DNA of 63,332 bases, filler included, from Rhabdomonas costata (lineage: Eukaryota): assembly GCA_019059605.1 (NCBI GenBank). It is 43 parts of 43 records of this genome, joined end to end, with 100 filler letters (N's around TTAATTAATTAA, not from the genome) between each part and the next. Parts side by side here need not be neighbours in the genome. Positions count along the whole stretch, not along the records: positions 32,445 to 33,819 come from JAHMHO010017823.1; positions 33,920 to 35,294 come from JAHMHO010017824.1; 41 more parts are not named here. One strand, 5' to 3'. Shown here one piece after another: positions 1 through 63,332 of the stretch. Numbering within the stretch: position 1 is the first letter of the stretch; each line of letters begins with the position of its first letter. The position numbers and the translations under genes were made by a program. Under the pieces are notes generated by a model. That model had not been told where the DNA came from and did not search any database. It was given only the letters and a program-made list of their open reading frames with translations.

Positions 1-794
1 TGTGGGAGGGAAGGGGGGGACGACAACCCCCGTGGCGTGCGCTCTAACTGACCTGGCTCTAACGATTTGTTTTGCCCTTGGGGTAGGCAAAAAGCAATCA
101 CTGAGCCAAATGTCAGCATGCAAGCTAAACAGCATAGCTTAGATCACCCTGCATACCACTGAGATCTGGGGGATTGGAAAGTCTATTCTATTGTCTTGAC
201 ATTGCTCGTCGCGAGGACGCGTTTCAGTCCCGCCTTCCTTACTCCCACGGCACTGTACTGTACGGTACAACTATATGTGCTATATGTGCTGAAGTTTCTC
301 GCAGTGCCCAGCTCAGAGGCTCAGAGGTGATTTTCACCAGAGGGCAAAAGAAAACAATGCGTGAAAAGATGGGGTCGGGAGGATCAGATGGGAAGAGGAC
401 CATGATTGGAGCACCTTGCATAACATACCACACAAACTTTGTGTACTTAGCAAGGGTGATTTTTAAGGGGGAGCACATGGGGTTCACTATCCCCCTGGAA
501 TATCAATTAGATGCCCCACTTCACCTCCTTGACGGTCCTCAGTGCTTTGACCCTCTCTTAACACTTCTGACGCAGGGTGTGCTTTTCCCATGGGACCCCG
601 ATCAACGGTGCAGGCGGGGCCTTGGGAACGCAGACTGACGCGTATAGAGATCTCTTAACGATAATCAACCTACATTTCCCAGTCGAATGAAACGCACGCA
701 CACACCGTACACATACATGGCAATGAAATAAGCGCACACTTTTGCGAAATAGGAGAAGGGGCCAAGCCAACGGCTTCTGTGCAACACACACAAC

Positions 795-996
795 CTGCTC
801 GGCTTGACTGCTTTGGCTGCTCACGTGGCGGCTTCCCGGTAGAGCTTCCTGGACTTGGCGAGGGACATACCAAATCCCCTGCCGCAATTGTCGGAACTTT
901 AGCCCACGGGAGGGGCTGTTGCTTTGGCTGTGCACCATGACCACCGACTGAAGAACTGCGGGTCACGTACCCCCTGCGGGAAGGTGCCTGGGTATC
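795..996 (-). CDS. Probable internal exon of a low-complexity S/P/G-rich protein
   Basis: A pyrimidine-rich ttcag acceptor and a CAG|GTTGTG donor flank one open frame (TQAPSRRGYVTRSSS...QPKQSSRA). No recognisable domain; boundaries approximate. Confidence 0.35.
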
Positions 997-1376
997 TGAA
1001 GTGGCGAAAAAAAACAATCGCAGCATTTGTCAGTAGAGGGCGTAGGGGCGGTAGGACGAGAGCGGAGGACGAAAAGGCATTCCCTTCCGACATCGCAGCA
1101 ACAAAATTTCTATTTTTATTCTAATATATAACATCATGGCAGCACATCGAGAATGCTCAGAGTCGGAATCCAGGTACAGGACACCCGTCACCGCGTGGAA
1201 CCTATACGTCATATGGGTCCTTCTTCTTTTCTTTTGTTTTCTTTTGTTTTTCGTGATCGTCAACTGTTGGGTTTGCTGGGTGTGTAAAGGCTGGGTTTAC
1301 GTTTGTTAAGAGCAGTTGAGCTTCAAGTGTTTGTAACTTCTTTCTCCTCAGGCGCCGTCATCCCTCCTTGGGTGAC

Positions 1377-1476
1377 NNNNNNNNNNNNNNNNNNNNNNNN
1401 NNNNNNNNNNNNNNNNNNNNTTAATTAATTAANNNNNNNNNNNNNNNNNNNNNNNNNNNNNNNNNNNNNNNNNNNN
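1377..1476. other. Artificial contig linker (44 N + TTAATTAATTAA + 44 N); first of 42 such spacers
   Basis: The identical 100-nt spacer recurs about every 1475 nt; TTAATTAATTAA gives stops in all six frames. Confidence 0.99.
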
Positions 1477-3329
1477 GTTGTTTTGTTTGGCAGCAACCTT
1501 CCCGTTCGGCACCTGTGTCCTGCAGCGACGGGTTTGCTTTGTTTCCAGAGGGGGAGCGGCTCACCCCGTTCCTTCCTTGTCATGTTTGTGGGGTTTTATT
1601 GGGCGCTTTGGCGGGTGCACCTGCCTCCTCTGGTGTGTTTTTGTTCTTGTTCGTCGTATGCCCGTCGCTGCTGCCTCTCGCGTTGCTTGCCCAATGAACT
1701 TTGTATACTAATTACCCGAAAGTTTGCTGCACTCCTTGTTTTGAGCGCCGTATTTTCCTTTAAGCGCCTTGCTTTTTTACACAAACGATTTTGGACGGAC
1801 AATGTTTCACTGCACTGGTGTGGCCCATGCAAAACACCAGCGCCATGGAATTTGAGAGGCCAATCCCGATCGGACGTCCTGTCGTTGGCGGATCCCGGAG
1901 CCACGAACACAACCCGTTAGCGGCCCGGCATTTGGACGGCACGTGGTACAGCGGGGTTGTTTATTTGCGCGCCTGTTCAAGAGAAGAGCGGGCTGCTCGA
2001 AAGGGGCTCTTGCCAGCCAAGGCCCGGGAGCCAAGAGATAAAGAAGAATCTCCACAACACGGAACGAAAAGTTCATGCCCGCGGCCCCTTTTTTGTGTGT
2101 GGCCAGGAGGGTTTCGAGTCGAAAGACAGATGAAGTTAGACCCCCGTTTTTGTCGAGACATGCCACAGGCTGTTGGCAACAATCTGTTCGCGTCGTAACG
2201 GGCGGCGTAAGCGGCGTAACTGCTTTACGGCAGAGAAACGGGAGAAACGATGAGGATTGGAGTCAGCAGTTTTTTTTACGCAAATAACCCGTGGAGTTTA
2301 AGCACGTTGGTGCGCGTAAAGATTTTCATATATAATTCGCAAGTGTTGCTAGTTACACAGCATTGAAAGGACGCACGCTGTTTTCATCTGTTTGAAGAAA
2401 TTAGTGTGGATGTGGTTGGGTGGAGGCAAGCATTATTTGTCAGATGAGGGAAAGATTAGACACCAGACTTGGTTGCTTTCTTACGTTGTAGGTAAAAAAG
2501 TTGATGCGGCGGTGTAGCGAAATGATTAAAATCTAGCTGGGAGTATTTTTGAGAATATTGGTTTGAGACTTTAAGGAACCTGAGGGTGCTGCTGTGCAGC
2601 CGAAAGCGCATTGTGGTTGAGCCGGAGGGGTTTTGGGGGAGCACTAGATACGTTTTATATCTTGAGTGTGACGTGGAAAGTCATTTCTTGTTGTTTCTTT
2701 TAAGGTTCTGGCATGGCAGAGAATACCACAAGGAGTACTTCATCTCATAGTGGTCTAAATGCAAGGTGGAGGTTTTGGTTTCCAGATGAAAACGTGGTGT
2801 TGTAGTGCTCGTGTCATTGTGCGAGTGCCGATCAAGTGGGTGCAGGCGTNNNNNNNNNNNNNNNNNNNNNNNNNNNNNNNNNNNNNNNNNNNNTTAATTA
2901 ATTAANNNNNNNNNNNNNNNNNNNNNNNNNNNNNNNNNNNNNNNNNNNNTGTTTTTTGGAACCAGAGTGGTCCTCCGACAAAACCTTGCTGCACAAAAGA
3001 GAGGGGGAAAAGAGGAAAGAAAAGACCTGGAAAGAAAGCATATTGTTTTGCACCGAAATTCCACCAGTCTAATTTTACACCAGTGTACAATGTACACATT
3101 TTCCGCAAATGTATCGGAGACGGAGACATCGGACTTCCACTCTGGTTCCAAAAAAAAAAACATGAAGGAACGAATGGAATTCCAGCCCCAGCCGTTCCAA
3201 CCCAGGAGTCGAAACTCCATCAAGATTAAAAGAGATAAAAGGCGAGGGTGGTGGCAGATTGTGAATGCGAATTTTCGACACCGCAGGAATGCTGAACAAA
3301 AGTTTGCCATAAATATCGCCTTGACACAC

Positions 3330-3997
3330 ATGAAGAGAGCACGACTTTCCCGAGGAGGTCTTCACAGTGATCTCCAGCCCCGAGTCTCCACCACGCATCT
3401 TGACGTGAACGTTCAACGTACTGAGGTTAACAATTTGAATTGCGACCGCACGTCAGAATGGGAGGGTGGCGGAGACGCTGGCCTTAGTTTTAGAACGATA
3501 ATCAAGCGGCACTAACTTGGGCCAACAAGAGTAAAAAGGTAGACTCATGCGTGAGCAACTTTCGACAACTACTGTACACAACCAGAAAAAGAGAAGAGGA
3601 AAGGTTGAATTAGCAGTCACTTGTAGACTTTTTCGAACAAATCATTATTCAGTCCACCCTCACTCTCACTTACCTGTCCTTCTCGACCCCGCATTGGGCC
3701 AAGGTTCGGGAACCCTCAAGTATGTTGGAGCGGTACAGCAGAAGAGTCTCACTGTTCGAAGCCGTGATTCCCGCCTTTGCCCTCAACTTTGTCTTGACAG
3801 AATCTATTGATTCATTGGGCTCGACCTGAAAAGCGAAAGCCAGACACGATTCGCAAGCGAAAGCACCACTGGCACCCCAAAAAGTGGCGAAAACTTTCAC
3901 CTTCTTGAACGATTTGCATCAAAAAAGAGTGAAAAGAAAGGCAACGCACGTCCAGGGTAACCAACCGGCCGGTGTGGAGTTTGACACTGATCTGCAT
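3330..3997 (-). CDS. Tandem ubiquitin-like domain protein, 5' part; exons 3950-3997, 3674-3825, 3330-3420
   Basis: GT-AG splicing gives MQISVKLHTGRLVTLD|VEPNESIDSVKTKL...LEGSRTLAQCGVEKDS|TLNVHVKMRGG, followed by DSGLEITVKTSSGKSCSLH, the start of a second Ubl. Confidence 0.85.
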
Positions 3998-4084
3998 TCT
4001 TGAGAAAGCGTTTCTGCCAAAACAATAAGCACGGGCAGTGACAGCAACCCCTCCCTTAGGCTTTCTTCCCCTTCTTCTCACTTA

Positions 4085-4259
4085 GTCGGCCTACTGCGGC
4101 CTCCACTATGGTGGTTACACGGAGAGATGGGCACTTGACGCAGGAGGGTGGCCATCTCGGAGTAGAATAACGCATTTAGGAGCAATACGAGCGTGGCGAG
4201 TATGCGACCTAGTAAACAGAGCAAGGAGCGAAGCGACGCAGCGATAAAAAAGGGGCCCC
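4085..4259 (+). repeat. Conserved-block structured element, copy 1 (homologous to 34044-34245)
   Basis: Collinear blocks shared with contig 33920-35294: GTCGGCCTACTGCGG, TGGGCACyTGA..GAGGGTGGCCA, TACGAGCGTrGCGAG, AGGAnCGAAGyGACGnAGCG, GGGGCCCC. Confidence 0.85.
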
Positions 4260-4542
4260 AAAGGCAGGCAGCATAGGTATCATCACCATCAATACACCAT
4301 AAATCACGACATTTGCAACAAACANNNNNNNNNNNNNNNNNNNNNNNNNNNNNNNNNNNNNNNNNNNNTTAATTAATTAANNNNNNNNNNNNNNNNNNNN
4401 NNNNNNNNNNNNNNNNNNNNNNNNTCACTCGCTTGCATAGAACACTGTTGGTTATGTCTCGCCACCGCAAAATATAAACAAGAAGAAGAAAATAAGAAAG
4501 AAAAGCCAGGGGAGGGGGAGGGGCTGAGGAGACGCACAGAAC

Positions 4543-5532
4543 CTTGTTAATTTTGTAGAAAGTGTCCAGGCTGCGGCTGTTATAGTAGATGGCGTCGTGC
4601 TCGATGTCCCAGAAGAGCGTGTTGCCGTGCATCCAATCAATGCAGTCGCGCTTCCCCATTGCGAAGACCTGGGCGCAGTCCCCTGAAGATCGCAAGCGAG
4701 AAATGACATTGGAGGTAGGCTAGGGTAGATATACATGTAAGTGTCAACAGATGCACTTGTGCGCCATGAAGTACAAAGAGGGCAACAGGAATCTTCAGAT
4801 GCGAAGAGAGGACCAGTGTACTGCCAATTTGAGCGCTGGTAGGCGTTGAAGGGGAACTCGACGCGAGCATCCCAAGTCCAAATGATGTCACCAGCCTCAG
4901 TAACCTGAAAGAGCAGCGAAACAAGCTCGTTTTGCCACTGCCACAACTGGCGCAATTTGTGTCAACAGGCAAAGAAGTGCTGAGATTCTGGAAATCGGAC
5001 CCAAACGCCATTTCCCTGGGACCCCCTTGTGCTGACCTCGTAGATGACATCATATACCGCCCTGTCGTCCACCGCAGACTCGTTGCGATGCAAGTACTTG
5101 AACAACCCCAAGAAGGTCCGGGAACGCGGGTTGTACTCCAGGTCGTGGTGAAAAACCGCGTGCGACCGCCGCGGCAGCTTCACCGCCGTCCAGCTCTCCG
5201 TGTTGGTGGAGGTGTCCCTGCGGCCATCCCCTCCAATTTCCAAATTGCCCACAGCGCTGATCAATGGCAACGGATGAGGTGACGTTCACCGACTGTCCTC
5301 TTTCAAACCTGCCAGCGTGTTCTTCTGCAACCCTGAACGATGGAAATGGAACCATATGTAAGCTCGCAATTGGGAGGGGGAGCACAGGGTACCACAGCAG
5401 AAAGTGGGTGTGCTTCACTCGATTGTGGTCGTGCAGCATCAGCAGCGTCACTCGCAAGGCCAAGATGGTCGTGGAGTTGACCATCTTCGTACCGTGGAAC
5501 ACGACGTGCTCTGCGCGGCAGGAAGTCACGAG
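4543..5532 (-). CDS. Arylsulfotransferase (ASST)-family beta-propeller fragment; exons 5393-5532, 5037-5217, 4814-4904, 4543-4682
   Basis: The spliced frame has FHHDLEY, DVIYE|VTEAGDIIWTWDA and DWMHGNTL...IYYNSRSLDTFYKI, matching ASST HHD and DWxHxN motifs. Intron phases are consistent and all GT-AG. Confidence 0.75.
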
Positions 5533-6128
5533 CTGAGCAGAAGGGAGGGGAAGCTGCCGCGCTGAGCAACTTCTGTTGTGCTTGTTGCTTGGGCAGAAAG
5601 GTATTCCACGCACCATCGGTGGGGCGTTGGTGATGGGATCTCTTGTTGTTGGTCCAGTTCCTCATTCTCTGTTTTAACAAACACCTTTGCATCACGCCCT
5701 TGGGGTATAAAAGTAGAAAGCAAAGACCAGTCAAACGTGCTTGGGCTTCGTCACATTGCTCGTGTTTTTTCTTTTCTTTTTCCATTTTCCACCCAAAACN
5801 NNNNNNNNNNNNNNNNNNNNNNNNNNNNNNNNNNNNNNNNNNNTTAATTAATTAANNNNNNNNNNNNNNNNNNNNNNNNNNNNNNNNNNNNNNNNNNNNG
5901 GGGGTTTGTAGGCCAGTACCCGCTGCTGCTAGAGATGGAAGCCCTTCTTTACTGTCTGTAATACGGTCCTTTTGATGTTGACATTATGGACCGAGACGAA
6001 ATTACACAAAATTTGCATTTCCAGCAATGCACCAAATCTAATCTCAAAACGTTTACCGATGGTGAACAATGATCCCCTCCAAGAAATGCAGTTGTTATCT
6101 GTTCTCATCTCTCTCTCGACACCCGCAG

Positions 6129-6796
6129 GAGGCCTGGGTCAACCCCGAGGCGGAGTTTGCGCCGTGCTGCGCCCCAGACGACCAGCGCCGCTCCCTGGGA
6201 GACTTTCCCAAGCTGGGCAGCCTGCTGGAGTTCTGGCGCAGCCCACAGCTGATGCACCTCACCCAGACCTACAAGTCCCACCCGCTGTGCGCTGGGTGCC
6301 TCCTGCGGCGTCCCCCGAAGCCCACTACCCCTCTCTCCGACGCGTCCGCACCCGCGCCAGCGGCTCCGCAGCGCGGCATGGGTTCCTCCGCATGGAGGAG
6401 CGTCTGCTACATGGCCTTTTCCTCGCTCTTCCCCACAGCTCGCGCTCTGTTGTGGGGTGTGCGGTACTGGATGAGCTTGGGCCTTAGCCGAGTGGCGATG
6501 CTTTGGAAAGCCGCCTCCAAGCCTCTCATTAGGAGCAGGCCTTTGACTTGGGCGAGTACAGAGGTGAGCCAGGATGCCACGCACCACGTATGGGCCGGTA
6601 CTTCCACCCCGGTTTACAGCCAGCGATTTGTCATTGTGCACGCCTTCCACAGCCCTGGGCTAGCTCCGGCGCAGGTCACTCCGGAGCTGGGCTACCACAT
6701 CACCGTGAATGGGGTGCCGACTTACTCTTGGAGGTTCCAGCGAGTCTTTGGGTTCTACGAGGGGCTGGCAGCGGTGCAGACGCTGACCGGAGAATG
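6129..6796 (+). CDS. Exon with a radical SAM SPASM-like C-terminal part fused to WG-repeat-like units
   Basis: EAWVNPEAEFAPCC...LLEFWRSP...PLCAGC (SPASM-like Cys pattern), a linker, then HHVWAG..PVYSQRF...FHSPGLAP...YHITVNGVPTYSWRF..VFGFYEGLAAV. cgcag acceptor and TG|GTAGTG donor. Confidence 0.65.
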
Positions 6797-7746
6797 GTAG
6801 TGTCAAATGATCCTGCCTGCTTGTTTTTTTTGTTGATTTTGGTTGTTTGGTGGTGCTGGCATTGCCTGTGCGGCTGCCCAATGAGGAGACAACGAGAATG
6901 GGTTCTGACGAACGGAGCGATGTGGCAGGATGTTCTGGGCACAAGACGCAAACCAATACCCATTAACAAAAACAGACCAACAAATCACATCCGCAAAATG
7001 CCCATCCCTCCTTTGCGCACCGTGCTGCAGGTGTCAAAGGAGATTCCTGTGGCGTTGAGCATGAGCTGCGAATTGGCTTGAGTTGAGCCCAATTGAGTTG
7101 AATTCACTGGACCAGGGTTGCCGGCATCGTCCTTTTGGCATACATCCTTCCGCACGTCGACTCGGACACTGATCCATATGGAATTGTGCTTTGGTGTGTT
7201 CCATGATATACAAACGCTGACCACGCGGATACATAGAATTCAATTGAACTGTGCTCCTATGCCTCACCCTACAANNNNNNNNNNNNNNNNNNNNNNNNNN
7301 NNNNNNNNNNNNNNNNNNTTAATTAATTAANNNNNNNNNNNNNNNNNNNNNNNNNNNNNNNNNNNNNNNNNNNNGTGGTTGTGAGACCTGGTTAGGCGCG
7401 GCGGGGGTGGGGGGCTTTATTTTGATCGTTGAAGCCTGCTGCTTGGGTCTGCTCCTGGATCGGGTTGGTCGTTGGCAAGCAATGATGCAATGAATTGTGT
7501 GTGTGTGACATCAAAAAGTGATCCCAAAACAATCATGTGCAGAGGTGGTTTCAGTTCAGCGGTTGTGTTGTTCGTGTTCCTTTTTTTGCGCTCGCTTTAA
7601 GTCACATACGACCGAATTACTACTGGAGTTGAGAGGTGAAATCACGAAGTATTGTTTGCCCTGGATCCCTGTGCTCTGTACCCTCCCCCATTCCCCCATT
7701 TCAACCTTGTACATCAACCTTGCCGGTCTTTTGCTGTGGTCTGCAG

Positions 7747-8498
7747 CGTTCGGGATGCGTGCTGTCGGTTTCCCCGCGAGGCCGCGCTTGGTGGAGTTCG
7801 ATTCTGCTTCGAGGTAGTCACCCCGACAGCCGTGCTTCGGCTTTGCGCTCCCTCTGCCGATGTGATGGACATCTGGGTGGAGACCCTGACACGGCAGTCC
7901 ACTGTGGCCGCGGACAACCAAAGCATAGAGATGGTTGAGGTGCTTCTGCTTGACCTCCGGATTGCCTTTTGCGTTTTTTTTTGCTCTTCGCACGCTTTAT
8001 TTTGCAGATCTCCGAAACCTGTGCCGTTCGGCTGGCCAAACAGGTCGGATCCAAATATTTACATGTTAATTCGGCTGGGAGGGTTGCTCGGTTGTTGGCC
8101 AGCACTGTGGCGTCCTTTATAAGCGGTGTATTGTTCTGCAGATGCACTGCAGATGCAATTGCATATGCAGGCGTGCTTGCGAATGTGGTAGGCTCACTAT
8201 GTTCGGAAAGAGCTGCATTCGTTATTCCTTATTGAGATGTGTGTTGTGTGAACACCTGCTCTTATGGCACGAAAACGGATATTCGTATCATTTCATTCAA
8301 CCCTGAAGAGAGAGTTCTCACAGCCCTACTTTTAGCCAACAAGGACTGAAGAAGGGTTCCCACGCTGTTGCGCTTCTCTTTTGACAGGAAATGATTCGCT
8401 CCTCAGAGCTGCAAAAGGCCTACGACCTCCGGTGCAGGCAGCGGCAGCGCTCGTTGGACGGTGAGCGAGCAGGTGGGACAGAGGTCGGTGCGTTATGA
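7747..8498 (+). CDS. PH-domain protein, 3' exons 7747-7939 and 8388-8498
   Basis: FCFEVVTPTAVLRLCAPSADVMDIWVETL matches PH beta6-beta7 and the Trp-bearing C-terminal helix; it splices in frame to EMIRSSELQKAY...stop. Confidence 0.7.
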
Positions 8499-9197
8499 GG
8501 CGGCTGTCTCCCTTCAGGTAGTCAACCTTTTCCAAGTGCAGCTTTGCATGCACCAGTTCCGCTCCTGTAACAAAAGTGACATCAATGAGAGTGCATGTTC
8601 TTCGCGAGTCTTCGACCCTGTGATTCTGAGAAATGCTTGGTCGCCAGATAGCCTTTAGATTTAGAATTAGAATTCGGGGTCTCTGAATTTTGACTATGGC
8701 CGGAAAATGGCTTTATATGGGTGTTTATAAATGAAAAACGAAACAAAACNNNNNNNNNNNNNNNNNNNNNNNNNNNNNNNNNNNNNNNNNNNNTTAATTA
8801 ATTAANNNNNNNNNNNNNNNNNNNNNNNNNNNNNNNNNNNNNNNNNNNNTTTTGGGGGGTAATTGTTTCGTGTTTCCACGTGGTAAATTTTGCTTGAAGG
8901 TCACCTCTTTTTATCGCCACAAGATTGTTCACTCTTTTCGATCAGTGCCTCTTCGGCCTCGACTGGAGACAGCCTGAAGTCTCAGGCCACCCGGTGCAGA
9001 ACTGGGCAATGGTTAAATGCACATGGTGCTCCTAATCACTCACAAAAATACAGAATGTAGAAGCCCAGCTTAATCACCCTGGGCTTCCGTCCTGCCCCGC
9101 AAGGTTTTCACCGTTTTTCGGGGTTTTGCCCGATACCCAGCGACAGGAGCGAAACGCTCCTCCACACCGACCCCCCCTTCCCCCTCGTCGCGTAAAC

Positions 9198-9608
9198 CTG
9201 GCCCACGTTCCGGGCCCGCATCTGCCTCCTAACCTCGAACAACTGCCCGGTGTACGGCACCAGAACTGTGAGCTCCGCGCTACGGTAGCCCTGCCGCAGC
9301 AGGTAAGCCGCGATGTGGGCCACCAACTCGGCCTCGAAGGGGTTGCGCGGGCTGCGTAGGTCGGCATCCTGCTCCTCAGGGTTGCCATGGGTCAGGAAGA
9401 ACAGGCTGTGGGCCATCCCCCGGATAGGCCCCCGCGTCATCACGGAGGGGTGGCAGGTAATCGGGGGGTACAGGCGGGATGTAAGTTCAAAGATCTCTGG
9501 GCGCATTCGGCGCTGCACTCCGAGAGTGACGTGGGGCATCTTGAGGTTCATCAGCCGCTCAAACAGAGAGACGCCTAGGTTGAGGGCCTCCAACTCGTGG
9601 GTTGTGAC
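9198..9608 (-). CDS. ZNFX1-like UPF1/DNA2-family SF1 helicase exon (C-terminal RecA domain)
   Basis: LGVSLFERL...LGVQRRMRPEI...HPSV...IRGMAHSLFFLTH..PE...NPFEAE...YLLRQGY...LTVLVPYTGQL; GT-AG boundaries. Confidence 0.85.
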
Positions 9609-10131
9609 CTGTGGGGGGTACGCGGTTTGTTTGGAAAGAAAATCGCAAGAGCCATACCACCTCCCTTGATTGGATGTTTCGCGATGGTCTTGCGCTGCAG
9701 AAAGTCCTGGGGACAATGTGACATAGAAAAAACTTCTGCTTGGGCGAAGAGGAGGGGGCCTAAGGCAAATAAAAAACAAAAAATGCGAGCTATCCACCTA
9801 TCTTTTGTAAATGCCAGTGCATGGCACATGTACTTATGTACTGCAAGAATCAAGCTGCGAGATATTTAGGCCGATGATGGGATTAAACCGGAAAAGGCGA
9901 CGCGCTGCTGAGGAGAACCCAATTACGTTGTCTTGGTTCATAGTCATGGCTAACGCACCCATTACGCAGTTTTCTTCTCGCTTTTTGATAACAGGGAGCA
10001 AATGCACCACGGAAAAAAATGCGGAAGGCCCCATTTAAATATACGCATGTCAGATAAAAATCAAGAAGAGAGTATATACAAAAGGCACTCCTTCAGCAGT
10101 GTACCTTTTTTAAAGGCTCCTTTCATTACTC

Positions 10132-10224
10132 ATGTTGACGCTTTATGATGTCCTGGAGCTCTGCAGTGATGAAGCAAAGCTCCGAGAGTGGTTAAGGGGT
10201 TATGGAGTTCTCCGAGAGCCGCCT
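10132..10224 (+). mobile_element. N-terminus of a Merlin (IS1595/ISXO2-like) transposase, cut by the contig end
   Basis: MLTLYDVLELCSDEAKLREWLRGYGVL aligns with MLPL*DELKIASDEGKLRKWMVKYKIM of the Merlin remnant at 32630. Confidence 0.6.
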
Positions 10225-10440
10225 NNNNNNNNNNNNNNNNNNNNNNNNNNNNNNNNNNNNNNNNNNNNTTAATTAATTAANNNNNNNNNNNNNNNNNNNN
10301 NNNNNNNNNNNNNNNNNNNNNNNNTGTTGGGGGTGCGGCGAAGGCCGTCAGCGAGGTCAGCATGTCCGAGAGGGCAAGGGCGCGGTCCACCAAGGTGGCG
10401 ACGGTGCCCGGAGACCTCCGCTTGGCGGCAGGGAGGTCCA

Positions 10441-11106
10441 AAGGTTGGGGAAAAAGGAGGATGCTGCGAAAGCTTCAATTCCCGCTTTTTTAATCTCGTT
10501 CTGGCTCACATTTAAGGAGATAAGGCTCGAAAAGAAGGAAGATGCTGCGAAAGCTTGCATTCCCCAATCCTCGATTTCGTTGTGGCTCACATCCAAGCTG
10601 GTGAGGTTGGGGAAAAAGGCAGATGCCGCAAGAGCCTGCATTCCTGAGGCTGCGATCTGGTTGCGGCTCAAGTCCAAGGAGGCGAGTTTGAGGAAGCAGG
10701 AGGATGCCGCAAGAGCTTGCATTCCTACAGCCTTCATCTCGTTGCGGCTCACATCTAAGGAGGTGAGGTTGGGGAAGAGAGAGGAAGAGGAAATTCCAGA
10801 CATTTCAGCCCCAACCACAAGCAAATGCTCCAAGAGCTGCGCACTTCTCACCGAAATCTTCCCGGCGGAGCACCCTAGCCACATGCTCCCGGGAAGAATC
10901 TCCTCCGCCGCGGGGCCTTGCAGGGTGCGGAGCAACACCCCAATTGCATCGATCGCTGGGGGGCGAAGAGTTACCTTCCAATTCGGGACCAGGACTTCAT
11001 CGACCAGCCCTCGAAATTTCTGGCACACCAGCCGCAGGGTGAGCTGCGCTATCAGCCTCAGAAACCCAAAGCTGTGCACCAAGGTGTCCTCCGAAAGCCT
11101 GGACAT
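10441..11106 (-). CDS. F-box plus RI-like leucine-rich repeat protein (partial)
   Basis: N-terminal LSEDTLVHSFGFL...LRLVCQKFR (F-box-like), then about four 28-aa repeats FPNLTSLDVSxNEIxxxGMQALAAS. The frame breaks near 10441. Confidence 0.85.
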
Positions 11107-12685
11107 AGTTGGCGGGGGAAGCGCTTTTGTGTTTATCATTTCCAACGAAATAAAAAATGAACTGAGTTATAAGGTACTTCCGCCACCCTAGCACATTCGC
11201 TCTCGTCGTAAGAATCTGACGCCCTTGGCTCCCTTCGTTCATCAACCCCACAGCAGCTTTGGATGCTCTTAGTGGCAAGGTGTCTCCCTTGTCCCCACGT
11301 CTTGGCTGTCCTAAGGTGCTGAAAAAAAACTTTCGTCAAGTTGATTTCTGGACGAATGACTTCCATCATTCTGAGCGTCACTCAAAGCCGTGAAAGGGGG
11401 ACGATAGACCCGTAATAACCTGGATCGAATGGTCGACGCCGACGCCACTCGAGGTCTCACCCGTGCAGAAGTCCACGCCTTCGCCCAGAATGCGTCATCT
11501 CCGCCTCCCGCACGGATGGCGTGCCGACGAAGACGCGACCCCAGCGCTGACCAGTATGATTCGCCCACCGCCACCCACACCACCCGGCTTTCAACTCACC
11601 CATCCACAATACCCATACACCTGGAATCAGCAGACAGGCAAGCATCACATGCACTGCACACTACCACCGAGCAACCTGCGGCGGAGTGGACACACCACAN
11701 NNNNNNNNNNNNNNNNNNNNNNNNNNNNNNNNNNNNNNNNNNNTTAATTAATTAANNNNNNNNNNNNNNNNNNNNNNNNNNNNNNNNNNNNNNNNNNNNT
11801 GATTGCCCACGCAGTGCAGGTCCCTGCAGCCGTCCCCTTCTTCTCCACTCTCACTTCACTCCGTCACTGACCGACCTTTGCACCAGAAGGGGTGCCAACC
11901 CAAAGTGCGGACTCTCACGGTGGTGGAAAGTTGTCATGGGAAAAATCCAGACTCTCAAGAATGGTCACCGAGACGGAGCTTTTACTCACTGCAGTGGGAC
12001 TGTACACGCATTGGGATACCACGCGACCGTTTGGCGTACCTGCTCAGCAAAAGTCAATGGTATTGATGGAACGAGGGTCGACGAGACCCAGCTCTGGAAT
12101 TAAAAACGGTCTATGTGTGGTGGCGTTCTGTAATTCTTGCACAGAATGTATTCACATGCGTGCGTTTGCGTTCATTCTTCAGGCTGAGGTTGTAGTACAT
12201 CAGAGTGGTTTTTTTCTGCTCCAAGCGCCTAATGTGTACCTCGTAACAGTACGGTATGGGACCTGTTCACCGTTATTTTGGAAATTTTTGAATGCTCACA
12301 CAGTGCCACCCACTACAGCCATTCAAAGCAGTTTCCTCAGCGCTGCGTCCCAATTTTCCCGGGCAGCCGTATATTCTCAAAGCTGTGCAAGTGTCTCAAC
12401 CTACTTGGAAAGGGAAACAGTACGCGACCAACGTCTTACCAATGCTGCGATCACTTTTAAGAAACTGGGGCTCGCCACGCATCTCATGGTACAGAAGCAA
12501 CACACAATTTCCGAGGTTACTGTTCCCACAAAATGCACGTGCTCGGAGTGGCAAGTCTGTTTTTTTGGTTTCCTTCGGTGGCGTTCTATGAGATGTGATG
12601 ATTTTCAGGCGCTGTGGTGTAGTCGGTGGGTGCTGTTTCACGAGCTTTGTTTGGTTGTTTTTTCGCCTGTCCCTCTTTCTCGCAG

Positions 12686-12889
12686 CCCAAGGAGGGGGAC
12701 ACTGTCGTCAGAGGCCCAAACTTCCCCCATGACAAGGACGGCGGAGCGGGGAAGAGAGGGCGCATTGTAAAGGACGACAGCCAGCCTTACAAAGTGCGGT
12801 GGGAGGCCACCGGGCAAGAGGATTGGTACTTCCCGTGCACCGAGGAACGCTGCCAGCTTCTTGTTCTCGAGGCGGCCGCTGGTGCAGAG
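12686..12889 (+). CDS. MIB/HERC2-like domain exon
   Basis: EGDTVVRGPNF..DKDGGAGKRGRI....YKVRWE resembles the GxRVVRGPDW..DQDGG.G..G.V...V.W consensus; cgcag acceptor and GAG|GTCTG donor, phase 0. Confidence 0.7.
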
Positions 12890-13477
12890 GTCTGTTGTGC
12901 CAAGAAGTTGTGCCAAGTTCTCCCACACAAAATTCCTCTTTCTTTTTCTGGCTTTTCCATCCTCACGAGGTGACCGAATGTCATTTGCATACAGGAGACT
13001 TTTGGGGTTTTTCCCTCCCGTTGGTGCTGGTGCAGTCAAAATACAACGTATCCTTTGCACTTGTGAATATCTGCCCGTGGAGGGTGACCTGTCGGAAATG
13101 AATTGCAGTTTGGAACGTGCGGAGCATTCTAGTTTGTCGAATTGAGTAGACGTCGCCATGCTGCCTTGCAAAGANNNNNNNNNNNNNNNNNNNNNNNNNN
13201 NNNNNNNNNNNNNNNNNNTTAATTAATTAANNNNNNNNNNNNNNNNNNNNNNNNNNNNNNNNNNNNNNNNNNNNACTTGCGGCTTCGGCGAAACCTGCCC
13301 ACCCGCATCGGTTGTTTGGGGGTGGGGTTTCAGAATTCACATTCTGGAGTTTCGCTGGACTTGCGATACGGTTGTGGGTTAGAGGGGATATCTGATGGCG
13401 ACAGGCGAGGGGTGCTCTGTAGGGTTTCTCACTTTTGTGAAAAGGGCGCAGATGCAGGTTGTGTCCCCTGCGCACAG

Positions 13478-14504
13478 GCTCTCCGGTACCTGTGCTCGTA
13501 CACGGGCAGCGACCAGAGCGCCGCGTTGAACGCCAAGAAGGTGCCGTGCTACAGCAACATCGCCGCATGCTTCATCAAGCTGAAGAAGTACACCTCGGTG
13601 GTGGAGGCCTGCGACAAGCTTCTGGAGATTGAGCCCCAGAATGTCAAGGCATATGCCCAGCTCCTCGTCTCGAAAGTTTCAGATATAATCGCAATGATTA
13701 CGAATGGGGATGAGGAACGCTTTTTAACATTTACGGTGGAACGCTGTGAATGCTGAGAACACTGAACGACGCTGTGGTTTGAAAGGGGGCCGTCACAAGG
13801 TCATGGACGAGAAATGTGATTCCTGTCCTTTTCTGAATCTGTCTCGTCGGATTTTTTTCTTCGATTTTTCGATGGCCTGCATGACTTTTTTATCGTCTCT
13901 TTTTGCGTTACAGGGCCTGTTTCGGCGAGCCCAGGTGCCACTGCGTTGAACCGCTTTTTGTTTGCATTGTTTACTGTACGTCTCTGATGTATTTGCCAAC
14001 CCTGTGTCCGCCCATTCATGACCTGTGACGTACAGCGGATGCTTTCCTACATGTCTATAATACACACCAGCGAGCCAGGCACCAGTTCGTGGTTATTCAC
14101 TCTTCACTCAGCTCTTTAATGGCATGCAGGACGCTCATTTTGTTGTATTTGTTGAAATGCTTCAAACTTGGGTTGCGATTGTCCATCGTCCAATTCTCGT
14201 GTGACTCATGAAAAGGAGTGTCTATCAGTGCGTAAGTTTGTGTGGTCATCCGAAGGCATTACCTTGGAGCAGGCAGGCTGCCGATAAGCTCGTTTGTCTG
14301 GTCGTGGCCATCAACTCGTTAGGATATTCAAGAAGACGTCTGTCATCAAGATCAAGTCCGGTGTCGCAACCCTGTGTGGCACAGGCTCTGAAAGAGATGG
14401 ACGAGCTTGAGGACGCCGAGAAGGACATTGTGGTGGCGAAGGAGCTCGACCCCAAGGACACCGCAGTGAAGAACCTCGCCGCAGAGATCCACACCGCAGT
14501 GGCG
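13478..14504 (+). CDS. TPR co-chaperone (FKBP/Cyp40-type TPR clamp); exons 13478-13648, 13914-13934, 14385-14504
   Basis: CYSNIAACFIKLKKY...CDKLLEIEPQNVK|GLFRRAQ|ALKEMDELEDAEKDI..AKELDPKD. It needs a GC donor at 13649 and a 21-nt micro-exon. Confidence 0.88.
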
Positions 14505-17064
14505 GTGTGTGCTGCGTGTGTGCGAGGTCGGATTGTTGGGACATCACTTGCCTCACCCTTTCCTTGCTTGTTGTGGTTTGCGATGCATGCATTGGCACCT
14601 CCGTGGCAGAGGGCTTCGGACAACAACACCCAAACAAAAACAAAAAANNNNNNNNNNNNNNNNNNNNNNNNNNNNNNNNNNNNNNNNNNNNTTAATTAAT
14701 TAANNNNNNNNNNNNNNNNNNNNNNNNNNNNNNNNNNNNNNNNNNNNGGTGGGTGTGTCATTCTTTTGTGCTGTGTGTACTGATGTGATGATGTGATTTC
14801 GGGCTCATTGTTGTTGGCACACTTGACCTTGGGAATCTGATATCATTTGCAGTAGTTAGATCACTCTGTGTTTCTGTTAGCGAAGAATTCGAGTGGTTGT
14901 GGCATTGGCGCGGGCGATGCGGAACGTGCTACTAAAAATATCCACAGCTTGGCAAGAAGTAGTGGAGGAACAGGTTGATAAACACAGCTCGGATAATGTT
15001 TGTCTCTGAGGTGGGGGTAAACCGTCCTTTTTCCGGCCCCTTCACTTCCACATTCGCTGCAGCTGAGTCGGGGAGCCTTGATTTGCTTCCCATTTCCTGC
15101 TCTTTGAGATTGGGTTCATGGGTTCCTGCCCAGTTTTGTGCGATACCATTTGCCCTGCTGTAATTTCCTACTGCAACGCGCATCACCTTGTTACCTTTGT
15201 GTGCAGTTGATGTTTTTGCGTGTTGCGATGTTCCTTTTTGCATTCCTGACCTCTTGAGAGTGTTCTCTCTGTAATGGGTTGCCGCAGCAGCAGTCTCACC
15301 AGTGTGCATGGCGCGGGAGCCCGGGCCTACGAGCTCAGTGAGGAATACGTTCACTCCGCCACTGTGATGCCCCTCCCCGAAGGCGGCGGAGCGGCGCCCC
15401 CAACTCTGCCTGGGGAAGTGCCCCACACCTTTGCCCACCGCCATGCCCCACCAAACTCCCACGCAGAACAGGGTCCCATCATCACTGACACTGCCACCGC
15501 TGCGACCGCGCTAGCCCCTGACGCGGCACCTGTGAAGGAAAGTCCTTCTTCTGATCAAGGCCCTGTCAAAGGTCCTGACAAGGCTTTCTTTGTGGTCGGA
15601 TCACCCTTACATCCCACATCATCACGTTGTGTTTGGAAGTGTTGAGAGCTAAAGCTCTACGGAGTTCTGAAGGGATGACCCCAGCTTGCCGGGGCATTCG
15701 CTCATGCTTGGAACCTTAGACCCATAGTTTTGGTCTCATTGCTTCTACAGTAGACTCCACCGTAAAACTGAGACTTTTGTCAGAGCAGTTTGTCGGAGCA
15801 GATTGTAGTGCTGAGCGGTACAAAAGCAGGGCAGTCAGTGTGCAGAAGGAAAGTTTGGAGTTGAAGGTGCACACACTTTACACCCGAAACGCACCTTCTT
15901 TACGCCGAAACTTCTCTTTTGCGCTCTGTACCTAAAAGCCTGAAAGGACCGGAGATATACACAAAAAATCGTGTAAAGCACATTTCCATACCGTATTTTG
16001 CCTCTCAGGTCAAAACGTCAACAACGAGCTTTACCCTCACACCAATTTTGAGACCACCGGCATTAAACAGGGTATAAAGACTTATTCGGAATGTTACAGA
16101 CTAATCTCTCAGTTTCCGGGTGNNNNNNNNNNNNNNNNNNNNNNNNNNNNNNNNNNNNNNNNNNNNTTAATTAATTAANNNNNNNNNNNNNNNNNNNNNN
16201 NNNNNNNNNNNNNNNNNNNNNNTTTGTTTGGTATGAGAAATTGAGAGCACAAATGGACTGCGGACTGGGCCTCAGAAACAACTGCTGACAGTTACGTTCC
16301 GGCCGAGAAATTTGCATGCCGACACATAAATACGCGTCTTCATGTGTTCCGTTCTGGCTTCGCAGCAATCGTAGGATGAATGAAGTGAGTAAGTTCAATA
16401 CATACACACACAGACACGGTGAGGGTAAACAAAGCGGAGGCTGCTCTTCCGCGATTCCGCGTGTGAGATCAATTTGTGCGTGTGCATCTCGCTCTTGGGC
16501 CCTTCTGCCTCCGCCGAAGGAGCATTTTGCTACTACCTTTCTGTCCTGGTGATCTCTTTCATTTTCCATTCTCTCTCTTTGGCTGAGGAATGCGGAAATG
16601 AGTGGTGGCGCAGGAGCTCGGGTTCCGGGAGCCGAATCCTTGATGATGTCACTATCTCAATTAAGAGGATTCCCTCTTCGGCTCATAGAGGCTGTGTGGT
16701 GGGCAGCACGGGTTTAGGTTCGGCATCCAACTCCGCCGCAATCTCAATGGAAGGGCGCCAGGAGGACGCGCGCGCGCGCGCTCGGAGGTATTTATTTGGG
16801 AGGCCCCCCGATGGTCAATTCTCGCCTGTATGTTGCATTCTCTCTCTCTCTCTCTGTCTTTCTTTCTCTCTATTTCTTCTCATGTAAAACGCTGCTATTC
16901 CGGACTGTAACTTGTGAAGAGTAAAATAAGACGGGGGGAATGAGACAATGCACGAACAAGCAGTTCAGGAAGCAAAGGATGGCTCATTGGAGTTTCCATC
17001 CTGTTGGTGAACTCTTGATGCGTTAATCATGCATCGGCAGGAAGGCTTGAGAGAATGGAAACCG

Positions 17065-17195
17065 ACCTGCATCACATTCAGCACCAAGCTAGGGGCACCG
17101 AGGCTCATCAGCCACTCCCAGCTCGCACCCTTCTTCATCGCGATTTGGTGAAGGATCCCTGCAGTGATGCGCGAGGAGGGATGGATTGAGTTGAT
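17065..17195 (-). CDS. Probable exon of a helical protein of unknown function
   Basis: cccag acceptor and CAG|GTCGG donor around INSIHPSSRITAGILHQIAMKKGASWEWLMSLGAPSLVLNVMQ; boundaries approximate. Confidence 0.4.
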
Positions 17196-19172
17196 CTGGG
17201 ACACACTGGGGTGGCGTGGATCCTATCTCCGTACCCCCTTACCCTCCGACGTACTCCACAGTCCGAACAGAGAGAGAGGTGGTGGGTCGGTCCTTCAACC
17301 CAAACCCATACCCATTTCCACCCGAAGAGTAAGGCACCAGCTTTGCGCTTCTCTGAGAAAGAAGCACACGACTGTTCACCCCCCCCCCCGTTCTCCAATA
17401 AAGAAATACAAAGCTAACAACATCTGGCAAGGCTGTATTTATGCCGCGGTGTGACTCTGGAGAGGCTGAAACAGGGCCCCCTACCAAAGTTCAGCCACTC
17501 TACCATTTTTTTGAGCAAATCTGCACACCATATTTCAGTGAAAAAAATACAAGAAAGAGACGCGACTCCAGAAGGTGATATAGCACGAACACCCCACNNN
17601 NNNNNNNNNNNNNNNNNNNNNNNNNNNNNNNNNNNNNNNNNTTAATTAATTAANNNNNNNNNNNNNNNNNNNNNNNNNNNNNNNNNNNNNNNNNNNNAGT
17701 TTTGGGGGGGGGGGGTAACGTAACGGTTACCAGTGGTATCAGTCTTCTCATATATCGTCGTTAAAAGGCCCTCCCAGGTCACGTCCCGCCACAGTGGCCC
17801 CCGATCCGCTGAAATTCGCCCCTAAATGCTGTTCTTCTTCTTCTTCTTCTTCTTGTCTGGTCTTGACCCAGCCATTGGTGTGTTCTTAGCCAGCAATAGT
17901 TTTCAGCTGTTAAGCAATAATGGTCATCTAGGGAGCACGGGCTCCCACAAAAAAGTTCCCGGCACGTTTCATCTGACCGTTTTTAAGTTTATTTAGCGAA
18001 AGCTTTGACGCAGTTTTCTGTTGCCGTTACCACTCCCTCACCCCCAACTTCCATTGGGCCCATTATCGTGTCCACGATACACAGTATGGTGGCTGCTGGT
18101 ATAAGAGGGCTCACACACCCCACAAGAGTGGAGCTTGTGCTTGCCATTAGCTCTGGTTTAATGATGCTGGCAGAAGGCTACCTTATTTCAGAATCTTCGC
18201 CGGCCACCACGCAGAAAAAAGAACGTGGGTGCGGTGAATCAACCATGTATCGCCATTAGAAGGAGGAAAATGGTCGGAATTCGAGTGAAAAATTGCCCCC
18301 GCTTGGTACCTCGGGACTGCTAAACTTGCTGTGCTGAATATGGAAAGTGACTTTCTGGCTCTGGCAGGTGCTCAAGTAGGAGTTCGTGTTCGACGATTAG
18401 TCCGTGAGCCACAAAGGAATAAAAACTCGTATCCCGTGCTACCAGCACAACAGGTAACGTCATGGATTTCTTTCGGCATTTACCCTTGCACGTGTGAAGG
18501 CTGTCAATTGACTTTTGTGTGTGGCCGTTCCCGCATTAAGGACGCACAGTGTTACCAATCCCAAAACAAAAAGGTGAAGCAGCATCCGCCCAGTGCAGAG
18601 CCCAAGGACCGAACCATTGGAGTGACCGCCCGTGCGTGAGACCTCTTCACCGAGGCCAGAAGCGAAAGAGAAGTCGGGGTACACCCCATTCTTCTCAAAC
18701 ATGACTCTACCGCAGCTCTCTATGGTGCACTGTTTCGAATTCCGAAGCGGACGGGCTGTACCTGTACGTGTCAGGCACCGCTAGTTTCTACCTGCACACC
18801 GCAAGATCACCACATGTTCGTGCTCACCCACTTACCCGATTGCAGAAGTGATCCACTTGTACTGACAGTGTCGGCATGCTTGCGCGCGGCGCGTGGGTTT
18901 CGGGAAGAGCTTTTATGGGATGGAGGCCGGCCCACTGGGCACTTTGGCCAGGTCTTTACAAAGGCCGTTCTTGAAATATTTCCGCCGCACGGCGGATTTT
19001 ACGAGTACAATTTTGTCAAATTAGCCATCCTGCTTCCACTACCGCCGCTGCGCCGCTTCCTGAGCCCACCGANNNNNNNNNNNNNNNNNNNNNNNNNNNN
19101 NNNNNNNNNNNNNNNNTTAATTAATTAANNNNNNNNNNNNNNNNNNNNNNNNNNNNNNNNNNNNNNNNNNNN

Positions 19173-20485
19173 CTTCGCCCAGAATCCTCAAAGTGACGAA
19201 CACAATCCCGCTGTTCCTTTTTAAATTTGTGAACGCGTCCAAGATGGCATGGACGTTGGTACACTCCAAGCAGTAGTCACGGTGAAGATGGTGGGTGACA
19301 CCACGAATCTGGGAAACAATCTCGGCCAGCTGCTGTGCGCTGACCATGGCACAATGTAACTCTGGGTCCAGGAGTAAATCCCGGAGAAGTACGCGTGCTT
19401 CGGCAAGAGAAGAAGAGAGGTGGTGCATTTCCTGCAACTCAAGCACCCGAGACCAATGATGTACCAGCTCTTCGTACAAGTCTGGAAATGCTGTGCTGAC
19501 CAGATAATTGCCGGCAAAAACGAGCAACGATGAGGGAACATTTGGTACGCAGAAAGACCTGGTTTGAAACCTTTGCCGTGAAAGGGAAAGAATCGCGGCT
19601 AGAACATCCCCACTTTCCGGTACCTTCCGCTTAAGTGCTTGAAGGTGCCGCGAACTCACCTGAAACAACCATCGCAAACCTTCGGAAAGCCACGCCCGAC
19701 TGGTCGACCACATCCATGGGCTCACAAGGAATCAAGCCAGTTGCCGGAGAGCTCACTCGCCAATCGCGTGCAGGTTCAAGCTGATACATGACGTTTCCGC
19801 AAGGGTCGTAGAAGGTGAGCAGATGCAAGCGGCTGAAGTGATAATTGGTGTGGTCGGGGGAAGAAGCCAAAAAGGCCTCCAACCGAAAGGACGGTACACC
19901 TGATGGCATTGATTCTGACCACATCACCTGGTAAGCCAGGTCCTCCAAGCTAATCGCGCCCCAGTAGTAAAAACCATCCAGACGAAGGCCAATCTGGGTT
20001 ACAATGGAGTTTGTACCCACGACCACGGAATCATGGCGCCGAACCACTACAGATGATTCAGCGAGTAGCGGCGAGAGGACAGCATCGCAAACCATTTTCG
20101 AAGCGACCAGGGCTCGATTTCTGCGAATGCTCTTCAACAGGCGCTTTGGAGAGAGGACAGACTGTTGCCTCTCATGTAAATATTGCTGCTTTCCCACAAA
20201 AGCAGCGACAGCGAGATATGCTTCTTCGATGAAAGCGTCTGCAACGAAATCCAAGTCACCAATAACTTCGTCAGGAACTCCCAGAGTCTTGAGCTCTTTC
20301 CAAAGCGAATGCTGATCCACAATATTCAGAATTTCCAGGGGAGTCAGACTGTTCATCTGCTCAGCGGAGGGAAGGTCGAGAGGCTTTGATCCAGATTGAT
20401 TGGGTGAAGCTTGCAGACGACGTCTGATTTCATCGAATAGTTCCACAAGCTCCTTCCGGAAAAGACGCTCGTCAGCTTCGTACTC
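19173..20485 (-). CDS. Unknown protein; two long frames joined by a probable short intron near 19600-19659
   Basis: ORFs of 271 and 202 aa overlap in different frames; a strong CAG|GTGAGT donor and a phase-compatible ttctag acceptor join them. Confidence 0.55.
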
Positions 20486-20547
20486 TTCCGGAAGGAGCTT
20501 GTGGAACTATTCGATGAAATCAGACGTCGTCTGCAAGCTTCACCCAA
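20400..20547. repeat. Perfect 62-bp inverted repeat with a 24-nt loop at the contig end (probable amplification fold-back)
   Basis: 20400-20461 is the exact reverse complement of 20486-20547. Confidence 0.9.
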
Positions 20548-20647
20548 NNNNNNNNNNNNNNNNNNNNNNNNNNNNNNNNNNNNNNNNNNNNTTAATTAAT
20601 TAANNNNNNNNNNNNNNNNNNNNNNNNNNNNNNNNNNNNNNNNNNNN

Positions 20648-22021
20648 CCGTGAGATCCACGCCACATAGCCGCGGTCGCGTCCAAGTGGCGTAGCGGAGG
20701 TCCGCGTCCCTCCAGCAGCTGCTGAGGACCTAAAACGGTGCGGTAAAACAACGCTGAAACGAAAAGCGAAAAGGAAAGCAGAGAAAGTGCTCATAGTGGT
20801 GCGGATACCCAGTGGGTGTCACGGCGTCATGAAAGCGTAAATGTAGTGCTTGCAGACAAAAAGAAAAACGGGACAACATCAACCGGAGCGGTGGCCTTCA
20901 CAACTGTTTTTCGCCGTGGAAAACGGAAGCTGAGAGCAATTCTTACGGATTCGGGGGAGACAATTGGAAGAAAAGATGTCCCTAGCTTACTGCTTGGGTG
21001 CTTGCGCAGAGATTGTTAAAATTCTGCTGTGAGCTGCAGGGCACCGGTTCACCACATCAGGACAGGAATCTCCGCCTGCTCTGCGGGTCCCACACACATA
21101 AAACCCCAAAATGCCAAAACCCACCCGAAAAACCCACCCGGGCACCGGCAAGTGCAGCGGTTGCAGAAACATACACACACATTGCGCCTTGGCGCGGGGT
21201 GGTGTGGCGTGTCCTGCACACCGTGCACACACACATACACGCTCAAACACACACACCAACCTACAAAAAGAGACCTAGCGGCGCACCCACATCCTTACCC
21301 CAAATCAAAAAGAACCAAAACGAGGACGAATCCTTGCCCCCGGCATATTATGGCACTCAACCTCCGCTGCTCTCTGACGGAGAAAAGGGAAAAGGCACAG
21401 CCTCACCTCGTACACAATGTCCCACGAGGCAGCAATTGGTAAGTAAACACCCAAACAGCGAAAGATCAATAAGTATCAATAAGATAAAGGGAGTGGGAAA
21501 ACAAGTGGAAGACACTCCCCAGCTCCCCTGTAATGGTCAGCAGACCACCCGACCACCCGGGTTGAAAAGAGAGCAAGGCAAACGGTATGGGCAGTCGTGG
21601 CAGAACATCACCTCCTTGGTGCAGATATGGGCATCATCCATCATCCATCAGGTGAAAAGGGTTGGCTATCATGCAAAAAAGGATGTATCGGAGTACTTCT
21701 CAACTGTTTTCGTCGACAGCTCAAAGCCGTTAGGAGTACTGGTTACAATCAACCCTTCCCTCCATGGTACTCGACACACGCATGAACACTGGGTTCAACA
21801 GCAAGGCGAAAAACGTTGAGCACAACCTAAAACACCTAGTTCACCGCAGATTCTTGTTATTCTGCGAATTCTGCAAGAACAAAAAAATATGAGCTACAAT
21901 CACCTGCAGCCCGTCAATGTTGGCCCCAGTGAAACGGCACCCCGACAGGTCCCACCCCCGCACCACGTGATCCACCGCGGCCACCAAGGTCATCGCGTTG
22001 GCCGCCGCACGGTACCAACAA
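20648..22021 (-). CDS. Pentapeptide-repeat segment typical of NACHT-pentapeptide-WD40 proteins; exons 21904-22021 and 20648-20729
   Basis: Spliced: AAANAMTLVAAV..VRGWDLSGCRFTGANIDGLQ|VLSSCWRDADLRYATWTRPRLCGVDLT. This resembles the AAANAITIL..F.G.DLRG..IPGADL linker; phase-0 GT-AG intron. Confidence 0.65.
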
Positions 22022-22122
22022 NNNNNNNNNNNNNNNNNNNNNNNNNNNNNNNNNNNNNNNNNNNNTTAATTAATTAANNNNNNNNNNNNNNNNNNNNNNN
22101 NNNNNNNNNNNNNNNNNNNNNA

Positions 22123-22338
22123 CCAACATGCACTGCTGGTATGGCTGACATCAATGCTACCACCAACATCGTCAGCGTAGGTGTGGCTATATGCTACCAC
22201 TACCTTACACCTGACATCACCATCTGGTTGGCTGTCATGCTATGCGTACCACTACCACTCTATGGTGTAGGGCTACCACATGCATACACCACCTATTGGC
22301 TGATGTTGGCTGGGTTGAGCCTTGGCCTGACCTTCTAG
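22123..22338 (+). other. Hydrophobic frame weakly resembling mitochondrial nad4 (central TM region)
   Basis: IWLAVMLCVPLPLYGVGLPHAY..YWLMLAGLSLGL versus nad4 [30 protein letters not shown].VLLKL. Several invariant residues are missing. Confidence 0.3.
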
Positions 22339-22669
22339 CTTCCTCCGGAGGGGTTACCGGTCATGGCTCCTCAATGGTACTGAACGCCATACTGTTACCA
22401 TGGGCTCGTCCCACTTAAACGCATATGGTTCCAGCATCACTGCGGTTTACCCTTCTACTCGCTTACTCTTCCGTTGCCGCTCGTGCGTGGGGGCTTCTGG
22501 ATTCCAGCCTGCCAGTTCCATTCGCATACGAGGGTCGCTTTTCAACTAAAGTAGGTACAGAAGGCTAACTTGATCACTTTAGGTCTTTCGCTAGTGTCCA
22601 GCTATGCAGATGTCGATGGAAATTTCTTCACTACGTAAACCAACTTAGATATCCCGAGGGACAGCCGCA

Positions 22670-22930
22670 GAACCGAAACCTTAAAACCCAAACCGAAATC
22701 AAAAACCCCAACCCTCGAAGTCCGACGCCTTGATACCGAAACCCGAATGCAGGAATACGCGATACACTAACACCCTCGCCTTGGGAACACTAACACCTCG
22801 AATACCGAATGCCTCGAATACCGACACCTCGAATGCCAACACCCAAATACCCACTTCCCAACCCCAAGACCTGACTTCGAAATCCACCACCCCACCAAAT
22901 CAAATACCCACCCGAAATCCCAACCCTGAG
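22670..22930 (+). repeat. A/C-skewed tract with short direct repeats (CCTCGAATACCGA-like x3)
   Basis: Read directly from the sequence; AGGGTACCAGCCTGA also recurs at 22939 and 23095. Confidence 0.7.
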
Positions 22931-23856
22931 ACCGAGGGAGGGTACCAGCCTGATCGCAGGCAAGATGACACATGCCACCCACCTATCGGCATCTTGGTAC
23001 CCATCCAGAATCTACGCAAGGGTAACCACCTCCATCACTTCAGGATACCCGCCTACATGCATCTCCATACCGTTGACACCTGCTGGGGGGTCTAAGGGTA
23101 CCAGCCTGACCCCAAGATGATGATGGGGGTAAGGGGGGCAACCTGCATAGATGGACCCTAGACACCTCAATACCCTCAGAGACCAAAGACTGAGATGCAA
23201 GAGAGATGGAGTTAAGACCATGATAGATGCACATGATACCTGATGCCGAATTGCTTGTGCCATAATAGACCCCAATAAGATCATTGCTCCGTCCCATGAC
23301 ATGTATGTTGCAGAACATTGCTTTATCTGTCGTGATGTGGTAAAGAAACTGTACCGAATCAAAAATCTCCGGATGCTCTTGTGCCGTTATTGCAGAACTA
23401 GCGCGGCATTTCAACGGGCTAAGGCAAAACATCATCATTGGAACAACTGGTGATGTCCATGAGTCAATAAAAGTCAATTTCGTTGGACAAACCACCNNNN
23501 NNNNNNNNNNNNNNNNNNNNNNNNNNNNNNNNNNNNNNNNTTAATTAATTAANNNNNNNNNNNNNNNNNNNNNNNNNNNNNNNNNNNNNNNNNNNNGTTT
23601 GTCTGTTGGCTTATGGTAATTCTAGTGCTCTGTCCCGACTGTTCCGCCACTGTCCTATAACTGGCCTCGGAGCCTTCAAATTTCCGCCAGTGTGCGCCGT
23701 GAAGCATTCTTTTCTGTCACTGGTACTGGCGCAGGGGGAAAATGAAAGAGAGAGGAGCATTATCCACTTCACGGTGCCAGATATCCATCCAAAAGAGATA
23801 AGTAAAGGAGCTTGCACATCAGCTATGCATGTCATGCACAAGGAACCCAGGCAGAC

Positions 23857-23979
23857 CATCTTCAGCACCACGAGGGCGCCAGAGCGCGTGTCCTGCGCCT
23901 CCAACAGTTCCCATGGTCCGTGGTCCCGGATCTTTCTCCGAACTGTGTACCGCTTATGAGAGTGCACCAGCCCTTTCAT
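23857..23979 (-). CDS. First exon of a CMGC/MAPK-like kinase or pseudokinase
   Basis: MKGLVHSHKRYTVRRKIRDHGPWELLEAQDTRSGALVVLKM|GT has the subdomain I-II pattern with a degenerate Gly loop. Confidence 0.6.
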
Positions 23980-25071
23980 TTTGGGCGTCAGGGAGAGAGA
24001 GAGAGAGCGACACAATTTCGGAAAAAATGTCAACCTATGTAAGCGTCAATAAGGATGAAAAAATATTAAGGCCTAACGTAATAAGTGCACACTTTGGCTA
24101 ATTTCTTATATTTTACTAAACTGTGCCTTCTCACCTGTACACAAGCTCTCCTTCATGCTTACCTGCCCTTTGTGCCAAAGCTTCACTGCGTGGGGCACAG
24201 GAGACAGCTGCAATAGGCTGAACAGCCCTCACCAACAATTGTACAACAGTGCCCGACGCAAGCACTCCGAACTAACGGCTGCACGGGAAGGGGTGGGCAC
24301 AGGCCCTCAGCTTTTCAGAACACAGACCACCGTCAGCAGCAGAAACACCGACTCACAAATGTTTGCCAGCACAAGGGAGAAATCTGGGAAGTAGTCGTTT
24401 TGGAACTGCTGGAATTCCACCCCAAAGGAGGCAGCCCGCAGCGCCACAGATGCGGCCAGCAAAATGGAGACCAGCACCTGACCAAAACATGATGACAAGC
24501 ACATACACAGAACCCTTGCAAAAACACACAGCCCTTCTTCATTGGCCCGTAAAGCCTCCATCTCATTATTTGAGGAGCTCCTCATCAGCGCTTACCTCCT
24601 CTCCCTACCCCGTTGCCATTGACCTGTTTCCGCCAATGAAAGTTTGACATTTCGCATTTGCCATTCGTTTGGGAGAACATCACTGCAGGCTTAGCAGGCA
24701 TCCCATCCGATCCCAAGCGGAATGATTAGTAGCCCTTTCATTTAGACGAAGCAAGTGTACTTTCAATAGCATGCATAATTCTTCTGTGGGCTGCTGCGCA
24801 CATCTTCGAGCATCTCTGTTTGACTCCACAACGTCCTCCAATAAAGGGGAAGGGAGGGAGGGACCTGAAATAGGCCGAACCGCCACTGTATGGTCTGGTT
24901 CAGCATCAGAGGCTTCGCGGTCCGACCAACAACTGCCAGCGCAACCAGAAACCCACTCAGCACCCCACACCNNNNNNNNNNNNNNNNNNNNNNNNNNNNN
25001 NNNNNNNNNNNNNNNTTAATTAATTAANNNNNNNNNNNNNNNNNNNNNNNNNNNNNNNNNNNNNNNNNNNN

Positions 25072-26282
25072 GAGGACGGGGAGGATGCCGACGAAGAGGT
25101 CGAAGGGGAGTTCGACGGTATGCGTATCTGCGTCTGTCCGGATCGGTGGTCTTCTCCTGCGGAGCCAGTGAGGGATGGTCTTGAATCTCTTGTGATGATT
25201 CAAACGTTCGTAACGGATATCGATCACTGTGTGTGTGTGTGGGGGGGGGGGTGTAATAGGGCTTACCTCCTTACCACAGTTTCCAACCAATGCACATCAT
25301 CAAAGGACATCACACACAGGCACACTGGTCGGGAGTGGGAGTGTGGTGTATCACTAATAATGTTTACGCGAAATGATCGTGGGACCTCTCCCCTTTCACT
25401 CCCACAGACTTTGTGGATGACGGGGAGGTGGACACGGCGGGTGCGGCTGCCTTTGCCCTTCCCCGGGACGAAATCCAGGATGCCGCTCGAGGGGCCCGCC
25501 TCCCAGGCAGGTTTGTATTTTCGTGATGCGGGGATACATATAAAAATGCGTGCTGTCGGAGCTGAAGGCTCCGCTGATTTGTTGGGTTAGGGGCTACTAC
25601 AGGTACTTTGGGCTCTGTCTGGCTGATTTTTCCCGTATCGTCTCAGACAGTGGCCTTTATAACTCTTCATCACTCTTGGTATTTTTTATGGAAGCGCTGC
25701 CACCCTGTGCACTCCGTGGTAGTCGGTTGGTTTTGGCCGTCGAAACGACTTTTCCGAAAGTTGGTCGCCTCATCATTCGCGCACTCAGACACACTCCGAC
25801 ACACAATGCCCTGGGTCTGGACCTGTGAACCCGCGTCCACCCAACCATCAACCCGCATCCACCTTCTCGTTTCCCTCGCTTTCCGCTCACACGCTGGCCG
25901 CACTTAACGCCTTCGTCGGTTTTCCATCGTCGCTTGCATGCCAACTGCCAACCGCCGAACTCAGCTCCTATTTTCCTCTTCATTTCATGCCCTGCAGTCT
26001 TTTCCCGCTGGATTTCTTTGCCCACACCACAGACGGAACAGCTATATCGACACCATCCTGAACACGGACGTGGAAGAGCTGGTCTCCGGGATCAAGGCCC
26101 GCGCCGCGGCCCTGGGCCCCGCGGCGTACACGGACGCCGATGACGAGGGCCTGGGGGGCGGAGGCGCTGCCCAATCCACGCTGCAGGAGTCGCTGTACCC
26201 CAGCATGGCCGACCCCAAGCTGTTCGTGGTGAAGATCAAGGGCGGAATGGGCCGAGAGCTCGCGATGCGGCTGATGCAAAAG
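25072..26282 (+). CDS. SPT5: Transcription elongation factor SPT5, N-terminal part; exons 25072-25117, 25408-25510, 26033-26282
   Basis: Acidic region with DFVDD, then QESLYPSMADPKLFVVKIKGGMGRELAMRLMQK, the start of the NGN domain. Phases are consistent. Confidence 0.88.
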
Positions 26283-26546
26283 GCAACCCCCTCCCTCCCT
26301 CACTTTTTTTCCCGATCTTACTTCCCCCTTCCTTGACCGGCAGTTGGCTGTGCATGCGTGGCATTTCGCCTCAAAAAAGTCTGAGATTCGGCAAGAACGC
26401 CAAAGAAATGTGGAAGGAAAGGGGTTTTCACATCGGCATTCCCAACNNNNNNNNNNNNNNNNNNNNNNNNNNNNNNNNNNNNNNNNNNNNTTAATTAATT
26501 AANNNNNNNNNNNNNNNNNNNNNNNNNNNNNNNNNNNNNNNNNNNN

Positions 26547-27921
26547 CTGCCGAGCTGGGGCGTCTGGAGGTGATGGAGTTTGTGCTGCGGCGGCGAAGCC
26601 GTAGGCTGTACACCTACGCCGGGATGGAGGCCCAGCTGTACAGCCTGCAGGACCTGGACAACTTCCCGACCTTCTTCTACACCGGGCGGTACCCTGATGC
26701 CCCTTGTGTGCTGGACGTCCTGGCGAGGTACACGTGGAACAGCCGGCTGGACGCGCAGCTGCGGGTACTCGATGTCCTTCCCTCTCTCTTTTACTGTCCG
26801 GATCACGGTTTAAAATGGGTGAGGAAAGTAGAAGAACAATTTTTAGGAGATTGGCTTTTCATACCAGCGCTTGAGGTTTCCGAGTTGTAGATTTTCGGAG
26901 TCACGGTGTTCTGCTCGATATGCTAAGCCTCCGATCTGCCGATTCCAAATTTCCGCAACTGAGGGCTAGTTGAGTGAGGCTTTGGTGGGATCTGTTCATA
27001 ATATCATTCTGTTAATACACTCCTGGCTTGCGTTGGATTTTTGCCTTTCCGCCCCCCGACTCTGCCATCCTTTTGGCAACGTTTCTTGCTCCTTATTGTG
27101 ATCCTTATTATTTTTTATGAGAGTTGGACTGGATAGTATAGGGTGGATGCTGCCATTTGGACCATACTCTCAGGGTAACTTCTTAGAGGTTTTGCGCATA
27201 CCCCTAGTTTTGGGATCCAAGCCGCTCAATACCCGAATGCATCCGGGAAAGCAGCACATCTAGTGAAACACAGAAGAGCGAATACCAGTGCCACGGCATT
27301 AAAATAGTTCCCCGGATCCCGCACGCTACTAGCCTTTTTGCCTGCATCGCCCTCTAACCCCCCTACGAGACCAAAAGCCTCTCCTCGGGAACAAGAGCGA
27401 CGCCCCCACCATCCAGCTCCAGCACCTATGATCTAGGCCACGGAGAACAGCGGAGCTAGAACCTTCAAAAATATGTGAAAGCAAGGGGTGCATATCCGTT
27501 ACTTGGGTAGGAGGGGGGGGGGTGCACCTGCGTTAGGAGCACCTCACTCGGCCGGACGTGGCTTTGGTTTGGACTCAGACTTTGTTTCCGGATTGCGTTG
27601 TGTCTCCACGAGTTGCTCAGGACTCAAGATATGGAATTGCCCGCGCCCATACCAACCGAGCTTCAAACTGTGAGCTCCTTCATCCCCGGAATCGTCGGAT
27701 TATCGAGCGGTCAAGGGACATTCCGGGAACCTGTCTTCGTCCCTTGAGCAATCCTCCTACTGCTGCTTACTTCTGCTCTGTCCTTGTGCGGGGCAGCGGG
27801 CAGGCGGAAACCTTATCGTACAGACGAGATCTCCTCCTCCTCTTCCTTATCTTCCCTGTGCACAGATCCTGGAGCACCCCGTGATTGCCAACCTCGCGGA
27901 TAAGAAGTGGACCACCCCACC
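26547..27921 (+). CDS. TRPV-like cation channel fragment (last ankyrin repeat to pre-S1); exons 26547-26764 and 27866-27921
   Basis: AELGRLEVMEFVL..LYTYAGMEAQLYSLQDLDN..CVLDVL..QLR|ILEHPVIANLADKKW parallels TRPV W.YGP....LYDL..ID..S.LE.I..IL...P...L...KW. Confidence 0.7.
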
Positions 27922-28876
27922 NNNNNNNNNNNNNNNNNNNNNNNNNNNNNNNNNNNNNNNNNNNNTTAATTAATTAANNNNNNNNNNNNNNNNNNNNNNN
28001 NNNNNNNNNNNNNNNNNNNNNTGTGTGGGTGAGGTCTCCGCAGCAGACCGACCAGGCAACACGGTCAGAGGGTCGATAAAGCAGCCCGGCATAACTTGGC
28101 GCCCACGCGCTCAGGAAGAGATCCTTCCAGTGGACCAGCTGCCACTGCCGGTGCCCCGCCCTCCGGCCGCTGCTGCCGCGGAACCTGCTGCGGAGACCTC
28201 ACCCCCATATCCTTACTCTACGGCCGAGCTTGACCCCGAGGATGAGGTTGGCATGTGCGTGCTTGTATCTGTGGGTGTGACTGAATTCCTCTTTTTGTTT
28301 GTGTGTGGTTTTGGCGGGACCTCCGACACCCCCAATCTACCGGTTCCTGGACTTGCAACCAATCAGAGGGCTCTTGGAAATGGGGAGAGTGGAAAAGACC
28401 GCTTTCTTGAGCCGAAATCGCACCAGTGGAACCCATGCAAACTATCCATAACATTGTCCTGCATGGAGCACCCAAGATCTTGAGCTACCTTGGGTGGATA
28501 TCCTGAAACAAAGCGATACCGTACTTTGGCCTAACAAAAAATTGCTCGAATTTCTGTACCGTCTCTCAACATTCCATTGCCCTGAGCCCCCGTGCCTGTC
28601 TCAATCATAGCAGGATCTCTCACTACCTTCAAACACCAGCAGTCTCGGAGTGTAAATGTAATACCACGGGTTCCAAAGGCACACATCCCACATGAGAGAC
28701 AAAGCCCGAGCTGGATCTGGCACAGGTTTCATAATTGCTGGTTGTCCTTACTTGGTGGTATGGTAGTACTCCTGAGTTGAGTTCACTCGCAGCTTCTCAG
28801 TCTTTGGCAACATCTCTAAATTGTAGGCGTATCTTACGAACGCTTCCGATTTGGATTTCACCCAAAAAACGCAAAG

Positions 28877-29041
28877 CAATACCTCCGTGACGTGGGTGCG
28901 ACGTCCATCTACGAAGAGCTCACCAATGTGTTGCTGGCCCACAAGCCCCGGAAGGAGCACGTGGTGCATCTCATTCGAAGCTTTCTGGATGCCAAGAGGG
29001 TGGACGTCACCGCACCAGCGGCCGCAGCGATGATCTCGTAA
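28877..29041 (+). CDS. Terminal exon with an RIIa/DPY-30-like docking domain (probable upstream Pro/Ala-rich exon near 28110-28246)
   Basis: QYLRDVGATSIYEELTNVLLAHKPRKEHVVHLIRSFL...stop fits the YL....I..L...LL..KP.....FL pattern. Confidence 0.6.
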   Translation, partial: QYLRDVGATSIYEELTNVLLAHKPRKEHVVHLIRSFLDAKRVDVTAPAAAAMIS

Positions 29042-29808
29042 AAATGCCCTGAGAACCCGATCGATTCCCAGTCTGATGCTTCGGCTTTCTTTCTGTGCGT
29101 CATTCTTTCCATTTTTGCATGTTTTGTGTTATATTCTGCTCATTCATGGTCGCATGTCAAGCTCTTAGTTTTCTTAGCGTGAAAATGTGCATTTGTTTCT
29201 GATTCTGCTATTTTCCTGTTCTGCAAATTGAACGTTGCTGAGGTGCTGTTCCTTTGCGGTTCTTGAAGCACTGGAAGAAGAGAAGCAATGAGGCTCAGAA
29301 AGATGTCCTTCGGTGTTGGGGCAGAGATTGTGGCTTGCGGGTACCTACGGCAACTCCCCTCCCATATGCTACCCCTCCCTCTTTCCCCTAAAAANNNNNN
29401 NNNNNNNNNNNNNNNNNNNNNNNNNNNNNNNNNNNNNNTTAATTAATTAANNNNNNNNNNNNNNNNNNNNNNNNNNNNNNNNNNNNNNNNNNNNGTTGGT
29501 GGGGACGGGGCTTATGTACGACACTGGTATGTGAGCCGGAGGTGCCAGAAGACTGTTGGTGCTGGGTGGGATGCATTTTCCCATTGTGATACTGCCCGCG
29601 TGATGTATGATGCAATCCTCTCTCGCTCTCGCTCTCTCTCTCTCTTTGTTGGTTAGCTTTTCAATCGATAGATGCTTTCATTGCTCTTGTCTTTTTTGAA
29701 TGTTTTTTGAATTGGCTGCTTTTGGCAGGGAAACCGTCAGACTGCTGCTGTCGTTGCTCTCTGCTTCCTTCTCATCTTCCTCTGTGTCACTGATTACTCG
29801 GGAAAAAG

Positions 29809-30708
29809 GTGGGCTGGCGCTGAAGCCCCGGACGGGGATGGTGGAAATGAAGAACGACATGGGGGGCTCCGCGGCGTGCCTGGGAGCCTTCCTGGCGGCC
29901 CTGCCCGAGGCCCTCCCGCTGGACCTGCACTGCGTGCTGTGCGTCGCGGAGAATGCCATTGGCCCGGACGCGCAGAGGCGCGTACCCCTCCCCCTCCCCC
30001 CAACAGCCCTGCAGGCAGTTGCTTCACAAGCAGATCATAACACCCGCTGTGTTTCTGCCCAGCATACCCATTGGTAACCGGTCATTGGGCTGCATTTACG
30101 GTTCTCGTGCAAGCCCCTCGCATTGGCTACTCCCTCTGCCTTTCGTGTGCCAACATTCTATGGATCCTCCTTGCTTCCTTCCACCGTTCAGAAATGACGA
30201 CGTTGTCACGATGTACTCGGGTAAGACTGTGGAGATCACCAACACAGACGCGGAGGGTCGTCTGGTGCTTGCGGTGTGCACCCACCCCTCTCCCCTCCGC
30301 TCATACTGCCTTCTTTTCTGGGAGCAGGTGTTCTCATTGGGCACGGGCACTTCATTATTGGGTTACTTTACAATGCAGCTTTTTGACAGCTTTTTACCGT
30401 CCAGCATGAACCTGTTACCTGTTTACAGCAAGCCCAATTTTATCAGCCACCCACCTTTTCACGAGGGTGGTGAGCATCCATTTCTTCAGGAGTGCTGGTG
30501 GGGCCCAGACCTCTCCCCATCCCTGCTGTCACCTGCATCCACAGGACGGTATTGCGTACGCCTGCCGCCATCTCAGCCCCAAGGTGATCGTCGACCTGGC
30601 CACTCTGACAGGGGCCCAGAAGCAGGTCACCGGCGCCCTGTTCGCTGGAGTGATGGCCAACACGGAGCAGGCCGAGGCCCTTGCCGTGGCCGCGGGGAAG
30701 TACTCCGG
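29809..30708 (+). CDS. M17 leucyl aminopeptidase, NPEPL1-like; exons 29809-29977, 30192-30273, 30545-30708
   Basis: GGLALKP..MKNDMGGSAA...AENAIGPDAQR|NDDVVTMYSGKTVEITNTDAEGRLVLA|DGIAYAC..DLATLTGAQ. The first intron is GC-AG. Confidence 0.93.
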
Positions 30709-31581
30709 GTATGCCGCAGAACAGGGATTATGTTTATTCACCACCGGGACGTTATTCGGGGAAGAAGGGGGGGATGGGGCAGAAGGTATCCTGTGTAACA
30801 CTTTTTCGCACAACGTTTTTAGGACTTGAGACATTGGCCTTTTCCTGAAGAGAAGATCCCAAAACCCCCNNNNNNNNNNNNNNNNNNNNNNNNNNNNNNN
30901 NNNNNNNNNNNNNTTAATTAATTAANNNNNNNNNNNNNNNNNNNNNNNNNNNNNNNNNNNNNNNNNNNNGGTGGGTTGTCTCATTTGGGCATACTTTTTG
31001 CGTCGTGGTCAGCCGTAATTTTGAGGATTTTGACCCCTCATGACTTGTCATCGTCAGGTGCTTTTTAAATGTCCTCCACTTGAGTTTCTTGCCTATATCC
31101 GTCGGTTGAAATTGCTGTCTCCATCGCCTTCATTTAAAGTTGCGCTTTTCGTGATGCCTTTTATACTCGTTCGTTGTGCCTTCTCGGGGAGCACCAGGAC
31201 CGCTTCTTGAGATATATTCTGGTTCCAGCCGAATGGCTGAGCACGGGCCCACTGATGCGACGCCCGAGCGTCGTGAAGTAGCTGAGGGCTCTGTTTCCCT
31301 TCCCGCTGGTGTGTCTTTGCCTGATCACTTCTGGCCCATAATCTCTGAATGATGTAGTGCATGTGTTTGTGTGGTTGGGTGGGTCGGAGATTGAACGCGA
31401 CAATAAGCTCATTTGTTCGTTCGTTCGTTGATTCTTGTGTGTTTAGGTTTAGGGACCGGGCACCGACCAAGTAATTTTCCAAAGCTTCCAGTGTATAATC
31501 AGCCCAAAGAGGAAAGACAGGGACATGGGGTCGAGGTCATTGAGGTCATCAAAGATCAGTTTCGATGATTTGTATCCTTAG

Positions 31582-31816
31582 GCCGCAGGAATTCCGAAGG
31601 ACCCTCCGATACCTTGGAAGCAGCCGCTGGCAGTGGAACTGCTCCGTTCCCCGCTCCTTTTGGGGACCCCTCTGCAATTCCCGATCCCCCGGTGACCTTT
31701 CTTTGTGGGCGGTGGTGGAGCACCGCGCTGGTGGTTTCCCTGGGGTATATCGGGTGCCTGGTGATGATGTCACAGACTCAGCAGTGGGCGCCGATTATCC
31801 TGCAGGACGGCAGTGG
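31582..31816 (+). CDS. Probable exon of an unknown protein
   Basis: GC-rich open stretch between a ccttag acceptor and a TGG|GTGTGT donor; no motif recognised. Confidence 0.3.
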
Positions 31817-32501
31817 GTGTGTGCATGAGACCGAGAGGGGTTGGCCTTTGATTTTGCTTTGGCCACACGGCGTACGAGGTGTAATAACTTCCTGCTCTGA
31901 TTGCCTTGACGCGCAGAACATGTGTTGGGATTATGTCCTAGATAGACTATGGCATTTTGAGGATAGCGAGTTAGTGGACGACTCACTCGTTGATCTCTCC
32001 CGCAAAAGTCAGATGCCCATTCACGGGACAAGCAGCGTTGTGACCTCTGGGGGGAAATGAGGCTTTATAGGAAATACTGTCGTACCTGCTGCACACGGCG
32101 TATCGGCCGTGTTGATTTTTGACGGTGTGAGTTGCGGTTGCTCACATTTTCAAAAGATCATAAAGCGTAAGCATCTCAAAAAAGAACCTGAAGACAGAGG
32201 TGGGTACAATTCTAAAGTAACGCCTTTTAATTCTTCTAACTGGCCCTCTCTCTCCCAGCCTTCGTGACCCATGGACTTCCAACCCGGTATGGGATAATTG
32301 GCCCTCGCTGCTTGTGACTGAATCTGCCTTCTTCTTCTCGAAGGNNNNNNNNNNNNNNNNNNNNNNNNNNNNNNNNNNNNNNNNNNNNTTAATTAATTAA
32401 NNNNNNNNNNNNNNNNNNNNNNNNNNNNNNNNNNNNNNNNNNNNGGTTGGGTGTGTTGGGCGGGTTTGATGTCTCCGTGCACAACCTGTGCTGTGTGTGC
32501 C

Positions 32502-33113
32502 GGTAGCAAAGGCCCGACCTTCCAAGATGGACACGCCAGCAAACGACCAAGATGACAGAAAATTAAATGGCTTTACTTCGGCTGTGTTCCCGGACTTTGT
32601 TTTACTTTTTGTTTTCCTTTATTTTTTGAATGTTGCCGCTTTAGGACGAGTTGAAAATTGCCAGTGACGAAGGAAAACTCAGAAAATGGATGGTAAAATA
32701 CAAGATTATGGGTGCAACGGATGAAGGTCCTACTTGTGGGGCCGCCATGAAGCCTGCAGAGCGCAGAGATAAGCCTGGCTCCCGATGAACTTCCAATGAT
32801 TGCCGGAGGAGGGTTTCGGCTGCCTCTTCTGGTCTTTTGGAGGGCTCTAAGCTGTCTTCTTTAGAGCTACCCAGATGCTTGGAAACTCATCTGAGACTGT
32901 ATCTGCGTGGTCTGCGAGGTTCCGACGGTGTGTTCTTAACCAACAAGAGGCAAATACTGACCACGTTCTGGGGTACGTGAAGGAGTTCCAGTGGCGTAAC
33001 AATATGGGCAACGCTGACCTTTTTGTAAAGCTGTGTGAACATATTCGTGACGGTTATTTCCAGTCGACTGACTTCGTATTCGTCTTGCAGGGGGTTAGGG
33101 AGCCATGCCTACC
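32502..33113 (+). mobile_element. Internally deleted Merlin (IS1595/ISXO2-like) DNA transposon remnant
   Basis: A decayed N-terminal Zn-ribbon (TCGAAM...CRRRVS...LLEGSKLS, with in-frame stops) is joined to the C-terminal HVLGYVKEFQWRNN..DLFVKLCEHI, with the DDE core absent. Imperfect GGTAG...CAAGA.G.A.ACG terminal inverted repeats. Confidence 0.75.
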
Positions 33114-33550
33114 ACTCATAGGATTCAGGATGCGTTTAATGGGGTTAGGAAGCGTTCCCAGGGGGCGGGGAAACCTACCCTTTTTTCTGGGTACACTGCC
33201 GAAGTAATGCCAATTATTATCGCCAGTAATGAAAACCTCCGGTCAAATGTGCACACGCTTTCCAGTGTGGAGGGCTTCGACGACAGCTGGCATACTTTAT
33301 TTTCCACAGAATGCTAAAATCTCTTTGACGCAAGTCCCACACGTTTCAATAATGATTCAACATTGTTGGCAATCTTGTTTACTGTATTGATGAAAAAACC
33401 AAACATCCTCCCATCCTCCCGCCAGACGGCGTCGTCTTTTTATTCGTGCAGACCAAGAACCGCTCCCAAGGGACAGTGCAAGATCATACTTCAGCGGAAC
33501 CCCACACGGACCCTCACATATCCCTTCATATAAAGGGGCAGAGTAGATGC

Positions 33551-33761
33551 CTTCGCTATGTAGGAAGTGGAGACCATCCAGGATCTGCTTCAGATAGTCC
33601 CGGCAGTTCCTCACATGGATCCTTCCTGCCCTCCGCCGAACGACATCCAAGGACTGCTCCAAGCGCTCCATCACCAGCATTAGTCGGCCGTCAAGCTCCA
33701 GCACGTCGAAGAGTCGCACTATGTGCGCGTGGCCCTTCTGGAGCAGCTTGAGGACATCCAC
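33551..33761 (-). CDS. Ser/Thr kinase (CDK/CMGC-like) exon, subdomains III-VIa
   Basis: HAHIVRLFDVLELDGRLMLVMERLEQSL...YLKQILDGLHFLHSEG; probable AG|GC donor. Confidence 0.85.
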
Positions 33762-34043
33762 CTGGGCATATTTATGCAATGAGCCGCCTGAGGCACCTGG
33801 TCAGTTGAACAGTCCGTAGNNNNNNNNNNNNNNNNNNNNNNNNNNNNNNNNNNNNNNNNNNNNTTAATTAATTAANNNNNNNNNNNNNNNNNNNNNNNNN
33901 NNNNNNNNNNNNNNNNNNNGGGGGGGTGGGGGGAGCTGTTTCTGCGCAGAATATTTGGAGGTAGCAGGGGTGGTGGTGAGACAGGGTTGGACGTGACTCA
34001 CGAACACAGTGGTTGATGTTGGTCATCTTGGGATTGTGTGATG

Positions 34044-34245
34044 GTCGGCCTACTGCGGGCTTGGGCACCTGAGCGTAGTGAGGGTGGCCAAGACCGCAGC
34101 AGTGAGTTCAGCATCTAGGGAGCATGCGAGCTGAGGGGCCCCATGACACACGAGCGCAGCGAGCGAGGCATGGGGATTGAGACATTACGAGCGTAGCGAG
34201 ACACATCAGTGAGGAACGAAGTGACGAAGCGTTACTCGGGGCCCC
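34044..34245 (+). repeat. Conserved-block structured element, copy 2, with GCGNAGC motifs
   Basis: Same collinear blocks as 4085-4259. TGGGGATTGA, GAGCGTAGCGAG and GAGCGCAGCGAG are also shared with the minus strand of 55554-55861. Confidence 0.85.
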
Positions 34246-34658
34246 TCCCTTAGCATCATCCCTACACTCAACCCCTCAGCAGGCATCTTCACATCTTACG
34301 GTGGGTGCGTCAGGGGGAGGGGCCCTTCCTTCAACACCCATCATTGCATCCCTAAGGTGGGTCTAGCGGTAGAGGTTGGATTCCTCACTCGTAACCCCTC
34401 AGGTAGGGTGGAAGGGTTGACATCCATCACTCGGTCTCACTTCAACCGCCGGAGGCAGCATCAGTCACCATCATCAACCCTTGCATCGTGGTAGTGGTGG
34501 AGTGAGGGATGTCGAGTTGGACTGACGAGGCATCCCGAACGCAGGGTTGAGCTTGTGTTTGTATGGTCGCCCTCTGCGGGCTCCACTACGCGTCCTTCCA
34601 CCTCAGGTTGGCATTGGTTGGTTGAGTGGAGGGGTAGCCTTAGTTATAAGTCAGGTAG

Positions 34659-34928
34659 GGTGGGTTCAGCGACCGTCATGCCCTCACCCTCCGTCTCCCT
34701 CTCCCTCTCTACGTCACAGATGGGGTTACTGCACGGCTCACCCCACGTATCCATGGTCGGCCTCAGCACATACGCTTGAGTGGCATACACCACCGGTCAC
34801 GTATGACCTTAGCTCACCAGGTGTTGGTGGCCTCATCCGTATGTTGCCAGGCGTACCTGATATGCTCGTTTGGACTACTGCTTGCTCAAGACAGCTCTCA
34901 ACGGCTTCTGCGACGGATGGAACTATAG
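34659..34928 (+). other. Stop-free frame weakly resembling the atp6 C-terminus
   Basis: ALTLRL...(52 codons from R to Q)...CCQAYLICSFGLLLAQD versus human ATP6 ALAVRL...(51)...LIQAYVFTLLVSLYLHD. The middle part is too polar as encoded. Confidence 0.3.
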
Positions 34929-35029
34929 AGCGGCGTCTGGGAATGTTACACCTCTCGTGGAGGAAGGAATACCACCGGAAAAACGAACGTGAGCAGCACC
35001 TGAGGATCACACCGGAGTCAAACAGAAAC

Positions 35030-35294
35030 CCAACAACAAATGGAAACCGTAACCCCTACCCATGAATGACGGAATAGCCCACAGCAAGTACATCAGAGAC
35101 ACGAAACCCGACACAAAGACCCCAACCGAAATTCCCACACACCCTCCAACCCGACCCACCTCAACTTCCACGGCAACCCACCAACGCCCATCACCACAGC
35201 CCAACCAGCACACCAACTCCCACTCCACAACCCCCACCAACACAAAAACCAACACCAACGCCAACACCATCATTGCCCCAACCCCCACCCACAA
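35030..35294 (+). repeat. A/C-skewed low-complexity tract
   Basis: Strongly A/C-dominated (ccaac/accc units) up to the contig end. Confidence 0.8.
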
Positions 35295-36964
35295 NNNNNN
35301 NNNNNNNNNNNNNNNNNNNNNNNNNNNNNNNNNNNNNNTTAATTAATTAANNNNNNNNNNNNNNNNNNNNNNNNNNNNNNNNNNNNNNNNNNNNTTGGGG
35401 TTTCTTCATCTTGGGTGACGATTGAGTAGCAATGTGAGGTGACTTTCCATTCGGTCAGGGTGCCCGTGTCTTCGCCTCTGGCCGTGAGAGTCGCTTGTGT
35501 AGGTCATTTACAGAAGAGAGAATGAGAGAGAGACAGCATAAGCGGTTTACAGATTGGCACTGTAACCGGTAAAAGAGGGGCGTCATGCGTACACACACGG
35601 CTACCCCATGCTGCTGCTTCCTTACTGTGGTTGTGTTGCGTCAGTGTTGTGGTCGGCGCGAAGTGTCCAGGCATTTAATACTAATTGTTTTGTGTCCCTT
35701 TGCCGTTGGCGAGTTCTCACTTAAACGGGAACGGCTGGACGGGAAAACAAGGCCGATCATTCGTGAGTTTCGGACCCAAGCGGTGGGTTTGAGGGGTTTT
35801 TGCATGCGCCACGAAGCCTTCGATAATGCTTGAACGGTTGACAATGAGAAAATGTAAGATCTGCCCTGCATATTTTCCAATTGGATATTGTCCTGATGAT
35901 GCTCTCGCAGAAAATTTTCTTAATGGCCAGTTCCACCACGATCCAGAAATGGCCATGGAAATCACCCACCCACTTATGCTGCAAGAGAATGAAGGGAGGG
36001 GTGGGTTGGGTTGGCAAAGAGCAGGGCACCCCAAAGTCTTGTGCCCCTGAGCTGCCGTCCCTTCCATCAGTCCGTCAACGTCCGCATCAGCATCCGCTCG
36101 GGTGAACCTAGCAGTAACTGCTACCAAACATACGTGAAGTGGATCGGCAGACACCGCCGCGGCAGAAACCCGAGAAGCCCAGGAGAAACCGCGCACCCGA
36201 TGTCAGCAGCGTCTCCAAACTTACTCTGCACGGAAACCGCTTGCGGACCTTATATACCTTATCCTGGAACCTCCGTGCCTTTCTTCCATCACAACTGCCT
36301 GCACAACAATCAGGTGTCGTCCGAATTACCACGGCAGCAATGTCCGCGGCTCTCTGCAAATTAAAGTTATTTTTTTTTACAAAACACGAAAAGCGCTTTC
36401 TGCGCGCTTTCTGCCTATTCTGTCCGTATTTTGGCCCATAATGTTTTGAAGCATTCTGAAACCTTTTGCTTCAAATCTAAATCGCGCTTCCGCTGAACAC
36501 TGCTTGCGGCAGCTTTCACCCCTGGTGGGTCATTTTCGATTTTCTGGTACTTTCTGACGCTACAATTTGTCTCGACAGTTGGGGTGCACACGCAGAAAAT
36601 GAACTTACAGTGACCGCGAAAGAAAAACGGTCCGCCTGCGCAAGTGTACCAATCTGACGATCAGGTGCATAAAATATGCCATGCTGTCTGAGCATCCCCA
36701 TGAAATTCTACCTTCGGTACAAAAGCCCCCCCCACACACACACGCACAGATAACCCCAAACACCCAACANNNNNNNNNNNNNNNNNNNNNNNNNNNNNNN
36801 NNNNNNNNNNNNNTTAATTAATTAANNNNNNNNNNNNNNNNNNNNNNNNNNNNNNNNNNNNNNNNNNNNTTGTGGGGGGGGGCTGCTAACAAACCAAGCC
36901 CCTTTGCTTTCGGAAAAGCAGAGAGTGATGTGATGTCCACTGCTTGTTGTGCCATCCTTTTTAG

Positions 36965-37850
36965 GAGCGCGAGACACTGACCTTCTCGTAATTAAGACTA
37001 TCGACCTCGTTGATTTGACACCCGAAGAGCGTCAGGCTGCTCAGCGCGAAGCTGCAGTGCTTCGACAACTCTCCCATCCGAATATCATCCAGTACTATGA
37101 CAGCTTTGAAGAGGAGAATACCCTTTTCATCGTCACTGAGCATGCTGATTCGTCAACTCTTCAGGCAATGCTCCCATCCTTGTGTGATGTACCGAGGGTG
37201 TTACCTGGTGACGATAGAGAAAGAAGTGAGCGCGCACAGGCGAGCATTACTGTTGTAAGCAAGAAGGTTCACTTCCACATGTTGCACTTGTTGCACTTGC
37301 GAGAGTATAATGTTTATTCAGAGCATTTCCACGCTCCATTCCCCTCATCTGGTGGCGTGGCGGCCTTTTCCCTTGCTTCCGAAAGTACACCCAAATCACG
37401 CTGAAAAACACAGTCTATACCCCTAATCTTGCTTCCTGACGGTCTCGAGACTCGTTTCACATTTTCCACAATTTTCGTACCTTGATTTAATTTAGTTCAC
37501 GTAAATAGTGGCAGGCGGTCTGAAAGGGCGCGCTTCCTGACCCGCAGTTTCCTGTCGCAAAACGCTTTTAGCAGTTGTTGGGAATGGTTGTGTCAAGAAT
37601 GACAAAAACGATCATTATTTTTTTTTGGCTTTTCAAGGGTTGTTCTTCACATCAGGCCTTGATTGAAGCGCACCGTCAGCGTGACGTGTCGTTGACTGAG
37701 GAGAAGGTGCTGCACTATTTCGTGCAGCTTTGTCAAGCCCTGTTTCACCTCCACTCCATGAAGATCATGCACCGCGACCTGAAGAGCGCGAATGTCTTCC
37801 TCACTCAGAACAAAAGCATTGTCAAGCTGGGCGATTTCGGCATTGCAAAG
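36965..37850 (+). CDS. NIMA-related (NEK) kinase fragment; exons 36965-37164 and 37656-37850
   Basis: VIKTIDL..ERQAAQREAAVLRQLSHPNIIQYYDSF..|..YFVQLCQALFHLHSMKIMHRDLKSANVFL..VKLGDFGIAK; GC-AG intron. Confidence 0.92.
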
Positions 37851-39389
37851 GTACTTGTACCTGCCCAGAGGGTCGCCTTTTGTGACAATGAAAACCAACG
37901 CGAGGGGCGAAACAGCAGGGGTCCTGGCGGAAGCATTTCCGAAAACGCACTGTGTGGTGGAAGGACGGGGGATCGGGAGGAGGGTTATAAACCTCATAGT
38001 ACATCAAGGAAGGAACCCAGTGCAACTGGCGCCCAACCTGCTGCCATCGGAGACTTTGCCCCAGTCAAGGAGCCCTAATTTCGGAACGATGGCGGCTTAA
38101 CAGACTTCAAAAAGAAGGTTTCCTTGCGGAAACCTCCGTTTTTATAGCAACCCGGAAGGCAAGACAGAGCACAACAGCACAGCACCACGGGATGCAATGG
38201 GCGCCTTCTGCCACAATTTCAGCGTGGCTGGGCCACCACCCCCCNNNNNNNNNNNNNNNNNNNNNNNNNNNNNNNNNNNNNNNNNNNNTTAATTAATTAA
38301 NNNNNNNNNNNNNNNNNNNNNNNNNNNNNNNNNNNNNNNNNNNNCCACCAGATCCGAGACCCCAAGTCACCAAGCATCAAACAGAGATTGCCCAAACGGC
38401 GCCCAGTCGTGAGGGCAGGGCGCAGCAGAACCCAGAGCGAGACAGACGCCATGCACCACCCCCGATGAATGACAGCCGACGCCTGAAGTGCGCGGGGGAG
38501 AGGAATGGCAAGCAAAGAGGAGAGAGCCCCACAAGTCAGAGGAGATCAGCGGCAGAGAGAAGCAATGGGAATGGCTCAGGCAGTGAGCTGGAAAAGGGAA
38601 AAACAGACCAGGCAAACCGTTAGAAGACCGAGACGAAGCCAAAGAGCAAGCAGCTCTGTGCCAAAAGCTAAAAGCTCCACCACATCACCACATCAAGTAA
38701 AGTGGTAATGTCCGCAAACCTAGGAGCTTCGCAAGGGACTCAGCGCCAGCATCTGTGATTCCATTGTTTTCCAAGTGAAGTGCTTGTAGCGCACCGGCCT
38801 GGGAGGAGTGACTGTGGCGAAGCAAGTTTTCCAGCGAGGCCATCACCTTTCCCAAACCACAACTGTGAAAGACGACATGAAAAATTAAGTAAAAGCGAAA
38901 GAAGGGGGAACATCACTAGAGCGCAGCGAACGAAGCGAAACGAAAAGAGACATACCCAGAGAGGTTGAGGTTGCAGATAGATGACAGCATCAAGTCCACA
39001 ACTAACGGGACAGACTCGGGTGAAGCCATGAGAGTGTTGGACACATCCTATGCACGTTGGATGAAAGCGATAAAAAACGGGATAAAATGAATAAATAGCG
39101 GCAGAAAGTGTGCCCTGTGCCTGTGCCTATGCCACACGGCTTCCCTTGCGTTTAAGAATTGAAGAAGAAAAAGCAACAGGCAGTTAGAAGCAAGCAAAGA
39201 GTACACTGATACACATCGCACATCCAATTACCGACGGAAGCTGTCGCCCAATGATATTGGTGTACACCGAAATGCGAACTGAATCGTTTTGAAAATCTTG
39301 ATTACCAAAAACGGAATCAGCATGCGAAAACTTGCAAAAATGCGGACCAACAGAACCAAACGAAAGCAAGAAAAAGCAAAACAAGACCT

Positions 39390-39719
39390 TGGCACACCAA
39401 GGATGCTATTTTCCCGTGCGTCCGCATGTGCTGAATCAGCACCGACAAAGAATGCACACTGATTCTATTGTTAGCCAGTGCCAGCGACCGCAGCGAAGGG
39501 AGCAGCTGAAGGGCTTTGGAAAGTTCCGTAATGTCCTTGTCAAAAAGGTGGTTGTCGGAGAGGTCCAAAAGAATGAGGTGACCCATTCGATTGCAGGCAC
39601 CAATGAGATTGGGAATAGTCAGGGGCTCTCGGATGAAGGGGAATCCTCCAATCAATTGGAGCTCTCGCAGCGCAATGAGCGCCTCCAAAGCGGGAATGAG
39701 CTCTGCCAGCCCCCAACCC
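39390..39719 (-). CDS. RI-like leucine-rich repeat protein exon
   Basis: LILLDLSDNHLFDKDITELSKAL..LRSLALANNRIS repeats. Confidence 0.8.
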
Positions 39720-39865
39720 NNNNNNNNNNNNNNNNNNNNNNNNNNNNNNNNNNNNNNNNNNNNTTAATTAATTAANNNNNNNNNNNNNNNNNNNNNNNNN
39801 NNNNNNNNNNNNNNNNNNNTGTTGGTGAGATCCCGAGCTCCCGGGATCTCACCAGCAACCCCAAT

Positions 39866-41194
39866 ATGTTTTTGGCGACTGTGAGAAATGGTGACACCTC
39901 GGACAACTACTCCGCTATTGTGGAAGCGGTGCAGACCAACTTTGCGGACTTCTCAATGTACTCTACCGTCTCATCTCCTGGAATCCTTCTCAGTCTGACT
40001 TCGGAAGCTACGGCTGAGGCATCACCGAGTGCATACGGGTTGCTTTACTTTCGAAACCGGACAGGGAAGATCACGACGTTTGATGGAGATTTGTGCCTTG
40101 GGTACGATAGATACGACTCATTGGGGCTGCAGGCTTCGAGCTGCGCGGTTTTTGTCCTCAATGGCACCCTAAGGACACTGTCTGGTGAGTACGCCTCTTA
40201 CAGCGATGGGTATTGCTTGTTCTCTGCAGCTCTCCCGAGTATCGCAGGGATGGTCCTGAGCGGGGGTTGTTCGACCTGTCAGGACTGTGCCGAGTGGATA
40301 AATGGCACTGATGGTGCTGTGAAGTCAACCTCGGGGTTGGTTTTGGTCTATAGGAAGCTGCGCACCCCGCTCACCGCGAAATATTCGAGCTGCGACTACA
40401 GTGGAGGGTTTGATGGCAATATTCGGGGTAAAAGTACTTGCGAAACCTACCTTGCTAGTTCACCTGTTAAAGCGACGTTTGCTTGGTCGCCGACGGCGCG
40501 GGAATATGTTCAGTTCGTGTTCTCGTTCTCGGGATGGGCGGACCTCAAGACCTGCGATGGTAACAACAGCTTTGACGTGACCATCCATTTGTCCCCGGGT
40601 TGGTCCTTCTTGCTTCCACCCAGCCCTACTCAAACTCTCCTCCTCCTCGCCGACAAGCGCTGCTGCAGCACGTTTCCCTTCTTGGATTCGTCCTATTCGT
40701 GGCTGTCGTTTGATGTCGTAGTTTTTGACCGGTATCAGATGGACGTACTTGACTGGGACTATTACAGCGCTGTGTACTCCCCCTCGCTGGTTTCACAGCT
40801 GAGCAGCCGAGCACCGGGTTCATTCAGCATCTTGTGCTTTTCGGACGACTCCATGGCCTTCCCAGAGGTCAACTGCAGCATCCCCGTTGGTTTCGGCACC
40901 TCTGTTGTCCGCTTAACGGTGAAGACATTGGCCCCTGTCCGGGTTATGGTGGATGGCGTGGAGATTGCTCGTTGCCGAGGAGGTTACCCTATGCTTTTCG
41001 GAAAATCTCCCAAAAACAGTGCATCGGAGTGCGTCCTAACGACCACCAGGATAACTTATGGAATTGTGATCGCACTAGCTCCCACAGACGACCCGTGGAT
41101 GTCGACAATGCCATACTTGGCGTTTGTAGACTTTGTGGTCAATTCCAACCTGTCTGGCTGTGCGGACGGACGAGGACTCTGGTGCCAAAAACAA
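39866..41194 (+). CDS. Long intronless Cys/Ser-rich ORF, probably an extracellular or surface protein (partial)
   Basis: More than 440 open codons, many Cys and several NxS/T sequons; no family recognised. Confidence 0.7.
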
Positions 41195-41818
41195 NNNNNN
41201 NNNNNNNNNNNNNNNNNNNNNNNNNNNNNNNNNNNNNNTTAATTAATTAANNNNNNNNNNNNNNNNNNNNNNNNNNNNNNNNNNNNNNNNNNNNGGTTTT
41301 GGTTGGGTGTGTAAGTGTGTGTGGGAAGGATGCACATTCATTCATAACCTTTTCTTGGGAAATTTAGATGACCTCCAAAACCGCTGCATCGCCACTACAG
41401 TGCCATTTTCTGACGGGGAGGGGGGGTCCTAAATGCACTTGCGCTGAAGGGCATCCTTAAAAACTCATCGGTTCGTTTGTCGAATTCTGAGGTCAGCGTG
41501 ACGTAAAACGGTGGTGGGCACAACGGGATCGCGCACCTCAGCAACGTGGGAATCGAGACTGGGGTGGACTGCTGGATGGACTGAGGGAAGCGGGAGACCC
41601 ACACCACGGGGGAGGCGTCCAGAAAGACCAGGGGCGAAAACACCTTGGAGGGTGCGTTGGAGAAGACCATCTGAAACCGGGACGACGAGTCCTGCAAACA
41701 AATCACATCGGACAAGTACGGATAAACTTTGAGGAAGGTGCACGATTCATTTACAAAACTTACTTTGAAGGTCAAAATGGATCAAAATTCTATCCACAAG
41801 GCGCTTCGTTTCATTTCA

Positions 41819-41860
41819 TAACCCTAAACCTAACCCTAACCCTAACCCAAACCCTAACCC
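41819..41860. repeat. Interstitial telomere-like (CCCTAA)n repeat, degenerate, about 7 units
   Basis: taaccctaaacctaaccctaaccctaacccaaaccctaaccc. Confidence 0.85.
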
Positions 41861-43609
41861 GCCAGTCTAAATGTCAAATGTAAAACGCGGTTCCAGGCTC
41901 CAGGTTCTCAGATTCCTGCCCAAAACGGGCCAGGTGGGAAGCGAATAGGGTGAAGATTTGATCCGAAGTAAGGGGTCCTGCCCCCCCCCTCCCATTCGTC
42001 ATTCAAAAAGTAAAAGAATTATTATGCGGCAGAGCAGATGGGGGGTTTTCTCAAAGATATACCTTCAGCCCCAGATAGTCAATGTACGTCGCCCCCAGCA
42101 GCAACGAGTGAGAGCCCTCAGGTGAGTACAGCCGCCTGGACAAGCCAGTCCTGGTAATGCAACAGTCACACAAAGAAGTGCTGGTCACGCTGGGGAAGGA
42201 GGGGATAGTACCTCTGGAAACGAAAAGCGAAAAACGGCACGCTAGGTATAAAAAAGGCAGTGTCAGGCATGAACAATGAAAAGGGGACGGCAGGGTATTG
42301 CACCGCAACCGTCACACCCACACAAGAAGATGATAGGAAGAAAAGGGGAGGCACGGTTGCTTCTCTCAGGTCCGGGGCGGAAAGTTCCAAGTTTACGCCT
42401 TGCTCTTTGGCATCGACAGATACAAAACAAAGCGGAATTAATAAACCCGACTGGCAACACTTAACTAATATTCGAATCGGTTCCCCCTGGAGTTCCAAGC
42501 AGAGCACGCATCCCGAGCCTACTTTCAGGTACCCCCCTTGATCAGCAGGCCCTCCAGTCACTCACACAGATAATGCACCCTGCTGGTGAAATCACCCTGC
42601 GTGACAGCCGACGAGGGATCCACCTTCTCAAGAGGGGACTATCTAACTTCTTGTCATGCACCCCCCAACNNNNNNNNNNNNNNNNNNNNNNNNNNNNNNN
42701 NNNNNNNNNNNNNTTAATTAATTAANNNNNNNNNNNNNNNNNNNNNNNNNNNNNNNNNNNNNNNNNNNNTTTTTTGTTGCTCTTATTCTTCCTTCGGAAC
42801 GCTTCACCAACGCAGTGGTTGGATGGAGGGCCTCTAGGTCGAGCAAGCGTTTTTTGCGCGAAAGTGGGCCGCTTTACGTGGTAAACAAGTGCCCTGTTCG
42901 TGGTTCCCAGTAAGATTTTGTTATTGAATCAGGATCAACCGGCGCTTCGAGTGATGAAGTCACCTTTGCTGGAGGTCGCTCCCCGACCCTCCTGGGGAAA
43001 ACCTAACTCAACCCAACCAGCCCTCTACGTATCTACCCCTAGAGGATAGCGTCGGTGGCGATCGGTACTGTTGTTGGAGCCTTAATACCTGTATATGTTC
43101 GTATGCGTTTGCCGGGATCAGGACCAACGAGACAACAGAAGCAGTGTCCTTTGCAAGCGAGTGACATAGGAAGCAAAGAATGACAGAATGCATCTACAGT
43201 GGGAAGCAATCGGGAGCAGAAAGGGATCGGCGCAGTGTTTGTCTGTAACAAAGTTCTGCACACAAGGGCGCAAGAGGGATCCGCAAGGAATCGCAAGGGA
43301 TCCGCAAGAGGGCGGGATCGGAGTGGGTGGGGCAAACAAATTGAAACAAACTGAGATACGCTAGTGGGGAATAGCCAAAAGTGGTCCCAGCAGTAGGCAA
43401 GAAAAACAGACAGAGAAGTAGCAGTTCACCCTACGACCACTCTTCCACTCAAGAGACCGACGGGATCTCCAAATATTCCAGCTCCAAGACGCGCAATACC
43501 ATACCTTCATCCCTGTCGATTGTCAAAAATAGCGCAGCCAACATTTGTCACGTCAAATGAAGCCTGCAGTTGGCTTGTGCGGTGGGTTCCCGTTGTGCGT
43601 TTGCCTCAG

Positions 43610-44144
<535 letters not shown>

Positions 44145-44389
44145 NNNNNNNNNNNNNNNNNNNNNNNNNNNNNNNNNNNNNNNNNNNNTTAATTAATTAA
44201 NNNNNNNNNNNNNNNNNNNNNNNNNNNNNNNNNNNNNNNNNNNNTGTTTGTGGGTTGTGTTGGGTGCGTCGAAAGTGGAAGAAACAGCAGGGTGTGGACG
44301 CGTTTGGGAAGGGGCAGCTAGAATACCAAAGCCCAACAACTCCCCTACCTCAGGAGAAAGGTGATGGGGGGGATGGGGGCCAGACACAC

Positions 44390-44630
44390 CATTGCACACG
44401 GCGTGCGCCGGGCAGCTGATGCATTCAGTGGTGAGCGTGATGGCGTATTTCTGGGCCGCAGGGAGGCAGGGCTGGATTGTAATGGGCTCGGAGACAACGT
44501 ACAGCCCCGGAAAGTTTCCCAAGCTGAAGTTGATCCGGTAGACCTGGTCGTTGTTGCCAATCAAGAACATCCCTGAGAACGAGCCCCGAACATTAACAAA
44601 AAACGAAAGCGCCCCACCAACCAAAGATTG
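44390..44630 (-). CDS. Exon of a Cys-rich surface or membrane protein
   Basis: ITIQPCLPAAQKY..TECISCPAHAVCNG is a pattern typical of protist surface proteins; boundaries approximate. Confidence 0.5.
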
Positions 44631-45935
44631 CAATTATGATACGCTTCAAAACATCCAATCAGCAAGCATGGCATACAACAATAACTACGCACCGAAGCAC
44701 AGTGGGGAGCAGATGTCTCATTTGAGTAATTGTTTTTTCACTTTTTCGATCTCTATTTCTTCGCTAATAAGTTCGAAAGGTCGGCTTTTGGGCCTACTCA
44801 GCTCTCAGTTATGAAGTGAAGTGGAATTTATGTTTCACGGCCTCCAGCCCAGCACCATACAATTATGAGGTGTATCTGAAGTATAGGACAGGGACCCGAG
44901 TGCTGCTTAATGTGCCCCAATAGACCCCTGAGGGAGTTCCAACCTGTCGGCTTCTTCGACTACACATTTGTACCCGCCATCACTGTCTGTGGAATACGTT
45001 GCCTTGTGGGCCCCGATCGTCGAACTCAGTGCTGAGGGCTGTTACAGAGGTTCAACTAGCAACAGCTGACAACTAGCACTCGCAAGAGATTCACTACCCT
45101 TGTGCAGTTGGGAATGCTCTAACGCGGGGCCTTCGTTCGTTCGTTCGTTCGTTCGTTCGACCTCTATCAAAACACTCTTTCAAATCGAAATCGATGGGAA
45201 CTTCACCGACCGTGAAAAACAAAGGGTGGGGGGCATACCACTGAACGCAAACAGCCCTCCTGAGGGGCTACGCGAGTTCCATTCACAAGTCGTGGAGGAG
45301 ATGTCGACACAGCTGGCCCTCAGAGGCATCGAGTAGTATTGGTAGAAGTCCTTAAGGATGCGGAGAGGGCGAGAGAGGCGGGGTTCGACACCAACCTACA
45401 CTATTCGCCGGATTGAAGTCTTCAAACGTCAAGGAAGCGTAAACTGTGTCCCTCCAGTCAACCTCCTTCCAGCGAACTCTTTTTTAGCGGAATTCAGCTG
45501 GGTCCTCTTCTGCAAAAAAAAAATTCAGCAATTGGCGGTTGCCGCTGGCAACGACCTACCAACTTTCAATGGGGCAAACAATGTGTGCGCCACAGGTGCG
45601 TGGGGTAAGGCGCAAAACCNNNNNNNNNNNNNNNNNNNNNNNNNNNNNNNNNNNNNNNNNNNNTTAATTAATTAANNNNNNNNNNNNNNNNNNNNNNNNN
45701 NNNNNNNNNNNNNNNNNNNGGTGTTTGTTCTTTCAGTTTTTGAACCGACGTTGGTACTTCTGGCACCCGTTTTGTGCGGGCATGCCCTTGATGGCACTCA
45801 CGCTTCCGATGTCGCAGCGTATGAGTCAAGATTGAGTGTCATGAATATGAATGAATGTGAGTTTCACCGCGGGCAGTCCGACAATGGGCAGAGGTACTTA
45901 TTGGCAAATCCGCAACTGTGGTGGGGACCTCACAG

Positions 45936-47075
45936 AAGAAGCCCGCCGCGGTGACCCCTGAGCAGGAGCTGGCGCTCTTTGAGCGTAGCAAGCGGCTGGG
46001 GATCCCGCACCGCCCCCCGTGGCACCGTGGGATGTCCGGTGCCGAGGTGGCAGCGAAGGAGAGGGACGCCTTCCTGGAGTGGCGGCGGGGGCTAGCCAAG
46101 CTGGAGGAGGACGAGGAGGTCTCCCGCCCATTCGCCCATTCGTTCTCACCTTCAGTACTTTCGATTGATCCCTGTCTTATTGCGGGTTGTATGGTTTTGT
46201 AGGTTCCGGTTCTCATCTTTGTGACCCCAGAGATTGCGCTTGGCGGTCTGGGTCACAACATCTGCACTCGTATGCCTCCCGTTGTATAGGGTAAGAACTG
46301 AAGAACAATGCAGTGAGGGTTCCTTCATCGATTTACCCTCCCATCGGTGGGGGCACCAAGATTCCAATGTGCTGTGTTTGCTTGTGATGTTTGGTGAGAC
46401 AAGAGGCAGAGGTTTTGGCGCGCCGCAGGTGTTGATGACTCCGTTTGAGAAGAACTTGGAAGTGTGGCGGCAGCTTTGGCGGGTGGTGGAGCGGAGCGAC
46501 GTGGTGTTTGTAATCCTGGACGCCAGGCACCCGTTCATGTTTCGGAACTATGACCTGGAGCAGTACGTGCAGAGCCAGCCCTGCCTGACGGGGGACCCCA
46601 AACGGGTCGTACTGCTGCTCAATAAGGCATGAGTTGCGCCAGAGTGGTTCCATTTCTTGCAGCTGCAGGCAGTGGCCTTGAGTACATGTGGTCTCTCAAT
46701 TGCGGAAAGGGGAGGTCCATTCCTCAAGGTTTCCCCATCATCATCAAGACAAGGAATGTTCAAGGAGAAAAAGCAACTGCACACGCATGCGGGAATGTGC
46801 AAATTTTAGAAAATGGAACGGACGCGCACCCAGGATGCCAAATGAAGATATGTGGGCTTGTAAATGCAGGCTTGAGCGGTGCTCAGTGTCATGAAAGGGC
46901 TGTGCTCGTTGATGTGGTGTGGCCGCATCCGCGGATGCATAGGTCAAAATGACTTCGTTTTTCTCAGGCAGATTTGCTGACCGTTCAGCAGCGGACGGAG
47001 TGGGCGAAGTACTTCAAGTCGCAAGGGCTGCTGTTCGTTTGGTTCAGCGCCGAGGCTGCGTTGCAGAAAATCAAG
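45936..47075 (+). CDS. LSG1: Large-subunit GTPase LSG1; exons 45936-46118, 46429-46626, 46968-47075
   Basis: IPHRPPW..ERDAFLEWRRGLAKLEE..|VLMTPFEKNLEVWRQLWRVVERSDVV..ILDARHP..LLLNK|ADLLTVQQRTEWAKYF..VWFSA; one GC-AG intron. Confidence 0.95.
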
Positions 47076-47265
47076 GTCCGGCTCTCTCTCTCTCNNNNNN
47101 NNNNNNNNNNNNNNNNNNNNNNNNNNNNNNNNNNNNNNTTAATTAATTAANNNNNNNNNNNNNNNNNNNNNNNNNNNNNNNNNNNNNNNNNNNNTTGTGG
47201 GTAGCTGGCGCCACAGTGATGCTACGGGGTGCCGGCTCACCGCCACTGTAACGTGGTTGGGTCTT

Positions 47266-47268
<3 letters not shown>

Positions 47269-47320
<52 letters not shown>
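47269..47320. repeat. (GT)26 microsatellite
   Basis: Read directly from the sequence. Confidence 0.97.
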
Positions 47321-47323
<3 letters not shown>

Positions 47324-47329
47324 ACATTC

Positions 47330-48591
47330 CAGCGTACTCTTTCCGCAGCCTGTATGTCCAGTGACAATGGTGACGTGGCCTCCCCGGACCGCGTCGAGTA
47401 ATTCTTTTCGGATATCCCCAGCAGGAAGCTCCGCCTTCACATCCGAATTTAGCGCGTCCTGAGGGAGAAACCCAATTAAAAAGGGATACAGGTTAAAACG
47501 CCAGCAAACTTCACGTTTTTTTTCCATCCGAATCGATGCAGTATGAGACAAAATCTTCAAAGTTGGAGGTGATTTCTGCGAAAGAATGAGACTAGATCCA
47601 AAAAGTAAAAAGTCTGAGACACTCGAAAGACGCAGATTTGGCCTTCGCCTTTCACCGAAGGCAAATATTTGATACAAGCAAGACAGCCCAGACCGTAACA
47701 TCAGCATAGGTCCACAGCCCTGCTGGTTGAAGTTTTCAAAAACCACACCAAGCGGAACAAAGAGGAACGACCTTTCCCATGCGTCAGGAGTCAATTCGTT
47801 ACGGTGTCAGCCTAGGAAGTCCTTTTAAGCAACGGTATCAGGTAGTGCTGCCCTCAAATTAGAGGAAGAAGTTTCGGCATTCCCCTCGAGAAGGTCCCAG
47901 ACCAACTTCCTCTGCGATTCTGAAAGCTGAAAGCTTCCTGGTATTTTAAATATATAACAAACCTCGACACCACCTCGACAGCCTTACCAGCCTTCTCAGC
48001 CACCCAATGGCAGGCACTTTAGCTGCAGTGGAAATGCAAATGACAAGTGTTCTCCTGGATCACCATCAAACCATCCCTCCGTGACAAACAGAATTCTCTG
48101 GTTTCGACTGAGTATCACACTGGATGAAATCTCATACTTTTTAGACGTGAAGTCTGATACTTTATTTACATTGCCACGAGCAAGTGTACCTGTGAAGATG
48201 GATATGAGGCAGACGATCTGAATTGAGAACCACCTTGCCGCGCTGGCGCCTCAGTGGCAGCAGAATACCGGCGAGATGCCAAAACAACATTGGCCTCCCA
48301 AATGTCCTCTTCAGTCAGGGGAACGACGGCAACCCTGTCCCGCCACTCCGCAGCTCCATCACGGCTGCCTCCATCACGGCAACTGTCAAGCCATGCCGCA
48401 TGAATCTCTGCAAAAACTGCGAGCCAAACTTGGCTGCGATGGTTCTCTGCCACAAGTTGTGGGAGATACGTCTGCAGGGCATCATCGTTCGAGAGCAGCA
48501 CAAGACTACTTTGTTGGAGAACATTCTCCAGCAACACCCTCAGGGAGGTGGACACACCTTTGACTTCACCGGAAGAGTTGGTGCTCACTTC
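47330..48591 (-). CDS. DEAH-box RNA helicase (DHX36/DHX57-like) fragment; exons about 48190-48591 and 47330-47458
   Basis: ELPAGDIRKELLDAVRGGHVTIVTGHTGCGKST (LP motif plus Walker A). Joining of the upstream exon is tentative. Confidence 0.8.
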
Positions 48592-48691
48592 NNNNNNNNN
48601 NNNNNNNNNNNNNNNNNNNNNNNNNNNNNNNNNNNTTAATTAATTAANNNNNNNNNNNNNNNNNNNNNNNNNNNNNNNNNNNNNNNNNNNN

Positions 48692-49722
48692 GCCCCGCCC
48701 GCGGCGGCGCCGGTGCCCCGGGTGGTGCCAACCAGGAGGACGTTGGAGAACCGCACCACGGTGAAGTGTACCCCCTCCAGGCTGAAGAACGGTGGGGGGT
48801 CCCCACACCGCGAGATCGTCCGGCTGCCACAGTACTGAGAAAAAGAGAACTCAGGAAGAGTGCAAACAGATTAACTCATCGCATCAGCAAGCTCGAAAAA
48901 GGTCTATTTTCTTTTGAAGGACCAAAGGTTTCTATCTGAGACGGCAATCAGCTAGGAACCGAATTCACAAAAAAATCGGAACAAAAATGTGTCAGCGTGT
49001 CAAAAGAAAAGGTCGGCTGACAAAGAGGCCTGGGAAACATCAGTCATTTGGGAAATTGGCGGAGTTTAACAAACCCCCTTTCCGAAAGATCTAACACTAG
49101 GGGTTGGGTTCGATTCACTTATCCCCTGGTATCGGCTAAGGTTTACCAAACCCCATGCTCGGTGTTAAACGGCGTGATTGCTCAACGCCCCCACAGCGCA
49201 ATTGTCCCCAAATGGAGCAAATGAAGGGCAACCACAGACATGGAGTCAGGATTGAGAGAGCGGTTTTTTTTTCCGGGAGTTGGTTTTCCTCGTAACATCT
49301 ATAAACAACGTTGGGTTAGTTCTGGTGGAAAAGTGGGTGAGCCGGGTGCCGGCAGTGGTTCGCTTCCTAGGAAGCGGGAACCACTGCCGGCGCCACACAT
49401 GAAGGGCAACTCCCCCGATAACAATAACTTGGAGCAGGGCTTCGATTTGCCATCAAGAAACCGGTCTAGTTCTATACCACCTTCACCGTGAATCGTGGCA
49501 AACCCACCCCGAAAGAGAAAAAGGAAGATCGTTCTCCCACGACCTTACCGCTTGCACACGAGGGAGGGGGACGCATATGGCACAGACCTTGCCCTCCCAG
49601 AAGCTGTACTTCCGGAAGAACAGCTCGTCGGAGTTCTTCGCAATGTCCCCGCGGTAGTCCTTCGCAATCAGGCGGTCCCCCCGTAGGTTCAAAATGAACA
49701 GCTGGCTAAGGCACAGGGCCAT
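48692..49722 (-). CDS. AP4M1: AP-4 adaptor mu subunit N-terminus; exons 49588-49722 and 48692-48834
   Basis: LSQLFILNLRGDRLIAKDYRGD...ELFFRKYSFWEGK|..GDPPPFFSLEGVHF..LLVGTT is a mu4-type longin domain. Confidence 0.85.
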
Positions 49723-52291
49723 TTTTCTCAGAATATCTCCGTCTACGGTGCTATGCACCCAACAACTCTACGGTTAAGTGCCTCTATTTGCCCCACAGTT
49801 AAAACGCGACCCGACCACCTGTACCACCACTACACCTGCAAAACCAGCAAAAAGTGGAAATGCTGGAGAAAAAAAAGCAAAGCACGTCTTGGCTTCTGAG
49901 ATGAGAAAAAACGGGGGGCAGCCTGACAAAGTGCGCGCAAATAGTGCTGCAAATCAGCAAACGTCGGCTTTCGCAGCCCATACTGTAGGAGCAGGGAAAC
50001 AAAAGGTGTGCAGCAACCTCAAAAGATTCCCAGAATGTGAAACTACCCGATTCGACCAAAAAACNNNNNNNNNNNNNNNNNNNNNNNNNNNNNNNNNNNN
50101 NNNNNNNNTTAATTAATTAANNNNNNNNNNNNNNNNNNNNNNNNNNNNNNNNNNNNNNNNNNNNTTTGTGGTGGATAGGGACAGAAACCAACTGCTCATG
50201 ACACAGTTTGCTGCTGTTGTCATGCGCAGGTCTATATTGACTCCCCCTTGCAGCGGTCTTCTTTTCACTTGCGCGTTTCATTAGTGGAAATCGCTCTAAA
50301 AATGAGGTAGAAAGGATGGACTCGAGGAGTGATTCCAATCACTGCCCATCACTGTTGGCGCGGTGCACAGAAACGGCGTGGGGGCCAGAGGGCGTGAAGG
50401 AGTGGTTTTCGAGGGTATGGAAAGGTGTGCATGCAGGCAAAGAGAAATGAGGAGCGGGATGAAGGCAGAGGGAGCAAAGACCGAATGGCATGTATGCATG
50501 AGGTCAGATAAGAGACGAATGATCCTGCGGATGTTGAGCGCAGTATCAGCGCCACTGATGGCGTGCTATGTCACTTGCCCCACTAATTCCACGGGTGGTT
50601 TGTGCATCTCAAATGGACAAGGGGAACCATTGCAAGCGCTCACCACGCAAACCGCAACCAACGATACCTGGGAATCCTGTGAAGAAAGTGCTTGAACGGC
50701 TGCCTCCACAGCCTTCTCAAAGGCGGAGCGAGGAAGCTGCGACAACAGCAAGAACACCCACGTGGTTATGTGAACACAACTCAGAGTTTTCCGATTTCGC
50801 CCCAAACCGCTAAAGTAGACTGAAGCCACAATTGTAGCAACCCCACCGCTAAAGCCACAACTCCTTTCGGACGCTTCACGCTGGACCTTATCGACCGGGC
50901 TATTGCGTTTTCTTTATTGTTTTGTTTGGCAATCTAGTTTGGTTGGATGTTGGGTGGTATATCTCCCTCTCCCCCTCCCCCGAGCGGGGCGCAGCCCCAA
51001 ATTTCCTTCTGGACAGCCGCAACCTCTGGGAAGCCAAAGACAGCGGACAGAAGGCCATCCACGGAGGGCAGAGTGAAGCCGTTGAACTCAGAGAAGGCCG
51101 TAACCGCAGCGGAGGAGCCGAAGCTGATTCCCACGCATCTACAAAATGCAGGGAAACCCGAAGACGAGCGAACGCTGAAATATGTAACAAACTGGGGAAC
51201 CACTCGTTACCCCACTGCAGTACCATTAGCAGCCGTTAAAGCACCCACACCACCTCTGAGCAAAGAAAAAAGCCCGTTATGTGGAACCGGACCATGAAAG
51301 AGCACCAAGCACCAAGCACCAAGCAGACTCTCCAGGACAGGAAAGCCATCTGTGAAAATTTCACATTTACGTGCAGCATTTTCCCCGGTAGGTTAAGAAG
51401 CCACCCCAATCCAAAACACACGCAAATAGTACAAAACGATGATTAAGGTCGAAATAAACAAGAAAGTGCGGTTTAACATTTGTCCTTGTTCACGAACTGA
51501 AGTGACCGGGGCCATATCGCACCATCACGGTCCTGGACANNNNNNNNNNNNNNNNNNNNNNNNNNNNNNNNNNNNNNNNNNNNTTAATTAATTAANNNNN
51601 NNNNNNNNNNNNNNNNNNNNNNNNNNNNNNNNNNNNNNNGGTGTGGGGGTGGGTGAAGGTGGAGGTGCAGGCCCGGCTGTTGTCGGGGGGAGGTGGCAAC
51701 TGGCCACTGGGCTCGCCGTGGGCCATGGCGTAGCTGGGATTGGGGTGGTTGAAGGTGAAACACGGCTGAGGGGGCGTCAGCACAAGCCCTGCAAAGAGCC
51801 CGTGAAAAGAACTACAACATTTTTTCCAGTCCGAACAAGCAAACACTGCTGTCGCATCCGACCCAATGTAAGGTAACAGGCATCACCAATGTCCTGACCT
51901 GCACCAGGTTTGCCGTTGTTCTGATCGTTTCGCTCAATTCCCCACACCATGACGACACACTGTGGTACATTGCAGTCTTGACTGATGTGCACAAGTTGAG
52001 CCTCAGCTCCCAGCCCATGATGCTCTCGCCAATCAGCCCGTGAGCTGAAATAGTGATATTGGCCTTTGGAGTGAGTTGGGCGAGAAAAAAATTCGAGTCC
52101 GCAATCCCTCACCCAGAAAACTTGACCGAACCCCGTCGCAAGAGACGTGCTACACGAGCGAAAGGCCCTGAATCGCCACCGCTAACGTGATCCTATAAAA
52201 AGCAAAAAATATCACAGTAACCATTTAGTCAAGTCACCCAGTCACCCAAACCAAAGAGCCCAGCAGGCATCTCACTACCCAGCGCAGGCAC

Positions 52292-52899
52292 CTGAATGAA
52301 TCTTGACCACATAAGATGTCTCGAAGTGCTGCAGATCCCCGTACGCCGCGACGGTGCTGTGGAGCTTGGGGGCCATCAGGGGAGCCCAAAAGGAGGTGTA
52401 CTCTGTGGGGATGCTGAGGCCCCCACGCCTTAGCAGTCGCTGGGCACCGTCCAGGCACTCCGGAGAGAGCTCGTTGTCACCGAAGGAGCCCAGAAGCTCA
52501 GAGACGAGCAGGTCGCAGCCTGTTACCGAGGAGCGACACAAGCAATGGTTTCGCAAAAGAAGAAACAGCCACAAAGATATCATTTGTAAGCACCAGCCAC
52601 GTAGATGTTTTGGGTTCCGCATAAGACGTAAAACAATTTACAACAACAATACATCTTTCCAAGGACAGAATTGAGAAGAGGGCGTGTGAAGAGAAGGTTG
52701 ACAATGGAAGGTATGCGAGTGAACGAGAACAGGAGAGAAATGAATGAGAGAGACCCTCTGGGGATTCCCAGGTCCGCATGTCCCCGTGAACCACAGTGAC
52801 CGGCCCCCATGAAGCCTCTCGAGCCTTCATTGCGCGCAGCGTCACCACCGCGTTGGGGTTCTTCTCGACAGCGTATACCCGCACTGCAACCTTTGCCTC
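52292..52899 (-). CDS. PRMT5: Protein arginine methyltransferase 5; exons 52755-52899 and 52292-52519
   Basis: [20 protein letters not shown]..|[41 protein letters not shown]. Confidence 0.97.
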
Positions 52900-53629
52900 C
52901 TGTGGATTTGTGTTGTTTGCGGGAAAGAAAAGAAAAGAAAAGAACGAAACTTTTAGAACACTGAGGGAGAAAGAACTTAAGAACACTTCCCTTAAGAACA
53001 CGGGCCCAAAACCCNNNNNNNNNNNNNNNNNNNNNNNNNNNNNNNNNNNNNNNNNNNNTTAATTAATTAANNNNNNNNNNNNNNNNNNNNNNNNNNNNNN
53101 NNNNNNNNNNNNNNGGGGGTGGGGTATGATTCCTATTTTGTTTATCCCACCCCACATTCGGTTGGCCGGTCAGATAGGGCCGGATTTGAAGTCTTCAAGG
53201 CAAGGTGCTCTCATCACCAAGCATACGCTGTGTGCGCTGGTTGCTAAATGTTGGCCAGCATTTCGATTCATAGAAAGAGGGCAAGCCCCAATCCACTTCC
53301 AGCTCCGGGGTTCCACCTTCATACCTTCATGGAAGATGGGCAGAACAGCACAGTGCGACTGCGGGATCACAACAGGAATATGGGGGATCACCACGCCAGC
53401 ACCCGCACATTATATGCTAAGGGGATCTTTTCTTGATCTCTGGTGGCAGCCACGTACATAACGTCACTGCATCCTAAGGACTGCGCTCTTCTCCCGAACG
53501 TATATCTCTGTCCGACTGAACGGGAATGACCCTGCCCCTCCCCCCCTCCGACATAACCAATCATCTCTAGTTACATTGATACATGCTGGAGGGAGAGCTT
53601 GGCGATCAGCATATCATACGGCCATGCAC

Positions 53630-54048
53630 TTCAGAAGCATCTCCCGTGCTTGCTTTGCCGTTCGGCGGCCCCCGAAGTCCCGCCACAGCACTTGCCCGAG
53701 CAGCCCAGGGTCGTACACCATGAGGTCCCCCTGCACGTTGTCACTGTCTTCAGAGAACACCCGGAACCGCACGCTTCCTCTGACCTTATTGGGCCCCAAA
53801 GAAAAGTACTGCATGATTTAGCAATGTCGGATTACCAATTGCTTCTAAAAGTAATCAGAACTCCATTCAAAAACACTCCGCTAGCCTTAGCAAATGATTC
53901 AAAAACCCATGCGGGTAAACAGGAAGCACAGTACCCGAGAGCCAGAGCCTGGGTGCTCGTGTCGCGTGAGGTTAAAGGTGTAAAGCGCCCTCTGCAGGAT
54001 CACCGTGCGCTTCTGCCCGGACCGCAAGCGCCGGACCTGCTTCACATC
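53630..54048 (-). CDS. Two probable exons (53989-54048, 53630-53808) of an unknown protein
   Basis: DVKQVRRLRSGQKRTVILQR|YFSLGPNKVRGSVRFRVF..; an in-frame join needs a GC donor. Confidence 0.4.
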
Positions 54049-54588
54049 CTTTGTGCAGCAACGAGGTAAATCACATCACTTGTGTCTCTACATTTGCCAC
54101 CAAACGATGGTGCTTCTGCGTTTGTATGTTCACATGCAAGGTACCTCATCCGCTCTCCTTTTTCCAGAACGTGCCACTCAGCCTGGTGCAGAATCGAAAA
54201 ATGCAGACATGAGATTTCTTCGGGGGAACAACAGAATTCTTGATTAAGCGATGTGAATATCCTATCGCAGTTCCGGTGTGCAATCTCGTGGAACTGGGTG
54301 ACTTTGGCTGAAATCTGCGCAGTCCTGGAATGGTCTTCGAACAACACTCCAATGCGATGTGACAAAACTTTGCTTTGAAGCTGTATCTTTGGGCACCGCT
54401 TTGCACAAGACTGCAACTCGCCCACAAAACTACCAATATCCCAGGGGAACTGCACCCTTTACCCCCCCACCCACCAAACACACCAACANNNNNNNNNNNN
54501 NNNNNNNNNNNNNNNNNNNNNNNNNNNNNNNNTTAATTAATTAANNNNNNNNNNNNNNNNNNNNNNNNNNNNNNNNNNNNNNNNNNNN

Positions 54589-55140
54589 TTTGTGGTGTTA
54601 GCATTCCAGTAGTGCTTCCTGTGTCTGATGTTGGAGTGTTGGTTCCTGGTGGTGTTCTTGGCTCCTGTCTTGCTTCTGTGGTAGGGTTGTGTGTTGGCGT
54701 TGATGGAGTGCATGTTGTTGCTCTTGATGGTGGTATTGTTGGAGGAGTGTTGTTGGAGGGGTTCAGTGGTATTGGCGTTGGAGGAGGAGTGGATGTGGGT
54801 ATGGCTGGTGCAGTGGTGGTTCATGGCGTTAGTGTTGGTGGTGTTCTTAGCCTTCCTTTCTCTTGTGTCCCTGTGTTGGTTCCTGCTTCTTGTGTTAGCG
54901 TAGTGTTGGATGAGGGGTTGTGCGTCTCTAGCGCTTCCTGAGTTGAGGGTTGATGTTGCTGAGTTGAGGGTTGATGTTGAGTGGGTATTGGTGATGCTTG
55001 TGTGAGGGTTGATGTCTTGGTATTCCTGGCGGTGGTGTCGGTATTCCTGGTGCCTTTATGCCTTCTTGTGGTGATGTTGATGCCTTGAGTGTCTAGCGGT
55101 ATTCCTACTCCCTGAGTTGATGCTGGTATTCCCTCTCCTG
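54589..55140 (-). repeat. Long G/T-skewed tract (A/C on the minus strand) with a 21-nt-period tandem repeat at 54939-54979
   Basis: TGAGTTGAGGGTTGATGTTG x2 and recurring GGTATTCC units. Confidence 0.8.
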
Positions 55141-55553
55141 ATGTTCCTTCCTCTTACGCTCCGTCTTACGTGGCTCCTTCCTCTTACGCATCGATGGTAG
55201 TGACATTCCCGCTACTGACGCAAGAGGGAGGAGTAACGATGCATACAGAGGGAGTAAGGGTGCTAGAGTGAGGGCTGACATCCCCCGCTAAGGTGATGGA
55301 GGGAGTAAGACTGATGCCATGACTTCTACCGCAGTGCCTTTCATCCTTCTACGGGCATGCCTCCTAGGTCTTCCTCTCCTACTCCCTACTCCGCATGCGC
55401 CCCTCCTTCGTCGTGACTGCATGCTACGTACATACCACTGAGAGAGAGAAAGCCTTCAACATCCACTGGTATTCTGTACTCCGGCTACGCCCGGTCGGAA
55501 CATCCCGAGGGACGGAGGGATGCGAAGAGACAAGTGTATGCATAACGTCCTCA

Positions 55554-55861
55554 CTCGCTGCGCTCTCTTACTACTACGGCATGATCCACTGCGTGACTCA
55601 TGCCTACGTGAAAGGGGTAAGGGCTCCGCAGGAACAAGACCTCCCTGAGTTCATGTCCTAGGGTGATGTTGAGTGAGTGGAAGCACCTTATGGTGGTGTA
55701 ACGAACGGAGAGAGGGATGCGAGAGGACGTGAGCATCACGACGACAGAGAGGAAGAGGAAGAAGATGTTGATGTCGGGATGCCTCGCTACGCTCAGCATC
55801 CCTCCTTCTTTCTTTACGTCGTCATGACTCGCGATGCTCGTCATTCCTCCTTCAATCCCCA
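55554..55861 (-). repeat. Partial third copy of the GCGNAGC conserved-block element
   Basis: The minus strand has TGGGGATTGA (55852-55861), GAGCGTAGCGAG (55783-55794) and GAGCGCAGCGAG (55554-55565), all also present in 34152-34200. Confidence 0.6.
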
Positions 55862-56060
55862 CCGACCTCTGCCCGCCGTCCCCTGTGCTGCACCAGTGAC
55901 GGTGGGTCCAGGAGCATCCTCATCACCACCATGAAGGGCATCGAGAATTACAACAAAAACNNNNNNNNNNNNNNNNNNNNNNNNNNNNNNNNNNNNNNNN
56001 NNNNTTAATTAATTAANNNNNNNNNNNNNNNNNNNNNNNNNNNNNNNNNNNNNNNNNNNN

Positions 56061-56881
56061 GATAGTGCTTGCAGTGTGAAGGGGACTGGTCATTGGTGAT
56101 GGCGTAGGCCAGCGAGGTGGCGTCCTCCAGCCCCTTGCGGTCCTTGTGAGTCTTCATAGCCATCACCTCACTGCGAATCTGTTTGAGAAGTGCAAACTCC
56201 GCACTAGGAATACGGAACAAATCCATGCGAAGAATAACTTCCTTGTAATCCGGAAACGCAAATTTTTTTGAGCGTTTCCACAAAAACTTTTGTTCGGTCT
56301 ACTATCATTGCCAAGCAAAGATGCTTAGATGACCTTTAACCCTAAGTGGTCGATGAAGTACATCGCTGGGTCCTGTTCGGAAGCCCGTAACCAGCTGCGT
56401 GAGGTAAATCGGAGATCGGCGATAACGACGATAACGACTTTGCGCATAAGCATGCAGTCGCTGAGTTGAAAACAAAGACAATTATCTGGGAGCCTGGTGC
56501 GCCTTTTTTCGGTCATGCTCAATGACGAAGACGAAGACGAAGCAGACCTCTTTTGTATACCACAGGCCTCCCGAAACGCTGCGTTGCGGGAGGTTGGGGT
56601 CGGAATTATCTAACCTTTCACCCTCCCCCCGGTGGTGGTGCCCCTTTGCGGGCTCTTTCTAATCCGTTGTGTGCCGCTTCTTGCCCCACGCAGCGAAGGA
56701 ATTTACGAAGGCACCCTGTCCAGAGGACCCTAAATGCATCACAAACGATTACTTGAAATGAGGCACTACAAAAAACCCTTAGAAGGGAAGGGGGTACAGG
56801 AAGACTTCGAAGCGAACCTCGTTGAGGTAGTCATCAGTGAAGCTGAAGCCGAAGTACAGGATAGTGCGGCAGGACATGACG
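56061..56881 (-). CDS. SIR2_2-family (non-sirtuin SIR2-like) domain protein; exons 56818-56881 and 56061-56178
   Basis: Spliced VMSCRTILYFGFSFTDDYLNE|IRSEVMAM...LAYAITND contains the SIR2_2 hLFhG[YF]Sh.D motif. The first exon is not in the ORF track. Confidence 0.7.
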
Positions 56882-57828
56882 CTGCACCAAAAAGAGCAAG
56901 ACAAATAGAACGAAAGAGGGAGTGAAATCTAACAGTCCGCCCGCCTCCTATTTTCTCCCACTTACAGCCCACTGGGGTGCGGATCATTCCTCGACTTCTG
57001 GATGGAGGTCCGTGAGAAACAGCAGTTTTGAGGAGCGCCCCCTTCCCGGCCTGCCCTTTGTTGCTCAGTACCATTGTAACTTCGACACTTCTGGAAGACA
57101 CGTGCACACACTCCAGTTCTGGGGGTGCAGCTATGTTTCCACCGCCGGGTGGCTCAGGGCGGGGGCTTTTTGCCCCCTCGCACAGTACCTTGAAATTCGT
57201 GCTCTGCGGAGGGTGTGCAGAGCGGACACCAAGACGCGGTCAGGAAGGGTGCGTGGCGACGGCCAAAACTGAGCCCCGCCCACTCACCCCACCATTAAAC
57301 ACCATTACCGATGGATCAGATGTGATGCGACAATCCCCGGCTCGGATGGTACACATTCACAGCAGTCATCCAGGAGTGGGTGAGGGGTACTATGCATCAA
57401 AATGGAACCCTCTGTGGAGAATCACACAACCCCCNNNNNNNNNNNNNNNNNNNNNNNNNNNNNNNNNNNNNNNNNNNNTTAATTAATTAANNNNNNNNNN
57501 NNNNNNNNNNNNNNNNNNNNNNNNNNNNNNNNNNGGGGTTGGTGGCGTCCCCCGTGCACCCCCTGGAGCACTTCCGGCGGTACTGCCGGATGCTTCGGGA
57601 GCACATGTCAAAGGATGAAGGCTACATTGATCTGTCTCTGAGGAACGCGTTCTGCGCGGTGTGCAGCCCAGCCGCCATGGAGACCGAGTACGGTACATGA
57701 TATTACTGCACATGAAATATTATCACGGCCTGATGTCCGCGTGCCCGTGTGGTTGGGTTTCTAGTCTCGGGAATGTGATCAGCTTTGCATGCTCCTCATT
57801 CCAAAAATCTCTAATAATGTCTAAACAG

Positions 57829-57994
57829 GTCAAAACCTTTCCCTCGGAACGGCGGCTGGCCTCGATGTGGACACCTCTGCGGCGGTGGTTTCGGTGGGCG
57901 CTTTGTCAGCAGAGGTATGAGTGGAGGCCCGTTCTGCAACACGTTAACGCGGTGTTTCCCAGCGGAAAGATGACCCTTGTGCTCGGACCTCCAG
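57829..57994 (+). CDS. ABCG/PDR-type ABC transporter exon leading into Walker A
   Basis: PVLQHVNAVFPSGKMTLVLGPPG; aaacag acceptor and G|GTCTG donor. Confidence 0.85.
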
Positions 57995-59008
57995 GTCTGC
58001 GTCCCCACATTCACCCCCAATCCATTATCGTTCGTCACCCAGAGACAAGCATTGCCCCAAAATGAGTGAGCACAAAGTCGCTGCATTCAGCGGCCGATGA
58101 AAAGTTTTGTCTGCGCCCTCAGAAACTTTCGCACTCTTCACCCGCCCGCTGCGCAAGGCCAGTTTTGAGCTACCCCCATACGCCCGCCCTCTCCCCCAAG
58201 TGTCGTAAGAAATATTTTCAGTTTTGTCAGAATGTGGGGGGGGCACGGATTCTAGCGGAGCTGTGGAAGGGTTTGGTGTGGAAGGGTTTGTCCATTGGTT
58301 GGTTGCAGGGCACCATGTTTTATTCTGCAGACTCCAAATACTGCCTTTCCGCTTGGTTTGCGCACATGGTGCATGGCTGAGCAGTCAATCACTCTTTGAG
58401 TGCAAAGGCAGTGCAACGGAGCATTTTTCGTGCAACAAAGTGTGCACACAAGCTTGTGCTTCGTGTTTGTGTGTGCAAGGGCGGAACAACTGATGGTTAA
58501 ACCAAACCCCGCTGCATCTCTTGGGTTGCGAGGTGTTCCGGAAACCCTGATGTGGGCAAGTAGCTCTTATTCTGTTCACGCTTAAGCTCCTAACCACGTC
58601 AAGGTGAATTGTGCATTGGTGCGGCCAGGGGAGTGGATTCACATTAAGTGCTCCATTTTTACTGAGTTGTCAAGTTTCCTGCTTTCTTTTACAGCATCAC
58701 ATCCATGTCTTATTGGCACTCTATATTAACCGCACAACTTATTTTTCGAATGGGATGATCTTGCTTCCTGAAAGGGTCTCTCAGTAGTCACGATCTCGCA
58801 ATCACATTTTAGTTGGTAAAATGTCACGTCAGTTTGAAATGAACAGCTGGGCGCCATCTGCCCAAGCATTGTTCAGTGCAGATCCCACCACCCCACCCAC
58901 CACACCCANNNNNNNNNNNNNNNNNNNNNNNNNNNNNNNNNNNNNNNNNNNNTTAATTAATTAANNNNNNNNNNNNNNNNNNNNNNNNNNNNNNNNNNNN
59001 NNNNNNNN

Positions 59009-60382
59009 GTTGGTTTGGCCCTGGCAATAACTCCCGATGGGATTCACGTGCTGAGTGGAAGTGAGGACTGCTTGATCAAAGTGTGGAACTTGCAGAAATG
59101 GGAGGAGGAACGAAGCCTAGAAGGCCACTCTGGTTTCGTCGGCGCCCTGCTAGTAACCCCAGATGGGACGCGTGCTGTGAGCGGGAGCGAGGATGAGACG
59201 ATCAAAATTTGGAACTTACTCTCTGGCGAGGAGGAAGTTTGTCTTGTGGGCCACTCTGGCTCCGTATACGGCCTGGCACTGAGTTGTGATGGTCTTCACC
59301 TTGTGAGCGGAGGTGATGACAATACGATCATAGTGTGGGATTTCCGAAACATGAAAGAGGAGCGACGATTTAGTGGTCACTCCAATTCTGTTCGGGCTTT
59401 GAAACTGACCCCCGATGGGACTCGGGTAGTTAGCGCTGATTACGGTAATACTATCAAGGTTTGGAACCTATACAACGGAAAGGAGGAGCAAAATCTGAAT
59501 GGCCACACAGATTCGGTCATGGCTGTTGTGATAACACCCGATGGGAGGTGCATTGTCAGCAGCAGCGGTGACGGGACCATCAAAGTGTGGACTTTGCAGG
59601 CTGGGAAGGACGAGCGATGTATTAGCGGTCATGCAAAGTCCGTGCGGGCGCTAGCTGTATCCGCCCGGGGCACCCGCCTTGTGGGTGGGGGTGATGACAA
59701 CACCATCAACGTTTGGAATTTATTGGCGGGCAGGCTGGAGAGGAGTCTTGGTGGTCACTTGGGCTGTGTTAATGCGCTTGCATTTTTTGCTGGAGAGACT
59801 GTGTGTGTGAGCGGAAGTGATGACAAGACAATTAAAGTGTGGGACTTGCAGACCGGAAAAGAGAACCAAACAATTCATTGTCACGCTTCAGTAAATGCTT
59901 TGGTTATAAGTCCTGACGGAAGTCGTGTTTTTGTTGCATCTCGTGATAACAGAATCAGAGTATGGGACCTTTGTACTGGAACAGAGGTGCAAAGCCTTTG
60001 TGGCCACGGGGGTCATGTCTCTTCCCTATCGATAACTTCAGATGGGGCGATCCTTGTTAGCGGAAGTGACGATCAAACTGTTAAGGCTTGGAACCTGCGG
60101 ACAGAGAAAATGGAGCGGAGCTTTTCTGGCCACACAAATCGAGTTCGAGCAGTCGCTGTAACATCTGACGGGAAGCGTTTAGTCAGTGGAGGTGGTGACT
60201 ACACTGTAAAGGTATGGAACTTGCAATCGGGAAAAGAAGAACAGAGCTTCAAGGACAACTCTGGATGGATTGTCTCTGTCGCTGTTACCCCTGATGGGGT
60301 GCACGTTATCAGTGGGAGTGGAGGTAATCTTATCAAAGTTTGGAACCTTCAAACAGGAGTAGAGGAATGCAGACCACAAAAA
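59009..60382 (+). CDS. Intronless array of about 11 similar WD40 repeats (partial; NACHT-WD40 style)
   Basis: Repeating 42-aa unit GHS..V.ALA.TPDG..VSGS.D.TIKVWNL..G.EE. Confidence 0.95.
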
Positions 60383-60607
60383 NNNNNNNNNNNNNNNNNN
60401 NNNNNNNNNNNNNNNNNNNNNNNNNNTTAATTAATTAANNNNNNNNNNNNNNNNNNNNNNNNNNNNNNNNNNNNNNNNNNNNAGTGCAAACCAAGATCAG
60501 GTCTGATGAGCAAGTCGATCAGCGTGAGTAGTACCTGTCGGAGCAAGCGATACCCACCCCATTCCATTTCCGATCACGGCCAGTGAGGGTGCAAGGGGAG
60601 AGACAAC

Positions 60608-61803
60608 CTGTCTGAGGTTTCCACCACAAACCCAGGAATCCGTCAGCGCGGAGCAAACCACTTCACCCGTGAAAGCTGACACATTGGGGTGGTAGAATCT
60701 TGGCTCAAAGTACACCTGAAAGAACAGTGGTGCAGTGGTTTGAATTCACAAAGCTTCCGGAACACAGAGAAAGATATGATGTGTGACTGTGTTGGAAAAA
60801 TAGAGGTGGTGTAATCAAACCAGGACCAGAACTCGGCAAAGGAGCGAAAAAAAATGCCGCAAAGGTGTCATTAATGGATCCGATTAATGATGGAATGGCC
60901 TCAAAAATGGATCGACTTCGATTCATTCATCTATTATTTGTACTGATCATCGTCAATACGCTCACGGTATCGAAGGAAAAGAAGCTAGAGCACACTACAA
61001 AGGCAGAGGAGCAAGACCACCTGTGGCGCCATCTGGGGATAGTCGGAAGGAAGCATTATTCGGGCACGGAAGCGTCTCCCAGCCACTGGTGAATCCCTGG
61101 GAGCCGTAAGCTCCGCAAGCAAAGTGAGCAGCGCGGGTTCACCCAGCGAACTCAAAAAGTCCTCTGGGATGGACAGGTACACACGGCGCAAAGGGTACCG
61201 GTAAATACTGAACAGGTCCTGAAGAGGCAACCATCCCAAGACACTCTGCAGTTCGAAACCAAAACGTACAAGTTCGCAAGCGCATTTTCCCAAAACAAAC
61301 CATAACAACGCGTGCAGCTGGCAAGTACCGCCCCTTGAGAAGCGCAACAAAGCCGACGATATGAAAGCAAATCTGCAGCAGGCATGTAATGCCGTGCTGA
61401 CACATTTGCTGCACAGCAAACTGCTGCGCTTCGCGGAACGAAACTTCAGCCTACAAGAGAGAGAAAAAACTTTTCAAAACAGTGAAAAGAAGTCCTCTCA
61501 AAACAAAACCGAAGAAAATTCACCTGTGCCCATTTCTGTAGCAACGCCTCCCCAGCGGGTTTTATTTTTTCATCCGCATTTCTTTCCACAATTTCCTGAA
61601 GACGGCGGAACTTCATGGATATGGCCGGGTTTTTCTGAAAAAAATAAAGAGACAAGATCGGGACATACACAACAGCGATTAAAAAGTAACGCGCTACTAT
61701 TTGATGACACAAAAACCTCCAGATTAAAAGCCGTGCGCATCTCCTGGATCAACTGCTCAAGTTCTTCTCTCTCCTCGTCTGGAACAAAAGATGCCACAGC
61801 CAT
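60608..61803 (-). CDS. Ubiquitin-conjugating (UBC/E2)-domain protein with an N-terminal extension; core exons 61021-61218 and 60608-60715
   Basis: APRDSPVAGRRF..I.LPSDYPQMAPQ|VYFEPRFYHPNVSAFTGEVVC..LTDSW. Upstream exons 61717-61803 and 61524-61634 are tentative. Confidence 0.8.
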
Positions 61804-62434
61804 TCGCACAACAAACGACACAAAACCAGAAATAAACCAGAAACATCGAACCAGAANNNNNNNNNNNNNNNNNNNNNNNNNNNNNNNNNNNNNNNNNNNN
61901 TTAATTAATTAANNNNNNNNNNNNNNNNNNNNNNNNNNNNNNNNNNNNNNNNNNNNGGGTTTGGGGGCAGCCAGTCCGCCGTGGCCATGGGTTCCTCCAC
62001 CCTCCTGCTACGGAGCATCTCCGATGTGAGCCTACCCACGTTCTGGAAGCTGTCGGGGCGAGTGTTGCAGGACCCACTGTTCAGCAGGGCTGTGTGAAGA
62101 AACGATCCTCAAACTAATCAAGTGCAAATGGGTAGCGATTTCCAAGCAAGATGCGGTTTTTGTAATGTGGATGCAGCAATTCTTTGTTACAGCGGCAATT
62201 TTTCTCAATTGCTCAATCAAGACAACGGCTGCAGGAGAAGCCTAGCGGTTTTTTTGTTCACGAGGCCCAACACTGCGCGACTGCCCTCGGCCCCTCCCGT
62301 GGGGGGAAAACCACCTTGCGCCGGAATTTACACGATGGATCTGACTTCGCTTTTCCGGTACGAGTACTATTCTCGAGTGACCAACTGGCGGACAACCGTA
62401 AAGCGCGCACACACACAAACCCTTCTCACTCTGT

Positions 62435-62612
62435 AGCGCCCGCTCGGTTGAAGTGAGGTTGTGCTGCAGCAGGAGCTCCACCTTATCCACGACGTCGTCG
62501 AACAGAACGCGCACCTCACTCAGCTGCTGCGACGCCGCGGCGCGAACCCGGGGCTCGTACTCCTTCATCGCGAAGTGCTCCGTGACTTGCTGCAGCTTCC
62601 GCCGGCTCCGCC
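62435..62612 (-). CDS. Probable helical-protein exon
   Basis: ttttgcag acceptor and GC3-rich frame RRKLQQVTEHFAMKEYEPRVR..DKVELLLQHNL; 3' boundary approximate. Confidence 0.45.
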
Positions 62613-63332
62613 CTGCAAAAAACGCGGAAAACATATTTGACGAGAAACAAGTGAAGTGGAAAAAAAAGCATGGGAGGAAAAGTACGACCGCAGAAGCTCA
62701 TTCAGGAGCTTATCTGGACTAGCTCCTCTGCACTTCAAAAGACACCCGGGGTAACCATCCAACACATTGATTGATTGATTGATATTGACATTGATTGAGG
62801 GAAGGGACAGACACTTGTTCACAGGAGGTGAATACATATAATACGAATGAGGACGCTATTAAGTGTGAAGTGATGTTGCGGAAAACAACAAATTGCTGTT
62901 AATTTATGGAAGTGATACAGGCATTGACCGGCAGAAAAAAAAAGCGTGCCCAAAAACAGTACAGCAGCCTCCAAGATGAGCGCAAAAGAGCCCAGAAGGG
63001 AAACTGCACAAGCACCTAGCACTCCGCTGAGCTCCCACATACTGCGGACGAGGTCAGACCTGGCCCAGGCAAGGAAACCAAAATACTCCCGAGCAACTGC
63101 AAAGGGCACGTGCATTAAGTAAAGAGACAGAACGCAAGCTGCAAAATAATGATGGGCACTGTCCGCTCCATTGTGTCTCAAATGGGAAAAGGGGACCATT
63201 TTTTCTCTCTTGCACCCCATTTGGCAAGGCACCTTGTCGAGAGGATGTGCTGGACGTCAGCGGGTGACCTTCCAGACGTTGGGTCAGCGGCATGCTGCTG
63301 AACTCTGGAAGTGCACCCCCCCCCCCAAACAC

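Follow-up and report, generated by a model that had tools for sequence, protein, structure and literature searches.

A candidate family of diverged, hairpin-bearing repeats on three contigs of an intron-rich eukaryote

Three of the 43 contigs in the window (the whole 63,332-nucleotide stretch of DNA analysed, filler included, taken from a fragmented, whole-genome-amplified protist assembly) carry homologous DNA. The explanation that we favor, at about even chances, is that these are diverged copies of a single non-coding repeat family of an intron-rich eukaryote, most probably an interspersed or complex chromosomal repeat. The homology itself is real. We call the contigs A (c2950, ending at 4324), B (c33920, positions 33920..35294) and C (54589-55960, minus strand). 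A and B had been paired in a sequence-only reading; C, absent from that reading, is a third member and has the layout of B, in which a conserved part is followed by some 620 unalignable nt and then by a long A/C-rich tract. Because the family is carried by three of 43 randomly co-sized contigs, it must be abundant, and ordinary host genes on contigs of the window contain spliceosomal introns. A helicase exon of the host finds its best match in a EukProt protein, at 51% identity; its remaining matches reach 46% at most (47% for one shorter match) and are spread across plants, fungi and algae. The features considered below are as follows.

33920..35294, plus strand: contig B, a full-layout member with G/T-rich leader, conserved modules, variable part and A/C-rich tract
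33920..34038, plus strand: G/T-rich leader, its first ~15 nt probably primer-derived
33971, in the B leader: TGGTGGTGA, common to C at 55931
34039..34093, plus strand: module M1, copy B1, with block 1 (ATGGTCGGCCTACTGCGG) and a hairpin with tip GAGCGTAGTGAG
34133..34174, plus strand: GGGGCCCC, then a CCCCATG...CATGGGG stem enclosing GAGCGCAGCGAG, not in A or C
34133..34247: 10-bp inverted repeat GAGGGGCCCC/GGGGCCCCTC around 95 nt
34160..34329, plus strand: module M2, copy of B, with TGGGGATTGA, TACGAGCGTAGCGAG, AGGAACGAAGTGACGAAGCG, GGGGCCCC and an A/C-rich tail
34239-34249/34315-34325, 34260-34273/34620-34633 and 34419-34432/34500-34513: further inverted repeats of B
34560..34639, plus strand: M1 copy B2, in which block 1 recurs with block 2 in degenerate form
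34753..34763, plus strand: third ATGGTCGGCCT word
34990..35294, plus strand: A/C-rich tract of B, 85% A+C over 35072-35294, its last ~10-20 nt primer-derived
4079..4159, plus strand: M1 copy of A
4166..4322, plus strand: M2 copy of A, cut by the contig end at 4324
54589..55960, minus strand: contig C, the second full-layout member
55709..55875, minus strand: M2 copy of C, including the perfect hairpin GGGATGC-T-GAGCGTAGCGAG-GCATCCC at 55776-55802
55554..55565, minus strand: second GAGCGCAGCGAG in C
54589..55150, minus strand: A/C-rich tract of C (G/T-rich on the plus strand), with strong 3-nt periodicity and one in-frame TGA
28038..28055, minus strand: possible fourth block 1 fragment CTGGTCGGTCTGCTGCGG, uncertain, at a contig end inside a fold-back (nhmmer E=2)

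The collinear blocks that the sequence-only reading had described for A and B were all recovered. Block 1, the 15-mer GTCGGCCTACTGCGG, is exact at 4085 (A) and 34044 (B), and is accompanied by TGGGCACYTGA (4128 and 34062), GAGGGTGGCCA (4144 and 34080), TACGAGCGTRGCGAG (4186 and 34186, with an additional copy bearing two mismatches at 34149), AGGANCGAAGYGACGNAGCG (4224 and 34212), and GGGGCCCC (4252 in A; 34135 and 34238 in B), in the same order and with spacers of unequal length. Could there be no family at all, only chance, genome-wide low-complexity words and amplification artefacts? Several results lean that way: block 1 alone is not significant (three matches at up to three mismatches against 1.08 expected, with 8 of 100 shuffles also reaching three), blastn at E<0.01 fails to link A and B, exact 8-mers rank the pair only second of 1806 comparisons (23 against 24), blocks 3 and 4 resemble a common (AGCGN)n vocabulary with related GCGA/CGAA clusters in 11 other contigs, and shuffled sequences fold as RNA just as well as the ~200-nt conserved regions of A and of B (z -1.9 to +0.3). 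We nevertheless regard this possibility as highly improbable. When inexact seeds and a calibrated gap penalty are used (1794 of 1806 comparisons finished), A-B becomes the top-scoring contig pair at 56.8 bits, about 16 bits above the bulk of comparisons, with a simple repeat next at 49.4, then 40.5, and the 99.9th percentile at 42.3 bits. The A-C local alignment scores 49, which none of 200 shuffles reaches (mean 20.5, maximum 31), and all three occurrences of GGGGCCCC in the 63-kb window fall within the A and B copies. The second block 1 inside B, at 34566, scores 31, reached by none of 300 shuffles, and bears the extension CTCCACTA, which is also in A and missing from the first B copy. A profile search of the window returned no members beyond the training copies, the contig c28022 standing at E=2. 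The A/C tract was also considered as a stack of universal primers and this was rejected, as what we take to be the universal primer sequence has no copy with up to three errors inside the tract of B.

The family has a modular build. M1 consists of block 1 and an imperfect hairpin, together an imperfect palindrome of ~55-80 nt (n=3), and M2 is a segment of ~100-170 nt around GAGCGYAGCGAG (n=3). The strict GCGNAGC heptamer that had been emphasized earlier is not enriched (one in A, two in B, 54 across the 43 contigs); the enriched word is instead the 12-mer GAGCGYAGCGAG, with eight matches at up to one mismatch against 0.29 expected, a count that none of 100 shuffles reaches. The related GCGYAGC does cap longer stems, at 34071, at 55783 and, with spacers, at 34152, and the flanks are complementary at P<0.01 at two of the eight GAGCGYAGCGAG sites. 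The proposed pairing of block 1 with the end of block 2 is borne out by an inverted repeat in both contigs: in B it joins 34053-34069 to 34083-34099, the B1 stem reaching 34099 (CTGCGG/CCGCAG), and in A the minus strand of 4138-4155 matches the block 1 pattern. The outer stem reads GAGATGG/CCATCTC in A, CTTGG/CCAAG plus CTGCGG/CCGCAG in B, and GGGATGC/GCATCCC in C; the tips are kept while the stem sequences vary. Whole pieces also come and go: 25 nt common to A and B2 are missing from B1, the GGGGCCCC...CATGGGG module occurs in B only, and in C a GGTCGG is joined directly to TGGGGATTGA. B is the richest of the 43 contigs in inverted repeats (five, against at most three elsewhere and 0-2 in ten shuffles of B). 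Short perfect hairpins in general are not enriched (two in B against 2.4 expected, three in C against 1.9). On its minus strand, B gives a better fold than its shuffles (z=-3.5 and -3.6, the lowest among 52 control segments), and the equivalent strand of C has z=-2.3.

The copies look old, with many indels: identity is 68% over 121 columns for A-B, 76% over 72 for A-C and 63% over 147 for B-C, with 9-22 gap columns, and the longest ungapped stretch at 90% identity or more spans 20, 12 and 17 nt, respectively. Beyond the modules, the unit has drifted past alignment, keeping only its base composition and an A/C-rich tract prone to slippage. We infer that the parts that remain recognizable are those that can fold into stem-loops when single-stranded, as DNA or RNA. 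Because the GCGYAGC tip is carried on stems that differ between copies, we regard the hairpins as the component that is under constraint or propagates itself. They might propagate as small palindromic insertions, or serve as a site recognized by a copying machinery, with the sequence around them decaying neutrally.

In favor of a chromosomal repeat are the modules present in some copies and absent from others, the lack of detected coding capacity, and the host-like flank of A. The ~1.1 kb upstream of the A copy is rich in A/T runs, resembles gene-bearing contigs, and has 10-11-mers, GAAAAGCGAAA among them, in common with other contigs; it is unrelated to the leader that B and C have in common. 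With a fold-back at the start of contig A, this flank could also be an amplification chimera. Against a chromosomal repeat, runs of 11-15 identical bases within 63-68% identity are unlike uniform decay, and no transposase, terminal inverted repeats or target-site duplications were found. The only visible boundary lies at ~4079 in A; B and C run to primer-derived ends, and their internal inverted repeats of 10-27 nt do not fall at homology boundaries. Also against it, B and C stand out in composition along their full 1.37 kb and have a common layout, and neither is expected of the random genomic flanks of a transposon. Among known elements, short G+C-rich palindromes include the GC clusters of yeast mitochondria and the PstI palindromes of Neurospora. 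Like these and MITE-like hairpin repeats, the present modules are short palindromes, imperfect, scattered in non-coding DNA, with a tip that is kept on stems that vary, and they are present in one copy and absent from another. On the side of differences, no target-site duplication or terminal repeat was seen among the three to four copies available of each type. If the family is an ordinary diverged repeat, it marks a frequent one (three of 43 contigs), with hairpin modules that would confound assembly and annotation of this amplified genome.

What, then, sets B and C apart? On the first principal component of trinucleotide composition they lie at -4.1 and -3.9 over the whole 1.37 kb, against -1.1 to +2.3 for 40 other contigs. 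They lack the A/T runs typical of other contigs and share an A/C tract of 220-540 nt at a similar distance; in B, the final 300 nt are 82% A+C, the other contigs having 0.37-0.64. The claim of a family that combines conserved and variable parts with an A/C tract is supported, and gains from C as a second full example and from the unusual composition of both. Its extension to small replicons, with a multipartite mitochondrial genome as the most plausible form, has no positive evidence here. Under that extension, B and C would be small extrachromosomal, probably mitochondrial, chromosomes of a heterogeneous family, a reading that we consider unlikely. It is consistent with the same layout around unalignable interiors, the distinct composition throughout, the frequency of the family (three of 43 contigs), and the better-folding minus strand of B with its equivalent in C. 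In such a replicon, the hairpin-rich conserved region would act as an origin or promoter, followed by a variable cassette and then the strand-asymmetric A/C tract. Against it, host-like DNA adjoins copy A, and none of 89 ORFs of at least 30 aa (TGA=Trp; from B, C, c22122 and the tail of A) matches Pfam at E<=0.01, mitochondrial families included; short, divergent or edited gene modules would escape this search. Nor can junctions be read from the contig ends. At least nine of ten bases are A/C at the 3' end of 27 of 43 contigs and G/T at the start of 31 of 43, which is an amplification-primer signature, and because the ends are primer remnants, terminal overlaps are uninformative on circularity.

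Comparison with known multipartite and single-stranded systems gives both likenesses and differences. Kinetoplastid minicircles carry conserved blocks including a universal 12-mer. The present family resembles them in combining a conserved region with a roughly kilobase-long variable region bearing inverted repeats, but that 12-mer, in the form we take to be universal, has no match in the window at up to one mismatch, the host genes have spliceosomal introns, and the conserved part is poorly conserved. Mini-hairpins of the d(GCGNAGC) type occur at phage and plasmid single-strand origins, and the three longer stems with a GCGYAGC apex described above are a likeness; unlike such origins, the family shows no enrichment of the heptamer, significant stems at only two of eight 12-mer sites, no Rep-like gene among the 89 ORFs (Pfam), and no phage or plasmid similarity here. 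Diplonemid mitochondrial genomes also consist of many molecules that pair a common non-coding part with a unique part, and published accounts call this DNA G+C-rich, as the family is. They give 97-98% identity between constant regions in Diplonema and a chromosome-class criterion of >90% identity over >100 bp, against 63-76% and stretches of 12-20 nt at 90% or more here; further points of difference are the lack of a detected gene module (0 of 89 ORFs, Pfam) and the host-like DNA beside one copy. In another diplonemid, Namystynia, the chromosomes are described as sharing only short motifs amid unalignable repeats, a pattern like the present one; its motif 1 with the reverse complement is however not enriched in our sequences (5 against 8.9 expected).

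Taken jointly in all its details, the fuller version of the replicon scenario is quite unlikely: an orphan protist rich in introns would possess an extrachromosomal genome of many parts, so far undescribed and most plausibly mitochondrial, with B and C as near-complete units. The loosely conserved, hairpin-studded control region would use a GAGCGYAGCGAG-tipped stem-loop as origin or promoter and would be read on the complement of the strand described here, that is, the better-folding one. A variable cassette and then the strand-asymmetric A/C (G/T) tract would follow. Copy A would then either stem from DNA of this sort inserted into the nuclear genome or be a chimera made during amplification. 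Were it true, it would add a new fragmented organelle genome architecture in an unsampled eukaryotic lineage, with a conserved region held by structure and not by sequence identity, and it would bear on the replication and evolution of multipartite mitochondrial genomes.

The composition could also point to a foreign source: B, C and perhaps c22122, the three compositional outliers of the window, might come from another genome co-amplified with the host (prey, symbiont or contaminant eukaryote), in which the family would be a repeat, A being a chimera of the kind suggested by the fold-backs seen in five contigs. We consider this improbable, given that GCGA/CGAA motifs like blocks 3 and 4 also occur in gene-bearing host contigs and that the block pattern (block 1, 1 to 31 arbitrary bases, TGGGCAC) has no occurrence in the collections of viral contigs and prokaryote genomes searched. 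The assignment to a contaminating plasmid or phage that had been raised earlier was likewise not supported, as whole-contig blastn in distant mode gave no match to phage or plasmid records. A single metagenome contig does match the block pattern; it is high-GC bacterial DNA that lacks the other blocks, and we discard it as chance. In the literature text covered by a search for four block sequences, the two 15-mers do not occur and the 11-mers appear only as unrelated primers.

Might the contigs instead form a gene family, whose A/C tract encodes a Thr/Pro/Ser-rich low-complexity domain and whose conserved part is a shared upstream or 5' region? The tract of C is as strongly periodic, at 3 nt, as genuine coding sequences used as controls (chi2 49, p=7e-9; C falls at codon position 2) and holds one phase for ~480 nt, yet a TGA lies within the periodic frame, the periodicity is weak in the tract of B (p=0.08) and lacking in that of c22122 (p=0.29), and decayed trinucleotide repeats would yield as much. 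Stops interrupt every frame of the variable parts, these show no protein-level similarity to one another, there are no Pfam matches, and the ORF at 34526-35062 has no homologue among 167 candidates, all of which makes a gene family doubtful at best. Of other searches for coding or structured elements, translating B and comparing it with the 42 remaining contigs gave nothing better than E=0.027, the 458-aa ORF of contig 39820 has no usable match in Protein Atlas, a tRNA search found none, and Rfam 15 gave no match at the gathering score across the window and only chance-level miRNA and snoRNA rows at E<=5-10 in A, B, C and c22122. Two further candidates were dropped: an organellar code suggested by TGA=Trp, since long TGA-containing ORFs occur on both strands, as by our estimate low TpA would give, and a dinoflagellate spliced-leader relic, with no match to the leader motif.

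The ends of the contigs carry a practical lesson of their own. Most contigs have the final 10-20 nt of B's A/C tract in common with it, and primer remnants and fold-back chimeras at contig ends must not be taken as biology.

The family is real, and it is somewhat larger and better defined than first reported. Every collinear block that the sequence-only reading had assigned to contigs A (beginning at 2950) and B (33920-35294) was found as placed. The 15-mer of block 1 (at 4085 and 34044) lies by itself within chance for a window of such size, and with exact seeds only, the A-B pair ranks second among 1806 contig-pair comparisons. When chains are scored with inexact seeds allowed and a charge on every additional seed for its search space, the pair comes first among the 1794 finished comparisons, at 56.8 bits; a simple-repeat pair follows at 49.4, and the one after it has 40.5. 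Independent support for homology comes from the placement of GGGGCCCC, whose three copies in the window all fall inside the two copies, A and B; from a second block-1 copy inside B, at 34566, which carries the extension CTCCACTA present in A and missing from the first B copy; and from a three-way alignment, which shows both block-2 halves in degenerate form in this second copy too. Chain rank, GGGGCCCC placement and the second block-1 copy together confirm the shared blocks. The strict GCGNAGC heptamer, named in the sequence-only reading, is not enriched, with one occurrence in A, two in B and 54 in the window. The enriched word is a 12-mer, GAGCGYAGCGAG, with eight matches against 0.29 expected. 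Blocks 3 and 4 also look like (AGCGN)n vocabulary, relatives of which occur in other contigs, and GAAAAGCGAAA was found in three contigs. Related word clusters recur in gene-bearing contigs:

38919-38948; 20759-20770; 42220-42231; 45132-45159: purine-rich GCGAA/ACGAA clusters and (ACGA)n

In trinucleotide composition, B and the contig at 54589-55960 are the two strongest outliers, and among 903 contig pairs they share the most 10-mers (26, vs 16 for A and B and no more than 15 for any other pair), for which reasons the latter was read, on its minus strand, as contig C. It holds two exact copies of GAGCGYAGCGAG and the 13-mer CGAGGCATCCCGA, also found in B at 34526, and a 67-nt stretch of it aligns with blocks 3-4 of A, spacer included, at 76% identity; the alignment scores 49, a value reached by none of 200 shuffles (mean 20.5, maximum 31). 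As in B, the next ~620 nt are unalignable and a long A/C-rich tract stands at the end, so that C is a further example of the layout first described, a conserved part followed by a variable part and an A/C tract. Searching the 43 contigs with a profile of the three copies found no additional member; an 18-mer at 28038-28055 resembles block 1, and its membership is doubtful. A/C-rich sequence also occurs inside the third compositional outlier, at 22122-23496 (tract at about 22660-22940), where there are tandem units of 15 nt and 19 nt and recurring GCTACCAC words; neither module listed below is present in this contig, and it has no Pfam or Rfam match.

The family is modular, and modules found in one copy can be missing from another:

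4079-4159; 34039-34093; 34560-34639: M1, block 1 plus an imperfect palindrome
4166-4322; 34160-34329; 55709-55875 (minus strand): M2, with TGGGGATTGA, ACGAGCGYAGCGAG and the purine-rich block 4

The preserved stem suggested by the sequence-only reading stands: block 1, through its 3' part, can pair with the last bases of block 2. Inside M1, GGGCACYT is paired with AGGGTGGCC beneath a tip (GAGCGTAGTGAG in B, GACGCAGGAG in A), and the outer stem bases differ between copies yet remain complementary (GAGATGG/CCATCTC in A; CTTGG/CCAAG, then CTGCGG/CCGCAG, in B). In C, a perfect 7-bp stem, GGGATGC/GCATCCC, is capped by the second GAGCGYAGCGAG. Flanks are complementary at P<0.01 in two of the eight sites of this 12-mer; beyond those two, one has a distant 7-bp stem and one a bulged 6-bp stem. 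B carries five inverted repeats, the most of all contigs (at most three in the others, 0-2 in its own shuffles), and is not enriched in short perfect hairpins generally. On both strands, the ~200-nt conserved parts of A and B fold no better than shuffles. The minus strand of the 600 nt after the leader in B does fold better (z=-3.5 with 20 shuffles, -3.6 with 12), giving the lowest value against 52 control segments from 26 contigs (mean 0.23, sd 1.31). In C, z is -2.3 for the corresponding strand and +0.3 for its opposite; because three of the 52 controls go at least as low as -2.3, B alone is exceptional. The result hints, weakly, that where a single strand matters, it is the complement of the one described here.

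The assembly is very fragmented and the window, 63,332 bases made up of 43 contigs, each 1372-1397 nt long and separated by N runs around TTAATTAATTAA, is a size-sorted slice of it. At least nine of the first ten bases are G/T in 31 of the 43 contigs, and at least nine of the last ten are A/C in 27, a polarity that is the reverse of telomeres and matches G+T primers left at the 5' end of each strand. An 18-nt sequence that we take to be the universal primer of a commercial amplification kit has exact 10-12-nt matches at five of 86 contig ends, a lead and not proof. From these G/T starts, A/C ends and primer-like ends, untrimmed primer remnants persist in the assembly. Five contigs further have fold-back inverted duplications at or near their ends, which are probably amplification chimeras.

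32445-32466; 41295-41316; 44245-44266; 54467-54488; 36748-36769: 10-12-nt matches to the presumed primer
2952-2978 vs 3129-3155; 28024-28046 vs 28185-28207; 39820-39857; 20400-20547; 49345-49394: fold-back inverted duplications

End polarity, primer matches and fold-backs therefore indicate that the DNA was whole-genome amplified and that contig ends are not natural ends. The presumed primer has no copy inside the A/C tract of B, which was therefore copied from template and does not consist of stacked primers; tracts of this kind would nonetheless be favoured as amplicon ends by the amplification method. In C the tract has a 3-nt periodicity as strong as true coding controls (p=7e-9), in a single phase over ~480 nt, and in B a weak one (p=0.08); the decay of trinucleotide repeats would leave the same pattern. 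The periodic frame of C (54589-55153, minus strand) is rich in Thr/Pro/Ser and extends to the contig end, with one in-frame TGA near 54836. With TGA read as Trp, B, C, the contig at 22122-23496 and the tail of A yield 89 ORFs of 30 aa or more, none of which matches Pfam at E<=0.01; B peptides have no match better than E=0.027 in the other 42 contigs, and a homologue search with the ORF at 34526-35062 found none.

The simplest account, to which we give about an even chance, is a non-coding repeat of the host genome, old and diverged, whose small palindromic modules are its recognisable, probably constrained parts. The sequence-only reading had instead proposed minicircle or mitochondrial replicons. 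That proposal, whose whole basis is layout and composition, seems to us improbable. It draws on the layout common to B and C, on their composition, which lacks A/T runs along the whole contig, on the frequency of the family, and on diplonemid parallels: published accounts describe diplonemid mitochondrial DNA as G+C-rich and, in one species, chromosomes with only short motifs in common amid unalignable repeats. However, the conserved parts match pairwise at only 63-76% identity and contain many gaps (longest 90%-identity stretch, 12-20 nt), below the published class criterion for diplonemid chromosomes; the 12-mer of kinetoplastid minicircles is absent, the chromosome motifs of Namystynia are not enriched, a search for gene fragments found none, and M1 in A is immediately preceded by ~1.1 kb of host-like DNA. 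Searches of plasmid, phage and prokaryote records give no support for contamination from such sources, and the single metagenome match to the block pattern is a chance match.

The host, a eukaryote, has spliceosomal introns. One of its genes, for a leucyl-aminopeptidase, runs through three frames and has two introns, one GC-AG and the other GT-AG:

29980-30190: leucyl-aminopeptidase introns, the first appearing to begin GC rather than GT, the second GT-AG

Exons of a kinase, a PI3/PI4-kinase and PRMT5 were found among the host contigs, and the top protein match of a helicase exon is a EukProt protein (51% identical), the remaining matches being scattered over unrelated groups. Two contigs, 59009-60382 and 39821-41194, are open from end to end and encode, respectively, a 458-aa protein built of highly regular WD40 repeats and a 458-aa Cys/Ser-rich protein without a match in Pfam and Atlas searches. 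An 81-nt tandem repeat (4.2 copies; 10442-10785, minus strand) lies inside a leucine-rich-repeat gene, and (TAACCC)x7, a TTAGGG-type telomere repeat, occurs internally in a contig at 41819-41860.
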